Below, piece after piece: positions 1-64,000 of a stretch of 64,000 nucleotides of DNA. Numbering within the stretch: the first letter of the stretch is position 1; the number at the start of each line of letters is the position of its first letter. The notes beneath the pieces are model-generated. The model searched no databases and had not been told where the DNA came from. It worked only from the letters and a program-made list of their open reading frames with translations. The position numbers were made by a program, and so were the translations under genes. The DNA is taken from positions 211,334 through 275,333 of the forward strand of contig JAUYOV010000004.1 in the NCBI GenBank assembly GCA_030697795.1. Reading direction: 5' to 3'. The DNA comes from a bacterium (GTDB lineage Bacteria; Patescibacteriota; Minisyncoccia; JACQLN01).

Positions 1-1
1 C

Positions 2-703
2 AGTCTGTGGCGAAAATTACAGAAATACGATTTTGATTTAGAAAGAATGTACGACCTGGTGGCTCTTAGGGTTATAGTACCCGACATTGTTTCCTGCTAC
101 GAAACACTAGGAATACTTCATAAATATTGGCAACCGCTACCAAATAGAATTAAGGATTTCATTGCCTTGCCCAAACCCAATGGTTATCAATCGCTCCACA
201 CCACAGTTTTTTGCGAAGAAGGAAAAATAACAGAGTTTCAAATAAGAACCGACGAGATGAGTAAAAATGCTGATTATGGTATTGCAGCCCATTGGAGTTA
301 TAAAGAATCAAAAAGCCCGCTGGCTAAAAAATATTCTTGGTTAAAGCAACTGGCCGAATGGCAACAACAAAATTTAACCAGCGAAGATTTTTGGGAAAAT
401 GCCAAAATAGACTTCTTTAAAGACCGTATATTTTTATATACGCCCAAAGGCGATGTTATAGAACTACCCGAAGAAGCCACGCCCCTAGATTTTGCTTATG
501 CGGTGCACAGTGATATTGGCGACAAATGTATTCAAGCTAAAGTAAACGGAAAAATTATGGCTATAACTCATTCGTTAAATGATGGCGATATTGTAGAAAT
601 TGTAACCGCAAAAAACCAGCGCCCTTCGCGCGACTGGTTAAAGTTTATAAAAACTTCAAAGGCGAGAACAAAGATAAAGGAAAGGTTACGATTAGTTAGT
701 TAA
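2..703 (+). CDS. RelA/SpoT-family (p)ppGpp synthetase, C-terminal part, truncated at the 5-prime end by the window edge; synthetase core (YQSLHTTV..GIAAHW) plus TGS domain
   Basis: Reading frame is open from position 2. Motifs YQSLHTTVF, EFQIRT and GIAAHWSYKE match the RelA/SpoT synthetase domain. The TGS-like segment IFLYTPKGDVIELPEEATPLDFAY follows. The gene stops soon after TGS, so the usual C-terminal regulatory domains are absent. Confidence 0.8.
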   Translation, partial: SLWRKLQKYDFDLERMYDLVALRVIVPDIVSCYETLGILHKYWQPLPNRIKDFIALPKPNGYQSLHTTVFCEEGKITEFQIRTDEMSKNADYGIAAHWSYKESKSPLAKKYSWLKQLAEWQQQNLTSEDFWENAKIDFFKDRIFLYTPKGDVIELPEEATPLDFAYAVHSDIGDKCIQAKVNGKIMAITHSLNDGDIVEIVTAKNQRPSRDWLKFIKTSKARTKIKERLRLVS

Positions 704-949
704 TCAATCAGAATGTTTTAAAATGTTCAAAACCAGATAAACATCTTTTTGGATCTGAAAAAAGAACCTATAGTTATCGTCTACTCTTGCCTGCCAAACG
801 TCCCCTAATTCTTCTCGCTTTTTAGATCGTAATGACGGATATCTTATATCTCTAAGAAGGAAAGATAACTGTTTTTTGAATTTTCTTTTTATCTCTGGAG
901 GTAACTTCTCTAAATTTTTATCAAATTGCTCAGCAAACCGAACCTTCAT
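704..949 (-). CDS. RelE/ParE-family type II toxin
   Basis: 81 aa basic protein with a RelE/ParE-like C-terminal pattern. Its start overlaps the stop of the upstream RHH gene by 4 nt, a typical antitoxin-toxin coupling. Confidence 0.5.
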   Translation of the reverse strand: MKVRFAEQFDKNLEKLPPEIKRKFKKQLSFLLRDIRYPSLRSKKREELGDVWQARVDDNYRFFFQIQKDVYLVLNILKHSD

Positions 950-1203
950 AAGCGGCTAAGATATTTCATCGCCTCTCTACTATTAGTAAAAGCTTTTGAA
1001 ACTCGCCCTTCTTTGATATCTTTTAATCCCTCGGCTACGGCCTTTTTTTCTCGTTTTAAAAGTAGTTCTTCTTTAAGTAAATTTTTTCTAACAAGATCGC
1101 GAAAATACTCCGATTTAGAAGCATAACGACCGCTTTTTACCTTTTTCTCTATTTCTAAATTAAGTTCTCTTGGTAACGATATAGAGACAATTACTCTAGG
1201 CAT
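946..1203 (-). CDS. Ribbon-helix-helix (CopG/ParD-like) antitoxin
   Basis: 85 aa. The N-terminus MPRVIVSISLPRELNLEIEKKVKSGRYASKSEYFRDLVR has an RHH-like beta-strand/helix pattern. Translationally coupled to the downstream toxin. Confidence 0.5.
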   Translation of the reverse strand: MPRVIVSISLPRELNLEIEKKVKSGRYASKSEYFRDLVRKNLLKEELLLKREKKAVAEGLKDIKEGRVSKAFTNSREAMKYLSRL

Positions 1204-1275
1204 ATTTTTATAAATTTATCTGTATTACATTGTAATACAGATAGCGTATACCGAGCACATATTAAAATCAACGGG

Positions 1276-2199
1276 TTATAACTGGTTAGTTAATTTTTTA
1301 ATTAGCCTGTCTAGATCCTCTTGAGAATAAAAACTAATAGCGAGCTTGCCCTTTTCGCGGCTACCCGAAAAAGAAACGGGCGTGCCTAAGGTATCTTGGA
1401 TTGTTTTTTTATAATTTTCTAGTTCAGGGTCACTGACTCTTGCGGTTTTGGCTTTATAAGATTCATCTTGGCGAACAATATCTTCTAATTCGCGCACCGA
1501 TAAAGTTTTTTTAATAATTTCGTCGGTTAAAAATATCTGGCGTTCAGAATTTTTAATAGCGAGCAGTACTTTAGCGTGGCCTTCGCTTATTTTCCCATCG
1601 GAAATGCTTCGCTGAACTTCGTAGGGTAAATCTAAAAGCCTAACTCTGTTGGCTATAACCTCGCGGCTTTTGCCAACTTTTTGCGCTACTTGCATTTGAG
1701 TTAACTTAAATTCGGTCATCAAACGTTCGTAAGCCAAAGCTTCTTCTATGGCGTTTAGGTTTTGACGCTGAACATTTTCTATTAAAGCTATTTCTAACCT
1801 TGTAGCATTGTCGGGATTTTTAATGATTACCGGAACTTGTCGAAGCCCCGCAATACCCGCAGCCCTTAAGCGGCGTTCGCCTGCTATTAACTGATATTCC
1901 ACCCTAGTGCCGCTAGAAACAGCCAGCTCAACTTTAGAAACCAGAAGCGGCTGAAGCATGCCGTATTGCTTCATAGAATCGGCCAGGCTGTTAAGTTCGG
2001 TTTCGTTAAATTCTTTTCTGGGCTGGTAAGGATTTGGTTTTATTTTTTCGAGTTCAATATAAAAAACACTTTCTTGCCTGGCGGTGGTGACCACGCTTTT
2101 TGCTGGAACAGAAAAATTAGTTTGTTCTTTGGGAGAAGAAACTTCTTCACCATTCTTTTTTTGAGGAATCAATGATTCCAAGCCTCTACCTAGGGCCAT
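1276..2199 (-). CDS. parB: ParB/Spo0J partition protein
   Basis: ParB box LIAGERRLRAA, HTH region and C-terminal dimerisation region. Adjacent to parA. Confidence 0.85.
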   Translation of the reverse strand: MALGRGLESLIPQKKNGEEVSSPKEQTNFSVPAKSVVTTARQESVFYIELEKIKPNPYQPRKEFNETELNSLADSMKQYGMLQPLLVSKVELAVSSGTRVEYQLIAGERRLRAAGIAGLRQVPVIIKNPDNATRLEIALIENVQRQNLNAIEEALAYERLMTEFKLTQMQVAQKVGKSREVIANRVRLLDLPYEVQRSISDGKISEGHAKVLLAIKNSERQIFLTDEIIKKTLSVRELEDIVRQDESYKAKTARVSDPELENYKKTIQDTLGTPVSFSGSREKGKLAISFYSQEDLDRLIKKLTNQL

Positions 2200-2210
2200 A
2201 TTTTTTTAAA

Positions 2211-3200
2211 TTAAATTTGATTAGTATTTTCTTCTAAAGAAACTTCTGAACTATTTTCTATATTCACTGAAGCTAACGTAGTAACAATTTCTGTATCAAC
2301 AAACTCGTTACTTGCTATAGTCGCCACGACACCACTTTCTGGTTCTAAATTATTAATACTTTCTGTATTTGATATATTTTCTTCAATAGCAGTTTCAGCA
2401 ACGGCTTCTGTGGCAACAGATACTTCTGGCGCACCAACATTCTCTAAACCTAATATTTCTTCGGCTAACTGTCTATATGCTTTGCCCCCTTTGGAATAAA
2501 GATCATATTGTAAAATTGTTTTGCCAAAAGAAGGCGCTTCGGCCAAAGACACACAACGCGGTATAACAGAATTAAAAACTCGCCCCGGAAAATTTCTGTT
2601 CATTTCTTTGACCACATCACGGTTTAACCTGTTGCGCTTATCGTACATGGTTAAGACCGCACCCAACACATTAATATTATGCCCCAGATTATCGCGAATT
2701 AATTCTATAGTTTTTAAAAGATGCCCAATGCCTTCCAAAGCGTAATATTCGCATTGTACAGGAATAACAACGTAATCGGAAGCAACTAAACCATTTATGG
2801 TAAGTAGGCCAAGTGATGGTGGTGAATCAATTAAAACATAATCGTAATTTGTGGAAACTCGGCCTAAGGCTTCGCGCAAACGAAACTCTCTGTTAGGTTG
2901 AGTTACTAATTCTATGCCCGCGCCGGCTAAATTTGTATTGGACGGCAAAAGATCCAAACCCATTACACCGGTTTTTCTTATGGCTTCTTCGGGTAATAAG
3001 CCATTAGTTAAAACATGATACAAATTCCATTCTATTTGATATGGATCCACGCCCAGACCAGAAGTTGTATTAGCTTGTGGGTCTAAATCCACCACCAAAA
3101 CAGACTTGCCATGCGCTGCCAAAAAAGCGCCTACGTTTATAACGCTGGTTGATTTCCCTACACCGCCTTTTTGGTTAACAAAAGAAATGGTTCTAGACAC
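2211..3200 (-). CDS. parA: ParA/Soj partition ATPase with acidic low-complexity C-terminal tail
   Basis: Deviant Walker A KGGVGKST at the N-terminus. ParA-family length plus an extension of about 70 aa. Confidence 0.85.
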   Translation of the reverse strand: MSRTISFVNQKGGVGKSTSVINVGAFLAAHGKSVLVVDLDPQANTTSGLGVDPYQIEWNLYHVLTNGLLPEEAIRKTGVMGLDLLPSNTNLAGAGIELVTQPNREFRLREALGRVSTNYDYVLIDSPPSLGLLTINGLVASDYVVIPVQCEYYALEGIGHLLKTIELIRDNLGHNINVLGAVLTMYDKRNRLNRDVVKEMNRNFPGRVFNSVIPRCVSLAEAPSFGKTILQYDLYSKGGKAYRQLAEEILGLENVGAPEVSVATEAVAETAIEENISNTESINNLEPESGVVATIASNEFVDTEIVTTLASVNIENSSEVSLEENTNQI

Positions 3201-3367
3201 AAAATTACTTAGTTACTTAATTAGGTATTACTTATTTTACCTTAAGAAATCTTCATTGACAATGAAGCGTTTTTACTAGAAAATACCTAAATATTGGGCG
3301 ACCCGCCAAAGGCGGGTAAAGTGGCAGATTTAGTCGCCTTTGGCGACCGCACAAGACTCAAAATCAA

Positions 3368-3604
3368 ATGATATCTGTTTATGTAATTAGAAGTAAAAAT
3401 AAAAACTTTCGATATGTTGGCATAACAAATAACATAAATGAGAGATTGGAAAGACATAATACAGGCAAAAACAAATCGACAAGAAATTATGCTCCTTTTG
3501 TACTGACCTATTCAGAAAAATATAAAGACTATAAAGAAGCAAGGATGAGAGAAAAATTTTTAAAAAGCGGAGTTGGAAGAAAATTTTTAGATAGTTTACA
3601 ATAA
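3368..3604 (+). CDS. GIY-YIG domain protein (UPF0213-like small nuclease)
   Basis: ISVYVIRSKN..FRYVGITNNINERLERHN matches the GIY-YIG signature. 78 aa. Ends 8 nt before the tRNA-Leu gene. Confidence 0.6.
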   Translation: MISVYVIRSKNKNFRYVGITNNINERLERHNTGKNKSTRNYAPFVLTYSEKYKDYKEARMREKFLKSGVGRKFLDSLQ

Positions 3605-3612
3605 ATAACCAT

Positions 3613-3699
3613 GCCCAGGTGGCGGAATTGGCAGACGCACAGGACTCAAAATCCTGCGATGGCAACATCATGAGGGTTCGACCCCCTTCCTGGGCACCA
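3613..3699 (+). tRNA. tRNA-Leu (anticodon CAA)
   Basis: Cloverleaf: 7-bp acceptor stem GCCCAGG/CCTGGGC; anticodon stem CAGGA/TCCTG with loop CTCAAAA, giving anticodon CAA; long variable arm typical of tRNA-Leu; T-loop TTCGACC; discriminator A; CCA is encoded. Confidence 0.85.
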
Positions 3700-3747
3700 C
3701 ATAAAAACAGGCGTCTAACTTGTCTGTTTTTAATTTTAATAAAATCT

Positions 3748-4137
3748 CTAATTAAACTTTATAGAAAAACCATACATCCCCATAGCGCAAGTTCCGTTTA
3801 TAACCGAACCGATCTTTTGGGGTGGCACTTCAATTTCGGTTGTACCCGATGGAGCTAAATTGGCTCTGTAGTTTAAACTTGGAATAACTAAAGCCGAAGT
3901 GCAATCAAAAGTGCCTTGTGTTTTTACTTTAATAACCGTGGGTATATCGGCTTTAGCTAAAATTTTTCGAGGCGTATAACCGCCCTTGGCTTTGATTGCT
4001 ATAATCTGTTTGCCGTCTATAATTTCTGAAACAGCTACGCTATCCACCGCACCGCTAGAATTTCTATTATTGGCAAAAAATATGGTGGCAAAAATAATAC
4101 CGGTCGAAACCACGATGGAAATAATTGTTAACTTCAT
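3748..4137 (-). CDS. Small secreted or membrane-anchored protein, putative metal-binding (CAMGM Cys/Met motif), co-operonic with cop genes
   Basis: N-terminal hydrophobic anchor and beta-rich sequence. Lies directly downstream of the HMA/CopA genes. Family is not recognised with confidence. Confidence 0.3.
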   Translation of the reverse strand: MKLTIISIVVSTGIIFATIFFANNRNSSGAVDSVAVSEIIDGKQIIAIKAKGGYTPRKILAKADIPTVIKVKTQGTFDCTSALVIPSLNYRANLAPSGTTEIEVPPQKIGSVINGTCAMGMYGFSIKFN

Positions 4138-4148
4138 AATCTTTGTTT

Positions 4149-5168
4149 CTAAAAATTAAATACTGGATTTAATAACCCTACTGCGACCAAACTATTAATT
4201 AAATTAAAAATTCCAAAAAATATTACCACCAAACCCGCCGCTTTAAAAAATATTCCTGATTGCGCTTTTTTGTGGATGCCGAGCGAACTAAAACTTAAAA
4301 GCAAAAGCACGGGCAATGTGCCAAGCGCAAACACACCCATAATTAGCGAACCTGCTAAAAAATTTCCGGTAGTTAGTGTATAAATCTGCATAGATTGAGT
4401 GAAACCGCACGGCAAGAAAAAGGTGGCAACGCCTACCAAAAGAGGCGTAAGCGTATGGTTTACACTTTTGAGGCCATGCACCCGCTTCCCAATAAAATTA
4501 GGTATAGTTGGTTGTAATTTTTTGGCCCAAGGGAACACATCCAGAAGATTAATGCCGAGCACAAGAAGCACTAAAGCCACTATAAAACTAAGAACGAATG
4601 TGACGGTTGATCCAAGCTGAAAAGCCGAGCCAAGCAGGCCGATAGCACCACCCAGAATAAAAAACGATACTAACCGTCCTATATGAAACAACACCTGCGG
4701 ACGAATCTTATCTCCTTCTTTGGCAAAGTTTGCGGACATAGAAAGAACTAGTCCACCGACAACTGCCATACACGTAGAAACAGAGGCTATCAGACCAATA
4801 ATAAAAGCCGTGCCCAAGCCAACTTCCGAACTGTTAACCAAATTTACTAAGCCAATCTTTTGTAAAAAAATAAAAAGCAAAATAAAACCTAAAGCTATTG
4901 GACCCGCCATTAAAAAATCTTTCCATTTAACTGAATGTTTTTGTTTTTCCAGAGAAAGTATATAACCGTGCGGTTTTAAGACTTCGTTTAAATCTCTCGC
5001 GATGTGTTCGGGTTCTTTATCACCAAAATCACCAGTCACTTCTATAGTATGATTTGTAAGCGATGACTTTGCTTTTGACACCTCGGTCATATTAGCAAGT
5101 TCGCTTTCTGTGAGCGCCACGCAGGCGTTGCAGTGCATACCGTTAACGTGAAATATGTATGTTTTCAT
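4149..5168 (-). CDS. HMA-domain (GMHCNAC) fused to a DsbD_2/CcdA-like polytopic membrane protein
   Basis: The N-terminal heavy-metal-associated motif GMHCNAC is followed by about 6 TM helices. These carry two membrane-embedded Cys residues (STCMA and FLPCGF), typical of the DsbD_2 family. Confidence 0.5.
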   Translation of the reverse strand: MKTYIFHVNGMHCNACVALTESELANMTEVSKAKSSLTNHTIEVTGDFGDKEPEHIARDLNEVLKPHGYILSLEKQKHSVKWKDFLMAGPIALGFILLFIFLQKIGLVNLVNSSEVGLGTAFIIGLIASVSTCMAVVGGLVLSMSANFAKEGDKIRPQVLFHIGRLVSFFILGGAIGLLGSAFQLGSTVTFVLSFIVALVLLVLGINLLDVFPWAKKLQPTIPNFIGKRVHGLKSVNHTLTPLLVGVATFFLPCGFTQSMQIYTLTTGNFLAGSLIMGVFALGTLPVLLLLSFSSLGIHKKAQSGIFFKAAGLVVIFFGIFNLINSLVAVGLLNPVFNF

Positions 5169-5215
5169 ATTACTTGTAGTGAGTCTGTTGAACTATTTAT
5201 AGTGAGCCCGTCGAA

Positions 5216-7513
5216 CTATAATTTCTTTGTTTTAATCCTCAAAGAATTTGCTACCACCGAAACACTAGAAGCCGCCATAGCAAAACCAGCAAACACTGGG
5301 CTTAAAAGCCAACCCAAAAATGGATAAAATGCGCCCGCCGCCAGAGGTATGCCAACAATGTTATAAATAAACGCCCAGAAAAGATTCTGCTTAATACCGC
5401 GCATTGTTGTTTTAGAGAGCGTTATCGCTTTAACCAGTTTTGAAATATCTCCGTGCAGTAAAGTTATACCAGCCGATTCTATAGCTACATCTGTACCCGT
5501 AGCCATAGCTATACCAATATCGGCTTGAGCCAAAGCTGGAGCATCATTTACACCATCGCCCGCCATAACAACAATCTTACCTTGCGATTGAAGTTCTTTA
5601 ATCTTTTTAAGTTTATCTTCGGGCATAACTTCGGCCACAACTTCATCTATACCAACTTCTTTAGCAATATACAAAGCAGTCTGTTTATTATCGCCTGTTA
5701 GCATAACCACTTTAATACCTAATTTATGCAAACGTTTAACGGCTTCGGCTGATTCTGGTTTTACCGCATCGGCTATCATAACCACACCTAAAACTTTTTC
5801 TTTGGCTGCAATTATTACAGGAGTTTTGCCGTTAGCCGTATCTTTTTCCATCAAGCTAGAATCAAATTGAATATTTAGATCGCGCATAAGTTTAATGTTG
5901 CCAGCATAATATTCTGTATTATTTATTAAACCTTTAACACCTTTACCTTTTATAGCTTCGAAATTATTTATTTGAGCAAAAGAAATATTTTTTTCTTTAG
6001 CATAATTAATAACTGCGTAAGCTATGGGATGCTCGGAATTTTTTTCTAGCGAGGCCAAAATAGAAATTAATTCTTCGTCTTTTTTTTCTGAAAAATTTTT
6101 AACAGAAACTAGCTCCGGCTTGCCTTTGGTTAGAGTTCCCGTTTTATCTACCACCACCACATTAGCTTTATGTAACTTTTCTAGCGTAGCCGCATCTTTT
6201 ACCAAAATACCTTCTTTGGCGCCCTTACCCACGCCGACTATAATCGCGGTGGGCGTAGCCAAACCAAGCGCGCAAGGGCAAGCAATAACCAAAATACCCA
6301 CAAAAGAAACCAGGCCAAATGAAAGCGCTTGCGAAAAATCCATATAACGAGCGCCGACTATAAGCCATAAACCTAAAACCACGAACGATAAAACTAAAAC
6401 CACCGGCACAAAAACAGCAGAAATTTTATCGGCTAAAGCCTGTATCGGCGCTTTACTGCCTTGAGCCTCCTCAACCATTTTAATTATATGCGCCAACATA
6501 GTCTCGGAACCTACTTTAGTGGCCTTAAAAGTAAAAGCACCGCTAGTGTTTATAGTTCCGGCCACAACATTTTCTCCAACGTCTTTTTTAACCGGAATAG
6601 GTTCGCCCGTAATCATAGATTCATCCACGTAAGAAGCTCCTTCGGTTATTACCCCATCAACTGGAATTTTGCCGGCGGGTTTAATCAAAATTAAATCGCC
6701 GTGAATAACTTCGCTTATTGGAATTTCTTGTTCGTGGCCATTTCGAACAACTAAGGCGGTTTTCGCCTGCATATTAATAAGTTTTTCTATGGCATCACCT
6801 GTTTTTATTTTAGAACGCGCTTCTAAATATTTTCCCAGAGTGATAAAAGTGATAACGACTATTGTAACATCATAATATGTATCTTCTGTGTTTATGAAAG
6901 TAGCCAAAACATCTTTAAAAATAGTAATGATTAAGCTATAGGCAAAGGCCACAAAAGTACCGATACCAATAAGCGTATCCATATTAGCTTTGCCATAGCG
7001 CAGAAAACGATAAAAACCCATTAAATAGGGTTGGCCGATATAAAACAAAGTATAGGCCGCTATTAAAGGCAGTAAATTTTGAAAAACATTTTCTACTGCA
7101 TTAGGAATTTCGGAAGCTACACCTAACTTAGAAAAAATTCCCCAAACCATAAAAATAGCGCTAACAATAGCCAAAGGAACTGCTGTTATTAACTTTTTTT
7201 TCATATTAGACAGTTCAGCTAGTTTTTCTTTTTTGCTTTGGTTCAAACCTAGATGTTCAGCGTGTTCGCTTTCCGACATATTCATTTCTTTAGCTGTTGG
7301 CTGAGGTAATGCCAAAGAATAACCTAATGGTTCTATTTTTTTAGAAATGGTTTCTAGGTTTGTTTTAGATTCATCAAAAGAAACTTTGGCCGTTTCTGTT
7401 CCATAGTTAACCTCTACCGATTCCACGCCCTCAACTTTTTTAAATATTTTTTCTATAATGGCCGCGCAGGAAGCACAATGCATCCCCTTGATTCTAGATG
7501 TTTTGGTTATCAT
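5216..7513 (-). CDS. copA: Cu(I)-translocating P1B-type ATPase
   Basis: N-terminal HMA GMHCASC; TM CPC motif CPCALGLATP; phosphorylation site DKTGTLT; hinge GDGVNDAPAL. Confidence 0.9.
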   Translation of the reverse strand: MITKTSRIKGMHCASCAAIIEKIFKKVEGVESVEVNYGTETAKVSFDESKTNLETISKKIEPLGYSLALPQPTAKEMNMSESEHAEHLGLNQSKKEKLAELSNMKKKLITAVPLAIVSAIFMVWGIFSKLGVASEIPNAVENVFQNLLPLIAAYTLFYIGQPYLMGFYRFLRYGKANMDTLIGIGTFVAFAYSLIITIFKDVLATFINTEDTYYDVTIVVITFITLGKYLEARSKIKTGDAIEKLINMQAKTALVVRNGHEQEIPISEVIHGDLILIKPAGKIPVDGVITEGASYVDESMITGEPIPVKKDVGENVVAGTINTSGAFTFKATKVGSETMLAHIIKMVEEAQGSKAPIQALADKISAVFVPVVLVLSFVVLGLWLIVGARYMDFSQALSFGLVSFVGILVIACPCALGLATPTAIIVGVGKGAKEGILVKDAATLEKLHKANVVVVDKTGTLTKGKPELVSVKNFSEKKDEELISILASLEKNSEHPIAYAVINYAKEKNISFAQINNFEAIKGKGVKGLINNTEYYAGNIKLMRDLNIQFDSSLMEKDTANGKTPVIIAAKEKVLGVVMIADAVKPESAEAVKRLHKLGIKVVMLTGDNKQTALYIAKEVGIDEVVAEVMPEDKLKKIKELQSQGKIVVMAGDGVNDAPALAQADIGIAMATGTDVAIESAGITLLHGDISKLVKAITLSKTTMRGIKQNLFWAFIYNIVGIPLAAGAFYPFLGWLLSPVFAGFAMAASSVSVVANSLRIKTKKL

Positions 7514-7514
7514 T

Positions 7515-7778
7515 TTATTTTCGCTTAAGCTTATAAACTTTCAATATCTCCTTTTTGGCTTTATTGTTTTCGCCGGAAGATACCTGTTTTAATACACAGC
7601 TATCCAAATGATTTTCCAAAAGAAGATCTTCGGCATTAGATAGCCCTTGTTTAACGGCCGAAGTTTGAGTAATAACATCTATGCAATAAACATCCTTTTT
7701 AACCATTTCTTGTAAACCTCTAACTTGCCCTTCTATTATTTTTAAGCGATGAATTATTTTATTCTTTGTTGGACTCAT
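7515..7778 (-). CDS. csoR: CsoR/RcnR-family copper-sensing repressor
   Basis: 87 aa four-helix protein with the C...H...C ligand pattern (YCIDV ... HLDSC). Overlaps the copA start. Confidence 0.8.
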   Translation of the reverse strand: MSPTKNKIIHRLKIIEGQVRGLQEMVKKDVYCIDVITQTSAVKQGLSNAEDLLLENHLDSCVLKQVSSGENNKAKKEILKVYKLKRK

Positions 7779-7793
7779 AATGTTTTTAAGTAT

Positions 7794-7810
7794 ATACCCC
7801 TAGGGGGTAT
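7794..7810. promoter_or_regulatory. Putative CsoR operator: GC-rich palindrome ATACCCCTAGGGGGTAT upstream of csoR-copA
   Basis: Perfect 17-bp palindrome 16 bp upstream of the csoR start. Recalled from memory, not checked here: the known CsoR site has the form TACCC-N-GGGTA. Confidence 0.5.
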
Positions 7811-7900
7811 TGGTCAACCCTTCAGTTAAAAATCTCCCCGATATCAATCAAGGAGATTTGTTTTTATCCCGCACCTTTTTTGTTAAAAAGGTGCGGGATT

Positions 7901-8500
7901 TTATTTTTGCGAGGGGAAAAATCTTTCTACATAACCCCATAAACTCAAGAAAGCAAGAACAGCGGAGCTAAACAGAAAAAAGAGAAACATATAATCAAAA
8001 AATGTTTTGCCTAAAACTGGCACAAAGTAACTATCGACAAAAAATAAACCGGCTACAAAAAAATACAAACACATTTTTCTCTTGCCCCAAACGTGAGCGC
8101 TTACATCCAAGTTTCTGCTTACACCAAAAATCCAAGTGCTTATTAAACCCGCTTCAAATACAAGTATGGCTATCAAAAAAGCCGAAGCCCAAACCGAAAC
8201 CGTACCTGACTCATTTATAAGTTGATTTAATTTAAACCCAAAAAGCGTGCAGGCAAAAAGTTTATCCCTAGCCCTATCTAGAGATTTTCCTAGTGTAGAA
8301 ACAATTTTAAAGCTCCGGGCTATTTTACCATCTAGCAAATCCGAAATGCCTATAAACACAACCATAAAAATCATGATCCCGCCTGAATAACCCTTAAACA
8401 AGAGCGTGATAAAAAGTATTACAGCAATTACGCCGATCCCTGTTACCATGTTGGCCAAATTATTCTTCATTTCTCTCCCCCTTTGTGATGAGTTAATCAC
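7901..8500 (-). CDS. CDP-alcohol phosphatidyltransferase family membrane protein
   Basis: Signature DLLDGKIARSFKIVSTLGKSLDRARD (D-G-x2-A-R...G-x3-D-x3-D) in a polytopic membrane protein. Confidence 0.65.
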   Translation of the reverse strand: MINSSQRGREMKNNLANMVTGIGVIAVILFITLLFKGYSGGIMIFMVVFIGISDLLDGKIARSFKIVSTLGKSLDRARDKLFACTLFGFKLNQLINESGTVSVWASAFLIAILVFEAGLISTWIFGVSRNLDVSAHVWGKRKMCLYFFVAGLFFVDSYFVPVLGKTFFDYMFLFFLFSSAVLAFLSLWGYVERFFPSQK

Positions 8501-8623
8501 ACCATCTTTTTAAAGAACGGAAAAGCCAACATATAGTAATACATTGGCTTAAAATAGGCAAAGGCAAGCGCAAGCTAATGGTCACAAATTTATGCTATAG
8601 CATTTTTTAGTGACTATAAAATA

Positions 8624-9169
8624 TTATTTACCAAACCTATTTTTAGTAAGTTCAAAAATAATATAACTTACAACAGCACCTACTGCCCAACCAGCAACAA
8701 TATCGCTCGGCCAGTGAACCCCGGCTGCTACTCTAGCCACACCTATTAAAATAGCCGAAATAAAAAGAAACAAACTAAGTTTGGGTTGCTTAACTAAGAA
8801 AAAATAAACAGCCAGCGCCATAAAAAAAGTGGCGTGGCCCGAAGGAAAAGAAGCTTCTAATGGGTTTTGATTTATAAGAGCATCCAAACCGCCAAAGACA
8901 AACGGCCTTTCACGTGGATAAAAATAACGGATTAGCGAGGTTACACCGAATCTAGCGACTAAAGCCGAAAAAAGAGCAATGCCGGTATGAACTGCTCTAA
9001 TTTTTAAATCGGATTTTCTAAACTTGGGAGTCCACAAATAAAAAAGCAAAACCGCCACCACCACAAACTCCCAATAGGCCGCAAAAAGAATTATGAGCGT
9101 ATCGGTCCAAACATCCTTAAAAGATAAATTATAAATTGAAGCGAAAAAAATATTATCCATTAAAAACAA
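8624..9169 (-). CDS. PAP2-family phosphatase (undecaprenyl-diphosphatase / PgpB-like)
   Basis: PAP2 motifs PSGHA and GVHWPSD within a 6-TM protein. Confidence 0.7.
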   Translation of the reverse strand: MFLMDNIFFASIYNLSFKDVWTDTLIILFAAYWEFVVVAVLLFYLWTPKFRKSDLKIRAVHTGIALFSALVARFGVTSLIRYFYPRERPFVFGGLDALINQNPLEASFPSGHATFFMALAVYFFLVKQPKLSLFLFISAILIGVARVAAGVHWPSDIVAGWAVGAVVSYIIFELTKNRFGK

Positions 9170-10406
9170 ATTTACTAGCTAAACTTTTAACCTCTTCTCT
9201 TATTTTACCTAAATCTTCTTTATTTTGTAAGGTTTTGTGTATAAGTTCAGCTATTTTTTTCATTTCTTCTTCTTTCATACCCCTCGTAGTTACCGCAGGC
9301 ATACCAATTCTTATGCCCGAAGGATCCCACGGCTTACGCGGATCAAATGGAATCATATTTTTATTAACTACAATGCCCACTTCTTCTAGTTTTTTTCCAG
9401 CCTCGTCACCGGTTAATTTTAAAGGCGTAACATCTACCAACATTAAATGATTATCTGTTCCGCCAGATACCACAGAAAAACCTAGATTAGTTAATTCTGA
9501 AGCTAATGCTTTTGAATTTTTAACAACTTGTTCTGCATATTCTTTGAAATTAGATTGACTAGCTTCTTCTAAAGAAATTCCGATAGCTGCGATCGTATGT
9601 AATTGTGGTCCGCCTTGCAAGCCCGGAAAAACTGCCTTGTCTATATTTTCCGATAATTCTTGTTTAGAAATAATTATGGCACCCCTTGGACCGCGCAAAG
9701 TTTTATGTGTAGTTGTAGTAACAATATCGGCATAAGGCAGTGGCGATGGATGCGCGCCGCCAATAACTAAGCCAGCAATGTGTGATAAATCCACCATCAA
9801 CTTTGCACCAACTGCATCGGCAATTTCTTTAAACTTTTTAAAATCTATTATTCTAGGATATGCTGTGGCGCCCGCCACAATTAGTTTAGGCTTAAATTTT
9901 TTAGCCTGATCCAAAATTAGTTCATAATCCAACAAACCATCTTTGCCTACGCCGTAATGTTCAAATTTAAATAATTTTCCGGTAAAGCTTACTTTATGCC
10001 CATGGGTTAAATGTCCGCCATGTTCTAAAGACATAGCCAAAACCTTATCTCCTAGCTCTAAAACCCCTAAATAGGCGGCCAAATTAGCAATGCTACCCGA
10101 ATAAGGTTGAACATTTACACCCCAGTCATTATTGGATATTCCAAAAACTTTATAAACCAAACTTTTTGTTTCATCTTCTATTTTATCTACAATTTTGTTG
10201 CCAAAATAATAACGCTGGTGCGATTTACCCTCGGCATATTTATTAGTTAAAACTGAACCTAAGGCTAATAAAACATTTTTTGAAACTAAATTTTCCGAAG
10301 GGATTAAATTTATAGTTTCATTTTGACGCTGTTCTTCTTCTTTTAAGAATTTGGCTATATTTGAATCCATCTTATGTAAAAATTTGATACTTCTGAGCGA
10401 CTTCAA
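9153..10406 (-). CDS. glyA: Serine hydroxymethyltransferase
   Basis: 417 aa, SHMT-like along its length, including the PLP-lysine region TTTTHKTLRGPRG. Confidence 0.9.
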   Translation of the reverse strand: MKSLRSIKFLHKMDSNIAKFLKEEEQRQNETINLIPSENLVSKNVLLALGSVLTNKYAEGKSHQRYYFGNKIVDKIEDETKSLVYKVFGISNNDWGVNVQPYSGSIANLAAYLGVLELGDKVLAMSLEHGGHLTHGHKVSFTGKLFKFEHYGVGKDGLLDYELILDQAKKFKPKLIVAGATAYPRIIDFKKFKEIADAVGAKLMVDLSHIAGLVIGGAHPSPLPYADIVTTTTHKTLRGPRGAIIISKQELSENIDKAVFPGLQGGPQLHTIAAIGISLEEASQSNFKEYAEQVVKNSKALASELTNLGFSVVSGGTDNHLMLVDVTPLKLTGDEAGKKLEEVGIVVNKNMIPFDPRKPWDPSGIRIGMPAVTTRGMKEEEMKKIAELIHKTLQNKEDLGKIREEVKSLASKFVFNG

Positions 10407-10429
10407 GGAGGTTCAACTTCTTAAAATAG

Positions 10430-10470
10430 GGAGGATGAAGGTGCTCCTCCTTGCCAGGAGCGAAGAAGTA
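10430..10470. repeat. Small palindromic repeat family, intergenic copy (glyA/tsaC intergenic) with hairpin GGAGGATGAAGGTGCTCCTCC
   Basis: Contains ...CCAGGAGCGAAGAAG. Confidence 0.5.
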
Positions 10471-10483
10471 TTAAATTTTGGAG

Positions 10484-11134
10484 TTATTTAATTTGTATTG
10501 TTTTTAAAATATTTAAAAAATTTTCCTTGTTGGTTGGGTTAATTCGAACGATTCTGGCATTATCCGTGGTTAAATCAATTATGGTGGAAGGATCGGATTC
10601 TGGCAAAACCCCGCCATCAATCACTAAATCCGGTTGCGAATTTTCTCGGCTAAAACGCTCTATAATCTCTTGCGGATCTTGAGACGGCTCTTCGCCCGAA
10701 ATATTGGCGGAAGTTGCAGTAATTGGTCCTTCAAAATCTGTTATAACGCTTTGGCAAAAATAATTATCGGGCATTCTCAAGGCTATAGAACTTCTGCCGG
10801 CGGTAAGCAAAAAAGAAATACTAGGTTTTTTCTTTAATATAAAAGTAAACGGGCCTGGCCAAAAGTTTTTTAATATTTTTTCTCTGGGCTTATCTATAAC
10901 CGCCAGGGCTTTAGCCATACTGATGGAATTTACCATAACCGGCAATGGTTTTTTATCGGAACGTTTTTTAATGGCAAAAATTTTTCTAATGGCATCGTTA
11001 TCAAAAGCATTAACTCCCATACCATAAAGTGTATCCGTGGGATAAACTACTACCCGCCCTTTTAACAACGCTAGCGCAGCTTCTTTAGAGGCCAGTTCCG
11101 GAGAAAAATTGTTTCGAATATCTAAAATTTTCAC
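10484..11134 (-). CDS. tsaC: L-threonylcarbamoyladenylate synthase (YrdC/Sua5 family)
   Basis: YrdC-domain motifs VVVYPTDTLYGMGVNAFD. 216 aa. Confidence 0.8.
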   Translation of the reverse strand: MKILDIRNNFSPELASKEAALALLKGRVVVYPTDTLYGMGVNAFDNDAIRKIFAIKKRSDKKPLPVMVNSISMAKALAVIDKPREKILKNFWPGPFTFILKKKPSISFLLTAGRSSIALRMPDNYFCQSVITDFEGPITATSANISGEEPSQDPQEIIERFSRENSQPDLVIDGGVLPESDPSTIIDLTTDNARIVRINPTNKENFLNILKTIQIK

Positions 11135-11145
11135 GTAATACTAAT

Positions 11146-11243
11146 TTACGAATTTATGCGAATGATACGAATACTATATGCGAATATTTTTATTCGTGCA
11201 TCTATTTGTATAATTCGTATGCATTCGTATATTGGCATTGCAC
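11146..11243 (+). repeat. About 95-bp repeat Y, copy 1 (TACGAAT heptamer array; between the leuS stop and the tsaC start)
   Basis: Homologous to 16283-16367. Four ACGAAT/GCGAAT direct repeats at about 10-bp spacing, then inverted ATTCGTAT copies. Confidence 0.8.
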
Positions 11244-13729
11244 TATACCACGAAGTTAATAAACCTGTCTTTAATAAAAATAACTTTTTTTACGGGGGAG
11301 ACAAGATACTTAGAAATATTTTTGTTGTTTTTAGCCGCCGTTTCAACCTCTTTTTGAGAAGAATCTGCTGGCATTTTAATAACCGCGCGCATTCTGGCAT
11401 TAACCTGCACTACTATGTCTACCTCCTTGTCTTTGACCAGTTTAACGTCAAACTTTGGCCAAGGCGCTATATGAATAGATTTTTTATTCTTTAAAATTTC
11501 TCTAAATATTTCCTCGCTCATATGTGGTGCAAAAGGCGCTAAAATCTTAGCAAAAATTTCTAGTTCGCTTTTGCCAACAGATTCTATATTGGCTTCAAAT
11601 TCATTTAACAAAACCATTAAAGCCGAGACCGAAGTATTGTAATTTAAATTTTCTAAATCTTCTGTAACTTTTTTGATTGTCTTGTGTATCTTTGTTTGTA
11701 TATTGGAATTTGCTTGCCCTTCCGAAGCTCTGAAAGAGCGAAGGAGGGTGATTTGTTTAGAAATTAGAAATTGGGAATTAGAAATTTTCCAGATTCTTTC
11801 CAAGAATCTGATTATCCCTTTTATACCACCATCTCTAAAATCACCACCTTGATCGAACGGACCCAAAAACATTAAGTACATTCTTAAAACATCGGCGCCG
11901 TAATTTTTAATATATTCGTCGGGATTAACCACATTCCCCTTGGATTTTGACATTTTAGCGCCATCTTTTATTAACAAACCGTGGGCACGGAATTTTTTAA
12001 ATGGTTCGTCAAAATTAGTTAAACGCAGGTCCTTGAATACCATTGCTAAAAAACGCACATACAATAAATGCAAAACAGAATGCTCCGCGCCACCAATATA
12101 CATATCTACCGGGCACCATTTTTTAGTTACAGATTGATCCCAAGCGTATTTCTTTTCTTTAACAGAAGCATAACGCAAATAATACCAAGCCGAATCTAAG
12201 AAAGTATCGGAAACATCGGTCTCGCGTCTCGCCATACCTTCGCATTTAGGGCATTTAACTTTATAAAATTTTTCATCGGCCGCTAAAGGCGACTGGCTCG
12301 TACCAGTTGGCCTAAAGTTTTTTATGTAAGGCAATCTAACCGGTAAATCTTTTTCGGGCACCACAACCCAACCTGGATTTTCCAACTCTCCCAAATTAAA
12401 TTCTCCCTTATTTTTGAGATTTGATTTTTGAGATTTGATTTTTTCTGCGCAGTTTTCACAGAAAACAAGCGGTATAGGCGCACCCCAATAACGCTGTCTG
12501 GAAATTAGCCAGTCACGAAGCCGGAATTGAATTGTTTTTTTACCTCCACTCTTTTTTATTCCTTCTTCAATAGAGACTAAAGGTGCGCTACTCACTGGTA
12601 ATTTGAATTTTTGGGCAAATTCTAAATCACGCTCATCGTGCGCTGGAACACCCATAACTGCGCCTGTGCCGTAACCTGCTAAAACATAATCCGAAATCCA
12701 AACCGGAACTTTTTCGTTGTTGGCTGGGTTAATGGCCGAGATACCAGAAAAAACTCCTGTTTTTTCTGGACCCCGACCCTCATGAGGCGTCGGGGTTATA
12801 TTATTTTTTATATACTCCCTGACCTCATTCGGCGCTTGCCAGCCGATATCTAACCAAGACTTTGCTTTCTCGGGCGAAATTGCAATAAACGTTACACCAA
12901 AAACTGTATCTGGGCGTGTAGTAAAAACTTCCAAATACGCCGATTCACGCTGATCTGACGCAGATTTACGCAGAAAAATTCCGCGTTGATCCGCGTTAAT
13001 TTCCGCGTTGATCCGCGTAAGGGGAAATTTTATAGAAGCACCTTCCGATTTACCTATCCAATTTTTTTGAGCTATTTTTACTTTTTCGCTCCAATCTATT
13101 TTATCTAAACCTTTTAAAAGTTTATCGGCGTATTTAGTTATTCTAAAAAACCATTGCTCTAATTCTTTTTTAATAACTTTAGTATTACATCTTTCACATT
13201 CACCACTTATTACTTGTTCATCGGCTAAAACTGTTAAACACGAAGGGCACCAATTAACCGCCGATTTTTTGCGGTAAGCCAAACCATTTTTATATAACTG
13301 AATAAAAATCCATTGAGTCCATTTATAATATTCAGGGTCGTAAGTTTCTAGTTTTTCGTGCCAAGCAAAACCATTGCCTATCATTTGCAGTTGGCGATAA
13401 AAATTTTTCTCGGAAACTCTGGCTTGATCCATCGGGTGTTCGCCAATTTTTAAAGCGTAGTTTTCGGAATGTATGCCAAAACCATCTAAACCAATCGGCT
13501 CAAAAACGTTATAGCCCTGCATTCTTTTAAATCGCCCGTAAATATCGCTCCCCACAAAAGCGTACACATTACCCACGTGTAAGCCTTCAGCTGAAGGATA
13601 TGGAAACATCATTAGGTTATAGAAAGGATTCTTAGCGTTTTTAAGATCCGGTTCGTAAACCTTCTCGGCCAGCCATTTTTTGCGCCATTTAGATTCTACT
13701 CTCTTGTGGTTGTATTTAGCCATTTGCAT
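11243..13729 (-). CDS. leuS: Leucyl-tRNA synthetase, carrying several low-complexity or repeat-derived in-frame insertions
   Basis: HIGH-type motif HVGNVYAF; KMSKS; editing-domain TTRPDT. Inserts at about 11717-11750, 12410-12450 and 12979-13023. Confidence 0.9.
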   Translation of the reverse strand: MQMAKYNHKRVESKWRKKWLAEKVYEPDLKNAKNPFYNLMMFPYPSAEGLHVGNVYAFVGSDIYGRFKRMQGYNVFEPIGLDGFGIHSENYALKIGEHPMDQARVSEKNFYRQLQMIGNGFAWHEKLETYDPEYYKWTQWIFIQLYKNGLAYRKKSAVNWCPSCLTVLADEQVISGECERCNTKVIKKELEQWFFRITKYADKLLKGLDKIDWSEKVKIAQKNWIGKSEGASIKFPLTRINAEINADQRGIFLRKSASDQRESAYLEVFTTRPDTVFGVTFIAISPEKAKSWLDIGWQAPNEVREYIKNNITPTPHEGRGPEKTGVFSGISAINPANNEKVPVWISDYVLAGYGTGAVMGVPAHDERDLEFAQKFKLPVSSAPLVSIEEGIKKSGGKKTIQFRLRDWLISRQRYWGAPIPLVFCENCAEKIKSQKSNLKNKGEFNLGELENPGWVVVPEKDLPVRLPYIKNFRPTGTSQSPLAADEKFYKVKCPKCEGMARRETDVSDTFLDSAWYYLRYASVKEKKYAWDQSVTKKWCPVDMYIGGAEHSVLHLLYVRFLAMVFKDLRLTNFDEPFKKFRAHGLLIKDGAKMSKSKGNVVNPDEYIKNYGADVLRMYLMFLGPFDQGGDFRDGGIKGIIRFLERIWKISNSQFLISKQITLLRSFRASEGQANSNIQTKIHKTIKKVTEDLENLNYNTSVSALMVLLNEFEANIESVGKSELEIFAKILAPFAPHMSEEIFREILKNKKSIHIAPWPKFDVKLVKDKEVDIVVQVNARMRAVIKMPADSSQKEVETAAKNNKNISKYLVSPVKKVIFIKDRFINFVV
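11717..11750. repeat. Small palindromic repeat family (core CGAAGCTYTRAGCGAAGGAGG), copy in frame inside leuS
   Basis: Shares the core with copies at 10430-10470, 14263-14293, 35714-35770, 41711-41776 and 53781-53812. Confidence 0.7.
12979..13023. repeat. ATCCGCG-unit GC-rich repeat (TTCCGCGTTGATCCGCGTTAATTTCCGCGTTGATCCGCG) in frame inside leuS
   Basis: Related copies lie in ileS (34941-35009) and polX (48637-48676). All three are in minus-strand genes. Confidence 0.7.
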
Positions 13730-13793
13730 CTACTTAAAATAGCGAAAAAGAAGGTTTAAAGCAAGAAAACCTGCTTAAAAAGCATGCGGCAAA

Positions 13794-14690
13794 TTAAATC
13801 CCAAAAATAGCGCGGGTGTTTTCAACAGTATGATGAGAAACTTCTTCAAAATCAATGCCTTTTATTTCGCCGATTTTTTTGGCTACTTCTATAACATAGG
13901 CGGGCTCGTTGCGTTGCCCGCGATAAGGCGCGGGCGTGACATAAGGCGCATCGGTTTCTAATAAAATTCTATTTACCGGAACTGTTTTTATAATTTCATC
14001 GTAATCGCGAGTAAAGGTTACTACACCGCCAAACGTAAAATAAAAACCCATATCCAAAAGCATGGTCGCTTGTTTTATGTTGCCACTAAAGAAATGGATA
14101 ATACCGGGGATAATTTGTAGCTTGGAGCTATTAGCTTTTAAGGTATCTATCAAATCATCAAAAGCTTCGCGGCAATGAATCATTAAAGGCTTTTTGACTT
14201 CGTGAGCTAATTCTATATGCTTTATAAAAGTTAGTTTTTGTTTTTCCTGGCGTAGCTCAACTGATCCGCCTTCGCTAAAAGCTTCGGCGGATGCTCGATT
14301 TTGCAATCTCTCACTCCGTTCGCGAGCAAAATCGGCATAATAATCTAAACCACATTCACCAATCGCCACAACTTTTGGATGTAAAGCTAATTTTTTATAT
14401 TCTTCGTAATCAAAAACTTCGCCTCTACTAGTAAATTCCATTCCTCCTTCACCAAGCTCAGCTTGGTCGTGGAAAGATTTATCGGTATGCACCGGATGCA
14501 AACCGACCGTGGCATAAACACCTTCGTTATATTTTTCGGCAAGTTTGATTGCTTCAAGAGAAGTATCTAGCTGTGTGCCAACATTTACCAGCCAAATTCC
14601 AGCATCTAAAGATCTTTTAATAACTTCGTCTCTATCGTCTTTATAGGCTGCAAATTGAATATGGGTATGTGCGTCTATTAGTTTTGGCAT
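13794..14690 (-). CDS. tatD: TatD-family metal-dependent hydrolase/DNase, with an in-frame repeat insertion
   Basis: N-terminus IDAHTHIQF and conserved TatD His/Asp/Glu ligands. Insert of about 45 aa (SERLQNRASAEAFSEGG...) contains a copy of the small palindromic repeat. Confidence 0.8.
   Translation of the reverse strand: MPKLIDAHTHIQFAAYKDDRDEVIKRSLDAGIWLVNVGTQLDTSLEAIKLAEKYNEGVYATVGLHPVHTDKSFHDQAELGEGGMEFTSRGEVFDYEEYKKLALHPKVVAIGECGLDYYADFARERSERLQNRASAEAFSEGGSVELRQEKQKLTFIKHIELAHEVKKPLMIHCREAFDDLIDTLKANSSKLQIIPGIIHFFSGNIKQATMLLDMGFYFTFGGVVTFTRDYDEIIKTVPVNRILLETDAPYVTPAPYRGQRNEPAYVIEVAKKIGEIKGIDFEEVSHHTVENTRAIFGI
14263..14293. repeat. Small palindromic repeat family, copy in frame inside tatD (reverse orientation CTTCGCTAAAAGCTTCGG)
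   Basis: Reverse complement of the CGAAGCTTTAGCGAAG core. Confidence 0.6.
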
Positions 14691-14707
14691 GTTTTTGAGA
14701 AAAAAAT

Positions 14708-14785
14708 ATCATTCCGAACAGCATTATGGAGAAGACTAATTTATAAATAAAGAGGCTCCATATCGTCTGTGAGGAATGATATTTT
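14708..14785 (+). repeat. About 78-bp structured repeat X, copy 1 (upstream of tatD)
   Basis: About 90% identical to 29077-29157. Nested inverted repeats (TCATTCC/GGAATGA; ATGGAG/CTCCAT). Confidence 0.8.
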
Positions 14786-14787
14786 TA

Positions 14788-16269
14788 CTAGTTTAATCTA
14801 GGAAACAAATTCTCGCCTTTCTTAAAGTTTATTGCGGATTCTGTAAACCAGATTTGTTTTCTAATTTTTTCGCCTGTTTCTGGTAAAAATGGTTCAACCA
14901 AATTTAGTATAACACCTAGCAAGTAGCCAGAATTAGCCATAACTTTCCTAAGATTTTCAGTTGAAACCACGTTTGACGTGGCGTCTTTAATTTCCCAAGG
15001 TTTTTTATCGTTAATATATTTATCGGCAAAAGAAACCAAACCCCAAACATTTATTAAAGCTTCGTGTAATTTAATTTCGTCTAAAGAAGATTCATATGCT
15101 TTATAAAAATCGTTGCAAGCTTTTTTAACTTCTGGTTCTATATCCGTAGCAAAATCAAACTTTACCGGGTTTATTTTTTCGCCCAAAGTAACTGTGCGCG
15201 CTACCAAATTTCCTAAACCATTAGCTAAGTCTGCGGAATATCTATCTTCAAACTTTCTTAAACTAAAATCTCCGTCATCGTAAGAAGGAATTTCTCGTAA
15301 AAGATAGTAACGTAACGCATCTGTGCCATATTTTTGAACCAGTGGCACAGGATCCACAATATTACCCAAACTTTTAGACATCTTTTGCCCTTCCACCGAA
15401 ATAAAACCATGAACAAAAATAGCTTGGGGTAATGGCAAACTAGCCGATAAAAGTATACCCGGCCAAATAGCCGCATGAAAACGTAAAATATCTTTGCCTA
15501 CAACTTGAAGATCGGCTGGCCAAAGTTTTTTAAATTGCTCGGTTTCATCGCCATAGCCAATAGCTGTAATGTAATTAGCTAAAGCATCACACCAGACGTA
15601 TATAACTTGGTCGGGATCGCCAGGCACCGGTACGCCCCACGGCAAATCTTTTTTAGGCCTAGAAAAGCTAACATCCTCTAAACCAGATTCTATAAAAGAT
15701 AAAATTTCATTTTTACGAGATTCGGGAATTATTTTTAATTCGTCATTTTTAATTTTAGAAGCAATCTGGCTTTGATATTTTGAAAGCCTAAAAAACCAGT
15801 TTTCTTGTTCTACTGTTTCTGGTGCTTTTTGGTGATCGGGGCATTTACCATCCACCAAATCTTTTTCTGTTTTAAAAGATTCGCAACCCACGCAATAAAG
15901 CCCGTTGTATTTTTTCTTATAGATATCACCGGCTTCCGAAAGTTCCTGCCATAATTTTTGAACACCTGGCCAATGAACTTCTTGATCGGTTGTTCTAATA
16001 AACCCATCCCAAGAAAGATTTAAAACATTTTTTAACTGTTTAAAATATTCTGCGTTTTCGTTTACAAATTCCTGTGCATTTTTATTCTCTCTTTCGGCTG
16101 CGCGAAAAATCTTAACACCGTGTTCGTCGGTACCCGTTAAAAAGAAAACTTCATCACCTTTTATTCTGTGATAACGCGCCAAAACATCCGCTTGAATCTT
16201 TTCTAAAGCGTGTCCAATGTGCGGTTTCGCATTAACATAATCAATGGCGGTTGTAATATAAAACTTCAT
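14788..16269 (-). CDS. metG: Methionyl-tRNA synthetase (short form, no C-terminal tRNA-binding domain)
   Basis: HIGH motif PHIGHALE and KMSKS; Met-RS catalytic core. 493 aa. Confidence 0.9.
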   Translation of the reverse strand: MKFYITTAIDYVNAKPHIGHALEKIQADVLARYHRIKGDEVFFLTGTDEHGVKIFRAAERENKNAQEFVNENAEYFKQLKNVLNLSWDGFIRTTDQEVHWPGVQKLWQELSEAGDIYKKKYNGLYCVGCESFKTEKDLVDGKCPDHQKAPETVEQENWFFRLSKYQSQIASKIKNDELKIIPESRKNEILSFIESGLEDVSFSRPKKDLPWGVPVPGDPDQVIYVWCDALANYITAIGYGDETEQFKKLWPADLQVVGKDILRFHAAIWPGILLSASLPLPQAIFVHGFISVEGQKMSKSLGNIVDPVPLVQKYGTDALRYYLLREIPSYDDGDFSLRKFEDRYSADLANGLGNLVARTVTLGEKINPVKFDFATDIEPEVKKACNDFYKAYESSLDEIKLHEALINVWGLVSFADKYINDKKPWEIKDATSNVVSTENLRKVMANSGYLLGVILNLVEPFLPETGEKIRKQIWFTESAINFKKGENLFPRLN

Positions 16270-16282
16270 AAGTATACTAATC

Positions 16283-16367
16283 TACGAATCTATGCGAATT
16301 ATACGAATGGATTTAACGAATATTTGTAACTTATTTGTATCATTCGTATCCATTTGTATATTGGCAT
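16283..16367 (+). repeat. About 85-bp repeat Y, copy 2 (immediately upstream of the metG start)
   Basis: See copy 1. Confidence 0.8.
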
Positions 16368-16369
16368 AT

Positions 16370-17410
16370 TTAATTTTCTTCGTGATGATGTCCAAAATCT
16401 TTTATAATTTCCACTAAAACTACAGCTACCGGCACCGCAAGAATTATGCCCGGTATGCCAAAAAGTTCACCACCCACCAGCAAAGAAATTATAACGATAA
16501 CCGGGTTAAGACCGATAACTCGGTTCATTATATTAGGCACAAAAACATGATTTTCTAACTGGTGCACAATAGTGTAAACAAGAAGCACCCAAAGGGCTAC
16601 TATGGGCGATTTTAATAAACCCAAAATTACAGCAGGCACCGCGGCCAGTACCGGCCCAAATATTGGAATAATTTCCATAATACCTGCCACCAAAGCCAAG
16701 AGAACTCTGTGATTAATTCCAAAAATCAAAAGCCCAATATAAATTAAAACGCCAACTATTAAACTAAGCACCAACTGCGCTTGCAACCAACGGCCCAGTT
16801 TGTATTGAGCGCGAGACCATAAACCCAAAACATAGGGCTGTTTTTCTTTGGGTGTAACCGCACGCAAAAACATACTAATACCGTGTTCTTGGGCCGCTAA
16901 ATAAAAAGAAATAACAATAACAAAACCTGCAGAAATAAATCCGCCAAAAATTCCGCTGGTAGCTCCAAAAATATTTCCAGAAACATGCGCCAGATCGTTA
17001 CTGATAGCCACCAGATTATCTTGGACCTTGTTTAACAATTGTTCATACTGTGGCGCAGAATCTCTTATGACCTTAAAAAAACCATTCACCTTATCAAAGT
17101 AAACCGGCACAGTTAAAGAAAGATTGCCTAATTCGTCCGACAAAGGAGAAATTATAAAATAAAGTATTGTGCCCAGTACCAAGAATGCTAAAAGGTAAAT
17201 AACAAAAACACCCAAGGTTCTGGGAATGCCTTTGCCCTGAAAATAATTAGCCAGAGGTGTCACCGCCGCCGCAATTATTATAGAAAACAAAAGCACCGCT
17301 ATGACGTCGCGGATTAAATAAACTAAGGCTAAACCCAGCACAATAGCAAAACCACGGAGTAGGGTTTCCGTGTTTATGCTGATATCGGTATGAGCTAACG
17401 GAGATTTCAA
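16370..17410 (-). CDS. AI-2E family (UPF0118/PerM-like) transporter
   Basis: 346 aa, about 8 TM helices. Topology and length fit the AI-2E family. Confidence 0.6.
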   Translation of the reverse strand: MKSPLAHTDISINTETLLRGFAIVLGLALVYLIRDVIAVLLFSIIIAAAVTPLANYFQGKGIPRTLGVFVIYLLAFLVLGTILYFIISPLSDELGNLSLTVPVYFDKVNGFFKVIRDSAPQYEQLLNKVQDNLVAISNDLAHVSGNIFGATSGIFGGFISAGFVIVISFYLAAQEHGISMFLRAVTPKEKQPYVLGLWSRAQYKLGRWLQAQLVLSLIVGVLIYIGLLIFGINHRVLLALVAGIMEIIPIFGPVLAAVPAVILGLLKSPIVALWVLLVYTIVHQLENHVFVPNIMNRVIGLNPVIVIISLLVGGELFGIPGIILAVPVAVVLVEIIKDFGHHHEEN

Positions 17411-18678
17411 AATTTTAATATCCCTTCAAAGCCTGTCTTGTCCTTAAGCGGGCCAATTACGGCCAAGTTGAGATTCTTGTTTTGGAAGATATCTTCGGCG
17501 ACATTTTTTACATCAGCCAAAGTAACCTTGTCCATCATACTGAACTTTTGTTCAACTGTCAATATATCGTTGGTTAGTACCTCCTGAAGGCCGAAAAATG
17601 AGGCTAAATCATCGGAAGCTTCTAGCCCCAACAAAGTTCCGCCTCTTATAAAATCCTTAGCCTTTTGGAGCTCTTTTTCTTCTACTCCATTGGCTTTTAC
17701 CTTTTTAAGTTCGGCCATTATGGCTTCTACAGCTTCGTATACTCTAGTCGTATCAACTCCAGAACTTACTTCGAAGTAACCATGATCCAAAGAAAGTGTG
17801 GACGAGGCGCGAATGTAATAACCCAAACCAAGTTCGTCGCGAATTCTAATAAATAATCTAGAAGACATGCCTCCGCCCAAAATTGTAGCGAGCAACCCCA
17901 AAGCCCAACGGCGCGGATCAAACATATTATAAGCCCGCACGCCTAAAATCAAATGGCATTGATCGGTGTCCTTATAAAAAACTTTTATTTGGGGCGCATC
18001 TTGAGATTCCACGCAGGGCAATGGTTTGGGCACATCGCCTTCTTTTACCGCACTAAAATATTTTTGCACTTTGGTTTTGGCGTCTTCCGCGGTAATGTTA
18101 CCTGCCACCACCACGACCACGCCTTTGGAACGATAATGCTTAGCCATATAATCTATAAAGTGCTGGCGGTTAATGGAACGAATAACTTCTTTTCGGCCGG
18201 CAATATCCCAACCCGCCGGCTGATCGCCATATAATAATTCTTCAAATAAGTCACCGACTTTACGCGTCGGCGTATCCTCGTACATATCTATTTCGCCAAT
18301 AATTACACCTCGTTCTTTTTCTATTTCTTCTTGCGGAATTTTAGAATTTAAAAATATATCGCTTACCACATCAAAGGCGAGATCGGAATGTTTTGAATCA
18401 ACTTTGACCCAGTAACCCGTTAATTCTTTATCTGTAAAAGCATTGTAAGCCGCGCCCACCGCATCCAGTTCGTGCGCAATATCCGATTTGCCCGGACGCT
18501 TGGTCGTGCCTTTAAAAAACATATGTTCTAAAAAGTGCGAGATGCCGTTTATATCTTTAGTTTCGTACCTAGAACCTGTGCCGGCTAAAACCAGCAAGGT
18601 TAAAGTTTGCGTGCCTTGCATTGGCACATAAATCGCTCTTAAGCCATTCGGCCAAACATCTTTTATAAAGTTATGCAT
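17407..18678 (-). CDS. M16-family (pitrilysin-like) zinc peptidase
   Basis: Inverted zinc motif HFLEH...E in GISHFLEHMFFKGT. Confidence 0.8.
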   Translation of the reverse strand: MHNFIKDVWPNGLRAIYVPMQGTQTLTLLVLAGTGSRYETKDINGISHFLEHMFFKGTTKRPGKSDIAHELDAVGAAYNAFTDKELTGYWVKVDSKHSDLAFDVVSDIFLNSKIPQEEIEKERGVIIGEIDMYEDTPTRKVGDLFEELLYGDQPAGWDIAGRKEVIRSINRQHFIDYMAKHYRSKGVVVVVAGNITAEDAKTKVQKYFSAVKEGDVPKPLPCVESQDAPQIKVFYKDTDQCHLILGVRAYNMFDPRRWALGLLATILGGGMSSRLFIRIRDELGLGYYIRASSTLSLDHGYFEVSSGVDTTRVYEAVEAIMAELKKVKANGVEEKELQKAKDFIRGGTLLGLEASDDLASFFGLQEVLTNDILTVEQKFSMMDKVTLADVKNVAEDIFQNKNLNLAVIGPLKDKTGFEGILKF

Positions 18679-18712
18679 AATTTGTTTTTTAAAATTATAT
18701 TTAAACTATATC

Positions 18713-19621
18713 TTAAAAATAGAATAGCAGTTTTTGTTTTATATTAAAACCCTTACAATGCCTCAAAACTCCCAAATACGAATCTACATTTTTCTCATTA
18801 ATCTTTCTTAACATCCTTCTTTTTGTTTTAGTCCTCAAAACCCTATGGTTAGGCAAAACCACATAACCCAGAAAATCTATACCCTGCCTGTATTTACGAA
18901 TAATTATTTTGTCTGGATGCAAAAATAGCTTTAGATTCTCAAAAAGAAAAGTATTAATTTTGTAAGACAGATTTAATAAATAATATTTATTACTTCCTAA
19001 AATAACAAAATCATCGCAGTAACGAATATAATACTTTTCTTTTAAGTTATGTTTAACAAATTGGTCTAATTCGTTTAAATAAATATTGGCAAATAACTGG
19101 CTGGTTACATTGCCTAAGGGTAACCCTTTGTTAAAACTACCTATTATTTTCTCAACCAACCATACAGCATTATCGTCTTTGATCTTTAGTTGAATCAATT
19201 TAATTAGAGCATCTTGATCTATGGAATCAAAAAACTTTTTAATATCACACTTTAAAGCAAAAATAGTTTGGCTATTGTTTTGGCTTAACTTACGACAAAA
19301 AGTTTCTAGTCTTGTTACTGCTTTGTGTGTTCCTTTGCCTATTCGGCAAGAATAAGAATCAAACATAAAATGTCTATCGAATATTGGATATAAAACTCTA
19401 AAAACAGCTTGATGTAAAACCCTGTCGCGTACACAAGCTTTATGGATATGACGCAATTTTGGGTCGGTAACATAAAAAGGAATATACTGGCTGTGTTTAT
19501 ATGTTTTATTTTTTAATTCGCTATGCAGTTGAAACAGATTATCTTCTAGGTTAAAATCAAATTCTTGAACATCCAACCTTTTTCTTTTGCCTTTTTTAAA
19601 TTCGCGCCAAGCTAAAAACAA
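18713..19621 (-). CDS. DGR reverse transcriptase (RT1)
   Basis: Matches DGR RTs along its length. N-terminal LAWREFKKGKR. Motif 4 is LGNVTSQLFANIYL, the I/LGxxxSQ DGR hallmark. YxDD motif is YCDD. Confidence 0.85.
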   Translation of the reverse strand: MFLAWREFKKGKRKRLDVQEFDFNLEDNLFQLHSELKNKTYKHSQYIPFYVTDPKLRHIHKACVRDRVLHQAVFRVLYPIFDRHFMFDSYSCRIGKGTHKAVTRLETFCRKLSQNNSQTIFALKCDIKKFFDSIDQDALIKLIQLKIKDDNAVWLVEKIIGSFNKGLPLGNVTSQLFANIYLNELDQFVKHNLKEKYYIRYCDDFVILGSNKYYLLNLSYKINTFLFENLKLFLHPDKIIIRKYRQGIDFLGYVVLPNHRVLRTKTKRRMLRKINEKNVDSYLGVLRHCKGFNIKQKLLFYF

Positions 19622-20024
19622 GTTTTCTAAGCTAATAATTTTTTTAAAAATATTATGGAAAATTTCTCCATTAAAGCCCCCCCCCTACGGAGTTGAAATA
19701 TCGCTGGTGCATAAAATTTGTGAATTGTATAAATTATTCCACGAATGTTTGAAAATATTTCCCAAGACGGAACGATTTACTTTGGGCCAAAAAATTGAGA
19801 ACACCATTCTAGAAATTTTAGAACTAATCCTTTCAGCCAGTTACCAATCAAAATATGGAAAAAGTGAAACCTTAATAAGAGGTAGCGATAAAAATGACCT
19901 TCTAAAGTATCTTATCCGTCTTGCTCACGATACCAAATCAATCAATATAAAAAAATATCTATTAGTTGAGGAAAAGGTTTTAGAAATAGGTCGTATGTTA
20001 GGTGGCTGGATAAAATCCAACTAA
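19587..20024 (+). CDS. avd: Avd-like accessory variability determinant (four-helix-bundle family); true start probably near 19709-19718
   Basis: Paralogous to the two other Avd-like ORFs and shares the C-terminal IGRMLGGWI motif. Alignment to those paralogs places the N-terminus near VHKICELYK. Confidence 0.7.
   Translation: MPFLNSRQAKNKFSKLIIFLKILWKISPLKPPPYGVEISLVHKICELYKLFHECLKIFPKTERFTLGQKIENTILEILELILSASYQSKYGKSETLIRGSDKNDLLKYLIRLAHDTKSINIKKYLLVEEKVLEIGRMLGGWIKSN
19677..19686. repeat. Homopolymer C10 in the divergent RT1/avd1 promoter region
   Basis: 10 consecutive C, 56 bp upstream of the RT1 start codon and about 25-30 bp upstream of the likely avd1 start. Confidence 0.9.
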
Positions 20025-20055
20025 ACTTTGCAAAGAGCGCCTAAAAAATAAGGCG
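20024..20055 (+). terminator. Intrinsic terminator after avd1 (AGAGCGCC-loop-GGCGCTCT followed by a T-run)
   Basis: 9-bp GC stem and U-tract. Lies between avd1 and TR1. Confidence 0.5.
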
Positions 20056-20180
20056 CTCTTTTGTTTGGAAACTACCAGAGGACGACCAGCTATGTTGTCG
20101 TTGCGATTGCTAGACCAATTGTAGTTGACGTTGGCTAGACCACCGTTCTCACGGTTACCACCGTAAAGCCGGCTGGAGTC
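20054..20180 (-). repeat. DGR template repeat TR1 (AAC-rich on the minus strand)
   Basis: About 127 nt, nearly identical to 20491-20618. All 8 differences are A in TR1 versus C/T/G in VR1. TR1 encodes GGNRENGGLANVNYNWSSNRNDNIAGRPLV. Confidence 0.85.
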
Positions 20181-20431
20181 CTCAAATTTTTGCTTTAAAC
20201 CGTCCATAATCACCGAAAATCTAAATATAAATTTTCTGAAATCCGCATCCCACGGATAGTTTTTTACTCGGCAACTCTTAAATAATCTAAGAATACCCGA
20301 TCTAGTTTAAAGCAAGGAGTTTCGTTATTTCCTGTTTTAAACAGGAGAGTAAATGCGAGAATAAACCTTAGTCTATTCTTCATTAGCTTTACTCAAGGAA
20401 AATTTTACCAAATTTGTGAAAATAAAAAAAT

Positions 20432-20451
20432 CCCCCAACTTACGTTGGGGG
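20432..20451 (-). promoter_or_regulatory. GC-rich hairpin (CCCCCAAC-GTAA-GTTGGGGG) about 40 bp downstream of VR1
   Basis: 8-bp stem with a GNRA-type loop on the target strand. Confidence 0.4.
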
Positions 20452-20486
20452 AAAATCCAAGGGCCAAAGCCCAAGGGGAAAAGAAC

Positions 20487-21320
20487 CTACTTTGCGAAAC
20501 TCACCAGAGGACGACCAGCTATGCTGCCGCTGCGATTGCTAGACCAATCGTAGTTGACGTAGGCTAGACCACCGTACTCACGGTGACCACCGTAAAGCCG
20601 GCTGGAGTCCTCAAACTTATCGTCGAACCACTCCCACATATTGAATCGGCCGCGATTGCTGTCGTAGAGATTGCCAATGGCATTGGACTCTACAGCCCGC
20701 TCCAACCGAACCTGTTCGGGTTTGAAACCGAATGCTTCGGCGATAGCAGGACAAACCACATCTCGCCATTCATCGTTGGTAATGGCAAAACGAGAGCCCG
20801 AAGGAGTATTATCGTGTTTGCCGATTTTTCCTTCTTCGCGCAATTTACTGATGATTAGCGCGAGAGGGTCATTGGAAAATACTTGCGTGCCGTCGGTGTA
20901 ATTCACACCGACGGTGAAATCAGCTAGATACCAACCTCTGTAGAGTTTGGCACTGTCGGGGGCGAGCTTGCCTTCCCCGATTTTCTGGTAGAACCATTTT
21001 TCAGGTTTTACCCAATTCTTGAGCTTGCAATTCTCGCCAATTCCTTCCATCGGCAGATATACCGGCCTGAAGTCGAACCCAGCCCACTTGGCCAAGTTCT
21101 CTTCGGTGAATTCGGGAGGCAGAGGATCAACATCCACACGGAAGAACTTTTGAAGCTTCTTCTGTGTTGCCTCCACTAAAGCTACCAGCAAAGACACTAT
21201 GCGATGTTCGTTGAAAGCTTTAACACTTTCCAAAGTGTGACTGCCGTCATCTATCTGACGGAAAAAATCTTTGAGCACGCCGGACCACGCCGACATCTCA
21301 CCGACTGGGGCATTAGCCAT
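20487..21320 (-). CDS. DGR target protein 1 (FGE/C-type-lectin-like C-terminal variable domain); GC-rich
   Basis: VR1 lies at the C-terminus. The pattern WEWFDD...RLYGG...GRPLV resembles FGE-type CLec folds. Strong SD AGGAGA upstream. Confidence 0.75.
   Translation of the reverse strand: MANAPVGEMSAWSGVLKDFFRQIDDGSHTLESVKAFNEHRIVSLLVALVEATQKKLQKFFRVDVDPLPPEFTEENLAKWAGFDFRPVYLPMEGIGENCKLKNWVKPEKWFYQKIGEGKLAPDSAKLYRGWYLADFTVGVNYTDGTQVFSNDPLALIISKLREEGKIGKHDNTPSGSRFAITNDEWRDVVCPAIAEAFGFKPEQVRLERAVESNAIGNLYDSNRGRFNMWEWFDDKFEDSSRLYGGHREYGGLAYVNYDWSSNRSGSIAGRPLVSFAK
20491..20618 (-). repeat. DGR variable repeat VR1 (3-prime end of target 1)
   Basis: Encodes GGHREYGGLAYVNYDWSSNRSGSIAGRPLV at the C-terminus of the 277-aa ORF. 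Confidence 0.85.
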
Positions 21321-21478
21321 AGCCAGTTTCTCCTGTGATTAAAAGGTTTTAAGAGTACAATTTAGGCTCTATTTGAGCTTGATAACATAATAGCAGTTAT
21401 TGTATCTTGTGTCAAATTGACTTGGTTGTAAACAAACTAAGAATATACTACTATTCAGTTACTAGTCCTTAGGGTTCC

Positions 21479-21511
21479 GAGATCCCGCTCCGTTATGGAG
21501 CGGGATCGAGT
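21479..21511 (-). terminator. Hairpin terminator downstream of glyQS (GATCCCGCTCC-loop-GGAGCGGGATC)
   Basis: 11-bp GC stem 20 bp after the glyQS stop. Confidence 0.5.
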
Positions 21512-21530
21512 CTTTTGTGCGAGATTGTTT

Positions 21531-22931
21531 TTAACTATAAATTTTGTCTGAAAGATAATTTTGTAATTCCGAAATTTTTATTCTTTCTTGTGTAGTGGTA
21601 TCCCTATCCCGAACCGTTACTGTTTCATCTTCCAAAGTTTGAAAATCTACAGTTATACAGTAAGGTGTACCAATTTCATCTTGGCTGTAATAACGTTTAC
21701 CAACATTACCGCGATCATCCCAAGCTACCACAAATTCTTTTTTCAAACCCACATAAACTTTTCTAGCCGCCTCCACAAGTTCTGGTTTATTTTTCATTAA
21801 AGGAAACACCGCAACTTTGTAAGGCGCTATTTTTGGGCTTAATTTTAAAACAGTGCGAGATGAATCAGTATCGTCGTAAGCGCTACATAGAATAGCAAGT
21901 AACGATCTATCTACTCCCCACGTTGGCTCTATAACATGTGGCCAATATTCTTCGCCGCTAGATGTACCATCTCCTTGTTCACGATATTTTAAATTTTGCC
22001 CAGAGCCTTTTTCATGATTTTTTAAATCAAAATCGGTGCGGTAAGCCAAACCATAAAGTTCTTTTCGGCCAAAAGGGAAATCAAATTCAAAATCTATGGT
22101 GCGTTTAGAATAATGAGCCCTGTCTTCGGCTGGAATTTCTATTTCGTGCACGTGTTTTAAATCTATGCCGACATCTTCCATCCAACCTAGCATTTCTTTC
22201 CGCCAATGTTCAAAATTTTCTTGCCAAGTATCTTTTTTAATAAAATATTCAATTTCCATTTGTTCAAATTCGCGCGTTCTAAAAATAAAGTTCCCTGGTG
22301 TAATTTCATTTCTAAAAGCTTTACCAATTTGAGCAATACCAAACGGAATTGTTTTACGGGTTGTATCTAAAACATTTTTAAAGTTAACGAACATGGCTTG
22401 CGCCGTTTCGGGCCGAAAGTAAACCGTATTAGAGCTATCTTCGGCTGGACCAAGAAAAGTTTTTAACATCAAATTAAATTGCTTAGGTTCAGCAAGATTT
22501 CCTCCACAGTTTGAACATTTATTTTTGTTTTGTAATTTGGTATTTGTTTCGGATTTCGAATTTCGTGCTTCGGATTTATCATGTTCATCTACCCTAAACC
22601 TTGAGTGACACTTAACACATTCTGCTAATGGATCGTTAAAATTTGAAAGATGCCCACTAGCCTCCCAAACTTTCGGATTCATTATTAAAGCAGCATCTAA
22701 ACCAACCATATCGTCGCGACCATGCACAAATTTTTTCCACCACAACTGTTTTATATTATTTTTTAATTCCACGCCTAAAGGCCCGTAATCCCAGCTATTA
22801 GCCAAACCACCATAAATTTCGCTCCCAGGATAAACAAATCCTCGGCGCTTACATAAAGATACAATTTTATCTATAGAATCTACCATAAGAATACTATAAC
22901 AATTTGATAGCTTGTGAGCAAAAAAAATCAC
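21531..22931 (-). CDS. glyQS: Glycyl-tRNA synthetase (dimeric GlyQS type) with Cys-rich insertion
   Basis: Class II motifs and the GlyRS N-terminus GFVYPGSEIYGGLANSWDYGPLG. Insertion containing CVKCH...CSNCGG. Confidence 0.9.
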   Translation of the reverse strand: MIFFAHKLSNCYSILMVDSIDKIVSLCKRRGFVYPGSEIYGGLANSWDYGPLGVELKNNIKQLWWKKFVHGRDDMVGLDAALIMNPKVWEASGHLSNFNDPLAECVKCHSRFRVDEHDKSEARNSKSETNTKLQNKNKCSNCGGNLAEPKQFNLMLKTFLGPAEDSSNTVYFRPETAQAMFVNFKNVLDTTRKTIPFGIAQIGKAFRNEITPGNFIFRTREFEQMEIEYFIKKDTWQENFEHWRKEMLGWMEDVGIDLKHVHEIEIPAEDRAHYSKRTIDFEFDFPFGRKELYGLAYRTDFDLKNHEKGSGQNLKYREQGDGTSSGEEYWPHVIEPTWGVDRSLLAILCSAYDDTDSSRTVLKLSPKIAPYKVAVFPLMKNKPELVEAARKVYVGLKKEFVVAWDDRGNVGKRYYSQDEIGTPYCITVDFQTLEDETVTVRDRDTTTQERIKISELQNYLSDKIYS

Positions 22932-22953
22932 CCGATATTCTTTCGGGTGATAG

Positions 22954-23418
22954 CTATATAGTCGATACTTCTACTATTTGGCTTTCTAAAACTATGTTTA
23001 TATCCTTAAAAAGAACATGCCCTTTAAATTTCTTACCTTCTAAAAATATAGGAAACCATAACTTATCGGCAGGCCACATAGATTCAAATGGAATTTTATT
23101 TATATTAAACCATTCTGGCTTCATCTCATCACTTTCAACCATTTCCCCGCTAAAATCTTTTACACAGAAAATATGAACCTCGAGAGTTTCTGGATTACCT
23201 TCGAATTCAAAATCCATAATACCAACTTTTTCCAAGGCACCAACAACAATTCCCGATTCTTCTTGCATTTCTCTTTGAGCTGCAACTTCGATAGTTTCTC
23301 CTTCCTTAACCTTTCCACCAAACCCATTCCATCTGCCAGCACCAAAACCTCGCTTTTTCATGCCGAGTAAAACCTGCTGATTTTTATAAGGAACACATAA
23401 AGTATAAATCTTCTTCAT
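22954..23418 (-). CDS. NUDIX hydrolase (MutT-like)
   Basis: Nudix box GGKVKEGETIEVAAQREMQEESGI. Confidence 0.75.
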   Translation of the reverse strand: MKKIYTLCVPYKNQQVLLGMKKRGFGAGRWNGFGGKVKEGETIEVAAQREMQEESGIVVGALEKVGIMDFEFEGNPETLEVHIFCVKDFSGEMVESDEMKPEWFNINKIPFESMWPADKLWFPIFLEGKKFKGHVLFKDINIVLESQIVEVSTI

Positions 23419-23458
23419 ATTTCACTCTCCTCTATAAAAAGTACACCGTATAAATTTT

Positions 23459-23911
23459 TTATCCCAAAAACAAACCATCGATAACTTTACTTCCCCGCTT
23501 TACTTCTATAAAAGCGGACCTATGCTTAGATTCATCAAACACTACACCAAAGCGCGGAAAAATACCTTCTCTGCCCAGGATCCTAGGGATGGCGGGGTTA
23601 TCCATTACAATCGCTGGCGCCTTGAATAATAAATTGTCAATCTTAAATTTAATATAGCAACGGTGACCCATAAGTGTCTCGTCTCCGATTCCTCTAACCA
23701 TAATCCTTTCACTATCGCTCAAATCCAAGCCTAGCGCGGCGGCGTCGCCAGAAGGGATAACAGTTGTAGTAGCTCCAGAATCAATATAAAAAATAGCGCG
23801 TAGGCACATTGTCCCAGACCCGCAAATTGAAAGTTCCACCGCAGGAAATGCCTCAATTCGCCCATTCTCGCGGAAACGAACCCCATAAGGAAAGACATGC
23901 AGAGATTTCAT
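23459..23911 (-). CDS. Retropepsin-like (clan AA) aspartic protease
   Basis: Active-site motif IDSGATTTVIP (D-S-G-A). 150 aa. Confidence 0.55.
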   Translation of the reverse strand: MKSLHVFPYGVRFRENGRIEAFPAVELSICGSGTMCLRAIFYIDSGATTTVIPSGDAAALGLDLSDSERIMVRGIGDETLMGHRCYIKFKIDNLLFKAPAIVMDNPAIPRILGREGIFPRFGVVFDESKHRSAFIEVKRGSKVIDGLFLG

Positions 23912-24114
23912 AAGCGATACACCACCATCAAACTTTTGGGTACACTGACAAGAAGAATGTCCTGAATACGAACCTTAGGCAATTGCTGTCTAGCCTTTTC
24001 TATAACCTCACTTGTATTGATACCGGAGGCAACTATTTTACCTCCAAAAATAGCCACTTGCTGTCCGCCATATTTTTTAATATCTATAACAGGCAATTTT
24101 GTCGATTTTCTCAT
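23908..24114 (-). CDS. Small hypothetical protein coupled to the aspartic protease gene
   Basis: 68 aa, 4-nt overlap with the downstream gene. No recognised family. Confidence 0.3.
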   Translation of the reverse strand: MRKSTKLPVIDIKKYGGQQVAIFGGKIVASGINTSEVIEKARQQLPKVRIQDILLVSVPKSLMVVYRL

Positions 24115-24156
24115 AAGTTTTATTATTGCTTATTATTGCATAGATATGATAAAAAA

Positions 24157-25542
24157 TCAATCTCCACCTTTAGTCTCTAAGATCAAACTTTGACTAGAAA
24201 ATATTCTGTCAACCGCCAGGCCTTCGGGTTTAGTAGTAGATTCTATAGTAACCGTGACTGGTAACTTAGCGCCACTAGACACACTATCTTTTACTTTAAT
24301 TTTTAGCGTTATTTCTTTTTTTTCCAGGGGCTCTAGGCCAAAAAGATTGGAAGTGTTATCGCGGTTTAAAATTACGGTTTTAGAAGCAGAATCTAAACCA
24401 GTGCTTGGTTGCACCGAAGTTAAATTAAAACTATCACTATCAAACTTAACTTTTAAGGTTAAATTAGCCAGTGGAATATCTAAATTATTTTGATAACCAA
24501 TTTTATATGTAATCGTCTCACTCGCGCGCGCTGAAGTTATGCCGTCGGGGCTAGTATTTATAAACAAAGCCAAAGGCGCCATAATAAGTTTAACTGTGCC
24601 GCTGGCTTCTTTATATGTTTTCCAACTTGTGCCCTCCGCGCCTTCAACCAAAGCCCTAAAAACCTTGCCTTCACCTTCTAAACCCGTAACCACGCCTTTA
24701 ATAGTTAGGGTTTTTTCTTCTTGAGGCAAAACAGAATCTAGTCTCCAAACATTATTAAATTCAGAAAGTTTTTCCGAAGATTCTATTAGCCTAAAACCGG
24801 CTGGTGACTCCAAACGCAGTCTTAAGTTATTAAAAGCAACTTCGCCTTCGTTTTTTAATTTAAATTTAACCTCTACGTTTTCGCCCGAAATGGTCTCGGC
24901 GGAGGATTCCACGTTTAAACTTACTGGAAAAGAAGAAATTTTTATAGAGGCCGTAGCCATAGATTGAAAAACAATGGTGCCGGCCGAAGGCTTAAAATTA
25001 AAAACTGCCTGTGCCTTTCTTTCAAAATTATCACCGCCAAAAACAACTGCTTTGAACTCTCTTTCATAAAGACCGCTGGGCTTAAGTTCGGGAATATTGA
25101 TAGTTTGCTTTAAAATACTTTGTTTAAATTGATCAGCTTCAGCGGTAGAAATTACCGGCTGCGAAAAATCTGGAAACTGAAAAGTTAAAATACCATCTTT
25201 TAATTCGGTTTCGTTTTTATTAACCAATCGCAATTTCCAAGTAACAGTTTCGCCCGCACTAACTTCGGCCGGTGCATTTATTTTAATTTCTATACGATCT
25301 TTTCTAAAAGCATAAAAACCACGAAAGAAAACATAAACTGCCACAGTTACTGCCAGCAAAAAGAAAACACCCGCGCCTAGAAATATTTTTTTCCAAATAG
25401 CCGGCGAAGGAGTTGTATCTTCTACTGTTGGCGGAGGCACAATAGGCTCTTCTATAGGAATAGCGATATTTTCAACCGGTGGTAAAGTCGGTTTTTCTTC
25501 GGTATAAAGCTTTTTTTGTAGTTCTTCTAAATTATCTGCCAT
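24157..25542 (-). CDS. Single-pass membrane-anchored protein with extracytoplasmic beta-sandwich (DUF11/CARDB-like) repeats
   Basis: Pro-rich N-terminus, one TM (IFLGAGVFFLLAVTVAVYVFF), then about 380 aa of beta-rich repeats. Confidence 0.4.
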   Translation of the reverse strand: MADNLEELQKKLYTEEKPTLPPVENIAIPIEEPIVPPPTVEDTTPSPAIWKKIFLGAGVFFLLAVTVAVYVFFRGFYAFRKDRIEIKINAPAEVSAGETVTWKLRLVNKNETELKDGILTFQFPDFSQPVISTAEADQFKQSILKQTINIPELKPSGLYEREFKAVVFGGDNFERKAQAVFNFKPSAGTIVFQSMATASIKISSFPVSLNVESSAETISGENVEVKFKLKNEGEVAFNNLRLRLESPAGFRLIESSEKLSEFNNVWRLDSVLPQEEKTLTIKGVVTGLEGEGKVFRALVEGAEGTSWKTYKEASGTVKLIMAPLALFINTSPDGITSARASETITYKIGYQNNLDIPLANLTLKVKFDSDSFNLTSVQPSTGLDSASKTVILNRDNTSNLFGLEPLEKKEITLKIKVKDSVSSGAKLPVTVTIESTTKPEGLAVDRIFSSQSLILETKGGD

Positions 25543-25870
25543 ATAGATGAATTGTATCGTAACAAGAGAAAAATATCACGCTAAAGGAATGTTATAATAT
25601 TCATATCCTGCTAATGCAGTTTGAACCATGGTTCAAACTCGCGGGATATCTCATTTTTGCCTTTCCGCCAAAGCTTTACGGGCGGTAAAAGAATCGCCAG
25701 AGTATTAAACCTTACGGGGTTTAATAGCGTGCGAACTAAAATGGAGATGGAACTTCTTGCTTGTTTTTGGTGGAGATTCCGCCAAAGGCGGATGCTCCCA
25801 AGTAAAATTCAGGAAAGAAGAAACATAAATTTCATACTTTCCGGTGATATTGGATGGAAACAAGCAAAAT

Positions 25871-25992
25871 CTTGACTCCGATGGCAACCGCGTTAGCGTC
25901 GGCAACTTCGATCAGAACGGCCTCAACATCAACAACAACTGGGACGATAACCGCAACGACAATCTTGGCCTGGCCTCCTCTCGAACTTCCAT
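25871..25992 (+). repeat. DGR template repeat TR2 (AAC-rich on the plus strand, non-coding location)
   Basis: Matches the reverse complement of 27629-27749. Encodes VGNFDQNGLNINNNWDDNRNDNLGLASSR, versus VR2 VGDFDRFGLYFDYDHDDNRYDSLGLASSR. Confidence 0.75.
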
Positions 25993-26002
25993 CTGCAACC
26001 AT

Positions 26003-26026
26003 AAAACCCTCCTTTAGGAGGGTTTT
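26003..26026. terminator. Bidirectional hairpin AAAACCCTCC-TTTA-GGAGGGTTTT between TR2 and the avd2 stop
   Basis: 10-bp stem flanked by A/T runs on both sides. Confidence 0.5.
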
Positions 26027-26037
26027 ATGGTTTTGCA

Positions 26038-26388
26038 TCAATGAGTTTTTGACGAGCGGATCCAACCGCCTAACATCCGCCCTATCTCATTAACCATTTC
26101 CTGAATTAAAATATATTTTTTATTCTCTAAAACACCAATATCTTTAGCCAAGCGGACATAAACCCTAAAAAGATTGAGCTTAACACTAACTCTTTCTAAG
26201 TATGTTACTCTTTTGAGCTTATCCAAACTGCTTATTTCCAACAAATAGCCCAATATCTCAATCAAAATCAAATTGCATTTCTCGCCTAAAGAATACTTGT
26301 CTTGCTTGGGAAAACCTTTCAAACAAGCATAAAATTCTTTATATAAATCGTAGGTTTTTTTAAATAGCGGAATATCAAAACTATCCAT
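26038..26388 (-). CDS. avd: Avd-like accessory variability determinant (avd2)
   Basis: 116 aa. C-terminus EIGRMLGGWIRS. Paralog of avd1 and avd3. Start diverges from RT2 with a 2-nt overlap. Confidence 0.75.
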   Translation of the reverse strand: MDSFDIPLFKKTYDLYKEFYACLKGFPKQDKYSLGEKCNLILIEILGYLLEISSLDKLKRVTYLERVSVKLNLFRVYVRLAKDIGVLENKKYILIQEMVNEIGRMLGGWIRSSKTH

Positions 26389-27382
26389 GAAAATTTATCA
26401 AAATATATACGAACAAATAATCTCTGCCGAAAATTTGTTTCTAGCTTGGGCAGAATTCAAAAAAGATAAACAAAAAAGAAAAGACGTTATGCAATTTGAA
26501 TACAGGCTGGAAAAAAATATTTTAGGCTTGTGCCAAGAACTAAAAAATCAAACATATAAGCATAGTCCTTATAGTAATTTTTATATAACCGACCCCAAAC
26601 CCAGGCACATTCACAAAGCATTGGTTAGAGACAGAGTGGTGCACCATTCAGTTTTTAATATCCTTAATCCTGTTTTTGAAAAAACTTTTATCTTTAATTC
26701 TTATTCCTGCAGAAAAAACAAAGGCACTCACAAGGGCATAAACCAATTACACAAAATTTTAAGAAAAATAAGCCAAAACAATCATAAACCATGCTTTATA
26801 TTAAAATGCGATATTAAAAAATTCTTTCAATCAGTTAATCACGGTATTTTGTTAAATATTATTGATCGAAAAATATACGATGAAAAAGCATTGGCCTTAA
26901 TTAAAGAAATTGTAGAGAGTTTTAAACCCGGGTTGCCCATAGGCAACCTAACCAGCCAATTATTTGCCAATATTTATTTAAATAATCTGGACCAATATAT
27001 AAAGCACCATTTAAAAATTCCCTTTTATATAAGATATACCGATGATTTTGTGATTATTTATAACGATTTGGAAAAACTAAAACAGTGGCTTAGCCAGATT
27101 CAGGAATTTTTAAATGTAAACCTAAAACTACGTCTGCATCCCAATAAAGTTATTCTGCGCAAATATCATCAAGGAACTGATTTTTTGGGCTATGTGCAAT
27201 TTCCCCATTATTGTATTTTGCGCCCTAGAACCGAAAGAAGAATAATGAAAAGGATACAGCAGGGAGTTTCTGAACAATCGCTAAATTCATATCTAGGTGT
27301 GCTTTCTCATGCTAATAGTTATAAATTATCGGAAAAAATCAAAAACTTGTTTTGGTTTAATAAAAAAGAAAACCCGTCTTGA
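26387..27382 (+). CDS. DGR reverse transcriptase (RT2)
   Basis: IGNLTSQLFANIYLN (SQ motif); IRYTDDFV. Matches RT1 and RT3 along its length. Confidence 0.85.
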   Translation: MKIYQNIYEQIISAENLFLAWAEFKKDKQKRKDVMQFEYRLEKNILGLCQELKNQTYKHSPYSNFYITDPKPRHIHKALVRDRVVHHSVFNILNPVFEKTFIFNSYSCRKNKGTHKGINQLHKILRKISQNNHKPCFILKCDIKKFFQSVNHGILLNIIDRKIYDEKALALIKEIVESFKPGLPIGNLTSQLFANIYLNNLDQYIKHHLKIPFYIRYTDDFVIIYNDLEKLKQWLSQIQEFLNVNLKLRLHPNKVILRKYHQGTDFLGYVQFPHYCILRPRTERRIMKRIQQGVSEQSLNSYLGVLSHANSYKLSEKIKNLFWFNKKENPS

Positions 27383-27427
27383 TGGACGAGTTAAAAAATA
27401 ATTATAATTCCACAATTAAAAATTACG

Positions 27428-27463
27428 TTGGTTGGTTGGTTGGTTGGTTGGTTGGTTGGTTGG
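27428..27463. repeat. Microsatellite (TTGG)9
   Basis: Perfect tetranucleotide tandem repeat between the RT2 stop and the target 2 stop. Confidence 0.9.
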
Positions 27464-27567
27464 AATTGGAACTCTCTTTCATTATAAATTTAGTATAACA
27501 TAATTGGTTATAAAAAATTGAACCCTCGGATTTTCCGAAGGTTCAAGAAACAAAATTCAAAAGCCTG

Positions 27568-27597
27568 CCCCGCACCGAGCTACGCTCTGGTGCGGGG
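27568..27597 (-). promoter_or_regulatory. GC-rich hairpin (CCCCGCACC...GGTGCGGGG) about 30 bp downstream of VR2
   Basis: 9-bp perfect GC stem. Position is analogous to the hairpins after VR1 and VR3. Confidence 0.4.
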
Positions 27598-27622
27598 ATT
27601 CAATACTTCAAAACTCAACTCC

Positions 27623-28396
27623 CTATTTGGAACTTCGAGAGGAGGCCAGGCCAAGACTGTCGTAGCGGTTATCGTCATGGTCGTAGTCGAAGTAGAGGCC
27701 GAACCGATCGAAATCGCCGACGCCAACGCGGCTGCCATCGGAGTCAAGAGACGAAGTTCGGACATAGGTGTGTTCGAACAGTCGCTCACCAGTAGCCATG
27801 AAGTGGCCAATGATGGCGTAGACCACCACTTGCGCCTTCGGTGTTTCCTCGTCTTTGCCGAGTAGCTTCTGCTGATCATCCCAAGTCTTGGACGTGGAAT
27901 CCATAACCGGAGTTTTGCGGACGAGATGCCATCCGACTTCGCCCTTGTATTTGGCAAAAGTCTCCTTGTTGTACCAATCCTGTTCATAAAACAGGCGCTG
28001 ACCGTTGTTAGCGACCTTGCCTCGGATGTCCAGGATTGAGAGAGGAAAAATGGCGACAAGGGTATGCGTGTCTCTTGCCTCGGTAAGCTCGGCTTCAGTG
28101 AACGGAACTTCGGCCAAAGCCGAGATCTGCGCTCGCGTGGGCTTTACACCGAGATACTGAATCGCTTCCTCTACCCCAAACATGTTGCGCCCCATTATCT
28201 GATGGGCCGTTTTCTGCGAAGTGGTGGCTTCATAGCCGCCGTTGCTGATAAGCCTAACCACTTTCGTGGCAAGGTCATTGCCCTTGGAGCCTATGACTCT
28301 CTGGGCAAGTTCATCGTTGAGGCCAGCGGCCTCAAGTTTTAGGAGCACTTCATGCTCTTTGTGCACCGACAGAGTACGGCTCACGATGGTTTCCAT
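27623..28396 (-). CDS. DGR target protein 2 (C-terminal variable domain); GC-rich
   Basis: 257 aa. VR2 at the C-terminus. Strong SD GGAGGT upstream. Confidence 0.75.
   Translation of the reverse strand: METIVSRTLSVHKEHEVLLKLEAAGLNDELAQRVIGSKGNDLATKVVRLISNGGYEATTSQKTAHQIMGRNMFGVEEAIQYLGVKPTRAQISALAEVPFTEAELTEARDTHTLVAIFPLSILDIRGKVANNGQRLFYEQDWYNKETFAKYKGEVGWHLVRKTPVMDSTSKTWDDQQKLLGKDEETPKAQVVVYAIIGHFMATGERLFEHTYVRTSSLDSDGSRVGVGDFDRFGLYFDYDHDDNRYDSLGLASSRSSK
27629..27749 (-). repeat. DGR variable repeat VR2 (3-prime end of target 2)
   Basis: See TR2. About 13 mismatches at TR adenines. In addition, one codon differs at all three positions (TGG in TR, CAT in VR) and there is one C/T difference. 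Confidence 0.75.
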
Positions 28397-28492
28397 CGCG
28401 TACCTCCTATAGGAATGAGTTATCCCGAAATCGTCGGGACCGCGGTTTTTACTAACTTTTAAGTACTAATAACCATACTATCATATTGACAA

Positions 28493-29038
28493 CTATAAGT
28501 CAATAGTAACCCCAAAATTATTTAAAAACATATCTTTTATCTTTGTTCTAAGAATAGTGGAATCAGCTAATTTAAAATCTGGTGCTCTGGGGTTTAAGCC
28601 ATTGGAATCTAAAATATGATAACACCATAAATAAGCCGACTCCTTTAAGCCTTCTCTAGTAGCATATTTATTATTTAAAATAGAAAAGAAGTTTGCGGTT
28701 TGTTGCCAAATTTTTTCTTCGCCCATACCTGGTTCAAAGATTCTAAATATAATTTGCGTAGCAAAATGCGCCAACTTTAGGCAGTATAAATCATTCTTTA
28801 AAATTAAATGCGAATCCTTAATTTTAAAATCTGTAATTATCGGTATATGTTTTGATGGCACAAAAAAAACTTCGGCATGATTAAACATATCTAGGCCATG
28901 CCTAAGTTTGCCGGTATATTTGCGCACACTTTTAGCCTGCAGTTCCATTAAGCCAAACTCTTTGGTATAAAGTGTAAAAACCGCATCAGCTTCACGGCGA
29001 GGTGTGTTTTTTAAAATAATGCCTTCTATAGATTTCAT
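28493..29038 (-). CDS. RecO-like recombination mediator (short, N-terminal OB-fold type)
   Basis: N-terminus IEGIILKNTPRREADAVFTLYTKEFGLMELQAKSVRK resembles the RecO N-domain. No C-terminal zinc finger. Confidence 0.45.
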   Translation of the reverse strand: MKSIEGIILKNTPRREADAVFTLYTKEFGLMELQAKSVRKYTGKLRHGLDMFNHAEVFFVPSKHIPIITDFKIKDSHLILKNDLYCLKLAHFATQIIFRIFEPGMGEEKIWQQTANFFSILNNKYATREGLKESAYLWCYHILDSNGLNPRAPDFKLADSTILRTKIKDMFLNNFGVTIDL

Positions 29039-29076
29039 AAACGGTAAAAGTATAACATGTATCCTAAATTAAAATT

Positions 29077-29157
29077 ATCATCCCGAACAGCATTATGGAG
29101 AAGACTATCTTATATAAATAAAGAGGCTCCATATCGTCTGTGAGGGGTGATAATTTT
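29077..29157 (+). repeat. About 80-bp structured repeat X, copy 2 (upstream of recO-like, divergent from the GT39 gene)
   Basis: See copy 1. The outer stem shows a compensatory change (TT/AA to CC/GG). Confidence 0.8.
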
Positions 29158-29211
29158 TCTTAAAAACTTGCTGGCGAGCGAAAGAGCAATTTTTAAGCTA
29201 AACTATTAAAC

Positions 29212-30906
29212 ATGAGTAGGAATAGTAAAATTTTAATAGCAATTATGGCTCTGGCGGGTATTTTGCGCTTATGGGGTTTGGGTTCGGCCGAACTCCTTTT
29301 TGATGAATCTTTTTATTCTTTTAGATCCATCGGCTGGCTGGACTACCTAGAAAGCCCATACCAAACCACGCCGGTACAGTGGTTTATCCCGAGCGAAGTC
29401 GAGGGACTCATGGATGGCGAGAGTAACCGAACCATGAGTGGTACAAATATGCCATGGTGGCTTAAACTATCTTTCCACGACCACCCGCCTTTATTCTTTT
29501 TAATTCAAAAAGTATTTTTTAATTTATTCGGTGATTCACTTTTTATCTCACGCTTACCCTCGGCAATTTTCGGCTTGGGTTTTGTTTATTTAATTTATTT
29601 AATTGGCAAAAAACTTTTTAAAAAAGAATCGGCCGGTTTAATTTCCGCTTTTATTGCCGCCATAAGTTTTGCCCATATTTCGCTTTCGCGACTCGCCATG
29701 CTGGAATCTGTTTTGTTCTTTTTTATACTTTTAAATATTTATTACTTTTTAAAACTGCTTGAGATGGATTCGGCAAGCTCACCGCAAGCTAAAAAATATT
29801 GGTGGCAGTTTGGCTTAACGTTTGGCATGGCTATGTTAACCAAATATATCGCCGTTTTTTTGATTCCAACTTACCTTGTCTTTCTTGTCATTAAGAAGGT
29901 TCAACCTTCCTGGAAGGTTGAACCTTCTAGGATTTCCTGGCGATCTATCTGCCTAGCTATCGTTTTGGCTATAATAATTTTCTCGCCGGTTATTGTTTAT
30001 AACATTTATTCTTACAAAACCTTTGGGCATTTTGATCTGCAGTTGGCTTATCTTCTAAAACAAGATACCCCTTGGCCCATTGAAGCTTTCGGTGGCAAAA
30101 CCCAGGATCCTTTTTCTAAAATTGGCGAAAATTTGCCCGCAGTGTTTTCTATGCCATTCCTAGTAATAGTCTTGATTAGTTTAGTTTTCGCCACCATAAA
30201 ACAAAGAAAAGAATTGTCTTTAGTGTTAATTTCTTTTGTTTTTATAATTTTACTTTTAACCCAAACTGGTTCAGCCATTCGTTTTGTTTCTTTACTTGTA
30301 ATTCCTGCCATATTTTTTATAACTGCGTTTATTTTATTTTTATGGCAAAAACCGTATAGATTCTTAAGTGTTGGTTTAATATTTACTGCCATAATTTGCA
30401 GCGAACTTTACTTTTTTGCTTTTTCTAAACCCGATTACGGCGTAGTAAAACTAGATAAATATTTCGATTCTGTTTTTAACGGTAACAGACCCGAGAATTT
30501 ACCTACACATCTCAATCCTTATTTAAATAAAGTTATACAAGATTATTCACAAAAATACCCCGCCACACTGGCGCCAACCGGCATAATTTACGACGACAAT
30601 ATTGCTTTGCAAGCTCAACTTTGGCTTTTTTCGCGAAGGCAATATTACCACGGTATACCTGTTATGACGGCGAGTAACTTTGAAAATATTATAGAAAAAA
30701 ACGGCGTCTCGGCTTTTAAAGACTTTACACTTTACTTTGTAAAGGCCGAAGAAGCTTCACCTTTAAAACCAACCATCTCAACAGAATATGCCAAAAATAT
30801 TGAAGCCCTGTTACAAAAAAACAACCAAAAACCGGTTATAACAATAACCGGCTATGGAACGAACGCTATTCCTGCTTTTAAAGTTTATAAATTCTCGCTT
30901 AACTAA
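29212..30906 (+). CDS. Glycosyltransferase family 39 / ArnT-PMT-like integral membrane glycosyltransferase
   Basis: N-terminus LRLWGLG...DESFY and a 564-aa polytopic architecture typical of the PMT_2/ArnT family. Confidence 0.7.
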   Translation: MSRNSKILIAIMALAGILRLWGLGSAELLFDESFYSFRSIGWLDYLESPYQTTPVQWFIPSEVEGLMDGESNRTMSGTNMPWWLKLSFHDHPPLFFLIQKVFFNLFGDSLFISRLPSAIFGLGFVYLIYLIGKKLFKKESAGLISAFIAAISFAHISLSRLAMLESVLFFFILLNIYYFLKLLEMDSASSPQAKKYWWQFGLTFGMAMLTKYIAVFLIPTYLVFLVIKKVQPSWKVEPSRISWRSICLAIVLAIIIFSPVIVYNIYSYKTFGHFDLQLAYLLKQDTPWPIEAFGGKTQDPFSKIGENLPAVFSMPFLVIVLISLVFATIKQRKELSLVLISFVFIILLLTQTGSAIRFVSLLVIPAIFFITAFILFLWQKPYRFLSVGLIFTAIICSELYFFAFSKPDYGVVKLDKYFDSVFNGNRPENLPTHLNPYLNKVIQDYSQKYPATLAPTGIIYDDNIALQAQLWLFSRRQYYHGIPVMTASNFENIIEKNGVSAFKDFTLYFVKAEEASPLKPTISTEYAKNIEALLQKNNQKPVITITGYGTNAIPAFKVYKFSLN

Positions 30907-31175
30907 TCTCGGCCGTGCCCTTTGTTCCAAATGAAAGCAAAAACAAAACCTATTACATAACCCATTACGGCCGTAAATACAATCAATTTTACAGCGTTAA
31001 CCATCATAAACGCCGAAACAGTATGGGGATTGTTTAAGAAGTGAAGTCCATAAACCATGTCTAAAAACCTTTGGGCAAAATCAGCAGAAACCAAAAGTGA
31101 CCAAACCGCATGCCATAAACCCATAAACAAACCCACCGCCAAACCCGTCTTATTTTTATTTAATTTAATTGCCAT
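30903..31175 (-). CDS. Small membrane protein (hypothetical)
   Basis: 90 aa, 2-3 TM helices. Confidence 0.3.
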   Translation of the reverse strand: MAIKLNKNKTGLAVGLFMGLWHAVWSLLVSADFAQRFLDMVYGLHFLNNPHTVSAFMMVNAVKLIVFTAVMGYVIGFVFAFIWNKGHGRD

Positions 31176-31243
31176 AGTATTAATTTTAATTACTATTTTC
31201 GACTTTTATTAAAGTTATATTTTAATTTTAACACTGAAGCGTC

Positions 31244-31813
31244 CTAATAAAAAGCAATACCGCCGTGTTTTAGTTCTTTTCTTATAGACAAATAATCTGG
31301 AATTGTTTTGGCCACTAAATTCCAAAAATTATGCGAATGATTAAATTCGCCCAAGTGGCAAAGTTCGTGAACAATAATATAGTCGGCAAAACTTGGCGAC
31401 AAAAGCGCAATTTTGTAGTTAAAATTTAAATTACCCTTTTTAGAACAACTGCCCCAGCGAGTTTTCTGGTTTCTTATATTAATTTTATTAAATTTAAAAT
31501 TATACAACTTATTAAAATATTCTACCCTGCTTTGAGCCAACGCCAATGCTTGGGTTTTGTGTTTAATAAATTCTTTTCTGGTATTTTTTACAGGCACCCT
31601 TGGAACAAAAGGCTTAAAACCTTCTAACTTTTTTAAAATCCAGTTTTTGTTTTTATTAACAAACTGGTTTATAAAATTCTGGTTAGCCGAATGAGGCGCG
31701 GTTAACACCACCGCGCCGTCGCAATAAATAGCCAGCCTTAATCTTCTGGCTTTCTTACTTATTTTTAGAGTGTATTTAATTTTTTCCATTTTAGAACATA
31801 CCAACATTCTCAA
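31244..31813 (-). CDS. M48/DUF45 (YgjP-like) metal-dependent hydrolase; likely real start at about 31789
   Basis: HEXXH motif in IIVHELCHLGEFNHSH. Layout matches the DUF45 family. Confidence 0.6.
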   Translation of the reverse strand: MRMLVCSKMEKIKYTLKISKKARRLRLAIYCDGAVVLTAPHSANQNFINQFVNKNKNWILKKLEGFKPFVPRVPVKNTRKEFIKHKTQALALAQSRVEYFNKLYNFKFNKINIRNQKTRWGSCSKKGNLNFNYKIALLSPSFADYIIVHELCHLGEFNHSHNFWNLVAKTIPDYLSIRKELKHGGIAFY

Positions 31814-31823
31814 GTATGTTGGG
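31801..31823. promoter_or_regulatory. Palindrome CCAACAT-N7-ATGTTGG, copy 1
   Basis: Near-identical inverted copy at 32244-32267. Both sit 12-15 bp upstream of minus-strand gene starts. Confidence 0.4.
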
Positions 31824-31968
31824 TTGTCGTTTGTGCCAATTTATGATATTTAAAAATCTTCTCCCCACATTTGCATTCAACGGTCACAGATGTAATTCGC
31901 GGCATAAAATTATCACATTCTGGCAAGGATGGTCCTTGCTAGTTGGTAGGGGTCATTGGATAAGAGTC

Positions 31969-32229
31969 TTATATGAAAAAACCCACTCTATCTCCATCAT
32001 TAAGAAGTTCGTGCTCTGATGGTCGTTGACCATTTAGCGTCATTATTAGTTTGCCCGGCGGGTACCGTCTTTGGATTTCAGGATAAGAAGCAAAAATACT
32101 ATGCAAGAGAAAAATAAATGGTGCGTCATGACTCATAATAATTTTCATTTCTGTCTGACCAGTAATTGCTTCCATAACTGGATCAAATTTAACAAATACA
32201 TTAATTGATTTTAATACTTCTTTACTCAT
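31969..32229 (-). CDS. MoaD/ThiS-like beta-grasp small protein lacking C-terminal Gly-Gly
   Basis: C-terminal LLNDGDRVGFFI resembles the MoaD/ThiS LKDGDEVAI segment. No GG terminus. Confidence 0.3.
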   Translation of the reverse strand: MSKEVLKSINVFVKFDPVMEAITGQTEMKIIMSHDAPFIFLLHSIFASYPEIQRRYPPGKLIMTLNGQRPSEHELLNDGDRVGFFI

Positions 32230-32243
32230 CTTATTTACAACAT

Positions 32244-32267
32244 CCCAACATACTTGAGAATGTCAGG
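32244..32267. promoter_or_regulatory. Palindrome CCCAACAT-N7-ATGTCAGG, copy 2
   Basis: See copy 1. Confidence 0.4.
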
Positions 32268-32447
32268 CTGTTATTAGCCGATTCTTATTAGTTTAATCCG
32301 TTCTTGATTTAATTTTACCGCAACTTTCCCACTCCTGTAAAATATTTTTATAACCTTATAGAAACATGAAATTATCTGCACTTGAATTATATCGGTTGTG
32401 GATAACTTTCGGTTAATTTTCGGTATTGAAAATAGTATAATTAAGTT

Positions 32448-33794
32448 ATGAATAATCTAACTCCTAGGCAAAAACAAATCCTTGATTTTGTAACTAAATA
32501 TAGCAATAAGAAAGGCTATGCTCCTTCCCATAAAGAAATCGGGAAATATTTTAAACTTACTTCCTCTGCCACCATTAATGAGCACCTAGATGCCATTGCA
32601 AGTAAGGGTTATATAAATAAAGAAAAACATCAAAAAAGAAATATAGAAATTAAATCTTTAGAAACATTGGTTTCCGTACCCCTTGTTGGAACCATCACGG
32701 CTGGTGAACCAATAGAAACATATGAAATCCCAGAAAAAATATCAGTACCAAAAAACCTTTTATCTCAACAGGGTGAACACTTTGCTTTAACAGTTAATGG
32801 TAATAGTATGATTGGCGAAGGAATTTTTAGTGGAGATACAGTGATTGTTCGTAAGCAAGATACTGCAAAAGACGGAGATAGTATAGTTGCACTTATAAAT
32901 GGAAGTGAAACAACATTAAAAAAGATATATAAAGAAAAAAATGGCTTTAGGCTTCAACCAGCTAATCCAGAACTCAAACCAATATTTGTAAAACAACTTG
33001 AAATACAAGGCAGGGTTATAAGTGTCATTCGTAATCTAGAAACCTTAGTAAATAAAATTAACTGTGGCGATGTTTTGGAAACAATTAAAAAAATACCAGA
33101 AAGTTCAGTACACCTAGCAATAACTTCCCCGCCATATAACGTTGGAAAAAGCTATGATAATCATAACGATAAAATGGAGTATTCTGACTATCTTGATTGG
33201 TTGTATAAAGTTTGGCAGGAAACAAAAAGAGTTTTAGTTCCTGGTGGAAGATTTGCTATAAATATTGCTCCAACTGGTATAAAAGATTTTGTACCAATAC
33301 ATCACGATTTTATAGCTCAACTCAGGAAACTCGGAATGAAATTTCGAACAGAAATTATATGGTACAAACAAACAATGCTAAAACGAACTGCGTGGGGAAG
33401 TTTTAAAAGCCCAGCCAACCCACATATTGTTCCGTCTTGGGAATATGTTTTGATTTTCTCTAAAGATCAAGATCGTTTAGATGGAGATAGTAAAATGGCT
33501 GATATTACCAAAGATGAGTTTATGAAATTTTCCGATGGATTTTGGCAGATTTGGCCAGAAAGACAAAGAAAAGGACATCCAGCTCCATTTCCCGAAGATT
33601 TAATATATAGATTAGTAAAATTCTATTCCTATAAAGATAGTACTATTTTGGATATGTTTGGAGGAACAGGCACAGTAGCAACTGTAGCCGCCAAAACTGG
33701 TAGAAATTTTATACACATAGATGTTTCTCCTCAATACTGTAAAATCGCTAAAGACAGACTAGAAAAAGAAATTAACCAAGGAAAGTTAGTTTAA
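32448..33794 (+). CDS. Fusion protein: LexA-like repressor (wHTH plus S24 self-cleaving peptidase) fused to a beta-class amino (N4/N6) DNA methyltransferase
   Basis: Residues 1-200 match LexA (HTH; Ser in VNGNSM; catalytic Lys in TLKKI; C-terminal QGRVISVIR). Residues 200-448 carry MTase motif IV SPPY (LAITSPPYNVGKSYD) and an AdoMet motif (DMFGGTGT). Confidence 0.7.
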   Translation: MNNLTPRQKQILDFVTKYSNKKGYAPSHKEIGKYFKLTSSATINEHLDAIASKGYINKEKHQKRNIEIKSLETLVSVPLVGTITAGEPIETYEIPEKISVPKNLLSQQGEHFALTVNGNSMIGEGIFSGDTVIVRKQDTAKDGDSIVALINGSETTLKKIYKEKNGFRLQPANPELKPIFVKQLEIQGRVISVIRNLETLVNKINCGDVLETIKKIPESSVHLAITSPPYNVGKSYDNHNDKMEYSDYLDWLYKVWQETKRVLVPGGRFAINIAPTGIKDFVPIHHDFIAQLRKLGMKFRTEIIWYKQTMLKRTAWGSFKSPANPHIVPSWEYVLIFSKDQDRLDGDSKMADITKDEFMKFSDGFWQIWPERQRKGHPAPFPEDLIYRLVKFYSYKDSTILDMFGGTGTVATVAAKTGRNFIHIDVSPQYCKIAKDRLEKEINQGKLV

Positions 33795-34364
33795 TTTGTT
33801 TGAATACCAATTAACAAGGTCTTTGGCTAAACTACTTAATGCTTTTAACTTGCCTCCTAATTTAGTTTTGTTGTTTTCAATATATATTCCGTCTGTATAA
33901 TGGGAACCTAGTTGTCTATCTTTTGTTGGACTTTCTTCACTACCCCATTCTGACTGCCAAGACCGCCCACTTTGCTGTCTTCCTTTGTCAGGAGTAGAGA
34001 AAACAAATTTTAAACTTGGAATCATATCTTTTAAAACAACAGCATAAAATAATGATTCTGAAAGTCTTCCGTGTAAACTAGTTTTACAACTTATAATTGC
34101 AACGGGATTGTTGTTTCCATCAACTACAACAAGATCTATATCGCCCCAAATTCTTTGATTAGAATTAATTTTGCCAACGGGAATACTAAGTTTTTTCCAT
34201 AAACTACTATCATTTCTAGCATCATCACCTCTTATGACTTTTAATTTAGATTTAAGAGAAATCAAATCTTGATTTACTTTATCTCTGACAAAATGCTCCC
34301 AAGCTCTACCGCTTTTTTGGACATATCTTTGTCTTTGACTATTTGTTTCGTAGTTATTAGGCAT
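33786..34364 (-). CDS. Putative PD-(D/E)xK restriction endonuclease, convergent with and overlapping the methyltransferase by 9 nt
   Basis: Core GDIDLVVVDGNNNPVAIISCKTS fits the D...(D/E)xK pattern. 192 aa. Confidence 0.4.
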   Translation of the reverse strand: MPNNYETNSQRQRYVQKSGRAWEHFVRDKVNQDLISLKSKLKVIRGDDARNDSSLWKKLSIPVGKINSNQRIWGDIDLVVVDGNNNPVAIISCKTSLHGRLSESLFYAVVLKDMIPSLKFVFSTPDKGRQQSGRSWQSEWGSEESPTKDRQLGSHYTDGIYIENNKTKLGGKLKALSSLAKDLVNWYSNKLN

Positions 34365-34370
34365 ATTATT

Positions 34371-37300
34371 TTAAATATTTTTAATCCCCACCCCGATTTC
34401 AAATCCTTCATAATTCCAAACTTTGTGGACCAAGAAATTTTCGTGTTCGGTTATGCCAAAGTTAATTTGTGTAGAACGAGTTTCGGCTTTTATAACTTGT
34501 TCCCAACGAGTTAATAATTCTTTAAAGTTGGCGTTTTGGTTAAGTTCGTAATGTAAAATTATTTTATCTTCTGGTGTTAATTTGGCTTCTTTTCGCATTT
34601 CGTTTATATTGCGAATCATTTCACGAACCATTCCTTCTTCCTTAAGCTCCGCCGTAAGTTCGGTATCCAAATTAACGTTGTTCTTTTCTATTTTTCTATC
34701 ACTTAAAACTTTTTTAACATTGAGTTCTTCGGCAACTATATATAGAACATCGCCAATTAAATTGTAATCAGCCGGTGAAACATATAAAGCATTTAAGGGC
34801 TGGCGTACGCGCAAACCCGCTTGAGCGCGCTCGGCAAGCCCCAGCGCCACAATTTCGCGGGCTCTATCCATGACTTTCGTAATATCGGAAGCCTTAACAG
34901 TTTTGGTATTTGGCCATTTTTCCAAATGAACCGACTCCCCAAACGCCGATAAACGCCGATTTTTATCCGCGCTGATCCGCGCTGATCCTTGCGTTAATCC
35001 GCGTAATTCTTGATAGAGCCATTCCGATATAAACGGCGCAAATGGCCCCATAACAACAGATACGCGTTTTAAAACTTCGGTTAAAGTATTTTGAGCCGAT
35101 AGTTTTTCGGCATCTATATTTTGCTTTTGGAACTTACGGCGGCTACGGCGTATATACCAATTAGAAAGTTCGTCTATAAAAGCTTCTATAGCACGCGAAG
35201 CGGAAGTAATGTCGTAGCTTTCTAAAAATTTATTTACTTCGAACTCCAACATTTCTGTTTTAATCAAAACCCATTTATCTAAAATATCTGTTTTGGCTAG
35301 TAAAGATTTCGGAGCTTCGGTGTAATAAGTTTCTAAAAACAAAAACGAATTAATTAAAGTATCGGCGAATCTACGTTTTTTAGATTCTATATCGCGCAAA
35401 CTAAAAAGTTTATTATCGCCCGGCGCGTTTACAGTGTAAAAATACCAACGCATCATATCGAACCCAACTTTCTCACCCACCAGCCAAGGGTCTACAATGT
35501 TCCCTTTAGACTTCGACATCTTCTCGCCCTTTTCATCTAGAACATGGTTTAAACTAATTACATTCTTATACGGATTACCTTCGCCTAAAGCGGTAGATAC
35601 CGCCATTAAAGTATAAAACCAGCCCCGGGTTTGATCGATCGCTTCGCAAATATAATCTGCTGGAAAATGGTCTTTCGGTAAATTTTTATTTTTTATATTT
35701 AAATTTTTCTTGTCCTTCGAAGCCTTGCTGTGCCACTCCGTAGCTTTGAGCGAAGGGTGGGCGTAGGAGGAAACTTGAGACGCCCACGGCATTGCACCCG
35801 AATCAAACCAAACATCGGCCAAGTCTTTTATACGTTCCATCTTCGAGGAACACATAGAACACTTAAGGAACACGCTATCGGCATAGGGGCGATGCAGGTT
35901 TAAATTGCCTTCTTCATCGTGGGGCCAGTTATTTGTTTCTACAAAAGTAAATTCGGCAGGGGACAAAGCTAGTTTAGAATCTTTAACTGCGTTTTGATAC
36001 AAAAGTTTTGTTTCGTCTTCGCCATAAATTCCATTAGATAATTGCATTAAAAATAAGGGGTCCATATGGCTTACCACAACCACCTTCTTGCCAGCGTGTT
36101 CTCTAGAAACATCCATCATAAATTCGCGCACCCGTTTGGCCACATCCAACCACGATTCGCCTGCCGGCGCGGGGCGAATAAATTTATCTTTAAAAGAATT
36201 AAAATATTTTTCATATTCCAAAAATGGCCCGCCATTAAACTCGCCAGTGTTTATTTCGCGTAAGCGTTCATCAAAAATTACTTCTTTTATTTTAAGTTCG
36301 TCCGCCAATATTTGAGCCGTCTCTCTGGCTCTTAATAGATCCGATGAATATATGGCCGATACCTTATTAGCCGCCAAAAGTTTTTTTATATTTTGGGCGG
36401 ATGCCTCTGCTTGTTTTCTACCCTTTTCGGTTAGGGGGTTTAAAATCTTTTCAGGGTAAGCACTGCAAATACCTTTAGCGTTAGATTCTGCTTCGCCATG
36501 GCGCATTAAAATTAAAGTGGTTGGAGAATCTAGGCGGTGTTCGTTAAGCTCGGCTAAAGAACCAATAACAGTTTTGTGTTCGCATTTGGTGCATGCCCAA
36601 ATTGGCAAGGGTGTTCCCCAATAGCGTTCGCGGCTTATAGCCCAGTCTTTAACCTCGCGTAACCATTCGCCAAACCGGCCATCTTTAATGTGTTCGGGCA
36701 CCCAATTAACTTTTTCGTTATTTTTAATTAGATCGTTTCTTAACGCCGACATTTTTATAAACCAACTTTCTTGGGCGTAATATAGTAAGGGCGATTTACA
36801 CCTCCAGCAAAAAGGATATTCGTGCTTATAGCTTGACTCATTAAACAGCAAATTTTGTTTTTTTAAGTAAAACAAAATCGTTTTTTCGGTTATGGGGTCT
36901 TTTTTGTTTTCACTAACAACAGCAAGCCCGCCTACTATAGGAACAGATTTTACAAAAACTCCTTCACGATTAACCGTGTGGAATTTAGGCAAATTTAATT
37001 TGGAACCGAGTTCAAAATCGTCGACGCCATACATTACGGCTGTATGCACAATGCCCGTACCATCTGCGGTAGTTACAAAATCGGCTTCGTAAACTCTGTA
37101 CGAATTTTCGGATTCCAACTCTTTAACAGCAAAAAGTGGTTCGTAAGAAAGTCTAGTAAGCTCGCTAGAAGTTAGTTCTTTATTTATTTTGTATTCTACT
37201 TTAGCCTCGCCAAAAACTTTAGGCGCTAAATCGCGAGCCAAAATATATTTTTCACCATTAGCTTCGACTTCTACATAGGTAACTTTCGGGCCAACAGCTA

Positions 37301-38003
37301 ACGCAACATTTCCCGGTAACGTCCAAGGCGTCGTGGTCCAAGCCAAAAGAAAAGTGTTTTCTCCGCCAGCTGGCGGATTTTTAACTTTAAATTTTATTAT
37401 GACCGACTTATCTGTAACTGTTTCGTAACCCTGCGCCACTTCGTGGCTGGAGATGGGCGTACCACACCTAACACAAAAAGGCACAACTTTATAATCTTTA
37501 ACTAAAAGTTTTTTATCGTAAATTCTTTTTATAATATTCCACAAACTTTCTATGTATTGCGGTTCGTAGGTTATGTATGGGTTTTTAAGGTCGAGCCAGT
37601 AACCCATGCGGCGCGTTAGCTTTTCCCATTCATCTTTATACTGCCAGACTGATATTTGGCATTCTTTATTAAATTGAGCGATGCCGTATTTTTCTACTTC
37701 GCGCTTATTTTTTAAACCTAATTTTTTTTCGACTTCAATTTCTACCGGCAAACCGTGTGTATCCCAACCAGCCCGACGCAAAACATAGCGCCCTTTCATT
37801 GTTTGAAAACGGCAAACAATATCTTTAAACGATCTAGCTAAAACATGATGGAGCCCTGGTTTACCGTTGGCCGTAGGCGGGCCTTCGTAAAATACGAAAG
37901 GTTTACCATCTTTAGTGGCTTTTAAAGTCTTTTCAAAAACATCGTTATCGTGCCAATGTTTTAAAACTTTTTCTTCTTCTTGGGGTAAATCAACGTGACG
38001 CAT
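34371..38003 (-). CDS. ileS: Isoleucyl-tRNA synthetase with an inserted histidine-phosphatase (PGAM-like) domain and repeat-derived in-frame inserts
   Basis: HIGH-type motif PPTANGKPGLHHV; KMSKS; editing domain. The insert LILMRHGEAESN...VVVSHMD (RHG and second His motifs) sits between WACTKCEH and LHRPYAD. Confidence 0.9.
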   Translation of the reverse strand: MRHVDLPQEEEKVLKHWHDNDVFEKTLKATKDGKPFVFYEGPPTANGKPGLHHVLARSFKDIVCRFQTMKGRYVLRRAGWDTHGLPVEIEVEKKLGLKNKREVEKYGIAQFNKECQISVWQYKDEWEKLTRRMGYWLDLKNPYITYEPQYIESLWNIIKRIYDKKLLVKDYKVVPFCVRCGTPISSHEVAQGYETVTDKSVIIKFKVKNPPAGGENTFLLAWTTTPWTLPGNVALAVGPKVTYVEVEANGEKYILARDLAPKVFGEAKVEYKINKELTSSELTRLSYEPLFAVKELESENSYRVYEADFVTTADGTGIVHTAVMYGVDDFELGSKLNLPKFHTVNREGVFVKSVPIVGGLAVVSENKKDPITEKTILFYLKKQNLLFNESSYKHEYPFCWRCKSPLLYYAQESWFIKMSALRNDLIKNNEKVNWVPEHIKDGRFGEWLREVKDWAISRERYWGTPLPIWACTKCEHKTVIGSLAELNEHRLDSPTTLILMRHGEAESNAKGICSAYPEKILNPLTEKGRKQAEASAQNIKKLLAANKVSAIYSSDLLRARETAQILADELKIKEVIFDERLREINTGEFNGGPFLEYEKYFNSFKDKFIRPAPAGESWLDVAKRVREFMMDVSREHAGKKVVVVSHMDPLFLMQLSNGIYGEDETKLLYQNAVKDSKLALSPAEFTFVETNNWPHDEEGNLNLHRPYADSVFLKCSMCSSKMERIKDLADVWFDSGAMPWASQVSSYAHPSLKATEWHSKASKDKKNLNIKNKNLPKDHFPADYICEAIDQTRGWFYTLMAVSTALGEGNPYKNVISLNHVLDEKGEKMSKSKGNIVDPWLVGEKVGFDMMRWYFYTVNAPGDNKLFSLRDIESKKRRFADTLINSFLFLETYYTEAPKSLLAKTDILDKWVLIKTEMLEFEVNKFLESYDITSASRAIEAFIDELSNWYIRRSRRKFQKQNIDAEKLSAQNTLTEVLKRVSVVMGPFAPFISEWLYQELRGLTQGSARISADKNRRLSAFGESVHLEKWPNTKTVKASDITKVMDRAREIVALGLAERAQAGLRVRQPLNALYVSPADYNLIGDVLYIVAEELNVKKVLSDRKIEKNNVNLDTELTAELKEEGMVREMIRNINEMRKEAKLTPEDKIILHYELNQNANFKELLTRWEQVIKAETRSTQINFGITEHENFLVHKVWNYEGFEIGVGIKNI
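34941..35009. repeat. ATCCGCG-unit repeat in frame inside ileS
   Basis: AAACGCCGATAAACGCCGAT...ATCCGCGCTGATCCGCGCTGATCC..TAATCCGCG. Confidence 0.7.
35714..35770. repeat. Small palindromic repeat family, copy in frame inside ileS
   Basis: CCTTCGAAGCC...CCGTAGCTTTGAGCGAAGGGTGGGCGTAGGAGG. Confidence 0.7.
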
Positions 38004-38022
38004 AGTGATTTAAATATATCAT

Positions 38023-39018
38023 TTAAGCTAGCGGAAAATAAGACATTAGTAAAATATCGGTAATTCCATAAGTATTCCCATGCTTCAACAACCCCAAATA
38101 AGAACTTACCGTTTCTGGCTCTGGGTTCTCTCCAATTCTTTTCATCATCCGTTTTTTAGTAACTGTTCTTAAAACTTTATGATCTGTAAAATGAACCCAA
38201 CCCAAAAAATCCGCACCCGAAGCTAGAGTTTTGATAAAAACTTTGTCGGGGTGGAGTGTGAGTTTGAGATTTTTAATTAAAAATTCTTGAATCTTTGGGA
38301 TTAAGTTCTCTAACCATTCTTTGTCTTGCGATAAAACCACAAAATCATCGGGGTATCTAATGTAATACTTAACTTTTAATTTATGTTTAACAAACTGGTC
38401 AAACTTGTTCATATAGATATTCACCAAAAGCTGGGAGGTTAAATTGCCCAAGGGCAAACCAATATTGGGTTTTGTTTTAAAACTGGACACAACATTATTG
38501 AGTAACCAAATAATATTTTTGTCTGGTATATATTCAGTTAGTATCTCTAGCAAAACTTTGTGATGAATACTGGAAAAGAATTTTTTAATGTCGCATTTTA
38601 AGACCCAGCAAGTTTTAGTGTTATTTTGACCAACTTTGTAAGCAAAAGACTGAAAACGATTCAGGGCTTTATGCGTGCCTTTGTTCTTTCGGCAAGAAAA
38701 AGAATCGGCTATGAATGTTTTATCAAAGAAAGGGTAAAGAATATGATAAATTGCGTGGTGAAGTAGCCTATCCCGAACTGTGGCTTTATGTATGTTTCGG
38801 GGTTTGGGGTCGGAAATATTGAAAGCTTGGTAAATGCCATGCCGATAAGTGAAATTGACCAAGTCTTGGTTAAGTTGAAAAATATTATCCATTAAATTAA
38901 AGCCAAATTCCTGCACATCTTTTCTTTTTCTCTTGCCTTTGATAAACTCCTGCCAAGCCAATAACAAATTATCAACGCTAATAACATCTTCAAAACTATG
39001 GATCAATTGAGTTTTCAT
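38023..39018 (-). CDS. DGR reverse transcriptase (RT3)
   Basis: LGNLTSQLLVNIYMN (SQ motif); IRYPDDFV. Paralog of RT1 and RT2. Confidence 0.85.
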   Translation of the reverse strand: MKTQLIHSFEDVISVDNLLLAWQEFIKGKRKRKDVQEFGFNLMDNIFQLNQDLVNFTYRHGIYQAFNISDPKPRNIHKATVRDRLLHHAIYHILYPFFDKTFIADSFSCRKNKGTHKALNRFQSFAYKVGQNNTKTCWVLKCDIKKFFSSIHHKVLLEILTEYIPDKNIIWLLNNVVSSFKTKPNIGLPLGNLTSQLLVNIYMNKFDQFVKHKLKVKYYIRYPDDFVVLSQDKEWLENLIPKIQEFLIKNLKLTLHPDKVFIKTLASGADFLGWVHFTDHKVLRTVTKKRMMKRIGENPEPETVSSYLGLLKHGNTYGITDILLMSYFPLA

Positions 39019-39035
39019 AATTCTACATTAAGTAA

Positions 39036-39046
39036 CCCCCCCCCCC
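39036..39046. repeat. Homopolymer C11 in the 53-bp divergent RT3/avd3 intergenic region
   Basis: 11 consecutive C. A similar C10 tract at 19677-19686 sits between RT1 and avd1. Confidence 0.9.
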
Positions 39047-39071
39047 GAGACTTCCACCGCTGATTGATAAA

Positions 39072-39443
39072 ATGAAAAATCTCTATTTTATCTGGTTTCA
39101 ATACTACCAGATTTTACCCAAAGCGCATCGCTACACGCTTGGCCGCAGAATTGACTCTATGTTTATTGAAATAGTTGAAGCGATAGTTACAGCGTCTTTT
39201 CTAACGCAAGAAAAGAAGCTCCCGTTTGTTCAGCACGCCCTTCGCAAAACAGACACGCTTAAAATCCTATTACAAGTATTATGGGAAACTAAATCTTTAG
39301 ATGATAAAAAATATATAGCCGTATCAAAACCTTTAGAAGAAATCGGCAAAATGCTGGGTGGCTGGAATGGCCAGCTTCAAAAACCCCTCGACATAGCTCG
39401 GGATAAAGAAAACTCTCCCCACAAAAAGCAGAGAGAGAAATAA
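39072..39443 (+). CDS. avd: Avd-like accessory variability determinant (avd3)
   Basis: 123 aa. C-terminal EEIGKMLGGW motif. Confidence 0.75.
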   Translation: MKNLYFIWFQYYQILPKAHRYTLGRRIDSMFIEIVEAIVTASFLTQEKKLPFVQHALRKTDTLKILLQVLWETKSLDDKKYIAVSKPLEEIGKMLGGWNGQLQKPLDIARDKENSPHKKQREK

Positions 39444-39447
39444 AGAA

Positions 39448-39573
39448 AGTTGCGAGCACGGCCGAAGGATTGTTGGCATTCCAGTCGTTCTCAAGCCAGT
39501 TGTAGTTCCAGTCCCACTCACCATCGTTCCAGTAGAGATAAAGAACGTTGCGGTTGCCATTCGGACTGCGAAT
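39448..39573 (-). repeat. DGR template repeat TR3
   Basis: Encodes RSPNGNRNVLYLYWNDGEWDWNYNWLENDWNANNPSAVLA. Begins 5 nt after the avd3 stop. Confidence 0.85.
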
Positions 39574-39824
39574 ATATTGTATAAAGCGCCACCTATGCCA
39601 CCACCCCTTGAATACTCTTAGGGTTGTATCGTATTTGGTATCTAAAATACCCTAGCGCTATATACCGAGTATCTTCATTTTTTTAAGCTTCCATAAACCA
39701 CCCTATTCCCAACCGTAATCGGGAATACTCTCGATTTATGGTTACTGGCTTCGGTAGCAGGCAACCTTAATCGCCCGCGTATTCACCTAATACCATTTGC
39801 ATAATAACATTTTGCAAAAGAAAA

Positions 39825-39851
39825 TTCCCTACGACATTACGTCGTAGGGAA
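39825..39851 (-). promoter_or_regulatory. Hairpin TTCCCTACGAC-loop-GTCGTAGGGAA about 54 bp downstream of VR3
   Basis: 11-bp stem. Confidence 0.4.
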
Positions 39852-39902
39852 TTTAGAGTACAAAGTCCAAAGGATCTAAAAGTTCTAGAATTCTAAGGAC
39901 TA

Positions 39903-40547
39903 TTAACTCGCGAGCACGGCCGAAGGATCGTAGGCACTCCAGCCGCCCTCAAGCCAGCGGCAGTACCAGCCCCACCCACCACCGCCCCAGCAGAGACAAA
40001 GAACGTAGCGGCGGCCAAGCGGACCGCGAAGGGTGGTGCCGTCAAAGGAAATGAAGGTGGTATTGCTGTTCGTTTTTTCTTTCCAACTTTCGGGAATAAG
40101 ACTCTTGTTTTCCCAGAGAGTTTGGAAGATTTTGGCATCTAGGCGGACGTAATTTTTGGCTTTGAGGCGCTTCAGTTTCTCTTCACCTTTGATGACACTC
40201 TCGTCTTCTTTGAGGCAAGTGACTAACTGGATGTTGGAGAGGTCTAGCTCGGTGAGGTTGAGAGAGCGCTCATCCTGTTCTTCCTCGCCCGAGAGACCAT
40301 CGCCATCTGCTGGACCTTTCCAGATGCTCCAACCTTCGCCCAAAAACTGGGCGGGGTTGAAGGGTTGGGTGCGGTTGATTTTTAAGACCGTATCTCCAAA
40401 ACGCCCCTCCACCGCATTCTGCAAATAGCGTTGGAGTTTTGCCGGATCGTAGGGATAACCCTTGGGCTGACGAAGCTGTCGGCCAATTTCAAAAAGCTGG
40501 CCAGTGATGCTTTCGTACAGTTCGCCTGCGACACTAGGATGTGCCAT
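39903..40547 (-). CDS. DGR target protein 3 (C-terminal variable domain); GC-rich
   Basis: 214 aa. VR3 at the C-terminus. Confidence 0.8.
   Translation of the reverse strand: MAHPSVAGELYESITGQLFEIGRQLRQPKGYPYDPAKLQRYLQNAVEGRFGDTVLKINRTQPFNPAQFLGEGWSIWKGPADGDGLSGEEEQDERSLNLTELDLSNIQLVTCLKEDESVIKGEEKLKRLKAKNYVRLDAKIFQTLWENKSLIPESWKEKTNSNTTFISFDGTTLRGPLGRRYVLCLCWGGGGWGWYCRWLEGGWSAYDPSAVLAS
39905..40030 (-). repeat. DGR variable repeat VR3 (3-prime end of target 3)
   Basis: Encodes RGPLGRRYVLCLCWGGGGWGWYCRWLEGGWSAYDPSAVLA. 24 substitutions relative to TR3, all at TR adenines. Confidence 0.85.
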
Positions 40548-40754
40548 GACGATAATCCTTTCTTTATTTGGCTATCTAAGATGCCGGACATCTGCCGGAG
40601 CCCCAGATAAACCAGTTATTAAGGTACAATACAAGTGTAGCAGATAGTCAAATGGAAGTCAAGAGTGCACTATTGGAAGGATTCGTGAGCATTTTTTCAG
40701 CTTAATTTTAAATACAAATAATACCCAACGGTAACCTGTGTTAAACTAAAATCA

Positions 40755-41195
40755 ATGGAGGCCAAAACAAACAAAAAGGCGTTTTTTAATTACGAAATCC
40801 TAGAAAAGTTCGAGGCGGGTTTGGTGTTGCTTGGAGGCGAAGTTAAATCTATAAGAAATAATCATTACAGTTTACAAGGCGCATACATAACAGTAGAAGA
40901 TGAAGAGGCTTGGTTAGTGAAAGCCATGATCGCCCCTTACCAGCCTAAAAATATGAGCGGGCAGTATAACCCCGAACGCAAGCGCAAACTTTTACTTAAC
41001 AAAAAAGAACTCCAGTATTTACAAGGAAAAACAAAGGAAAAAGGCTTGACTATTGTGCCTCTAAAAGTTTACAATAAGCACGGTCAAATCAAGTTAGAAA
41101 TTGCTTTAGCCAAAGGTAAAAGCAAGGGCGATAAGAGAGAAGTTCTTAAAAAACGTATCGCCGACCGAGATATCGCCAGAGAACTTAAATCTTGA
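40755..41195 (+). CDS. smpB: SsrA-binding protein
   Basis: Matches SmpB along its length (FFNYEILEKFEAGLVLLGGEVKSIR...). Confidence 0.9.
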   Translation: MEAKTNKKAFFNYEILEKFEAGLVLLGGEVKSIRNNHYSLQGAYITVEDEEAWLVKAMIAPYQPKNMSGQYNPERKRKLLLNKKELQYLQGKTKEKGLTIVPLKVYNKHGQIKLEIALAKGKSKGDKREVLKKRIADRDIARELKS

Positions 41196-41260
41196 AACTT
41201 GTAACCTGAAACTTCAGAAAAAAGATACGAGCTACAAGTTGCGAGTTACAAGATTAACAT

Positions 41261-41620
41261 CGGGGATGACATGAATCGACAAGGAACGTATCGATAAGAA
41301 TTCGAAGCTGAGGTAGACCACAAACTCATAAAACTGGTTACAAATAGTAAGTGCAAACTTATTTAGCGCTAATAAACCAGCGTTTGCTGTAGCTTAAAAT
41401 CTATCAGCCATCGCCCTGTTTTCGCCCGAGTAAACAGTGTGCGGTGCCAACCTTTCGGGCCGCTCTTTCAGGCCAGGCGAACTTGAAAGCTAAGACAACG
41501 CCAAAAGTTTAATTTTTTTCACCATTCTTTAAGGGTTAAACTTAAATTAAGAATGGTTAGGCTTCGTACTAGTTCAATCGAGAAATTTTTTGTACGCGGG
41601 TTCAATTCCCGCCATCTCCA
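41261..41620 (+). ncRNA. ssrA: tmRNA (ssrA)
   Basis: 5-prime end GGGGATGACATGAATCGACAAGG matches the canonical GGGGnTGAnnnnGAnTCGACnGG. 3-prime tRNA-like end GTACGCGGGTTCAATTCCCGCCATCTCCA has a T-arm and a 7-bp acceptor stem pairing with the 5-prime end. Immediately downstream of smpB. Tag ORF ends ...PAFAVA-stop. Confidence 0.8.
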
Positions 41621-41710
41621 CTGCTACGCCAAGGCTACGCAGTGCACGCACCAATCTAAACAAGACATGCTATATTAATTGAACGATCTTGTTAGATTAG
41701 AATAGTAGCA

Positions 41711-41776
41711 GTGTCCTTCGTAGCTTTACCGTGTCCTCCGTAGTCTTTGACGAAGGAGGAGCGAAGTAGGACAACC
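41711..41776. repeat. Small palindromic repeat family, intergenic copy (between tmRNA and the GIY-YIG gene)
   Basis: CCTTCGTAGCTTTACCG...GACGAAGGAGGAGCGAAGTAGG. Confidence 0.7.
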
Positions 41777-42019
41777 TTTATGTATTACGTATATGTCTTA
41801 AAAAGTTTAAGAGATAACAGTTTTTATAAAGGTGTTACTGCTGATTTAAAAAAGAGAATCTTGGAGCATAATTCTGGATTAGCTAAATATTCTTCTTTTA
41901 AAAAACCTTTTAAACTAGTCTGGTACTCTGCGTTTTCAAACAAAGAAAAGGCTTATAAATTTGAAAAGTATATAAAATCTGGATCTGGTTTCGCTTTCGT
42001 TAACAAACACCTAATTTGA
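41747..42019 (+). CDS. GIY-YIG domain protein (paralog of 3368-3604); probable start at 41780
   Basis: YYVYVLKSLRDNSFYKGVTADLKKRILEHN matches the GIY-YIG signature. Overlaps the infC start by 4 nt. Confidence 0.55.
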   Translation: MTKEERSRTTFMYYVYVLKSLRDNSFYKGVTADLKKRILEHNSGLAKYSSFKKPFKLVWYSAFSNKEKAYKFEKYIKSGSGFAFVNKHLI

Positions 42020-42507
42020 AAATAAACAACCAAATACGTTCCGAAAAGTTAGTAGTTATAGATGAAACCGGCAAAAACTTGGGCGTTTTAACTTTGCAGG
42101 AAGCTTTAAAAATGGCCAAAGAAAAAGGCCTAGATTTAGCCGAAGTTAACCCTACTGCTACCCCGCCAGTTGCCAAAATCATAGATTATGGTAAATTTGA
42201 ATACCGCCAAAGGAAAGCCGAACAGAAAATGAAAGCCTCCAACAAGAGGCAGGAGCTTAAAACGGTACGTATTGGGCTTAAAACATCTGTGCACGATACC
42301 GAGGTAAAAGCTGGTTTAGCTGATAAATTCTTAAAAAAGGGTGATCAAGTTAGGTTAGAAATATTCCTAAGAGGCAGAGAAAAAGCCTTCAGAGACTTAG
42401 CTAGAACCAAGCTTATAGCTTTTGAGAAGATGATTGCCGAGACTCACAAAACAGATGGTTCGCCTACTAGCTCGCCTTCCGGTTGGTCTATAACTATACA
42501 TAAATAA
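42016..42507 (+). CDS. infC: Translation initiation factor IF-3
   Basis: Conserved IF-3 N and C domains (VRLIDE-like VVIDETGKNLGV; LEIFLRGRE). Confidence 0.85.
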   Translation: MKINNQIRSEKLVVIDETGKNLGVLTLQEALKMAKEKGLDLAEVNPTATPPVAKIIDYGKFEYRQRKAEQKMKASNKRQELKTVRIGLKTSVHDTEVKAGLADKFLKKGDQVRLEIFLRGREKAFRDLARTKLIAFEKMIAETHKTDGSPTSSPSGWSITIHK

Positions 42508-42527
42508 ATATTGATTCATAGAAAAAT

Positions 42528-42731
42528 ATGGGTGCAAAAACAAACAAATCGATGGCGAAAAGATTCCGTGTAACCAAGAACGGAAAGCTTATGCACAGAA
42601 CCCCAAACCAGAATCACTTTAGAGCTAAAAAATCTAGTAATAGAAAAAGAAACATAGGAAAAGGTTCAGCTATGGCTAAACCCGAAGTTAAAAATATTTT
42701 AGAAAGAATGCCGTTTGCAAGATTAAGTTAA
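42528..42731 (+). CDS. rpmI: 50S ribosomal protein L35
   Basis: 67 aa, basic. Position between infC and rplT, and KRFRVTKNGK match L35. Confidence 0.8.
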   Translation: MGAKTNKSMAKRFRVTKNGKLMHRTPNQNHFRAKKSSNRKRNIGKGSAMAKPEVKNILERMPFARLS

Positions 42732-42737
42732 AAAAAT

Positions 42738-43088
42738 ATGGCACGCGTAAAAAGAGGAACAATTGCGTCTAAACGCAGAAAAAATTTATTAAAATATACC
42801 AAAGGCTTTAAGTGGTCACGTAATACGCATTACCGAGCGGCTAAAGAAGCTTTGTTGCATGCCTGGAGCAAAGCTTATCACGATCGCAAAAAGAAAAAGG
42901 GTGACTTTAGAACTTTTTGGCAGATTAAAGTTGGTGCCGCGGCTAAACAAAATGGAATTTCTTACAGCCGTTTTATAAACGCCCTTAAAAAAGCCAACGT
43001 GGAGTTAGACCGAAAAATTTTGGCCGACATCGCCGAAAACAATCCCGAGGTTTTTGCTAAAATTGTAGAAAAAGTAAAAGTTAAATAA
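42738..43088 (+). CDS. rplT: 50S ribosomal protein L20
   Basis: MARVKRGTIASKRRKNLLKYTKGF matches the L20 N-terminus. Confidence 0.9.
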   Translation: MARVKRGTIASKRRKNLLKYTKGFKWSRNTHYRAAKEALLHAWSKAYHDRKKKKGDFRTFWQIKVGAAAKQNGISYSRFINALKKANVELDRKILADIAENNPEVFAKIVEKVKVK

Positions 43089-43104
43089 TATAACTTAAAT
43101 AAAA

Positions 43105-43133
43105 ATACCCCCAAGCTTGGGGGTATTTTTATT
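43105..43133. terminator. Bidirectional intrinsic terminator ATACCCCC-AAGCTT-GGGGGTAT plus T-run
   Basis: 8-bp GC stem with flanking A- and T-runs, between the rplT and racemase 3-prime ends. Confidence 0.6.
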
Positions 43134-43830
43134 TGTAGCTAAGCCTAACCACTTCTTTAGCTAATACTTCTAAGGGGTCAACGATTGGAATCTTAACAAA
43201 TTTTCTTACCTTTTCGGCGTACAAAGAAAATTCCGTACAAGCAAAAATAACAGCTTCGGAATTTTCATCAAATTTTTTTATTACGCTAACAATATTTTCT
43301 AAAATATTTTTCTCGCATCCAGCTTTTATGCTGTAAATAATCTTAGAGACTTTCTGCTGCGTTCTTTTATCCGGACAGATCCAGTTGATTTTATTAGAAT
43401 CATTTTTTGATTGATAAATCTTTTCTCTTACAGTAGCCTCGGTGGCTAAAATAAGCACACTGCCAAAATTACTGGCGACATTATTTACCGTAAGATCGAT
43501 CATATCTAATATCGGTAGTGAAGTATTTTTTTGTATTTCTTTAAGTTTGGCATGGGCAGTATTACAAGTGATAGCCACTAAACTTGCACCGGATTTAGCA
43601 AGAACATTAAGCGATTTACAAACCTCTTTTACATAATTTTTACCACCATCTTGAGTCAAAGATATTGTTCTATCTGGAATTTTAGGGTTGGTAAAACAGA
43701 TCACTTGAATATGGTCTTGATCTTTTTTGGCTGGCGTTGAGTCTATTATAAGTTTTTGAAACCAGATACCCGCCATTGGCCCCATACCACCTAGAACACC
43801 CAAACGAAATAACTTTTTCTTTTTATCCAT
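43129..43830 (-). CDS. Asp/Glu/hydantoin racemase family protein (aspartate racemase-like)
   Basis: Motifs LGGMGPMAG and the two active-site Cys regions (CFTNP... and ITCNTAH). Confidence 0.7.
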   Translation of the reverse strand: MDKKKKLFRLGVLGGMGPMAGIWFQKLIIDSTPAKKDQDHIQVICFTNPKIPDRTISLTQDGGKNYVKEVCKSLNVLAKSGASLVAITCNTAHAKLKEIQKNTSLPILDMIDLTVNNVASNFGSVLILATEATVREKIYQSKNDSNKINWICPDKRTQQKVSKIIYSIKAGCEKNILENIVSVIKKFDENSEAVIFACTEFSLYAEKVRKFVKIPIVDPLEVLAKEVVRLSYK

Positions 43831-44893
43831 TTTTATTTTTTATTATTTCAATAACTTGGTCTTTAGGGATAGATTTTAAAGTATTACCTCCTCGACCAGT
43901 AGTGGTTTTGGCAGCAAATAAAGCATCGTAAACACTCTCTTCCACCGCCTCAACGGCTCCCAAGAAAAACTGCGTTAAATCTGCATCGAGCAAACATTTA
44001 GACAAATCTCCTTCGCCCTCTATACCATTTCTGTTAGTACTAAAAGCTATAATATAATCTCCGCTACCATGCGCCATCACAGAACCTGTTTTAGCCAAAC
44101 CCAATACCGCTCTTTTAGCTATTCTTTTTAGCTGGCGAGCTGAAAATGGAGCGTCCGTTGCTAAAACAACCACACAAGATCCATCGCCTGTTTTAATAAA
44201 ATTATCAAAATCGGTTTCGCCTAGAATTTTTCCTATGGGTAATCCTAAAATATTTAATGCTCCACCAAAATTTGTTTGAACCAAAGCACCCAATGTATAT
44301 TTTTTATTTCCAATTTTTATTAAACGCGAAGACGAGCCAATACCACCCTTCCAAGAAAATACTCGCGTGCCAACACCTGCTCCCACACAACCCGCCCCTG
44401 TATTAGTCGATAAATTTTTAAAAGCCTTAAACACATCGTCTGCACCGATTGAATTTTTATGAATGTTATTTAACCAACCATCGTTAGTTTCGCCAACTAC
44501 AGTATTTATAGTTTCTATTGGTTTAATATCTGGTGAATTTTTTATAACCCAATCTACTACACCGCGCATTACCGGCCCCACCGCCAAAGTATTGGTTAGG
44601 GCAATTGGTGTTTCCAAAGTACCTAATTCTTCTACTTGAGTTATGCCAGTCAACTTTCCAAAACCGTTACCCACATAAATTGCCGCCGGAATTTTTTTTC
44701 TAAATAAATTTTTTATTCCAGGATCAATTATAGTTATTCCAGTTCTAATATCGCGACCAGATATTTTATTAAAGTGACCAACTCTTACACCTAAAACATC
44801 GGCTATAGAATTTTTTTTGCCGCATGGCAAAAAACCGACTTTAAAGCCATAATCTTTGAATCTTTTTATTAATATATTTTCTTTGTTTTTCAT
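43823..44893 (-). CDS. P1/S58 family (DmpA-like) aminopeptidase / D-aminopeptidase
   Basis: Motifs FSWKGGIGSSSR, VQTNFG and VVLATDAPFSARQLKRIAKRAVLGLAKTGS...HGSGDYIIAFST match the DmpA family. Confidence 0.6.
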   Translation of the reverse strand: MKNKENILIKRFKDYGFKVGFLPCGKKNSIADVLGVRVGHFNKISGRDIRTGITIIDPGIKNLFRKKIPAAIYVGNGFGKLTGITQVEELGTLETPIALTNTLAVGPVMRGVVDWVIKNSPDIKPIETINTVVGETNDGWLNNIHKNSIGADDVFKAFKNLSTNTGAGCVGAGVGTRVFSWKGGIGSSSRLIKIGNKKYTLGALVQTNFGGALNILGLPIGKILGETDFDNFIKTGDGSCVVVLATDAPFSARQLKRIAKRAVLGLAKTGSVMAHGSGDYIIAFSTNRNGIEGEGDLSKCLLDADLTQFFLGAVEAVEESVYDALFAAKTTTGRGGNTLKSIPKDQVIEIIKNKNG

Positions 44894-44948
44894 TTATTAA
44901 AATTGGCGCGTGCTTGAAGTTTTATTCCACCTCAAGCCCGCGCACTTT

Positions 44949-46718
44949 TTATCCAAACACTACCGGAGCAACCGCCATATCTACCATGCCGTGAACCCTA
45001 AAAGTATTTGAGGGTACAGCACAAGCAGAAACAGAGACGAGCTCCCCACCAACCATCCACGGACGCAACAAAATGCGACAACTAAAGGCTTCGCCACAAT
45101 TTCGGCGAGTATTCATAACCGGTATACGCACAACGCCGCTCTCCAAACGACGCTGAACTATAAATGGCTGGTTTAAACCCAAGCGCTCTTTGATCCAGTC
45201 TGACCAAGTATCGCTAGTTAAACCATGACCAATCAAAACACCATAGGATCTGGCCGATAGAGTATTCGCTCCACAGACCTTAAGCACCAATCGGTTTCTC
45301 TCCTCTTCCTCTAAATGTATAAGCTGGAGAATACCTACAATGTGTAATCCAGCCACAGAACACGGAAAAGATTTATGAACACTGTGAGGACGAACCAAGT
45401 GAGAATCTGGCAGAATCGTATCTAGAACAGAAAAAGATTCTAGAGAAAGTTCACGACGGAAAAAATCTGCTCGGCTCCTAAAAATAGAAAACCAAGCTTT
45501 GTTTCCGAAATGAGCAAACTCTGGCACCATACGCACAAAACCGTCTCTGGCCGCACAAACCAAATCACCTAACTTGTTACCTTCGGTTTCAAAGATTGGG
45601 AATTGTCGCCAAATAGTACCGATCTTTTTCTCACCCAAATAAACTCCATGAGAATTAATAGTGAGACAATCTAGGTGTTCGGTAGAAAGAAAAAAAGCTG
45701 GGTAACCGCGTCTCCGTAAGTCTTCTACCAACCACTTAATTTCGGGCATGTAGCATAGACTCCACTTATGCGACACAAGAAAAAGTATTGGCCCAGATTC
45801 TACTAACCAATCAAAACATCTTCTCCACCTATCCTGATTAACTCCGTAGGCTTGATCCAAATGAACCAGCTCCGCAAAACCACCTGGCATCTCGTCATTT
45901 TCTGAAGCGAATACACCATCGCCTGTAAAATGTAAATCGGGACGACGCACCGAAAATGTTTTTTTGGTAGGAAAAAGATAAATATCCTTAAGCGCTCCAT
46001 TAAGATCAACACCGGAAAAAAGCATTTCAGGAACACTGCTATCAAGAGAGGTTAATTTACAACTCGATTCTTCAAACTCATCAAATGCCATCATTATCTG
46101 TTTTAAGCTAGTTTCATCACAAACCAGAGGTTCGGGAGGAATTCTTATCCAGCTTATTTTAGAATCCTTGGGTAATTCTAAAACCTTTTCTTGATCAGCT
46201 ATGGCTTGGGCGAAATCCGGACCACTGTTTAGCCTACCAATTACTTTAGATACATCGCCTAAATTTACACTCATCGGAGGTTTTTCATTGAGACGAGGCT
46301 TGCCCCATGGATAATAACCAATACCAATACGATCTTGGAAATTGCGAACAAAATCGGCACGCAATTGGCGAGCGCAGCCCTCAATTCTTCTACAACTTCT
46401 ACCAACTCTAACGCACCATTGCGCACCATATGCCCAACTAGGAATATTTGAAGATTCACCGGGACGAAGTTGTGTCGTTGGGCTAAACTGCTTAATCATA
46501 CCGCTGTCAAAAAGAACCACCGCTGAATCTGGCGAAATTCCGCTTTCAAACATAGCCTTAACTTCATTGGCGTCTGTGAAAACAATGCACTCCTGTTCAC
46601 TGCCAAGCATCGATTTAAGTTCACCAATAACCTGCTCGCTTACCGAATTACCCTTTAAGGTAAAAAACAATCTCGGCGTATTAAAGAGCGCCTGAAAAGT
46701 ATTGTTAATGCGTAACAT
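44949..46718 (-). CDS. Hypothetical 589-aa protein; compositionally atypical (about 48-50% GC; Cys/Trp/Arg-rich); possibly ATP-grasp-like
   Basis: Long ORF with a strong SD (AAGGAGGA). The fold is not confidently recognised. GC is clearly above the flanking genes. Confidence 0.3.
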   Translation of the reverse strand: MLRINNTFQALFNTPRLFFTLKGNSVSEQVIGELKSMLGSEQECIVFTDANEVKAMFESGISPDSAVVLFDSGMIKQFSPTTQLRPGESSNIPSWAYGAQWCVRVGRSCRRIEGCARQLRADFVRNFQDRIGIGYYPWGKPRLNEKPPMSVNLGDVSKVIGRLNSGPDFAQAIADQEKVLELPKDSKISWIRIPPEPLVCDETSLKQIMMAFDEFEESSCKLTSLDSSVPEMLFSGVDLNGALKDIYLFPTKKTFSVRRPDLHFTGDGVFASENDEMPGGFAELVHLDQAYGVNQDRWRRCFDWLVESGPILFLVSHKWSLCYMPEIKWLVEDLRRRGYPAFFLSTEHLDCLTINSHGVYLGEKKIGTIWRQFPIFETEGNKLGDLVCAARDGFVRMVPEFAHFGNKAWFSIFRSRADFFRRELSLESFSVLDTILPDSHLVRPHSVHKSFPCSVAGLHIVGILQLIHLEEEERNRLVLKVCGANTLSARSYGVLIGHGLTSDTWSDWIKERLGLNQPFIVQRRLESGVVRIPVMNTRRNCGEAFSCRILLRPWMVGGELVSVSACAVPSNTFRVHGMVDMAVAPVVFG

Positions 46719-46837
46719 ATTATCCTCCTTAGGATAAAAGTAGTGTTAGGATTTTAAGGAACTTCCAGTGGCCTAAATTTTAGGACACTGGTTTGAACAT
46801 CCAGTTTAGATGCTCAAACCAATTTCCAAAACTTAAA

Positions 46838-46857
46838 AAACCTCCGGAAGGAGGTTT
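46838..46857 (-). terminator. Hairpin AAACCTCC-GGAA-GGAGGTTT downstream of the MGMT-NUDIX-PolX cluster
   Basis: 8-bp stem plus a T-run on the minus strand. Confidence 0.5.
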
Positions 46858-47073
46858 TGATGATTATCTTTATAAAATATATCGGATTAGACCATGTAGA
46901 CTGCTATATTTTTATCAAAACCTCCTTGGTTTCTAACTTTAAGTAAGCGCAAAGTAAACCAGTTAATTGTTCTGGTCTTTGGCATATATGTATAATGCGT
47001 GGCTTTGATAAAACTCATAGTATATGAGTATACTATATTAACTATATTCTTAAGTCAACTAGGCTGAGCTTGG

Positions 47074-47361
47074 TCAAATAGTATGCAGTAAGTCAACTTT
47101 ACCGTTTTTTACGCCAACTCCTTCTACTTGAAGGAGTTTTGCTTTTTGGGCTGGGCCGCCGCGGTTATAACCGCCCAAAGAACCATCAGATCTAACCACG
47201 CGATGGCAGGGAATTTTAGGATCAAAATTTTTAGATAGCACCACCGCAACCCCTCGACTAGCTCGAGGCGAACCAATAGAAATCGCAACCGATTTGTAAG
47301 TGGCTATTTTCCCTTTTGGAATTTTTTGTGTAAATTTATAAACTTTATCCTTAAAATTCAT
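47074..47361 (-). CDS. MGMT-family protein (methylated-DNA-protein-cysteine methyltransferase DNA-binding/active-site domain)
   Basis: Active-site PCHRVV motif. 95-aa single-domain form. Confidence 0.75.
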   Translation of the reverse strand: MNFKDKVYKFTQKIPKGKIATYKSVAISIGSPRASRGVAVVLSKNFDPKIPCHRVVRSDGSLGGYNRGGPAQKAKLLQVEGVGVKNGKVDLLHTI

Positions 47362-47773
47362 TTATATTTTTTAAGAAAAATTCTTTATCCTTATAGTGAG
47401 TCAATAAATTAGCGACTTCATTTTTAGATACCCATCTCGCCTCTGGGTTATCTGGATCTACAGGTTTTAAATCCTTTTCTATAGTTTTAAACAAAAACAT
47501 GTAAATTGTTTTAAGTTCAGAAATATCATCTTCTCCATCGGCGTTAATTCTATGGCGCTTATAACTACCTAGATCTCTGATCAATTCCAAACTAGATACT
47601 CCGGACTCTTCATTAATCTCCCTTTTTGCCGCAGTCAAACCATCTTCCCCTGTTTCAATGTGGCCTTTTGGCAAAGACCAAGATTGATTTAGGTCGGGCC
47701 TTTTTTGACTTACAACCAAAACCTCACCTTTTTCGTTTATCACAATACCGCCAGCGCTTTCTGTGTGTTTCAT
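47351..47773 (-). CDS. NUDIX hydrolase (start taken at the internal Met to avoid a 70-nt overlap with polX)
   Basis: Nudix box GHIETGEDGLTAAKREINEESGV. Confidence 0.75.
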   Translation of the reverse strand: MKHTESAGGIVINEKGEVLVVSQKRPDLNQSWSLPKGHIETGEDGLTAAKREINEESGVSSLELIRDLGSYKRHRINADGEDDISELKTIYMFLFKTIEKDLKPVDPDNPEARWVSKNEVANLLTHYKDKEFFLKNINEF

Positions 47774-49536
47774 TTTTTTAAAAATCCCAACATCTTCTCT
47801 AATGGCCAAGCATTCACGATGTCCGACTTCGTGGTCCAAGCACGCCTGGCTTGCGCAATGCCAAGTTCTAAATATTTAAAGTGATCCGTATGATGCGCAT
47901 CAGAATCTATAGACAATTTTACCCCTTCTGCTAAAGCCATTCTTATATGCTCATCTTTTAAATCCAGCCTATCGGCAAAAGCGTCTATTTCTAAAACTGT
48001 GCCCGTTCTTTTAGCGGCCTTGACGATCTCCACCATATCAACTTCGTAAGCTGGGCGTTTATTAATAATTCGGCCTGTTGGATGAAAAAGAATATCTACA
48101 TTTGGGTTTTCCATCGCCTTAATTATTCTTTTGGTTTGCTCGGCTTTTGGTAGGTTAAATAACGAATGCACCGCCACACCAACAATATCTAACTTGGCTA
48201 AAGTTTTGTCGTCTATATCCAGCGAACCGTCTTTTAATATATTAACCTCTGCTCCCTTTAGAACTCGTAGCTTACGACTTTTAGCTTTTAGCTTATAGTT
48301 AATTTCGTCAATCGCAGACATTTGCTTTTCTAATTTTTTCTCGTCTGATCCGCCTGTCATAGCAAGGGATTTTGTATGATCGGTTATTAAAATATATTCT
48401 AAACCCATCTTCATAGCCGCTTCTGCCATTTCTTCTATTGTGTTTTCGCCATCGGTCCAAGTAGTTTGAATCTGCAAGTCTCCCTTCAAGTCATTGTACC
48501 CAATGAGTTTTGGTAATATATGATTTTGAGCGGCTTCAATCTCGCCTGATAATGTTCGGAGTTCAGGTTCAATATAATCCAAGCCAAGTTTATTATATAT
48601 TTCCTCCTCGGTTTTACCAGCAATCATAACCTCTTTCCGCGTAAATCCGCGTTTTGATCCGCGCCTTTCCGCGACCTTAAAGAGGCCGTATTCGTTTAAT
48701 TTATATCCTTTATCTATAGCAATCTTTCGCAATTCAACATTATGGTTTTTGTCTCCGGTAAAATACTGGGCGGCCGCCCCAAAACTTTCGGGGACCACCA
48801 CGCGTAAATCCATTTCTAAACCATTTCTTAATTTAACCACACTTTTAGTTTCGCCTTTCGCCACCACTCGCCCAACTTCGGGCATTTTAATAAAAAGATC
48901 CATAACTTCTTTTGGTTTTTTAGAAGTTATTAAAATATCTATATCGCCCACAGTTTCCTGCATTCGGCGGGCCGAACCGCATAATAAAACTTTTTCTGTA
49001 TATTGGCTTTTTTCTAAGCGTGAAATTATTTCCCTAATTTCCGGCAAAACAAAACCCAAAACATAGCGGTAGATATGTTTTTTAACAAATTCTAAACCTT
49101 TTAAAATTTTCTCTTCGGACTTTTCGCCAAACCCCTCTAGACTTTTTATTAAACCCGCCTTCGCCGCCTTCTCTAAATCGCCTAATGTCCTAATTCCTAG
49201 CTTCTTATATAGCTTATAAACTCCTTTCGGCCCAACACCCTCCACACTGGTTAAACCTTCTATATCTACCGGAATTTTCTTTTTTAAAGCTAAGTGTTCC
49301 TTTATTTTTTTTGTTTTTATATATTCCTCTATCATTTCCGACATGCTTTTGCCTACACCCTGAATTTCTTCTAAAGCTTTGGTTCCGCCTCTTTTGTATA
49401 TATCTTTTAAGTCTTCGCCTAGGTTTTCTATATTCGTGGCCGCGCGTTCAAAAGCCTGTGGCTTAAAAGCCACCTCTTGCATAGCAAACAATATAGAGAT
49501 TTCTTTAAATATCTTGGCGATTTCTTGGTTTATCAT
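47770..49536 (-). CDS. polX: DNA polymerase X family protein with C-terminal PHP phosphoesterase domain
   Basis: HhH N-terminus; Pol-beta nucleotidyltransferase motif LCGSARR...GDIDILI; PHP His/Asp motifs (HTDHT, HH). Confidence 0.85.
   Translation of the reverse strand: MINQEIAKIFKEISILFAMQEVAFKPQAFERAATNIENLGEDLKDIYKRGGTKALEEIQGVGKSMSEMIEEYIKTKKIKEHLALKKKIPVDIEGLTSVEGVGPKGVYKLYKKLGIRTLGDLEKAAKAGLIKSLEGFGEKSEEKILKGLEFVKKHIYRYVLGFVLPEIREIISRLEKSQYTEKVLLCGSARRMQETVGDIDILITSKKPKEVMDLFIKMPEVGRVVAKGETKSVVKLRNGLEMDLRVVVPESFGAAAQYFTGDKNHNVELRKIAIDKGYKLNEYGLFKVAERRGSKRGFTRKEVMIAGKTEEEIYNKLGLDYIEPELRTLSGEIEAAQNHILPKLIGYNDLKGDLQIQTTWTDGENTIEEMAEAAMKMGLEYILITDHTKSLAMTGGSDEKKLEKQMSAIDEINYKLKAKSRKLRVLKGAEVNILKDGSLDIDDKTLAKLDIVGVAVHSLFNLPKAEQTKRIIKAMENPNVDILFHPTGRIINKRPAYEVDMVEIVKAAKRTGTVLEIDAFADRLDLKDEHIRMALAEGVKLSIDSDAHHTDHFKYLELGIAQARRAWTTKSDIVNAWPLEKMLGFLKK
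48637..48676. repeat. ATCCGCG-unit repeat in frame inside polX
   Basis: CCGCGTAAATCCGCGTTTTGATCCGCGCCTTTCCGCG. Confidence 0.7.
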
Positions 49537-49668
49537 CTTTTATATCTTAGCAAGCCCACCTAAATTTTGCTAAGCAAAACTTTGGCGGGCAAGTCGCGTA
49601 ACAAATATAAAACGGCTCAACATCATTGAGCCGTTTGGCAGTTCCAAAAGGACCGCCCTTTTTGAAGT

Positions 49669-49950
49669 TTAAAGATGAACGAACCTACGCCATCGCGATA
49701 GTGGCCGCGTAACTTCTTCTGGTTTTGGATCATCTGGCAAAAGCATTTCCCAGCTACCTTCGTCATGTGGCATTGTTGGAACAACTTCAGAGCCAAGTTC
49801 AGGGCAGTATTCTTCCATATCTTTGGCGATTTGTTCGTCGGGAGTCTCGGAAAAATATTCGTCTAAAATCTGGAAAGATTTTTCTTTTGAAGCGGCCATG
49901 GAAACCTCCTTTTTTAAAAGAACTATGGCGTAAAGCCATGTGATGGCCAC
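49669..49950 (-). CDS. Hypothetical acidic protein
   Basis: ORF only. Confidence 0.25.
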   Translation of the reverse strand: MAITWLYAIVLLKKEVSMAASKEKSFQILDEYFSETPDEQIAKDMEEYCPELGSEVVPTMPHDEGSWEMLLPDDPKPEEVTRPLSRWRRFVHL

Positions 49951-49956
49951 GCCATT

Positions 49957-50169
49957 TTACATGGCTAGAGCATTTTTAAGCTCTTTTATATCCAATTCCA
50001 ATTTCTCTATTCGGCGTTTGTGATCAATCAAGATAATATTTTCTACCTTATCAAAACGTCTGTTCATTTCCAAACGCAAATCACCGAGATCTTTCTTAGT
50101 AGCGGTTTCTTCAAATCCTTTAGCCACCATTCTAGCTAGATCTTCAATTGTAGTTTTCTTCTTTGGCAT
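49957..50169 (-). CDS. Hypothetical coiled-coil small protein
   Basis: ORF only. 70 aa. Confidence 0.25.
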   Translation of the reverse strand: MPKKKTTIEDLARMVAKGFEETATKKDLGDLRLEMNRRFDKVENIILIDHKRRIEKLELDIKELKNALAM

Positions 50170-50276
50170 ATCTTAAAAATATACCTTATCAGATTGTCCG
50201 TCAAATAAAAAGCCCGATGGATTTTCCATCAGGCCTGTGGTTTCGGAAGGATTGACCTTTTTGGATTGTTACAAGA

Positions 50277-50501
50277 TTATGTTTTTGCCTTTGGCCCTCC
50301 AGAAAACAACTTACCTAAAAACTTTAAAACGAAGATCAAAACGTCAATAAACAAAAGAACTGGCCATATTACCAAACACACCAAAAAAAATATACCTCGC
50401 GGAACAAAGTATCCTTTCCTGTATTCGGACGGTGTCTTCTCTTTTACATAAAACCAGCTATACACTGAACCAACCACCAAATACAGTAAAACTTCAGACA
50501 T
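50277..50501 (-). CDS. Small membrane protein (hypothetical)
   Basis: ORF with 2 TM helices. Confidence 0.2.
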   Translation of the reverse strand: MSEVLLYLVVGSVYSWFYVKEKTPSEYRKGYFVPRGIFFLVCLVIWPVLLFIDVLIFVLKFLGKLFSGGPKAKT

Positions 50502-50686
50502 GACCCACCTCCTTTTTGGTTTGCGGAAGGACTGCCCTTCCTGGATTTATTTCCTAAGGTATCCCAATTTTACGATCGGGCGGATCCAGTTTAGAGCATA
50601 ACCACGAATCAAACCCCAGCCCAAACAAAGAACAAGACCGACCAGTACGGCAACCAGCTCGCCGATGCTTTTTAAAATTCTCATAA

Positions 50687-50944
50687 CTACACCACCTTTC
50701 TTAGGCAGGCCAACATTTTTGTTATAGCTTCTTCGCCTTCCCAAAAACTCCCCGAGGGAGAAACTAACCTAGTCACTTTACAATCCAGAGAAATTTCGTG
50801 GTCAACTACATTAATTTTATTTCGCAATTCTTTGTGTAATTCAACAGGAATATCCCTATTACTTGTGACGATTTTCCATTTTCCGTGAAAAAGTTTGAAT
50901 TTACGTGCAATTCCTTTCCTTTTAGGTAACTTCATAAACACCAT
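50687..50944 (-). CDS. Hypothetical basic small protein
   Basis: ORF only. 85 aa. Confidence 0.2.
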   Translation of the reverse strand: MVFMKLPKRKGIARKFKLFHGKWKIVTSNRDIPVELHKELRNKINVVDHEISLDCKVTRLVSPSGSFWEGEEAITKMLACLRKVV

Positions 50945-51008
50945 CCTTTTTTAAAAGAACATTAAACCTTCATATACGCCAAAATCTACCAAATATACAA
51001 AAATAAGT

Positions 51009-51647
51009 CTACTGAACTATACGGCGGTGGCGTTCGGGTATGATTCTATCTTGGTAGCGTTTTTTAGGGCTAAGATGGCTAAGCAAACCAAGCAAAAGCA
51101 ATGAAGCCAAAAGAGATATGGCGCTAGCCGAAAGGAAAAGCGTAACAAAGCCATATTTATCGGCCACATAACCACCTACTGCTGTAGCCACCGAGGCGGC
51201 CAGCCCAACTGAAAACACGCTATCCAAACTCCATTCAAAACTTATGCGCCATTTATCTACATGGCGCGTAAAAATGGAATACCAAGCCGGTACCGCCCAC
51301 GCCATTATAAAACCATAAAAACCTTGCACAATATATAAGTGCATCGGCGTTGTAACAAAAATATAAGCTATGGGAATAAGTGAGCTCAAAAAATAACCCA
51401 AAAATAACGCCCAAAAATCATCGCGTTCGCCATCGGTTTTATCTAAAAAACGCGCGATGGGCAGTTGGAAAATAGATTTTACTATCCAAAAAATTGAAGC
51501 GGCAAAACCAGCCACCTTAGCCGAACCGCCTTCAATTTGATTTGTTAAAAAAATTGCGAACACCGGACCAAAAGAAGCAAAAGCCGAATTATAAAAAAAG
51601 TCGGCTGCCACTATTACTTTTATAATGCGATTTACGCCAGTGAACAT
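51009..51647 (-). CDS. 6-TM membrane protein resembling the C-terminal half of an MFS transporter
   Basis: Hydrophobicity pattern. 212 aa. Confidence 0.35.
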   Translation of the reverse strand: MFTGVNRIIKVIVAADFFYNSAFASFGPVFAIFLTNQIEGGSAKVAGFAASIFWIVKSIFQLPIARFLDKTDGERDDFWALFLGYFLSSLIPIAYIFVTTPMHLYIVQGFYGFIMAWAVPAWYSIFTRHVDKWRISFEWSLDSVFSVGLAASVATAVGGYVADKYGFVTLFLSASAISLLASLLLLGLLSHLSPKKRYQDRIIPERHRRIVQ

Positions 51648-51718
51648 TCTTATAGTATAACAAAAAATCCCGCTAAATAGTCGGGATAAGTTTACGCCTT
51701 AGTTTTTTATTTTACTTT

Positions 51719-53026
51719 TTAGGGTAATAAAAACACAGGAGGAGTTTCTACCTTGCTTCTTGGTAAAACAATTACCCCAAAGCCCGTGGCATTATCATCG
51801 CCTATTAAACCAACGTCGCGGCTCAATTCTTCTAAATTAGTCATTGTGTTCGTAGCCGAACCATTCCATATTTTAGCCGCAAGACCAGAAACAAAAGCCG
51901 CAGACATAGAAGTACCAGAAAGAAACCTATAACCACCATCAACCCAAGTTGATTCTATATTTACACCAGGGGCAATAAAAGAAACTTCTCTCTCCTCTTT
52001 TATATAGTCCCCATCGTTTACGCCCCGGCTAGACCAAGTAGCTGTTATCTTATCTTCAGTTAAAGCACCCACGGCCACAGAATTTTTATAAGCGGCTGGC
52101 CAATCTATAGAAGCTTTATCCGGACCATCGTTACCAGCGCCCGTAATAATTAAAATATTTTTATTCCAAGCCGAATTTATAGAATTTTTTAAAACAGAAC
52201 TTTCACTATTTCCACCCAAACCCATAAAGGCAATATCGGCCTTACCTATGTTGGCTGCGTAATCTAGGGCTGAAGCCACATCGTCCGCCCAACAGGTGCC
52301 GTCGTTGCGGCAAACTTTGTAGACCAATAAATTAGCCTCGCTCGCCACGCCCCAAATACCTTTAGCATCAAAACCGCCATCGCCCGCGATTATTCCAGCC
52401 ACATGCGTACCGTGACCATTTTTATCTTCACAGGCAGAACGAGGGACTGATCCGCGCGTAAAATCTTTACAGTCTTTTATGTCGCTAACTAAATCTGGAT
52501 GAGAAACATTAACACCTGTATCCAAAACAGCAACATTAACTCCTTTACCGCCAGAAGTAGAAGTTACAAAATCGTCGTTGTATACAGTAGCCACCCCCCA
52601 AGAAATTCCAGCTGTAGGCAAAATATCTCTATCTTTTATTTTTTGAGCGTCTTTTTGCAAAGAAGCTACAGTCTCAGAAACAACACCGTCCACATTGGCC
52701 GAAACAGTATCAACCACCTCTATACTATTTATTTTATACAAAGGCACAGGCACAACATTAATTTTAAATATTTTTTCTAGTGTCCAAACTTCGCCCGAAG
52801 TTAGGTCGGCCGTAAAACCAGAATCAAATTCGTGCTGAACGCCAAAAAGAGACTTTATAAAGTAGCTTTTAGTTGAAATTAAATATCGGCCGTTTTCTAA
52901 ATTGGAGTTTTTAGAAACAGCCAAGGCTATATTTGAGGAAACCAGAAAAACAGCTAAAAAAGCTGTTAAAACAAGAAAAAACCTAAGTTGTGGTTTTTTA
53001 TACATTAAAAGCAGATTGTTCGTCAA
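51719..53026 (-). CDS. Subtilisin-like (S8) serine protease, secreted or membrane-anchored
   Basis: Catalytic triad motifs VAVLDTGV (Asp), HGTHVAGIIAG (His) and GTSMSAAFVSG (Ser). N-terminal signal anchor. Confidence 0.85.
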   Translation of the reverse strand: MTNNLLLMYKKPQLRFFLVLTAFLAVFLVSSNIALAVSKNSNLENGRYLISTKSYFIKSLFGVQHEFDSGFTADLTSGEVWTLEKIFKINVVPVPLYKINSIEVVDTVSANVDGVVSETVASLQKDAQKIKDRDILPTAGISWGVATVYNDDFVTSTSGGKGVNVAVLDTGVNVSHPDLVSDIKDCKDFTRGSVPRSACEDKNGHGTHVAGIIAGDGGFDAKGIWGVASEANLLVYKVCRNDGTCWADDVASALDYAANIGKADIAFMGLGGNSESSVLKNSINSAWNKNILIITGAGNDGPDKASIDWPAAYKNSVAVGALTEDKITATWSSRGVNDGDYIKEEREVSFIAPGVNIESTWVDGGYRFLSGTSMSAAFVSGLAAKIWNGSATNTMTNLEELSRDVGLIGDDNATGFGVIVLPRSKVETPPVFLLP

Positions 53027-53134
53027 TTGTACCCTTTTGGGGTGACAGAAGTCAAGCCTACAGCCCTATGCAAAAACAGGCATAAAATGGGCTTATTTTC
53101 GGTGTAAAAACCATATTTTCCACAGAGCTTACTA

Positions 53135-53698
53135 CTAAAGTAGAGACTCGCACTTTTTGAGTATCTTGGGGATTCTTTTAAAAGCTGCCTTTAAAGCCTC
53201 CATATTTTGCGTAGATCTAAGAGCGGCCGCCGGATGAAAAACTGGGGCTATAAACCTACTGTCCAACTTAAAAACCTTGCCTTGATCTCGGCTAATTTTT
53301 GCTGTAGGTAAAAAATAGTTCATAGAAAAACGCCCTAGAGTTACGATGAGTTTTGGATTTATAATTTCTATCTGACGAGTCAGATATGGTTTATAAGCTT
53401 CTATCTCTTGGGGTAGTGGATCACGATTTTCCGGTGGTCTTCTTTTTACAATATTAGTTATATAAACTTCTGCCCTCTGCCAACCCACGCCTTCTATCAA
53501 AGTATTTAAAAGTTGGCCGGCTCTGCCCACAAAAGGTCGGCGCTGTTCGTTTTCGTTAAAGCCCGGCGCTTCACCTATAAACATAACTTTGCAATTTATA
53601 TCACCTTCACCAAAAACCAAATTGGATTCACGCAGAGGCAACAAACTGTTTTCTTCTAATTCTTCTTTGAGTTTTTGTAGTTCTAACTTTTTATCCAC
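53135..53698 (-). CDS. Uracil-DNA glycosylase, family 4
   Basis: Motif A GEAPG in FIGEAPGFNEN, and the family-4 C-terminal motif HPAAALR. Confidence 0.8.
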   Translation of the reverse strand: MDKKLELQKLKEELEENSLLPLRESNLVFGEGDINCKVMFIGEAPGFNENEQRRPFVGRAGQLLNTLIEGVGWQRAEVYITNIVKRRPPENRDPLPQEIEAYKPYLTRQIEIINPKLIVTLGRFSMNYFLPTAKISRDQGKVFKLDSRFIAPVFHPAAALRSTQNMEALKAAFKRIPKILKKCESLL

Positions 53699-53780
53699 GG
53701 TTTTAATGACTAATGACTAAACTTTTTTATCATTTTGATTTAGACATTAGGTTTTGATTAGAAATTAGGCATTAGATATT

Positions 53781-53812
53781 GCTCGCCCTGCGAAGCTTTA
53801 GCGAAGTAGGGG
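53781..53812. repeat. Small palindromic repeat family, intergenic copy (between the UDG and permease genes)
   Basis: GCTCGCCCTGCGAAGCTTTAGCGAAGTAGGGG. Confidence 0.7.
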
Positions 53813-53817
53813 AAATT

Positions 53818-54963
53818 TTAAAGTGTATATATAATTTCGTAGGCAACGCCTAATGCAAACATTAGCGCTAAAAGAAAAACAAGACCAGTTTTTAAAGATA
53901 AAGAATATTCTGGCGATTGATTACCTTTTTTTCTGGCTCTCGTCCAAAGCAGAATTATAAGCAAAGCTTCTAGCCCGCCCATAACACCCCCAGCCAAAGA
54001 AATTAGTTTAATAAAATCGGAAAAACCAGAGAAAAACAAATACATAGGCACACCTACAGTTAAAACAAAGCTTGCCAAGACGGGCAGTTTAAAATCTAAC
54101 TGAAAAGAATTTTTTAAATTTAAACCTATAGTAAAAAAAGAAGTTATGACAGCCAAAAACCCAACTAGAGCGCCATATTTTACAAAACCTTTACCCAGAA
54201 AATCGCTTAAACCAGCTATAGCCTCTCTGGATGTAGAAACACCGCTTATACTTACCACTGCCACTGTAAAAACCGCGTAAACTAAAATAGGAATAACTGT
54301 GCCCCAAACAATGGCTCGGCCATAGTTTTTGGCGTTTGATTTAAAAAAAGATCTAATTTCTGGTATGGCCGAACCTCCAGCCAAAGCAAAAAGAACTATG
54401 CCATAAGGAAAAAACAGTGAATCAACAGTAGAAAAATTTATTAAATTTTCTGGCCGAGCCATATCAAAAGCGTAAAAAACAAACCCCCCAATTAATAAAA
54501 TCATCGCCCCCACCAGAAAAAAATCTGTCCAGCCAGCTAAGCGCATGCCCTTAAAAACAACTGTAAAACCGATAATAGCTAAGGCGATAGAACCAGCTTG
54601 CGAAGAAAAATTTAAAAAACCAGAAAAAATAATCCTTAAAAATTCTCCGCCTACCACCAAATAGGCTAAAAGAGCTAAGTATAAATTTATAAAAAATATA
54701 ATGCTGGCAATTGTTTTCCCTGATGAACCAAAGTAAACCTCGGCGTAACCCGCCAACCTATGTTTGGTAGATGTTCTTAAAACAACTTCGCCATACATTA
54801 AATGAAGCAAGATGACTAAAATACCCAAAATAAATAAATAAAATAACACTGGTCCAATCCCAGAAATGGCGGCCGTGTAAGGCAAACCAAACATACCCAC
54901 GCCAATTATGGTTCCGACCAGAGTGGAAACTGCTAAAGTAAAATTGCTTAATGTTTTTAGCAC
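53818..54963 (-). CDS. Amino-acid permease-like polytopic membrane transporter (APC superfamily-like)
   Basis: 381 aa, about 11 TM helices. N-terminus resembles Trp/Tyr permease-type transporters. Confidence 0.45.
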   Translation of the reverse strand: MLKTLSNFTLAVSTLVGTIIGVGMFGLPYTAAISGIGPVLFYLFILGILVILLHLMYGEVVLRTSTKHRLAGYAEVYFGSSGKTIASIIFFINLYLALLAYLVVGGEFLRIIFSGFLNFSSQAGSIALAIIGFTVVFKGMRLAGWTDFFLVGAMILLIGGFVFYAFDMARPENLINFSTVDSLFFPYGIVLFALAGGSAIPEIRSFFKSNAKNYGRAIVWGTVIPILVYAVFTVAVVSISGVSTSREAIAGLSDFLGKGFVKYGALVGFLAVITSFFTIGLNLKNSFQLDFKLPVLASFVLTVGVPMYLFFSGFSDFIKLISLAGGVMGGLEALLIILLWTRARKKGNQSPEYSLSLKTGLVFLLALMFALGVAYEIIYTL

Positions 54964-54967
54964 AATT

Positions 54968-55204
54968 CTATATAGTGCTTACCGGTAAATATTTAGAAGT
55001 TAGCCAAAAAGCTATCGCGCCCCAAATTGCAGCGAGAGGCAAAATAATACGACCGTATTTTTTTAAACCCGGTTCGGTTGTGTATAAAGCACCCAAAATT
55101 ACACCCGAAAAAATTGGGTTAAGCGCAGTGATGATTAAACCAGCCCACAGCCATTTTTTAGACCTGAGCCCGTCGATAGGTTTTGAAAAATTTTGTTCAA
55201 TCAT
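54968..55204 (-). CDS. Small membrane protein (hypothetical)
   Basis: ORF with 2 TM helices. Confidence 0.2.
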   Translation of the reverse strand: MIEQNFSKPIDGLRSKKWLWAGLIITALNPIFSGVILGALYTTEPGLKKYGRIILPLAAIWGAIAFWLTSKYLPVSTI

Positions 55205-55209
55205 TACAC

Positions 55210-55632
55210 TTAATAGTGACTTTCTCTTATCGCAACAACATAAAAAACCCTATCAATAAGAAAAAAGAAAAGACGGCCTTTGTCATAATCAATTTTTGCT
55301 TCTTTTATTTCAGCATCGGGTAAATCAAACAACCCTTTATATAATTTCCTGTAGTTTCCACTATTATTAATAGGGGTAATTTCTAATTTTGGTAAACATT
55401 TTTTAAAATCATCTTCGGCTTTTATATTCACCCCTACATCACGCACTACACGAAGTGCTTTTTTTGCCATTTTAGGATTCATTCCATCAAGTTGGCACTC
55501 GCCACGATTATAGCGTTCAAATGAAATGAGTAGAGGTTTTGCCTCCGGAGCTTCTTCTGGTTGAGGAATTTCAGTTACCCTCTGGGGTATTGAACTTATC
55601 GATTGTTCTTCTTCGGGTTTTGGAATTGTCAT
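55210..55632 (-). CDS. Putative toxin partner of the Panacea-domain protein; RelE/ParE-like C-terminus with Pro/Glu-rich N-terminal extension
   Basis: C-terminal GRLFFFLIDRVFYVVAIRESHY resembles the RelE/ParE C-terminus. Immediately downstream of the DUF4065 gene. Confidence 0.35.
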   Translation of the reverse strand: MTIPKPEEEQSISSIPQRVTEIPQPEEAPEAKPLLISFERYNRGECQLDGMNPKMAKKALRVVRDVGVNIKAEDDFKKCLPKLEITPINNSGNYRKLYKGLFDLPDAEIKEAKIDYDKGRLFFFLIDRVFYVVAIRESHY

Positions 55633-55647
55633 AGCTCAAAAACATTT

Positions 55648-56118
55648 TTATTGCTTGAGCTTAGCGGCATAAAACTCTTTCATGTCTTTGAGTGAAATCT
55701 CGTTTTCTGAACCAACGCTTGATTCAATTCCCTCGCGTGCTTTTTGCCACGGTATCTCAGAATGAGAAAGATACTCTAAGTAAGCTGCGTCTTTTTTACC
55801 ATACACTGACCACACTTGATCTAGAAAGTTCTTTATCTCCTGTGAAATCATCGCAATATCCTCACTACTCACGTTTTTAACAATTGGTCCAAAGCCAAAA
55901 TTTTTATATTCAAAATATACATCACGCACAGCAGGGCCGTGTACCCACGCCTCAATTTTTTCATTAAAAAGTTTTTTGTCACGCAAGACAAGAGACCACG
56001 CCTGTGCATAGTAAAGTAGTTTTTGCAGTTTCTTATTTGTAATTGCCTTTTTTTCATTACTTGCTTTCCAGAGAAAATAGTCAGCAATTTTTTGTGCCCT
56101 CAAAATTCCGCGAATCAT
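55648..56118 (-). CDS. Panacea-domain (DUF4065, SocA/PanA-like) antitoxin-type protein
   Basis: Signature KLQKLLYYAQAWSLVL...WVHGPAVRDVY, typical of DUF4065. Confidence 0.6.
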   Translation of the reverse strand: MIRGILRAQKIADYFLWKASNEKKAITNKKLQKLLYYAQAWSLVLRDKKLFNEKIEAWVHGPAVRDVYFEYKNFGFGPIVKNVSSEDIAMISQEIKNFLDQVWSVYGKKDAAYLEYLSHSEIPWQKAREGIESSVGSENEISLKDMKEFYAAKLKQ

Positions 56119-56229
56119 AATAAATTAAGTATAGCAAACAGCAAGCGGGTGGCAAAGCTATCGCCCGATATTACACTAAATTTACTCAACCTACTTTTGG
56201 ACGGACGGATTTTGCGGCGGAACTAAATT

Positions 56230-59200
56230 TTAATAAGATCGTGTTCCTTTACAATAAGGAAATTTTGAACAACCATAAAATTTACCGCGTCTACCATTTC
56301 TTAAAATCATTTTTGCTCCGCATCGTGGGCAGATTTTATTGCTCGTTACCGTTGTAACTCTTTTTGTCGTTCCCATAACCCTGTACGATGAACTATGTCC
56401 CTTACAATACTTACAGAACCTACCATATTTGGTAAGCAATGAGGAATCCCTGAAATCATTGGCAGTTCTTATCTCTTTGCATTTGGAGCACTCTTTCATA
56501 TCCCCATTTTGCAAGCCCTCAATCGTCTCATGAATATGATTTATTCTGCTATGTCTGCTCACTCCGTTTTTGATCAGATTTCCAATTCTCTCATTGAGCG
56601 TTGCAACGGGATCATCACCGACATTGAATTTATTGATTCGTAAAAACTTATAACCGTAACTTTCTAGAACCTTTTCTCGATAAACATGAGCTTCGGTGTG
56701 ATAATCCTCATAATTAAACTCATTTATCTCGTCAATGTTTGTAAAGTGTTCCCTAAATCCGTCATATTCAATGATTATTTTGTGTTCTTTATGGCCTTCA
56801 TCTTTATAAACTAGAAGGAAATCAACTATGTAGTTTGGGTGGTTATAAGTTTTTTCTAACTGCTTCAAGTACTTCCCTAATTCAAATTGGGGGATAAATT
56901 CAATGTCGTCTTTGTGCTTCTTCCAAAAGTCGGTTTTGTAAAACCAATCCATGACTTTTGGCTCCATCTTTGATTTCACATCGGTTTCGCTGATACTCCG
57001 TTCTTTCCTCGCTTCGGCAAGCACAAAGTAGTAATGTCGCAACGCTTCTCCGATTGAGCCATTATATTTTTCAATTGGCTTGCTCAACACAAAGTACATA
57101 CACTCTTTAGCGCGACTCAACCCAACATTTAATCTTTGGGCTTTTATTTTTCCATCCTCTTCAATATCAACATTGCTCAAATCTTTAATAAACACGCCCC
57201 AAAGATGGTCGTCTTCTTCAGTGGCAACCAACGAGTAATAAATAATGTCTCTTTCCTCGCCCTGACAAGTGTCAAAAGTCATTATTTTCAGATTCAATTT
57301 GTCGTAGAAATAATCCTTTTCGAGTAACTTGCTAATCATCTCTACAAGAAGTTTCTGCTGATTGGTGTGCGGGGTGATTATTCCAACGCTTGAATTACTA
57401 TCAGCCTTTTTTAGCCTTTGTAATTCCGAGATAATAAATTCCGCTTCAAGAGAATTGGTATTTTGGGTTAATTCTTTTTTACCATCATGCTTGATAAAGG
57501 AGAAACGCAAAACTTCATCAATTGCTTTTCCTCTTATTTTCATCACCTGCAAGCTGTCTTGATAAAAGTACTTATTTGAATAGGAGATAATCTCTTTATA
57601 ACCCCTGAAGTGTTTGAGGAGTTGAGTATTGTAGTTAGTGATGAAAGAGCAAAACTCAAGAATAGATGTTTTGATGTTGAATTTACCAAGCTTAACCATA
57701 TTGGTTTCCTCATCAGAAACACACTCAAGGAAAGTAGCTTTAAGATCGTTAAGATATTCTCTATTTGTTTCAGTGCGCGCCTGTGCCGACTTGACGTTGC
57801 TGAACTGTTTCTTATCACCAAGAATGAGAACTTTCTTGGCCCGTAATAATGCCGGAAATGCCTGAGCGATGCTAACCTGCGACGCCTCATCAATGATTAC
57901 CAAATCAAATATCTCCGGCTCTAGCGGGATGTACTCTGCATAATCCCGTATACCAGCTAAAATACACGGAAATGCCTCTTTCAGTTTTAGAAATTTATCT
58001 CTCGGAAATCTTCGTTTTTGTCTGATAATGTCTCGCAACGCTGTGGCCGTTGTGCGGTTATTATCGTAGAAGTCAATCAACCTGTTATCCAAAAGATGGG
58101 TCATTTGAGCCGTTACTAACTCCTCTATACTTCGTTTTTGTCCCGCATAATTTAGTGGTGGAATATCTGCAAAATTCTTTTTTATTTTGTGTTGAAGTCC
58201 CAAGTATCTAATAAGTTTTGAGTATTCGAGATCGCCTACCTTCAAAAGCTCATTATCAATAAATGTGCTGATATTCGTTTCATCTATTTTTGTTTGCTTA
58301 GAAAATTTTGGATAACGATTGAGTAGAGAAACAATATAGGTTAAGTCTTCAAAACTGTCCGTAATAATCTCCAAGAAACTAGAGTATTCTTTCAAAGATT
58401 CTATTTCCGCTAAGAAATTATCGTCGTTTAGAAATTTCTCTATACCATCAACGCTTGTCTTATAGTTTTTGTTGCTAATCGCTTTATATTTGGTGAAAAC
58501 AGAAACGGCACTCCCTGCGATCTCAAGCTTCCTTAGTTCCTCAATATCTTTTGGAGCGAATGATTTATACCAATCAGTTTTTTGAAGTTGAGCGATTGCA
58601 GATTGATATTTATTTGTCGAAGTAAATAAGGCCTTGAATTTTTCTTGAAGCTCGCTGTCTTTGATAAGAGTGGTAAGGGATTCGATCAAATCAATCGTTC
58701 TGATAGTTGTGGGAAGGTCTTTTTTATAGTCAAAAATTTGTTCGGCAACCAGTTTAATCTCTTTCAATTTCTCGGTTAGTTTTTGAGGGGCGTTCAATTC
58801 TTCCGCTTTGAATGTCTTTTTAAATTTTGCGTTTAGTTCCTCAACCTGCTTGCCACGGAACAGATAGCCAAGGATAGGGAGTTTTAAACTCTCGTATTGT
58901 TCTATGAACCATTGAATTTGCTTGTAATTAAAATCAGAAAAAGTTGCTGATATTGATAATTCTGACAATCTCGGTCCAAAAGTTGAATTGAGATTTTCTA
59001 TACAATTTTTTATGAAAAACAAAACTTTCAACAAACTATCTACGTCTGCGAATTGTCTCGGCTTTTCAGTGCCGAGTAAGTTATATATAGTATCGTGTGA
59101 AGAAAGTTCGTTTCTGTAATTTTCAATTTCTAAAAACGACTCACCGCTCAAAGTGAAATCGGTTTTATCTTTATGTAAGCGAGTCGCTTTGTCCCGAATA

Positions 59201-61272
59201 TCAGCAACTTGAAAATATTTATCATAGTCGGTTTGAAATTTTTTCAAGAGAGATAATGCCGACTTTATGTTATTAATAAGTAACTCTGACGGTTTTGCTT
59301 TGGGGTCAAAATCATAATCATAATCTTTCAATTTTACTTTCAAATCTACAAGAATAGATCGTAGTTCTTCTAACTCGCCTGCTGATTCCGGATTCTTTAT
59401 CGCCTCATCAATATCAAGCGGAAACCCCTTTTCTTCAAAATAAGTTTCGAGGTCAATCAACTCGTGAATTTCTTTAAGATCAATTTCTCCGTAGGCCAAA
59501 ATCTCCGCTTGTAAATCTTCTTTAAGAGTATTTCCAACTTTTTCAATATCTGACTCAAGCGCGTCATGATTTTTCTTTACTGCCCGCAGATTGGTTCTGA
59601 TATTCTCAATTGCTGTTGTTGCCAAAATTTTACTGTAAGTACTCCCTGTTTTGCCAAGCCGTAAAATTGGATTTTGGAAATTCTTATCATACCGTACTGT
59701 GTTTAGTGTTTCGGTTATCTTATCCTCAACAACATCAAGAGCTTCTTTTTTATCAGAAAGAACCAAGACGGATTGATCCTTCAAAATATGATCAAAGGCA
59801 ATCGCGGTAATTGTATGACTTTTTCCTGTCCCCGGAGGTCCCTCTACGATGATATATTTACAATCGTCTTTTTTGATGGCTGACAAAATTTGACGTTGCT
59901 CACTATTGAGCGGAATTGGACTGTTGAAAACAAGGCGTTCGCTTGTTTCGGTTTCGTCCCACTCATCGTCTATAACTTTTTTGAAGGACTTGGGCTCGCT
60001 ATAAATGAAATCATCAATGAGTTGATTAAATGCTCCCGCCAAAATACTATCTCCAGAGGCAAGAAGTTTTAGAATTTCTTCATAGTCATTAACCAACGCC
60101 TCGTCCGACTTATCAAACAGGGCAATATAGCGGGCGTTTGACGCTCTCACCCAAAGACTTTTTGCAATTTGGTGCTCTGTGTCTGTTATGCTAATTTTCT
60201 TATCAAGTTTAAAAAAGTTGGTAATCTCATTCATTATCTCGCCAACCAATTCTCCAAAATTTTCTTTATATTGGGCAAGATAAATTATTCGATCCGTTAT
60301 GCTTTGTAGATTTCCGTGATGATTAGTTTCTTTGTTATATTCTTGTGTAATATATTCAAGTGCTTTCTTGTTTATATAAACTTGCGAATCAAATTCGACG
60401 GTCAGTGCGTCGCTCTGTTTGCTGACAGAAAACGGGATATAGAAAATTGGGTATTTAGCATTGTTGAAAGTTATATCGCAAAAGTAAAGATAAAATTCTT
60501 GCTTATCTAAAATCGTCCTATTTCTTTCCATCTCGTATATTTCGGCAAATAGATCGCCGACTTGGAAATTCTCGAAGAAAGAAACAATACTTGATTTAAC
60601 ATCTTTGACTTCAAAAACTTCTTTTACTTGCTTTGCAACATCAACTTCTGTCTTCGCCAAAATCAGTTTTACAATTTCAGAAATTTTGTTTTCTAATGGC
60701 GCTACAAGAACAGCGGTTAGTTCTTCTTCCATGAGATAGATACTGTTTTCATCGCCTAAATTCAAATTTTCCAGCGACTTTTCAAGGTTGCTGATAAACG
60801 GCAATACGAGTTCGGCTTTGATTACTTTTTCTGTTACTTCAAGAGAGGTCGTAAGAGCTTGATCATATTCTTTTAGGTGAGGTGCAGTCGATTTTTCTAT
60901 TTCCTCGGCTAACTTATCAATTATTTCCGAAATTTGCTTGGGCTTGATTTTGCCTAATTGTAGCCCAATAAGACCAAGGAGATTTTTAGGGATATTTGTT
61001 CTATAAACTCCCGCTTGAATGGTATTCAAAACATTAAAATCGAAGCCGCGAGTAACGGCTTTCCATGCGAGCGTATTGAAAGATGGGTATTTGTTAAGAT
61101 TAAGACCAATGAGCAAATTTGAACTATTGCGTAATTGGATGCTTCTTTTTGGGTTCCGCCGTTTATGGAAATCTGTTTCCAAGAAATCCATAAAATACTT
61201 GGCAACTTCTTTGATAAAAGCCAAGCCGTTATTTTGATTTTGTTCCGTTTTGTTACCTATTTTGTTTGCCAT
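56230..61272 (-). CDS. Giant (1680 aa) Upf1-like SF1 helicase with C-terminal DUF559/Vsr-like endonuclease fold and topoisomerase-type C4 zinc ribbons
   Basis: Walker A IIVEGPPGTGKSHTI with an AAA_11/AAA_12-like core. C-terminal IIIEYDGFREHF resembles DUF559. Final CPRCGAKMILRNGRRGKFYGCSKFPYCKGTR matches a Topo-type zinc ribbon. Confidence 0.75.
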   Translation of the reverse strand: MANKIGNKTEQNQNNGLAFIKEVAKYFMDFLETDFHKRRNPKRSIQLRNSSNLLIGLNLNKYPSFNTLAWKAVTRGFDFNVLNTIQAGVYRTNIPKNLLGLIGLQLGKIKPKQISEIIDKLAEEIEKSTAPHLKEYDQALTTSLEVTEKVIKAELVLPFISNLEKSLENLNLGDENSIYLMEEELTAVLVAPLENKISEIVKLILAKTEVDVAKQVKEVFEVKDVKSSIVSFFENFQVGDLFAEIYEMERNRTILDKQEFYLYFCDITFNNAKYPIFYIPFSVSKQSDALTVEFDSQVYINKKALEYITQEYNKETNHHGNLQSITDRIIYLAQYKENFGELVGEIMNEITNFFKLDKKISITDTEHQIAKSLWVRASNARYIALFDKSDEALVNDYEEILKLLASGDSILAGAFNQLIDDFIYSEPKSFKKVIDDEWDETETSERLVFNSPIPLNSEQRQILSAIKKDDCKYIIVEGPPGTGKSHTITAIAFDHILKDQSVLVLSDKKEALDVVEDKITETLNTVRYDKNFQNPILRLGKTGSTYSKILATTAIENIRTNLRAVKKNHDALESDIEKVGNTLKEDLQAEILAYGEIDLKEIHELIDLETYFEEKGFPLDIDEAIKNPESAGELEELRSILVDLKVKLKDYDYDFDPKAKPSELLINNIKSALSLLKKFQTDYDKYFQVADIRDKATRLHKDKTDFTLSGESFLEIENYRNELSSHDTIYNLLGTEKPRQFADVDSLLKVLFFIKNCIENLNSTFGPRLSELSISATFSDFNYKQIQWFIEQYESLKLPILGYLFRGKQVEELNAKFKKTFKAEELNAPQKLTEKLKEIKLVAEQIFDYKKDLPTTIRTIDLIESLTTLIKDSELQEKFKALFTSTNKYQSAIAQLQKTDWYKSFAPKDIEELRKLEIAGSAVSVFTKYKAISNKNYKTSVDGIEKFLNDDNFLAEIESLKEYSSFLEIITDSFEDLTYIVSLLNRYPKFSKQTKIDETNISTFIDNELLKVGDLEYSKLIRYLGLQHKIKKNFADIPPLNYAGQKRSIEELVTAQMTHLLDNRLIDFYDNNRTTATALRDIIRQKRRFPRDKFLKLKEAFPCILAGIRDYAEYIPLEPEIFDLVIIDEASQVSIAQAFPALLRAKKVLILGDKKQFSNVKSAQARTETNREYLNDLKATFLECVSDEETNMVKLGKFNIKTSILEFCSFITNYNTQLLKHFRGYKEIISYSNKYFYQDSLQVMKIRGKAIDEVLRFSFIKHDGKKELTQNTNSLEAEFIISELQRLKKADSNSSVGIITPHTNQQKLLVEMISKLLEKDYFYDKLNLKIMTFDTCQGEERDIIYYSLVATEEDDHLWGVFIKDLSNVDIEEDGKIKAQRLNVGLSRAKECMYFVLSKPIEKYNGSIGEALRHYYFVLAEARKERSISETDVKSKMEPKVMDWFYKTDFWKKHKDDIEFIPQFELGKYLKQLEKTYNHPNYIVDFLLVYKDEGHKEHKIIIEYDGFREHFTNIDEINEFNYEDYHTEAHVYREKVLESYGYKFLRINKFNVGDDPVATLNERIGNLIKNGVSRHSRINHIHETIEGLQNGDMKECSKCKEIRTANDFRDSSLLTKYGRFCKYCKGHSSSYRVMGTTKRVTTVTSNKICPRCGAKMILRNGRRGKFYGCSKFPYCKGTRSY

Positions 61273-61306
61273 ATAGCTACTTTATTAATCATCAATATTA
61301 GCACTA

Positions 61307-62692
61307 TTATGTCAAATCATGAATCTGACCTACTTGAGGAACCATTGCTTCCACCCCTAGATCGTTTTTGATTTTACCAGCTAGCACTGAAGCCGGGCCT
61401 TCTTCGCCTTGGACCACAAAAACTTTTTTAACACCTTTAATAGCACTTACCCATTTTAAAAGACCAATTTGGTCGGCGTGGGCCGAGTAACCGCCGATAG
61501 CTTTAACTTCGGCGCGCACTGGAATAACCTCGCCAAACATTTTTACTTCTTGCGCACCATCCAAAAGGCGCCGACCCAAGGTATTTTGAGTTTGATAACC
61601 GATTATCAAAAGTGTGGATTTGGGATCGGGTAAATATCGGCGTTCGTGATGCAATATTCGCCCGCCTTCCGACATACCCGAACCCGCTATTACAATTTTT
61701 GGCGGCAAAACTTCGTTTATGGCTTTAGAAGACTCTGTGGTTAAAGAAAACTGTAAGCCCGGGAAATTAAAAAGATCATCGCCCGACTTTATTAAATAAC
61801 CAGCCTCTTTATTAAAATAATCCGGATATTTTTGATATATGGCCGTGGCTTTTATAGCTAAGGGGCTGTCTATAAAAATCGGCATTCTTTTTATTCGGCC
61901 GGATTCCACTAGATCATTTAATTCAAAAAGCAATTCCTGCGTTCTTTCTAAAGCAAAGGCTGGAATCATTAACGTGCCGCCATTTTTTACTACAGATTCA
62001 ATTATAGCTTTTAATTTTTCTTTTCTGCGCGAACGATCTTCATGAGTTCTATCGCCATAGGCCGATTCCACTAAAACATAATCGGCTTCGGTTATAATTT
62101 CTGTGTTTTTTAAAAGCGGGGTGGGCGAATTGCCTAAGTCGCCCGAAAAAACAATTTTAGTTTTTCGGGACGTCCCGAGCGTAGTCGAGGGATTACTTTC
62201 ATTTAGATAAAATTCTATTATAGATGAGCCTAAAATGTGGCCGGCGTCTCTAAAAAAAGCTTTAATATTTTTATTTACCTTAACCTCTTCGCCGTAAGAA
62301 CGCCCATGCGTTAATTTCCAAATTTCTATAAGATCATTTTCGTCAAATAATGGTTCTAAACCAGTTTCTTCGGCTTCTCTTTTTAACAAATGCAGGGAAT
62401 CGTCCAAGTTAACGCGGGCCAAATCCAAGGTGGCATGCGTAGCAAAAATTTTCCCCCTAAAACCTTCTTTGTAAAGTTTGGGTATGCGCCCCACATGATC
62501 TAAATGCGCGTGGGTTATAAAAACAGCATCTATGGTTGAAGGATCGTAAGCAAATTTTTCGTAGTTTTCTTTTTCAGCCATTCGGCCGCCTTGCTGTAAA
62601 CCGCAGTCAATTAAAACTCTGGTGTCGCCACATTCCAATAAATAATTTGCGCCAGTAACCACACCGGCCCCGCCGTAGAAATATAATTTCAT
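61307..62692 (-). CDS. MBL-fold beta-CASP ribonuclease (RNase J / CPSF-like)
   Basis: HAHLDHVGRIP (HxHxDH) plus downstream beta-CASP motifs. 461 aa. Contains an in-frame GC palindrome insert at about 62163-62192. Confidence 0.7.
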   Translation of the reverse strand: MKLYFYGGAGVVTGANYLLECGDTRVLIDCGLQQGGRMAEKENYEKFAYDPSTIDAVFITHAHLDHVGRIPKLYKEGFRGKIFATHATLDLARVNLDDSLHLLKREAEETGLEPLFDENDLIEIWKLTHGRSYGEEVKVNKNIKAFFRDAGHILGSSIIEFYLNESNPSTTLGTSRKTKIVFSGDLGNSPTPLLKNTEIITEADYVLVESAYGDRTHEDRSRRKEKLKAIIESVVKNGGTLMIPAFALERTQELLFELNDLVESGRIKRMPIFIDSPLAIKATAIYQKYPDYFNKEAGYLIKSGDDLFNFPGLQFSLTTESSKAINEVLPPKIVIAGSGMSEGGRILHHERRYLPDPKSTLLIIGYQTQNTLGRRLLDGAQEVKMFGEVIPVRAEVKAIGGYSAHADQIGLLKWVSAIKGVKKVFVVQGEEGPASVLAGKIKNDLGVEAMVPQVGQIHDLT

Positions 62693-62801
62693 GAAATTTC
62701 TAATTACTAATACCTAATTTCTAATCAAATCCTAATAACCAATGACAAAATTATTTAGACATTCAGACATTAGAAATTAATTAGATATTAGTAATTGGAT
62801 A

Positions 62802-63443
62802 TTAGATATTTTCTAAAGTTGCCCACTTCTTCCTCACTATATTCGGCCACTCCGCATGTGATTTCTGCCAATCCTTAAGCCATTTTATTGTTACAGGATC
62901 CGAAGGATAGCCCGAACCAAAATCACCATACGTCTTTTTTAAAATTTTAACATATTTTTCACGTTCCGACTTAGCCAAAATAGAAGCCGCCGCTACGGCA
63001 ATATTAGAGCTATCCATTTTATTAGCGCCGATTATTTTATGATCTTGATTCAAACAGAGCGAGCTAATATTTTTGCAATAGTTTTTAATACCAGTTCCAG
63101 ACACAGGCGCGTCCAGATAAACCCTGTGGGGCAAAAAATGATTTATGAGTTTAGCCGAAAATTTAATTTCTAAGTCATTTATGGAATATTTATCTATATC
63201 GGCTGGGCTAATTTTAATAACTTTATAACCGTGGGCTATTTTTTTAATTTCTTTTGCTATCTCTTCCCTTTTTTTAGCCACCAGTAATTTTGAGTCTGTA
63301 ACGCCAAGATCGTTTAATTTATCTATTAAATGATCTTCTTCGGAAATTAAAAAACCGCCCAAAAAAAGCGGACCAATAACACAACCCTTACCAGCTTCGT
63401 CTATGCCTAAAACTAAATCGTGCATGAATGGATTATAGCGCAA
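62802..63443 (-). CDS. rnhB: Ribonuclease HII
   Basis: LGIDEAGKGCVIGPL and downstream RNase HII motifs. Confidence 0.85.
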   Translation of the reverse strand: MRYNPFMHDLVLGIDEAGKGCVIGPLFLGGFLISEEDHLIDKLNDLGVTDSKLLVAKKREEIAKEIKKIAHGYKVIKISPADIDKYSINDLEIKFSAKLINHFLPHRVYLDAPVSGTGIKNYCKNISSLCLNQDHKIIGANKMDSSNIAVAAASILAKSEREKYVKILKKTYGDFGSGYPSDPVTIKWLKDWQKSHAEWPNIVRKKWATLENI

Positions 63444-63494
63444 AGAATTAAATCAGCCCCGACGATGTTACGTCGGGGCTGAAAGGTGTTGATA

Positions 63495-63671
63495 TTAGTG
63501 CTGGGTTTCGCCTAGCCGATAGTCGGGTAGAAGACCAATACGCCTCATGGCGTAGTGCATCTCCCGATCGCTGGCATCGCGAATCGTGTGACCCGCCACC
63601 GAGTGACGGATATCTTCGCCGTCTCTGCGAATGGCTTCCATGACTCTGACTTGAATCTGATCGCCTTCCAT
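63495..63671 (-). CDS. Possible small ORF (58 aa, Arg-rich) in a GC-rich segment; below the ORF-track size cutoff
   Basis: Open frame MEGDQIQVRVMEAIRRDGEDIRHSVAGHTIRDASDREMHYAMRRIGLLPDYRLGETQH, followed by hairpin 63458-63486. No homology recognised. Confidence 0.15.
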   Translation of the reverse strand: MEGDQIQVRVMEAIRRDGEDIRHSVAGHTIRDASDREMHYAMRRIGLLPDYRLGETQH

Positions 63672-63747
63672 ATGCCCCTCCGCATATGAAATGTTTGGAA
63701 TCCTTTCCGTAGGATTTATAAGAGCCTCCCGCTCTTATGGTTTTGAT

Positions 63748-64000
63748 CTAGTTGGTAATATACGCAACGGTCACAATCACCACCCATGAGAGAATGGATC
63801 CGATGCCGACCCCTCTAAAAATGGGGCCGGGTTTTTCTGGGTATTCGGCGCTTCCGCCATCGTATCCCATGAAAAGGCCCATCTTTGTGAATAACGGGGT
63901 CAAATAGGCCTTTCCCGATTCTTCTCGCAGATAAAACGAGATGATCAGGATAGAAACCAACATCACCCCAGCACCAATCAAAGTCGGTGCAATGAAGGGC
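63748..64000 (-). CDS. Membrane protein, 3-prime part (ORF stays open to the window edge)
   Basis: Reading frame continues upstream of 63981 (PFIAPTLIGAGVM...). Hydrophobic. Confidence 0.3.
   Translation of the reverse strand, partial: PFIAPTLIGAGVMLVSILIISFYLREESGKAYLTPLFTKMGLFMGYDGGSAEYPEKPGPIFRGVGIGSILSWVVIVTVAYITN

Follow-up and report, generated by a model that had tools for sequence, protein, structure and literature searches.

Terminator-like hairpins and a CTTG octamer array in the flanks of DGR targets of a Patescibacteria/CPR clade

To our knowledge, the only defined cis elements of DGRs, the IMH and the GRNA hairpin, both originate from a single phage. A very large part of the natural DGRs is found in CPR bacteria. 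Guo et al. (2011, PMC3240598) describe the Bordetella-type hairpin as a GC stem of 7–10 bp with a 4-nt GRNA loop, located 4–34 bp from the VR, and found that in BPP-1 both the size and the sequence of the loop are critical. In the BPP-1 sequence the region reads TAG-CGGGGCC-GAAA-GGCCCCG-CCAAGGCAACCG-ATG(avd). The hairpin lies 4 bp from the VR and has no T-tract, and since the avd start codon follows 12 nt past the stem, this arrangement suggests read-through into avd. A reconstitution published in 2026 (PMC12875486) reports that the BPP-1 stem-loop boosts retrohoming, but is not strictly required, and that targets co-directional with replication are favoured for retrohoming. The same study states as unresolved how the DGR cDNA finds and replaces the VR while sparing the TR. 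Wu et al. (2018, PMC5758913) report that just 34% of DGRs are followed by GC inverted repeats, and that terminators follow a minority of them.

Here, a stretch of 64 kb of bacterial DNA (the window) is compared with these systems. The original prediction for this DNA was that a strong GC hairpin of one and the same type follows each of its three VRs, that these hairpins resemble the Bordetella element and argue for functional cassettes, and that they may also act as terminators.

Three DGR cassettes and their hairpins

The window contains three complete DGR cassettes of a Patescibacteria/CPR clade, and the relatives of their reverse transcriptases (RTs) all come from Patescibacteria/CPR genomes, the best match being 81% identical. 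All three contain an RVT_1 reverse transcriptase (E = 2e-20 to 6e-26), a bAvd gene (E = 5e-11 to 5e-21), and a TR and a VR that differ at TR adenines, the VR lying at the 3' end of an ORF; by these features all three belong to the DGRs. Cassette 1 consists of an RT at 18713–19621 (−), avd at about 19690–20024 (+; with a start at 19587 as the wider limit), TR1 at 20074–20189 (−) and target gene 1 at 20487–21320 (−), the 3' end of which carries VR1 (20503–20618, −), the partner of TR1. In cassette 2, TR2 (25870–25991, +), avd (26038–26388, −) and RT (26387–27382, +) are followed by target gene 2 (27623–28396, −), and VR2 at its 3' end (27628–27749, −) pairs with TR2 while being inverted with respect to TR2 and RT2. 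Cassette 3 has its RT at 38023–39018 (−), avd at 39072–39443 (+), TR3 at 39447–39572 (−) and target gene 3 at 39903–40547 (−), with VR3, which pairs with TR3, at the 3' end of the gene (39905–40030, −). Just upstream of this cassette there is an SmpB gene (40755–41195, +) and then a tmRNA (41262–41623, +; Rfam, 105 bits), which is not reported by ARAGORN. A Pfam search with the three target proteins gave no family, and an Rfam search with the DGR cassettes gave no match.

Within the repeats, mismatches between TR and VR fall on TR adenines in 8/8 cases for DGR1, 24/25 for DGR3 and 13/18 for DGR2. The lower share in DGR2 is caused by a cluster of non-adenine mismatches, where TR2 (25945–25953) has AACTGGGAC and VR2 (27666–27674) has GACCATGAC. 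It is these adenine-specific differences that argue for functional cassettes; the hairpins, from which the original prediction had drawn the same conclusion, do not. In all three cassettes avd is found between TR and RT on the opposite strand, divergent from RT and convergent with TR, so that the TR RNA cannot be co-transcribed with avd, unlike in BPP-1. GC skew is negative on the + strand over the whole window (1–64000), and the − strand carries nearly all genes. The three targets, including target 2 with its TR2 and RT2 on the + strand, are all co-directional with both the skew and the gene-orientation bias, and are thereby placed co-directional with the presumed replication.

Three GC hairpins are indeed present on the sense (−) strand of the targets, 30–50 nt past each VR. 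The first, HP1 (20432–20451, −; extended 20431–20452), reads CCCCCAAC-GTAA-GTTGGGGG with a stem of 8–9 bp including 6 GC pairs. It is located 34 nt past the stop codon of target 1, and its tail TTTTTTTATTTT (20419–20430, −) contains the tract TTTTTTT. HP3 (39825–39851, −; extended 39822–39854) reads TTCCCTACGAC-GTAAT-GTCGTAGGGAA, with 11–14 bp and 6 GC pairs, and its tail is T-rich as well (TTTTCTTTTG when counted from the 11-bp core, with the T-tract TTTTCTTTT). HP2 (27568–27597, −; CCCCGCACC...GGTGCGGGG) is a GC hairpin of 9+4 bp with a GTA triloop, since what looks like a 12-nt loop pairs with itself (GAGC-GTA-GCTC), giving 13 bp with one bulged A. There is no T-tract adjoining HP2 (tail CAGGCTTTTG), and it is embedded in the repeat array that is described below. 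In cassette 2, a second hairpin of canonical form begins 21 nt beyond HP2 (27518–27546, −; with its tail 27512–27546) and reads TTGAACCTTCGG-AAA-TCCGAGGGTTCAA followed by TTTTTT; this is the likely terminator of target 2. The combination of a GC stem-loop and a sense T-tract, which defines the intrinsic-terminator type, is thus found in HP1, in HP3 and at 27518–27546, and not in HP2.

Counted from the end of the VR homology, HP1 and HP3 are both 50 nt away and HP2 about 30 nt (25–30). As would be expected of terminators, the hairpins are close to the stop codons of co-oriented genes (25–48 nt in the window). The original prediction had asked for secondary-structure prediction, and the hairpins stand up to it: as DNA, HP1, HP2 and HP3 fold with −10.0, −15.2 and −14.5 kcal/mol, the z-scores of the flanks are −3.3, −5.9 and −5.9, and 0/200 shuffles fold as well. 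There are just 21 perfect-stem GC hairpins in the 64 kb (at least 7 bp, at least 5 GC), so the chance of finding one is ~0.02 per 60-nt stretch, and that of finding three in three is ~8e-6. One of the strong hairpins elsewhere in the window is at 21481–21507, with an 11-bp GC stem (GATCCCGCTCC-ATAAC-GGAGCGGGATC) and no T-tract; it lies past a class II aminoacyl-tRNA synthetase gene (21531–22931) and directly upstream of the promoter of target 1 (TTGACA-17-TATTAT, 21387–21415).

The loops of the three hairpins, GTAA (20440–20443), GTA (27581–27583) and GTAAT (39836–39840), all start with GTA on the sense strand. A GTA-initial loop occurs in 0/18 other strong hairpins of the window, and in the relatives from other genomes the loops are unrelated. 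This shared start is not predicted if the hairpins are purely terminators. A counterpart of HP2 was sought in the nearest relative of cassette 2, L053 (RT 83% and target 71% identical), where none was found, only the terminator. An extra VR-proximal GC hairpin similar to HP2 is present in about 12–15 of 66 flanks, with varying loops and positions. Judged from these comparisons, HP2 appears to be an optional, lineage-specific extra GC hairpin, of a kind that ~15–20% of the relatives have. The three hairpins of the window are therefore not one class: HP1 and HP3 are of the terminator type of the clade, and HP2 is different. The claim that the same element type stands at all three targets has to be given up, because HP2 has no adjacent T-tract, sits inside the array, is absent from L053 and is followed by a separate terminator of canonical form.

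Cassette 2 has a further repeat, a (GGTT)n microsatellite at 27428–27470, directly past the RT2 stop codon. Two relatives with the same inverted layout (L015 and L057) carry (TGGA)n at the corresponding place. Read on the opposite strand, 27428–27470 gives a short ORF, MKESSNSNQPTNQPT..., preceded by a TGTTATACT box.

Hairpins after DGR targets in related loci

For a comparison across the family, TR/VR pairs were located in 61 related loci, and the best hairpin was scored after every ORF; a hairpin counts as strong if it reaches −10 kcal/mol or stronger and lies no more than 120 nt from the stop codon. Of the 60 targets, 30 (50%) are followed by a strong hairpin, as compared with 63 of 637 other genes (10%; odds ratio 9, p = 3e-13). 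For a hairpin with a T-tract the numbers are 32/60 (53%) for targets and 25/637 (4%) for other genes (odds ratio 28, p = 2e-23). Within the window, 3/3 targets have a strong hairpin as compared with 7/47 other genes, and two of these seven adjoin TR1 and TR2. The enrichment also holds when the comparison is limited to genes with a convergent neighbour, or to those followed by a gap of at least 100 nt or of at least 250 nt (odds ratios 6–8, p < 1e-7). Equally common hairpins after non-target genes would have made these elements generic; the enrichment shows instead that they are tied to DGR targets.

The position of the hairpin is also similar between loci. The distance from VR to hairpin has a median of 47 nt in the family, with an interquartile range of 38–55. 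In L003 and L002, which are relatives of cassette 1, it is 48–52 nt, and in L075, a relative of cassette 3, it is 51 nt, as compared with 50 nt in the window. In these closest relatives the position is kept while the stem sequences are unrelated.

Several features of the family hairpins are one-sided with respect to the strand. At least five T in the next 8 nt are found after 82% of the strong target hairpins, but after only 21% of the strong hairpins following other genes. A downstream T-tract is present in 85% of the family, an upstream A-tract in 4%. Of the G·U pairs, 54 belong to the sense strand and 6 to the antisense strand. If the hairpin is chosen independently for each strand, the more stable version is that of the sense strand in 49 loci and that of the antisense strand in 10 (p = 7e-9). 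The stems in the window are pure Watson-Crick and are therefore uninformative on strand selection by themselves; at the level of the family, the hairpin is selected on the sense strand, which is what is expected of a terminator. A position that is kept without the sequence, combined with a signal on the sense strand, has the anatomy of a Rho-independent terminator, and suggests selection for structure. The suggestion in the original prediction that the hairpins may also act as terminators is its best-supported part. We know of no verification of intrinsic termination in CPR bacteria. It is worth noting that the sense-strand bias would equally fit a hairpin formed on the single-stranded DNA of the sense strand. 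The lagging-strand template is reported as the favoured configuration for retrohoming (PMC12875486), and the sense strand here is that strand.

The CTTG octamer array and a putative TR RNA promoter

The spacer between VR and hairpin is itself repetitive. In nearly every locus, it contains tandem units of ~8 nt on the sense strand with a CTTG, CTTTG or CTTAG core, and an anchored profile gives the unit as YYTTGRRN. The C-T(2-4)-G motif reaches 2.61 copies per 70 nt past VRs, as compared with 0.36 copies past other genes (p = 1e-27), and at least three copies are found in 56% of VR flanks as compared with 1% of other flanks. On the antisense strand the motif is found 0.21 times per 70 nt. The spacing of the units peaks at 8 nt, and the first 50 nt past the VR have 43 motifs per kb, as compared with 3–9 per kb elsewhere between −300 and +1200. 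Copy numbers range from 0 to 8; there are fewer than two motifs in 20/66 flanks, and the array is weak in cassette 2.

In cassette 1 the array (20453–20486, −) fills the space from the stop codon to HP1 and reads GTTCTTTT CCCCTTGG GCTTTGG CCCTTGG ATTT. The array of cassette 3 (39855–39902, −), also of CTTG type, reads TCCTTAGA ATTCTAGA ACTTTTAGA TCCTTTGG ACTTTGT ACTCT. In cassette 2 the array is split by HP2 into a degenerate proximal part (27598–27622, −; GGAGTTGA GTTTTGA AGTATTGA AT) and a distal part past HP2 (27547–27567, −; CAGG CTTTTGA ATTTTGT TTC), which runs into the TTGAACCTTCGG arm of the terminator. Other periodic repeats of 8–11 nt are present in the window, with the cores ATTAG/CTAAT, TCCGCGT and ATTCGCA, and these have no link to DGRs. 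Those at 53740–53780, 62763–62803 and about 11140–11240 are intergenic, further ones are at 12958–13020, 34966–35006 and 48636–48676, and the TCCGCGT copies lie inside called ORFs. An intergenic element of ~90 nt occurs twice, at 14702–14789 and 29071–29160 (85–92% identity).

The array keeps with the VR in inverted, remote-target and multi-target layouts. It is absent after TRs (0.44 per 70 nt) and absent before 25 non-target terminators (0.32 as compared with 2.1), and on the latter ground we reject the idea that CPR terminators in general carry it upstream. It is limited to loci with an RT at least about 50% identical to RT1. In IMG/VR it was found only in four contigs with RTs 50–54% identical, and it is missing in clades at 41% or below; some of these array-less clades have hairpins at short distance without a T-tract, e.g. 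CTGCCCC-GTTA-GGGGCAG at 20–23 nt. As a practical example of its use, the array flagged two VRs that had been overlooked by the TR/VR filter (L032 and L055). The array is not described in the DGR target-element literature that was searched, which did not include the study of CPR DGRs by Paul et al. (2017, Nat Microbiol).

The array is the only feature of the flank that separates VR from TR. Both have hairpins, and their IMH-like ends are nearly identical, so that the array is the best candidate for a mark of the recipient, a role that the VR may owe to the array and not to the hairpin. A base-pairing guide can be rejected: duplex energies of cognate and non-cognate combinations do not differ, either for pairing of the array with its own VR 3' end (mean z = −0.19, p = 0.83) or with its own TR RNA (p = 0.83), and a complementary CAAG peak was sought across the cassette and not found. 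Because these pairing tests are negative, the array is probably a protein-binding array. A tentative proposal, which we consider possible but hold with little confidence, is that the array is read by Avd, RT or a host protein, which would steer the cDNA to the VR and not to the TR; the recipient site would then be defined by a new cis element and not by a Bordetella-type hairpin. A correspondence of five units to a pentameric Avd was also considered and rejected, as copy numbers from 0 to 8 have no mode at 5.

Downstream of the hairpins, a −10-like hexamer is found within about 40 nt past 51/54 terminators, a count that has no matched control. An upstream TG accompanies 21/51 of these hexamers, where ~6% are expected from base composition, and they are followed by clade-specific conserved motifs, e.g. 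GGCTAATACAAYCGGT and CTGCTAATGCAGGTGCGGTTACG, which look like conserved 5' motifs of an RNA. In cassette 1 the extended −10-like box TGGTAAAAT (20402–20410, −) lies 21 nt past HP1 and upstream of a GCTAAT(G) element, the putative 5' end of the TR1 RNA. In cassette 3, TGTTATTAT (39801–39809, −) lies 13 nt past HP3 and is followed by GGTATTAGGTGAATAC, the corresponding candidate 5' element of the TR3 RNA. Although no target precedes TR2, the same TGnTAnnnT box is present upstream of it (TGTTATAAT, 25590–25598, +), followed by CTGCTAATGCAG (span 25590–25619). A strict sigma-70 scan of the interval from hairpin to TR gave no full promoter, only −10 and extended −10 matches. The array is unlikely to be part of this promoter and was rejected as such, as it accompanies the VR also where the layout is inverted or the target remote, and as the TR2 promoter has neither array nor hairpin upstream.

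Each TR in the window is also followed, after 2–12 nt, by a hairpin facing the 3' end of the reversed avd. After TR1 this is AAAGAGCGCCT-loop-AGGCGCTCTTT (20032–20061, −; 12 nt after TR1), after TR2 a hairpin of 16 bp (25997–26032, +), and after TR3 CTCTCTCTGC-TTTTT-GTGGGGAGAG followed by TTTTCTTT (39413–39437, −). Such a hairpin accompanies 56% of the TRs in the family, with a median distance of 10.5 nt. One possibility is that it terminates transcription in both directions and serves avd as well; another is that it is a structure at the 3' end of the TR RNA. With a stem-loop on either side of the TR, the TR RNA is predicted to be a separate transcript of roughly 360–430 nt. The ~250 nt that precede each TR resemble a conserved structured RNA with no entry in Rfam.

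The proposed flank and its comparison with known systems

Taken together, the parts of the flank adjoin one another in an arrangement that recurs in the family, and we propose, with a probability of about 0.6, that HP1, HP3 and the hairpin at 27518–27546 are Rho-independent terminators of the DGR targets within a conserved flank of this CPR DGR clade. The stop codon would be followed by two to eight sense copies of YYTTGRRN, a GC hairpin with T-tract, and an extended −10 promoter, beyond which a separate TR RNA would start with its conserved 5' end and stop at its own hairpin just past the TR. The terminator would end the target mRNA and would at the same time insulate the TR RNA, which would have a defined 5' end and a promoter of its own. 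In cassette 2 it would instead separate the target from the convergent RT gene. Termination at HP1, HP3 and 27518–27546 is in each case predicted from their form. The stem-loop of the sense strand may also form in single-stranded DNA, and could then aid retrohoming as the one of BPP-1 does.

That the hairpins are mainly Bordetella-type DNA hairpins or cruciforms for recognition of the VR, with the T-tracts being incidental, would account for the strong enrichment after DGR targets and for the fairly tight distance to the VR (interquartile range 38–55 nt). It would also agree with the known effect of the BPP-1 stem-loop, which raises the efficiency of retrohoming (PMC3240598; PMC12875486), with the speculation by Guo et al. 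on terminator-like stem-loops as DGR targets, with the perfect Watson-Crick stems and the common GTA of the loops in the window, and with the direction of the three targets, which agrees with the GC skew and with the orientation of most genes. However, no loop size and no GRNA sequence is kept: 2/48 strong hairpins of the family have GRNA, and loops vary from 3 to 13 nt. Within the window the loops are not GRNA and HP1 and HP3, at 50 nt, are outside the range of 4–34 bp, so none of the three hairpins fits the definition of PMC3240598, and the original prediction fails on this point. The sense-specific G·U pairs and T-tracts would not be selected by a two-stranded cruciform, and the BPP-1 hairpin has no T-tract. 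In addition, the TRs have hairpins too, whereas in BPP-1 a TR without one helps to separate donor from recipient; here, the hairpin alone cannot mark the recipient. On this evidence we regard a mainly Bordetella-type role as unlikely.

Generic host terminators at the ends of transcription units, with no specific link to DGRs, would have the same canonical intrinsic-terminator form, and similar hairpins do follow other genes of the window, e.g. at 22927–22951 and 43097–43134. This is quite improbable given that the enrichment survives the controls for gaps and convergent neighbours, that a hairpin with T-tract follows just 4% of the other genes in these genomes, and that in many CPR lineages the hairpin accompanies the cassette, along with array and promoter. 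The palindromes could also be double-stranded DNA operators, bound by a dimeric regulator of the downstream promoter of the TR RNA; they lie 5–25 nt upstream of the −10-like box, where a −35 element or an operator would be. Nevertheless, stem sequences are unrelated between loci, with no conserved palindromic consensus seen among cassettes of the same Avd/RT subtype, the G·U asymmetry shows that one strand alone is under selection, no hairpin is present upstream of the TR2 promoter, and the hairpins remain next to the VR where the layout is inverted or the target remote, all of which makes operators very hard to believe.

Terminators after DGR targets and stem-loops in DGR flanks are known kinds of element; the unexpected part is the CTTG array. 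With BPP-1 the window shares a GC inverted repeat 3' of VR/IMH and after the stop codon in all three cassettes. HP1, with its stem of 8–9 bp, fits the stem criterion of 7–10 bp and has a 4-nt loop, and HP2 is within the 4–34 bp range; HP2 (9+4 bp with a bulge) and HP3 (11–14 bp) have other stems. The differences are that the loops (GTAA, GTA and GTAAT in the window) are free in length and sequence across the family, that HP1 and HP3 have T-tracts and lie 50 nt away, and that hairpins are also found after TR1, TR2 and TR3. The terminators of Wu et al. (PMC5758913) have the same hairpin and T-tract past the IMH and the stop codon, but in the present clade they are the majority state (53–82%, depending on the criterion), and they are fused to the array upstream and to the TR-RNA promoter downstream. 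In nanoarchaeal DGRs, Paul et al. (2015, PMC4372165) describe hairpins with GRA triloops. As here, these are small GC hairpins with G-N-A triloops near the VR, and comparable triloops are GTA in HP2 and GAA in three related loci (L063, L085 and L021, the last read by eye). The nanoarchaeal hairpins are inside the target ORF and have tightly constrained loops, while the extra hairpins of the CPR clade are optional, outside the ORF and variable. Group IIC introns (PMC3240598) offer another likeness, as the target of a retroelement adjoins a terminator-type stem-loop that may form in single-stranded DNA; the difference is that DGR cDNA replaces the sequence upstream of the hairpin by homology, with no insertion downstream, and nothing in the present analysis points to a reading of the stem by the RT complex. 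For an uncultivated clade, the array offers a concrete element for tests of target recognition, and array and terminator together may serve as a sequence signature for remote DGR targets in metagenomes. Compared with all of these systems, the target flank of these CPR bacteria appears to be built differently, with a hairpin that would be a terminator and would be joined directly to the promoter of an independent TR RNA.

Follow-up and report, generated by a model that had tools for sequence, protein, structure and literature searches.

DGR2, a B3-type CPR DGR with a flipped target, whose non-adenine TR/VR differences probably have ordinary origins

Three DGRs lie within 22 kb of each other in the window, the 64-kb stretch of DNA (GC 38%) that was analysed. 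The second of them, DGR2, consists of a TR on the plus strand, a bAvd gene on the minus strand, a reverse transcriptase (RT) gene on the plus strand and a minus-strand target gene that converges with the RT gene (Table 1). This is the arrangement given in the earlier note, and the presence of a DGR RT, a bAvd and an adenine-biased TR/VR pair likewise bears out its identification of the cassette as a DGR. None of the RT, Avd and target ORFs is truncated, and the catalytic and DGR-specific RT motifs are present. The signature [I/V/L]GxxxSQ appears as IGNLTSQ (residues 185-191), YxDD appears as YTDD (residue 217), and counterparts of the bRT residues R74, I181 and Q187 are kept. The closest PDB match of the RT is the Bordetella phage bRT (8ub7, E = 6.8e-48 over residues 3-305). 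The bAvd gene is divergent from the RT gene and the two start codons overlap (CATG). Exact-protein look-ups returned no match for the RT and a single identical short contig for the target, close variants of which were absent from the protein collection.

Table 1. Positions of the DGR2 features and of the non-adenine TR2/VR2 differences in the window
Feature	Position	Strand	Remarks
Conserved structured RNA element	25758..25866	+	Directly 5' of TR; from a 46-region alignment; closing helix P1 pairs 25758-25768 with 25856-25866
TR2 (template repeat)	25870..25991	+	32 adenines, mostly in AAC codons; family consensus at each non-A mismatch site
Difference C>T	25906/27713		TR2 vs VR2
Difference TGG>CAT	25940-25942/27679-27677		TR2 vs VR2; Trp>His, His240
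Difference C>G	25986/27633		TR2 vs VR2; 5 nt inside homology end
16-bp stem-loop downstream of TR	25997..26032	+	Between TR2 and stop codon of antisense avd
bAvd (accessory variability determinant)	26038..26388	-	116 aa; Pfam PF22296 bAvd, E = 2.3e-19
DGR reverse transcriptase	26387..27382	+	331 aa; Pfam RVT_1
Intrinsic terminator of target gene	27518..27546	-	
Two further TTGA repeats	27543-27546, 27557-27560	-	
GC-rich hairpin	27568..27597	-	About 30 nt downstream of VR2; 9-bp stem CCCCGCACC/GGTGCGGGG
Three TTGA repeats	27600..27618	-	7-8 nt spacing; between target stop codon and hairpin
Target gene	27623..28396	-	257 aa; widespread Patescibacteria family without Pfam domain
VR2 (variable repeat)	27628..27749	-	Target 3' end; CAT (His240) at 27677-27679, marker G at 27633

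The target protein has 762 homologs at 65-72% identity, nearly all of them from Patescibacteria MAGs, and gave no match against Pfam or the PDB sequences. An AlphaFold2 model built with 119 homologs was poor (pLDDT 61 on average and below 50 in the VR region), and a Foldseek search with this model found no PDB match at E < 1. VR2 makes up the last 40 codons of the ORF.

The core order of TR, antisense bAvd and RT is that of the B3 architecture, TR-(avd)-RT, to which 90% of CPR DGRs belong (Wu et al. 2018, NAR, PMC5758913), and the relatives of both target and RT come almost exclusively from MAGs of Patescibacteria, Paceibacterota or 'Saccharibacteria'. DGR2 shares with the CPR B3 DGRs (PMC5758913) this core order and host, a single target with a C-terminal VR, an AAC-rich TR, a GC-rich IMH-like end and the occasional occurrence of multiple non-A substitutions. 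It differs from them in the place of the target, which is upstream and on the same strand in those systems but downstream of the RT and on the opposite strand in DGR2. This flipped layout is not a new feature, as it recurs in relatives: the order target-> <-RT avd-> <-TR is also found at loci L002, L012 and L067, and, with other VR types, in the RT relatives L103, L104 and L134, while at L045 the module is inverted and lies upstream of the target. A downstream target on the opposite strand is nevertheless the minority arrangement, accounting for 3 of some 25 genome-derived family loci and for 4 of some 55 in metagenomes. A link between the flipped layout and non-A mismatches was considered and rejected, with 0.38 such mismatches per pair in flipped and 0.87 in canonical loci.

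Local alignment and a repeat finder aligned TR2 with VR2 over 122 nt, ungapped and at 85% identity; the match reported in the earlier note is thus real, with coordinates shifted by one base. Of the 18 mismatches, 13 fall on TR2 adenines (7 A>G and 6 A>T), in line with the approximate number given in the earlier note. This bias is significant given 32 adenines among the 122 positions (hypergeometric P = 1.1e-5), and the count becomes 13 of 17 once a boundary marker described below is set aside. All 13 A-site mismatches are non-synonymous and occupy codon position 1 or 2 of the target. The remaining differences number five rather than the four listed earlier, the C>G near the end of the homology having been missed. 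Within the window, the repeat finder detected no further TR2-like repeat. A Logan contig assembled independently (L001, SRR13727529) matches the whole target at 100% identity, CAT included, so this codon is not an artefact of one assembler. The same contig passes through VR2 without a break and the target's 90%-identity cluster in the protein collection has one member; together these give no direct sign of ongoing VR2 diversification.

Several elements flank the two repeats. Directly upstream of the TR, alignment of 46 homologous regions supports a structured RNA with 31 base pairs, 27 of which show compensatory changes; the paired cells amount to 96.2%, compared with 79% for shuffles and 42-58% for slid controls. 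The TR flanks matched no Rfam family. On the other side of the TR, a strong hairpin of variable stem sequence occupies the same place in nearly all family loci. An 'Avd-binding stem-loop just downstream of TR' has been predicted in 207 of 278 DGRs, CPR included (bioRxiv 10.1101/2023.10.23.563531), and by analogy the DGR2 stem-loop fits this description and may serve as such. The GC-rich hairpin downstream of VR2 is analogous in position, and possibly in function, to the GC-rich inverted repeat downstream of the IMH in the BPP-1 DGR (PMC5758913). Family-wide, YTTGR motifs reach 3.7 per 80 nt downstream of VRs, whereas shuffles have 0.56 and the regions downstream of TRs 0.61; the modal spacing downstream of VRs is 8 nt.

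The BPP-1 DGR (mtd-avd-TR-brt) resembles DGR2 in its homologous RT (E = 7e-48), its Avd, the adenine-specific TR-to-VR differences, a TR/VR mismatch at the 3' boundary (IMH versus IMH*), a GC-rich hairpin downstream of the VR and a stem-loop downstream of the TR. DGR2 is distinguished from it by the large conserved structured RNA upstream of the TR, by a single-nucleotide marker and by a chromosomal rather than phage location.

The non-A differences were sorted by comparison with 79 related TR/VR pairs (80 counting DGR2); some of the counts refer to 29 family pairs. At all five non-A positions, which fall in the TGG codon, in GGCAACTT and in the AAC of the 3' marker, TR2 carries the consensus of the 28 other family TRs; TGG and GGCAACTT are present in 29 of 29 family TRs. 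In the wider pair set the family TRs have TGG, or CGG/CTG in L063 and L067, and never a CAT-compatible codon. As TR2 holds the family consensus where C>T and TGG>CAT occurred, it was VR2 that changed, and the earlier suggestion that the TR itself had drifted is rejected. The comparison with related genomes that had been proposed for the TGG/CAT codon thus found it conserved in the TRs, with CAT unique among the 80 pairs.

The C>G difference has another character. In both repeats a GC-rich block, GGCCTGGCCTCCTCTCG, comes directly before AAC (TR2) or AAG (VR2), and in 14 of 29 family pairs the same column holds C or T in the TR and G in the VR, with C versus A two nucleotides upstream in 6 more (about 20 of 29). 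The same marker is found in many metagenome pairs. DGR3 of the window shows the same AAC/GAG difference and DGR1 a 1-nt indel of G at the corresponding position. Judged from this recurrence, the C/G difference is a conserved TR/VR boundary marker, with a putative role like that of IMH*/IMH. Its position suggests that it lies at or beyond the 3' limit of information transfer, in which case it would never be copied.

Across the family, mismatches affect 65 of 5005 non-A sites (1.3%) compared with 62.6% of A sites. At least one non-A mismatch occurs in 31 of 79 pairs, and four or more in 5 of 79. According to Wu et al. (PMC5758913), 23% of DGRs have non-A substitutions, which in CPR DGRs are both frequent and multiple. 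The C>T difference is a silent third-position transition. TGG>CAT has no counterpart in the set, in which non-A bases are nowhere else substituted three in a row, and the adjacency of three of four non-A hits has a probability of about 0.001-0.003 under independence. The affected residue is usually conserved: Trp occupies this column in 107 of 119 target homologs and the preceding residue in 7 others, while three homologs without it (P0061, P0099 and P0109) have TCA or TTG codons and no adjacent DGR. DGR2 is the least clean of the three cassettes in the window, as the cores of DGR1 and DGR3 show no non-A mismatch. Two further ideas were set aside. Non-A mismatches beside mutated adenines, as dinucleotide RT errors, would fit L007, L021 and L038 but not the L002 mismatches. 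An origin of CAT by small inversion, register shift, AAC-slippage or template switch was examined by eye, and no donor or alternative alignment was seen in TR2, TR1 or TR3.

The closest relative found, L002 (MAG contig CAYHXG010000027.1; RT 83% and Avd 84% identical), has the identical flipped layout, a target of the same family (71% identity) and a TR with the same 1-nt deletion and C marker as TR2. Its VR differs from VR2 in retaining TGG and an extra G (CTCGGAAG), and the pair has 26 A-site mismatches, compared with 13 in DGR2, and two non-A mismatches, at other positions. VR2 itself carries the 1-nt deletion of TR2 (CTCGAAG). This common deletion could be evidence of TR-to-VR transfer in the lineage, or it could have arisen independently. 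The transfer need not extend across that position, since the L002 VR retains the extra G though its TR lacks it.

The reading that we consider probable is that DGR2 is a standard B3 CPR-type DGR with one adjacent target, and that its non-A differences have three ordinary origins. The TR would be transcribed from the plus strand together with the 5' structured RNA and the 3' stem-loop, an RT-Avd complex would copy the TR RNA into cDNA with misincorporation at adenines, and the cDNA would replace the VR at the target 3' end. Such homing would be independent of target orientation, so that the module could be inverted relative to its target without loss of function. The C>T change would stem from ordinary drift or background RT error, in the VR, and TGG>CAT would be a single private VR mutation that arose since the last homing event covering the codon and turned a usually conserved Trp into His. 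We therefore have no need of the new mutagenic mechanism implied by the earlier proposal that some mutagenesis is not A-specific, because a marker, a silent transition within the 1.3% background and one private three-base event account for the differences. On sequence grounds we read DGR2 as ordinary, functional now or until recently, with one private multi-nucleotide VR mutation.

An unlikely alternative, already raised in the earlier note, is that the cassette is inactive and decaying, VR2 having long not been rewritten and gathering ordinary mutations, with Trp>His reached stepwise (for instance W>R>Q>H or W>C>Y>H). The two non-A events in VR2, with none in DGR1 and DGR3, and the single VR2 haplotype seen would agree with decay, as would the frequent survival of the target family after its DGR, with RT/avd absent nearby or only RT remnants present (L005, L008, L009, L022, L034 and L040), and the Trp-less homologs that have no DGR beside them. 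It is opposed by the intact ORFs with their catalytic and DGR-specific motifs, by the family consensus kept in TR2, by an undamaged set of 5' structured RNA, 3' stem-loop, marker, TTGA array and hairpin, and by the presence of the TR-specific deletion in VR2 also. Moreover, beyond the TGG/CAT codon a single one of about 85 non-A sites is changed, and three independent hits in one codon have a probability of about 0.001.

That same clustering weighs against the DGR machinery itself as the source of TGG>CAT, through a low-fidelity RT, template misalignment or error-prone repair, with mutagenesis not strictly adenine-specific. An RT dislocation error would fit the C>T beside a TT run, and L002, the closest relative, has two non-A mismatches and an indel. 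Wu et al. (PMC5758913) suggest a lower RT fidelity in CPR DGRs, with multiple non-A substitutions, and the family non-A rate of 1.3% is close in magnitude to what bRT shows in vitro when copying U, C and G (0.4-1.7% misincorporation; PMC7826257). Errors at about 1% per site would not, however, be expected to strike three adjacent non-A bases; no further run of three occurs in the 79 pairs, the determinants of A-selectivity are conserved in the RT, inspection by eye found no template-switch donor in TR2, TR1 or TR3, and two members of the same RT clade, L012 and L067, are free of non-A mismatches in the body of the repeat. We regard this origin as very unlikely. More improbable still is that VR2 was templated in trans by another TR, or that the MAG contig is a strain chimera with TR and VR from different strains. 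There are published cases of trans-acting DGRs and of remote targets (PMC10907252; PMC5758913), three DGRs crowd this part of the genome and the window covers 64 kb of a 278-kb contig. Against this stand the lack of a second TR2-like repeat in the window, of CAT at the homologous place in TR1 and TR3 and of any CAT-compatible codon in the family TRs, as well as the identical target in an independent assembly. A donor TR with CAT, AAT, CAA or AAA would need three changes from the consensus.

There is a very slim chance that Trp>His came from the retrohoming machinery as a non-templated or mis-templated patch in cDNA synthesis or integration. If so, CPR DGRs would occasionally rewrite scaffold codons beyond adenine mutagenesis, widening the sequence space of their variable proteins. 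As an ordinary element, DGR2 adds one more B3-type CPR DGR and is of little significance in itself. It illustrates that non-A differences should be taken as a sign of altered mutagenesis only once conserved boundary markers, background noise and private VR mutations have been told apart. The covarying RNA 5' of the TRs and the TTGA array 3' of the VRs are of more interest than the DGR2 finding, and these two elements, the array with its 8-nt period, together with a single-nucleotide marker kept across VR types, may be useful for understanding how CPR DGRs recognize donor and recipient.

Local alignment and a repeat finder (inverted pair I1) both matched positions 25870-25991 on the plus strand, the template repeat TR2, to the reverse complement of 27628-27749, the variable repeat VR2, over 122 ungapped nt at 85% identity. 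This agrees with the earlier note, which had paired TR2 with the 3' end of the minus-strand target gene, although its coordinates were off by one base. VR2 comprises the final 40 codons of the target ORF. The two repeats differ at 18 positions, and 13 of these are adenines in TR2 (7 A>G and 6 A>T), the number previously estimated. With 32 adenines per 122 positions, the bias has P = 1.1e-5. All 13 adenine mismatches fall on codon position 1 or 2 and change the amino acid. The five non-A mismatches are a C>T (25906/27713), a TGG>CAT codon (25940-42/27679-77) and a C>G (25986/27633); only the first two had been noticed before. A Logan assembly contig (SRR13727529) matches the window without a single difference across 1103 bp, a stretch that covers the entire VR2. 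As the CAT codon is thus found in an independent contig, it is not the artefact of one assembler, which speaks against the assembly chimerism once considered for the non-A differences.

The reverse transcriptase (RT) most closely resembles the Bordetella phage DGR enzyme bRT among solved structures (8ub7, E = 6.8e-48) and carries the DGR signature IGNLTSQ, the catalytic YTDD and counterparts of bRT R74, I181 and Q187. Its start codon overlaps that of the antisense bAvd gene in a divergent CATG, and with TR2 alongside, the core order is therefore TR, antisense avd, RT. This order defines architecture B3, which accounts for 90% of DGRs in the Candidate Phyla Radiation (CPR) and is almost missing elsewhere (Wu et al. 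2018, PMC5758913). At the sequence level, DGR2 has all the features by which DGRs and architecture B3 are recognized. The features that had been flagged as unusual, namely avd and TR across the RT, a convergent target and non-A differences, are already known in kind from the same study. The target belongs to a large and well-conserved Patescibacteria family (762 homologs at 65-72% identity). Its AlphaFold2 model reached a pLDDT of 61, with the VR region below 50, and Foldseek, PDB and Pfam gave no match. A (GGTT)x9 microsatellite (27427-27463) lies in the 240 nt that separate the convergent genes for RT and target. It is missing from the equivalent gap of L002, the closest relative found (MAG contig CAYHXG010000027.1), and may be the trace of a rearrangement junction or a contingency repeat.

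Coordinates of the DGR2 cassette and of related elements of DGR1 and DGR3
Feature	Position	Strand	Remarks
RT	26387-27382	+	Pfam RVT_1
bAvd	26038-26388	-	PF22296, E = 2e-19
Target gene	27623-28396	-	257 aa, without Pfam domain
YTTGR/TTGA array, DGR2	27543-27618	-	4-5 short direct repeats, between VR/stop codon and GC-rich hairpin
YTTGR array, DGR1	about 20440-20480	-	
Structured RNA, DGR2	25758-25866	+	directly 5' of TR2
Structured RNA, DGR1	about 20190-20330	-	upstream of TR1
Structured RNA, DGR3	about 39573-39720	-	upstream of TR3
DGR1 TR/VR	20066-20195 / 20495-20624		core differences at adenines only
DGR3 TR/VR	39440-39580 / 39898-40038		core differences at adenines only

For comparison, 57 loci around target homologs (GTDB genomes) and 80 loci around RT homologs (metagenomes) were fetched. 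Their usual layout is target(+), TR(+), avd(-), RT(+). The convergent arrangement that had been described for DGR2, with the TR across the RT (target->, <-RT, avd->, <-TR), was confirmed and recurs in L002 (RT 83% and Avd 84% identical to DGR2), L012 and L067. RT relatives with different VR types (L103, L104, L134) share this arrangement, and in L045 the module sits inverted on the upstream side of the target. Relative to its target, the module has therefore flipped on several occasions, as is expected if the cDNA homes in trans. The flipped layout was considered as a source of extra non-A mismatches and rejected (0.38 per pair in flipped versus 0.87 in canonical loci). In L012 (570-4572) the target is tandemly duplicated together with a partial RT copy, and both VRs are identical across 180 nt. 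Targets of this family often lack an adjacent RT and avd or lie beside short RT remnants (L005, L008, L009, L022, L034, L040, L059, L061, L065).

The polarity of the non-A differences was analyzed by aligning 29 target-family TR/VR pairs on common columns, and 80 pairs in all were re-scored using an A-tolerant matrix. The proposed comparison of the TGG/CAT codon between relatives found CAT to be private to the window and TGG in 29/29 of the target-family TRs. Tryptophan occupies this column in 107/119 homologous proteins and lies one residue earlier in 7 more. At the C>T site, 29/29 TRs read GGCAACTT(C/T). TR2 thus matches the consensus at both sites, and the alignment shows that the VR changed and the TR did not drift, contrary to one option of the earlier note. 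The C>T is the third base of an AAC>GAT codon (Asn>Asp) whose first base was adenine-mutated, and it is silent on this background. Across the family, non-A mismatches occur at 65/5005 non-A sites (1.3%) versus 62.6% at A sites; 31/79 pairs have at least one and 5/79 at least four. Sporadic non-A mismatches such as the C>T are normal for the target family. In agreement with this, Wu et al. 2018 (PMC5758913) reported that 23% of DGRs carry non-A substitutions and that these are frequent and multiple in CPR DGRs. The rate is also of the same order as the in vitro misincorporation of bRT at U, C and G (0.4-1.7%, values near assay noise; PMC7826257).

The TGG>CAT codon stands apart from this background. 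Three adjacent substituted non-A bases were found in none of the other pairs among the 80, and the one candidate for a second case, in L109, proved to be an in-frame 3-nt indel. For four random hits on ~90 non-A sites, the probability of three adjacent ones is ~0.003, and ~0.001 if codon-aligned; TGG>CAT is therefore either one event or the result of selection on that codon. DGR2 is the sole case in which the TR encodes Trp and the VR another residue. L063 (4632-4750) has CGG and L067 (2508-2625) has CTG at the Trp position in both TR and VR. Since the VR follows a non-Trp codon of the TR in these loci, the scaffold Trp is dispensable. Three target homologs without an adjacent DGR read TCA, TCA and TTG, and these orphans lost the conserved codon through ordinary substitutions.

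The C>G difference requires no mutational explanation. In the column of 25986, the TR has C (or T) and the VR has G in 14/29 pairs, and two bases upstream the TR has C and the VR has A in a further 6/29. The VR reads AAG here, encoding the conserved Lys of the C-terminal ...ARKF, versus AAC, CAG or AAT in the TR. DGR3, whose VR is unrelated to VR2, shows the same difference (TR AAC, VR GAG), and in DGR1 the equivalent position carries a 1-nt indel, a G that is present in the VR and absent from the TR. This type of marker is thus conserved across unrelated VRs. The C>G is thus a conserved difference of the IMH*/IMH type at the 3' end of the repeat, following a GC-rich block, and probably marks donor and recipient.

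In 3/3 window DGRs and nearly all fetched loci, a conserved structured RNA of 110-135 nt lies immediately 5' of the TR. An RNAalifold alignment of 46 sequences (element found in loci L002-L145) gave 31 pairs in five helices, 27/31 of which show compensatory changes. Paired cells amount to 96.2% versus 79.4% in shuffles (0/500 reach the observed value) and 42-58% with slid partners. The element contains an invariant single-stranded AATAAAAT-WCAG box and has no match in Rfam. In these B3-type CPR DGRs it may be the portion of the DGR RNA that binds RT/Avd or that stops reverse transcription. In DGR2 the closing helix (25758-25768 paired with 25856-25866) ends 3 nt ahead of the TR and could act as the 'cPRT Stop' duplex of Handa et al. 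(bioRxiv 10.1101/2023.10.23.563531), whose analysis covered only 40 nt on the 5' side of TRs and 100 nt on the 3' side. The same authors predicted an Avd-binding stem-loop just 3' of the TR. A strong 16-bp stem-loop (25997-26032, plus strand) lies between TR2 and the antisense avd stop codon and fits this prediction; alternatively, it could be a bidirectional terminator. Nearly all loci have a stem-loop at the equivalent place, with a stem sequence that varies by locus.

An array of YTTGR repeats (TTGA in the window) was observed 3' of VRs and not of TRs, followed by a GC-rich hairpin and terminator. There are 3.7 repeats per 80 nt, whereas shuffled sequences have 0.56, the regions downstream of TRs 0.61 and the opposite strand 0.14. 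The spacing peaks sharply at 8 nt, and the array is present in 74 related loci. Targets without an adjacent DGR keep it, and distant homologs at 43-52% identity lack it. The array may serve in target recognition; no description of it was found in Wu et al. 2018 (PMC5758913).

Elsewhere in the window, a 1210-aa isoleucyl/class-I tRNA synthetase-like protein (34371-38003, minus strand) carries a His_Phos_1 (histidine phosphatase) insert at residues 497-650. Two copies of a ~90-nt intergenic element (14702-14789 and 29071-29160; repeat families D5, D6) are 85-92% identical and 14.4 kb apart, one of them just 3' of recO and 5' of a PMT-family glycosyltransferase gene.

An inactive cassette would be in line with the two non-A events in the DGR2 VR, which have no counterpart in DGR1 and DGR3, with the lack of VR2 variants in the protein collection and with a Logan contig that passes through the VR without a break. 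Nevertheless, the RT, Avd and target proteins are all full length and keep their motifs, TR2 retains the family consensus, and the 5' RNA element, 3' stem-loop, marker, TTGA array and GC hairpin are all present. Inactivity is considered unlikely, and DGR2 is probably an ordinary DGR that is active now or was until recently. TR2 (25983-25986) and the TR of L002 (about 2320-2335) are one G short, CTCGAAC versus CTCGGAAC in other TRs. VR2 (27633-27636) has the same deletion (CTCGAAG), while the L002 VR retains CTCGGAAG; the deletion frameshifts the C-terminus of the DGR2 target to ...RSSK* from ...RKFQN*. A 1-nt deletion common to TR and VR suggests TR-to-VR transfer in the window lineage, which favors activity. 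If the deletion was co-converted, this further suggests that the 3' limit of transfer lies within 3 nt before the C/G marker and not across it.

Follow-up and report, generated by a model that had tools for sequence, protein, structure and literature searches.

A complete LexA module fused to the DNA methyltransferase of a putative Type II restriction-modification system

Two convergent genes of the analysed DNA (a stretch of 64 kb, referred to below as the window) encode a full-length LexA-type repressor fused to a beta-class DNA methyltransferase (MTase), and a restriction nuclease. We regard the identity of the domains and the pairing of the two genes in a restriction-modification (R-M) system as practically certain. 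The reading that we favour as reasonably probable is that the locus is a Type II R-M system whose MTase carries its own damage-sensitive transcriptional controller; for this there are no binding, cleavage, RecA or methylation data. The two ORFs were confirmed at 32448..33794 (+ strand) and 33786..34364 (- strand), with a 9-nt overlap. The original prediction had described them as a complete autoproteolytic LexA-type repressor joined to a beta-class amino-MTase and paired with a PD-(D/E)xK nuclease in an R-M system, and the domain assignments and the pairing stood up to the analysis presented here.

The fusion ORF encodes 448 aa and is annotated by NCBI as 'transcriptional repressor LexA'. Its N-terminal winged-HTH domain (wHTH; aa 1-64, 32448..32639, + strand) matched Pfam LexA_DNA_bind (PF01726, 1.2e-18) over profile positions 1-64 of 65, and aligned end to end with the LexA of T. 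maritima (3k2z). The Peptidase S24 domain (aa 78-191, 32679..33020, + strand) matched PF00717 over the entire profile (3.2e-31, positions 1-116 of 116); its presumed role is catalysis and dimerisation, where cleavage is inferred without cleavage data. Residue conservation places the predicted LexA-type autocleavage site at Ala85-Gly86 (ITA-GEP, 32700..32705, + strand). The S24 dyad consists of Ser120 in GNSM (nt 32805-32807) and Lys158 in TLKKI (nt 32919-32921), both on the + strand. Absence of this dyad on careful alignment, which would have left only an XRE-type C protein, had been named as a possible refutation; among 119 full-length fusion homologues Ser120, Lys158 and Gly86 were each invariant (119/119), and Ala85 was present in 118. 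The NCBIfam lexA equivalog profile TIGR00498 scored 188.6 bits (cut-off 110.95) over positions 1-202 of 203. The free-standing LexA form of about 200 aa does not apply to this protein, which has 448 aa and a C-terminal MTase.

The LexA module is connected to the MTase by a linker (approximately aa 192-205, 33021..33062, + strand) that is variable in length and sequence: across the aligned fusions it comprises 13 to about 40 residues, with a mean identity of 40% vs 81% for the MTase, and the alignment contains no conserved internal Met in it. The AF2 model of the entire fusion was of moderate confidence (pLDDT 73, pTM 0.51) and uninformative about domain packing. Chance is ruled out for the domains by the E-values and by recurrence in hundreds of independent contigs.

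The MTase domain occupies 33063..33794 (+ strand, stop codon included) and was identified as a beta-class N4/N6 enzyme by Pfam N6_N4_Mtase (PF01555, 8.8e-46), the match spanning aa 221-435. Motif IV (SPPY, aa 227-230, 33126-33137, + strand) is N-terminal to the AdoMet motif I (DMFGGTG, aa 402-408, 33651-33671, + strand), which is the order that defines the beta permutation; SPPY and FGGTG were retained in 118-119 of the 119 full-length homologues. PADLOC classified the domain as MTase_II (1.7e-72), and its top PDB match was TTHA0409 (2zie, 139 bits). The SPPY variant and PDB matches to the N4-cytosine MTases 8s9n and 1boo favour m4C, and the m6A enzymes RsrI and CcrM were matched as well. Stand-alone copies of the MTase module, 65-82% identical, occur in DPANN archaea, Dehalococcoidia and Thaumarchaeota. 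Most of these stand-alone loci are also paired with an adjacent nuclease gene; those of Thaumarchaeota carry the MTase family without a nuclease partner.

The convergent gene (33786..34364, - strand) encodes a protein of 192 aa, assigned by Pfam and by fold to the CCGG-family (BsaWI/AgeI-like) type IIP restriction endonucleases. Pfam RE_BsaWI (PF18643) scored 39.6 bits (cut-off 26.2). A PDB sequence search with the nuclease gave no match, and its structural relatives emerged only from a fold search: using the AF2 model (pLDDT 91.5), the best Foldseek matches were AgeI (1.5e-6, TM 0.69), BsaWI (6e-4) and Kpn2I (9e-3). A lack of nuclease homology in this ORF, the second refutation named in the original prediction, thus does not apply. 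The protein belongs to a family of at least 120 clusters with a conserved length of 186-200 aa, named 'BsaWI family type II restriction enzyme' by NCBI, and is therefore untruncated. We had considered a truncated BsaWI, with an Azambacteria partner (287 aa, only 29% identity) in mind, and rejected it because the form of about 190 aa is a large family of its own. Invariant in the family, and all retained in the window nuclease, are D75, D77, S92-C93-K94 and E103, which correspond to the core GDIDLVVVD...ISCKTS, and a PTKDR stretch (33915-33929, - strand). D75, D77, K94 and E103 are candidate catalytic residues; neither for them nor for PTKDR has a residue-by-residue equivalence to the active site and the R-(D/E)-R-type CCGG-reading motif of AgeI or BsaWI been established.

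Recognition of a CCGG-containing site is inferred from the fold matches only. Counts of palindromic hexamers and tetramers revealed no depletion of ACCGGT or TCCGGA (WCCGGW) in the window, so long-term restriction pressure at WCCGGW is not evident, and 64 kb is too small to decide the question. The 2.2-kb locus itself contains no CCGG, where about 3.9 are expected.

Adjacent nuclease genes were found in 21 of the 21 distinct fusion loci (the window and 20 others), BsaWI-like in 10 and HNH in 11. In a close relative the nuclease has been swapped in situ for an HNH nuclease, which argues for continued selection for the partner. Four relatives have, besides the LexA-MTase, a C-protein-like HTH_3 gene ahead of the HNH nuclease. 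The nuclease of HNH-partner relatives often has such a gene of its own, and its control there is independent of the LexA module. In the window no C-protein-type XRE-HTH gene precedes the nuclease; the stop codon of ileS is 6 nt from the nuclease start. No terminator-like site was found between the convergent genes. Direct control of the nuclease promoter by LexA was dropped as an explanation, as there was no operator at that position in any fusion locus or in 1.07 Mb of related loci.

The original prediction had proposed a search for an operator upstream of the fusion gene, and this yielded a pair of 7-bp direct repeats, TTTCGGT-TAAT-TTTCGGT, with an exact period of 11 bp (32407..32424, + strand). 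This putative operator of the LexA module lies in the -35/spacer region of the promoter and is the sole match in the 64-kb window. In 1.07 Mb of related loci further operators were found only beside LexA-family genes (whole genomes were not covered). An exact 7-mer repeat at period 11, not more than 100 bp upstream of the gene, was present in 17 of 26 LexA-type loci vs 0.6% of the background; no other repeat period was enriched upstream of these 26. The repeat unit changes between lineages together with the helix-3 residues of the wHTH, a covariation that is qualitative and has a partial exception in three loci. The LexA-type loci are evolutionarily related, and the enrichment counts are not independent events. 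The operator also precedes LexA fusions to unrelated gamma, Eco57I-type, C5 and D12 MTases and unfused LexA genes, and a canonical lexA of Saganbacteria likewise has a repeat of 11-bp period.

One nucleotide upstream of the operator lies TGTGGATAA (32397..32405, + strand), the reverse complement of the perfect DnaA-box 9-mer TTATCCACA. The 9-mer is present in a single copy in the 64-kb window. In 12 of 18 fusion loci an exact copy precedes the gene by 50-86 bp, against 11 other copies in 831 kb, and the relaxed form TTWTNCACA occurs upstream in 20 of 26 LexA-type loci vs 1.8% of background windows. The variants differ only at degenerate positions of the consensus. The box is constant between lineages and the operator unit varies, which excluded TGTGGATAA as a LexA half-site; its one occurrence in 64 kb excluded it as a general promoter element. 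We infer, without binding data, that the 9-mer binds DnaA or another conserved host factor.

TATAAT (32436..32441, + strand), read from the sequence as the likely -10 box, lies 6 nt before the ATG, which implies a leaderless or near-leaderless mRNA; no Shine-Dalgarno sequence precedes the ATG of the fusion. In the consensus of 75 distinct related promoters TATAAT follows the second repeat by about 10 nt and the start codon follows TATAAT by about 5-8 nt. The promoter assignment rests on this consensus only, and the -35 region is poor. Among metagenomic copies of the composite promoter, 107 of the 111 evaluable ones flank a LexA-family gene.

The circuit inferred from the sequence is described here as a model. 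A dimer of the LexA module would bind the two direct repeats and repress its own gene; autorepression of this kind is probable, even in the absence of binding data. In a naive cell the MTase would be strongly expressed and then settle at a low steady state, by the logic of the N-terminal HTH of M.SsoII and M.EcoRII. DNA damage would lead to RecA-ssDNA filaments and to stimulated self-cleavage at Ala85-Gly86, by which the wHTH would be detached, the promoter derepressed and more MTase made, the S24-MTase fragment being a potentially active enzyme. The damage may include double-strand breaks that the R-M nuclease itself introduces where sites are under-methylated; unbalanced R-M activity is known to induce SOS (PMC3874152). 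The outcome would be a built-in Type II equivalent of damage-induced restriction alleviation, combined with a feedback loop that senses under-methylation. RecA-triggered cleavage gains plausibility from the invariant cleavage residues and from the operator overlapping the promoter, and, with no cleavage or RecA data at hand, we lean only slightly towards it as the physiological switch.

Two additions to this model are weaker. With its centre near -46, in a promoter whose -35 region is poor, the conserved DnaA box may let DnaA couple MTase synthesis to replication status, a role that we consider possible without quite leaning towards it. Derepressed transcription might also run into the convergent nuclease gene and lower its expression; this interference is more speculative, and we think it unlikely.

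Autoregulation alone, however, would account for both the operator overlapping the promoter and the analogy to HTH-bearing MTases. The LexA module could be a mere dimerising DNA-binding autorepressor, which plays the role of a C protein or of the SsoII-type domain with a different fold, and whose cleavage does not serve as a RecA/SOS switch; a slow intrinsic autocleavage may then set the lifetime of the protein or play no role. The 64-kb window contains no recA (the rest of the genome was outside the scope), and among the genes under the module are those of DpnI-type nucleases, for which induction by damage would not be obviously protective. What speaks against this explanation is the pattern of conservation. 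The Ala-Gly, Ser and Lys residues are invariant, apart from the single Ala85 exception, not only in the 119 homologues but also in 50 fusions to other MTase classes, whereas the wHTH and the hinge have diverged to 45% and 24% identity among the fusions. Such invariance beside a divergent wHTH and hinge would be difficult to account for without selection on cleavage. Moreover, a plain HTH would suffice for autorepression, as it does in other R-M systems. We regard a role limited to autorepression as rather improbable, yet too substantial to set aside.

The data agree less well with the alternative that the fusion represents the master SOS repressor of the host with a captured MTase, its main job being a genome-wide regulon and methylation secondary. 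The protein does pass the TIGR00498 cut-off and bears the LexA name in NCBI, no other LexA gene was found in the 64-kb window, and the canonical Saganbacteria lexA operator shares the 11-bp geometry. But the window has a single operator, and in 1.07 Mb of related loci others lie only beside LexA-family genes; the fusion is rare (about 19 genomes among 185,579 species representatives) and its loci lie in differing neighbourhoods that are often defence or toxin-antitoxin islands; the module is found on five unrelated MTase families, always alongside restriction genes; and identity to the closest ordinary LexA that has an SOS-type gene behind it is only about 46%. A master repressor is on these grounds very improbable. 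Equally improbable is an effectively solitary MTase, epigenetic or an immunity remnant, with an inactive nuclease and a LexA module regulating methylation unrelated to restriction: the undepleted WCCGGW and the partnerless Thaumarchaeota loci are in its favour, but the nuclease of the window keeps all family-invariant residues and the normal family length, a partner is present in all 21 fusion loci and was exchanged in situ for an HNH enzyme in a close relative, and CCGG is missing from the locus.

The original prediction had called the fusion unusual. This held for the literature: full-text searches found no paper on a LexA-MTase fusion or on a LexA-controlled R-M system, with a coverage that did not include Sanchez-Osuna et al. 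2017 on the SOS response of Patescibacteria. It did not hold for the sequence databases, where the architecture is common and modular. We count at least 119 protein clusters with the LexA-MTase fusion. Fused or encoded directly upstream, the same LexA module accompanies DNA MTases of five unrelated families (partners include gamma, Eco57I-type, C5 and D12 MTases), and is also linked to DpnI-type nucleases, among them in unfused LexA-DpnI operons. Records with a lineage name were from Patescibacteria, except for a few labelled otherwise (unverified). The fusion was absent from 72,556 plasmid records. A phage origin was rejected: IMG/VR contained only MTases of at most 43% identity, and the four GenBank phage matches with at least 80% coverage were adjacent separate genes.

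LexA-MTase fusions form a large, apparently undescribed class in Patescibacteria, and their conserved promoter suggests, as far as can be read from sequence, that DNA damage raises methylation. Little is known of how Type II R-M systems keep from killing their host once DNA has been damaged, while repair synthesis is under way or when methylation falls behind, and to our knowledge damage-induced restriction alleviation has been documented only for Type I enzymes. A RecA-responsive self-cleaving repressor on the MTase would tie the SOS signal directly to modification capacity. If true, Type II R-M would here have its first intrinsic circuit of 'restriction alleviation' and self-damage feedback, with the antitoxin-like enzyme doubling as the damage sensor. 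Restriction alleviation cannot hold for the class as a whole, since the unfused LexA-DpnI operons would raise the nuclease after damage. According to earlier reports, Patescibacteria depend on R-M and not on CRISPR, and the occurrence of the module on five MTase families and with DpnI-type nucleases points to a lineage-wide regulatory strategy. We put forward tentatively, and with less confidence than the reading of the locus itself, that in these bacteria the LexA module and the portable DnaA-box/operator promoter form a general plug-in restriction controller, under which a fused MTase would be damage-inducible and replication-gated. That a conserved DnaA box lies beside the LexA operator hints at a connection of replication control with modification that has yet to be explored. 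Many database entries named 'transcriptional repressor LexA' are in fact R-M components, which would distort reconstructions of SOS regulons in these phyla.

Several known systems resemble the locus in part. C proteins, about 80-100 aa long and of the XRE-HTH type, mostly act as activators or repressors of the nuclease gene and lack a protease that senses a signal; the LexA module is like them a dedicated small transcription-factor module that times and balances R-M expression, and where it is unfused its gene opens an MTase or nuclease operon, in the manner of C genes. Lambda CI-like S24 repressors have an XRE-type HTH, act on genes for lysogeny or transfer and are proteins separate from the enzyme under their control. 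The S24 domain is homologous, and in both cases self-cleaving repressors would couple selfish or mobile genes to the host RecA signal.

Canonical LexA (TIGR00498; 3k2z, 1jhh) is matched colinearly over its full length, including the cleavage site, the dyad and the putative operator at its own promoter. Unlike it, the fusion is covalently joined to an enzyme of 250 aa, has a sporadic, mobile distribution inside restriction loci, and has no detected SOS-type regulon, the operator being found only at its own gene in a local scan that did not cover whole genomes. The operator resembles the LexA boxes of Alphaproteobacteria, which are direct repeats, GTTC-N7-GTTC, with a period of 11 bp (PMC4951493). 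The nuclease shares the fold of AgeI, BsaWI and Kpn2I and a similar D...(S/C)xK...E arrangement, in which residue equivalence has not been established; unlike these enzymes (about 270-300 aa) it has 192 aa, lacks the N-terminal region of its BsaWI-size relatives and is only 13-16% identical.

In Type I systems damage-induced restriction alleviation is brought about by ClpXP, which degrades HsdR (PMC12707154). The proposed outcome here would be the same, less self-restriction during the repair of damaged DNA, but it would be reached by derepression of the MTase through self-cleavage of its own regulatory domain and not by host proteolysis of a restriction subunit. The closest parallel is with M.SsoII, M.Ecl18kI, M.EcoRII and M.ScrFIA, in which an N-terminal HTH binds an operator overlapping the MTase's own promoter, autorepresses and sets the M:R balance (PMC3874152). 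The fusion likewise has an N-terminal DNA-binding domain on the MTase and a putative operator, without binding data, overlapping its own promoter. The SsoII/EcoRII type consists of C5 MTases that lack a protease and whose HTH is short and simple, usually in divergent genes with promoter competition, whereas this locus combines a beta-class amino-MTase, a complete LexA/S24 module, convergent genes and a DnaA box, and its LexA module is spread across five MTase families.

The two open reading frames of the original prediction, encoding 448 aa (32448..33794, + strand) and 192 aa (33786..34364, - strand), were confirmed to be convergent and to overlap by 9 nt. The N-terminal part of the 448-aa protein, which had been assigned to LexA, matches LexA_DNA_bind (aa 1-64, Pfam 1.2e-18) and Peptidase_S24 (aa 78-191, Pfam 3.2e-31), and scores above the cut-off with TIGR00498, the NCBIfam LexA equivalog (188.6 versus 110.95 bits, profile positions 1-202 of 203 covered). 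The C-terminal half had been taken for a beta-class amino-methyltransferase, in agreement with its match to N6_N4_Mtase (aa 221-435, Pfam 8.8e-46); PADLOC identified it as a Type II methyltransferase (1.7e-72). Among PDB sequences, Thermotoga maritima LexA (3k2z, 125.8 bits) is matched over its full length by aa 3-197; aa 201-442 align with the Thermus methylase TTHA0409 (2zie, 139 bits).

A search of 5.8 billion proteins revealed at least 119 full-length fusion clusters with LexA_DNA_bind, S24 and N6_N4_Mtase domains, 63-94% identical (120 matches were listed, one of them N-terminally short). Named carriers, names being given for some clusters only, include Staskawicz-, Zambryski-, Azam-, Levy-, Shapiro- and Roizmanbacteria. 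The predicted catalytic residues are present: the nucleophile Ser120, the general base Lys158 and the scissile Gly86 were each found in 119/119 full-length fusions, Ala85 in 118/119, and the SPPY and FGGTG motifs are essentially invariant. Mean identity to the window protein over the same 119 fusions is 45% in the wHTH, 24% in the hinge, 65% in S24, 40% in the linker and 81% in the MTase. The S24-MTase linker varies from 13 to ~40 residues among the homologues, and no conserved internal start codon was found in it among those aligned. Because the cleavage chemistry is constant while its surroundings drift, the sequences argue that self-cleavage matters. The fusion is real and under selection.

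The 192-aa ORF, put forward as a putative restriction endonuclease, passes Pfam RE_BsaWI (39.6 bits, cut-off 26.2). A truncated gene was ruled out, since the protein belongs to a family of its own in which at least 120 clusters, all carrying PF18643, have lengths of 186-200 aa; the NCBI name of the ~190-aa family is 'BsaWI family type II restriction enzyme'. D75, D77, S92-C93-K94, E103 and a PTKDR stretch are invariant across the family. The AF2 model (pLDDT 91.5, pTM 0.88) had three significant fold matches in the PDB: AgeI (A/CCGGT; E 1.5e-6, TM 0.69), BsaWI (W/CCGGW; 6e-4) and Kpn2I (T/CCGGA; 9e-3). These matches to the model make a CCGG-containing target likely, though it has not been shown. 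WCCGGW is not depleted in the 64-kb window; the 2.2-kb fusion-nuclease locus contains no CCGG (~3.9 expected).

Comparison with locus L004, from a close relative, showed how the partner changes. L004 has 84% DNA identity to the window across the fusion gene, ending exactly at the stop codon, and identity resumes at the ileS 3′ end. The segment between (L004 1183-1852, window 33795-34380) carries the BsaWI-like gene in the window and an unrelated HNH gene in L004. The nuclease gene has thus been swapped in situ.

Scanning a single genome for each species gave ~19 fusion loci (20 table rows, one repeating the Azambacteria locus), mostly in Patescibacteria-type MAGs; a few records carry Gammaproteobacteria or Bacteroidales labels, which are unverified. 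The same scan found ~60 loci with the MTase module alone (aa ~197-447, 65-82% identity), which occurs in DPANN archaea, Dehalococcoidia, Thaumarchaeota and Planctomycetes. None of these stand-alone loci has a LexA gene nearby. In iterative profile searches of the locus ORFs the MTase almost always adjoins a BsaWI-like (~190 aa or 235-290 aa) or an HNH (~195 aa) nuclease; no nuclease neighbour was detectable for the Thaumarchaeota copies. A nuclease is present in every LexA-fused locus (BsaWI-like 10, HNH 11). The fusion locus is a mobile R-M module, in which the LexA domain was gained in Patescibacteria. For an R-M enzyme, such conservation of the lone MTase module between archaea and bacteria (L022, L024-L083) is unusually high. 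In the fusion locus L008 a C-protein-like XRE-type HTH gene of 89 aa (3456-3725, - strand; HTH_3, 3e-11) lies directly upstream of the HNH nuclease gene, as it does in L009, L011 and L013; these four systems therefore have a C-like controller on R and the LexA fusion on M.

Other features of the neighbourhood were also recorded. An isoleucyl-tRNA synthetase gene (34371-38003, - strand; 1210 aa) has its catalytic domain split in two halves by His_Phos_1 (aa 497-650, 5.3e-35). Reverse transcriptases of 331 aa lie on either side of the region (26387-27382, + strand, RVT_1 1.8e-20; 38023-39018, - strand, RVT_1 5.9e-26) and may be diversity-generating retroelements; a DUF11-repeat protein is encoded at 24157-25542. 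A YgjP-like metallopeptidase gene (31244-31813, - strand; PF01863, 7e-43; also L005 3987-4526 and L166 1970-2539) is located upstream of the window's LexA-MTase gene, at a distance of 0.6-2.5 kb, and likewise in an unrelated LexA-Eco57I-type locus; it is possibly a recurrent neighbour of such genes. Several palindromes show strong depletion in the window, namely TGTACA (1 found against 21 expected from composition and 4.4 from a Markov model), TACGTA (2 versus 21) and TCGA (78 versus 181 under the Markov model), a hint of further restriction systems in the lineage.

The sequence upstream of the fusion gene in the window is TGTGGATAA-C-TTTCGGT-TAAT-TTTCGGT-ATTGAAAATAG-TATAAT-TAAGTT-ATG. Two of its elements, the direct repeats and the 9-mer, are kept across loci with diverged surroundings. 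The repeats are spaced at a period of exactly 11 bp: within 100 bp upstream, a perfect 7-mer repeat of this period was found at 17/26 LexA-type loci, against 47/8202 background windows, and no other period from 8 to 15 was enriched upstream of these loci. In the promoter they take up the -35/spacer region, with the second copy frequently touching the -10 (TTTCGGTATAAT). Their unit differs by lineage (TTTCGGT, CTTCGGG, TTCTAGT, TTCGTA, CTCGGGT, TATCATA) and shifts together with residues of wHTH helix 3: x-E/Q-H goes with TTCGG, N-H-Y with TTCTAG and H-H/Q-Q/F with TTCGTA. This covariation is qualitative, with one partial exception. Canonical Saganbacteria lexA has an 11-bp-period repeat as well, and in Alphaproteobacteria LexA binds direct repeats of this period, GTTC-N7-GTTC (PMC4951493).

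Read on the opposite strand, the 9-mer TGTGGATAA is the strongest DnaA box, TTATCCACA. In 831 kb of loci it occurs 23 times without mismatch, 12 of these 50-86 bp upstream of a fusion gene. The DnaA-box consensus TTWTNCACA is present upstream in 20/26 LexA-type loci (1.8% of background), and the variants TGTGAATAA and TGTGGAAAA differ only where the consensus is degenerate. The spacing of box and first repeat is bimodal, either 1-2 nt or, one helical turn longer, 10-14 nt, and in some loci box and repeats are inverted jointly as a single unit. Since the operator unit varies but the box does not, the box is more plausibly bound by a conserved host protein than by the LexA module; by inference, DnaA is the obvious candidate. 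In L164 and L165, two LexA-type loci, a second, DnaA-box-like 9-mer (TGTGGAAAA or TGTGGATAA) lies ~14 nt before the ATG (ctgtggaaaactaatATG), and several metagenome loci have the same arrangement, the promoter being flanked by boxes on both sides.

The LexA part alone (aa 1-198) was searched against 1.84 billion cluster representatives. The ~60 best matches, at 44-68% identity, are for the most part long (270-890 aa) and have LexA at residues 2-197; ordinary LexAs of ~200 aa are interspersed from 52% identity down and predominate further down the match list. All 50 long proteins scanned have LexA_DNA_bind and S24, with Ala-Gly, Ser and Lys invariant, and each continues C-terminally as a DNA methyltransferase from one of several unrelated families: N6_N4_Mtase (30), the gamma class Eco57I/N6_Mtase/TaqI_C (~12), Dam-like MethyltransfD12 (5) and C5 DNA_methylase (3). 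Named members are from Nealsonbacteria and 'Patescibacteria group bacterium'. Layouts like that of the window recur, namely a LexA-gamma-MTase with a convergent 302-aa ORF inside a toxin-antitoxin/defence island, and a LexA-Eco57I-type MTase followed by a C5 MTase and a convergent Alw26I-family nuclease. The nearest unfused relatives are first genes of restriction operons, in which the short LexA gene overlaps an N6_N4 MTase gene, precedes a DpnI-family nuclease gene, or precedes a D12 MTase gene with an AlwI nuclease opposite. An SOS-type neighbour (radical-SAM/HHH gene) was seen only beside the Saganbacteria LexA (~46% identity). On this genomic evidence the LexA module is a general, portable partner of restriction genes. 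In four unfused loci (L171 1125-2551, L172, L226, L230) a box-plus-repeat promoter precedes LexA, and a DpnI-family (methyl-directed) nuclease gene follows 5-15 nt on; in L171, perfect TTATCCACA boxes stand at both -86 and -20. A distant, unfused parallel is found in a proteobacterial prophage (L296, Acinetobacter record CAKLQF020000006.1, 2294-5030), where a cI-type S24 repressor gene precedes the genes of an RsrI-like methyltransferase and a DGQHR-domain protein.

Box and repeats are found ahead of LexA genes, whether unfused or fused to MTases of the gamma, Eco57I and C5 types. Public metagenomes were scanned with the DNA pattern TGTGGATAA-N0-20-TTTCGGT-N4-TTTCGGT, so that sites were found by DNA alone. 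Among the matches listed, a LexA-family ORF flanks 107/111 evaluable sites, 87 in the order box-repeats-gene and 20 inverted. The 65 distinct complete fused ORFs among these matches contain N6_N4_Mtase (44), C5 DNA_methylase (9), MethyltransfD12 (9), N6_Mtase/Eco57I (6) and MT-A70 (2); where the LexA is short, the next gene among the matches listed is a C5 MTase, an N6_N4 MTase or a DpnI-family nuclease. This promoter goes with the LexA module. Scanning 1.07 Mb of related loci for the operator alone (at most 1 mismatch) gave 136 sites, all with a box near; none precedes any other gene, nucleases included, and the 64-kb window has a single site. This confinement to LexA-gene promoters points to local autoregulation rather than a regulon.

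In the window the promoter-overlapping repeat is operator-like and conserved, and there is no terminator between the convergent genes. We propose that a LexA dimer would repress its own promoter (binding data are lacking), in the manner of the N-terminal HTH found in M.SsoII and M.EcoRII (PMC3874152). DNA damage would form RecA filaments, leading to cleavage at Ala85-Gly86, derepression and more methyltransferase, the S24-MTase fragment presumably being left intact. Unbalanced R-M activity itself induces SOS (PMC3874152). More speculatively, transcription running on from the derepressed promoter may lower expression of the convergent nuclease gene, and DnaA at about -46 may activate a promoter with a poor -35. 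If true, the circuit would amount to damage-induced restriction alleviation acting at the transcriptional level in a Type II system; the current R-M review (PMC12707154) describes such alleviation for Type I enzymes alone, via ClpXP. However, the nuclease of the HNH-type relatives has its own C-like HTH gene, and in LexA-DpnI operons damage would raise the nuclease, not the methyltransferase. What the whole class shares is thus a controller of the LexA type acting on restriction genes, rather than alleviation as such. RecA-triggered cleavage and derepression are inferred, and the damage switch itself is still to be demonstrated.

The architecture and generality of the LexA-MTase fusions are solid. 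The fusion was absent from 72,556 plasmid records, 50,697 phage records and IMG/VR. No published example was found in the full-text literature searched, a mention in a 2017 Patescibacteria SOS paper not being excluded; the 2025 EcoSal review of R-M biology (PMC12707154) does not mention LexA, and the 2013 NAR review (PMC3874152) has it in toxin-antitoxin systems only. The architecture would surprise specialists of both the R-M and the SOS fields. The closest known kind are the autoregulating HTH-methyltransferases, whose functional definition, an N-terminal DNA-binding domain with an operator in the enzyme's own promoter, the fusion meets, whereas it differs from them in fold, enzyme class and gene arrangement. 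It likewise meets the structural definition of LexA, which, unlike the fusion, is a free-standing protein with a regulon.
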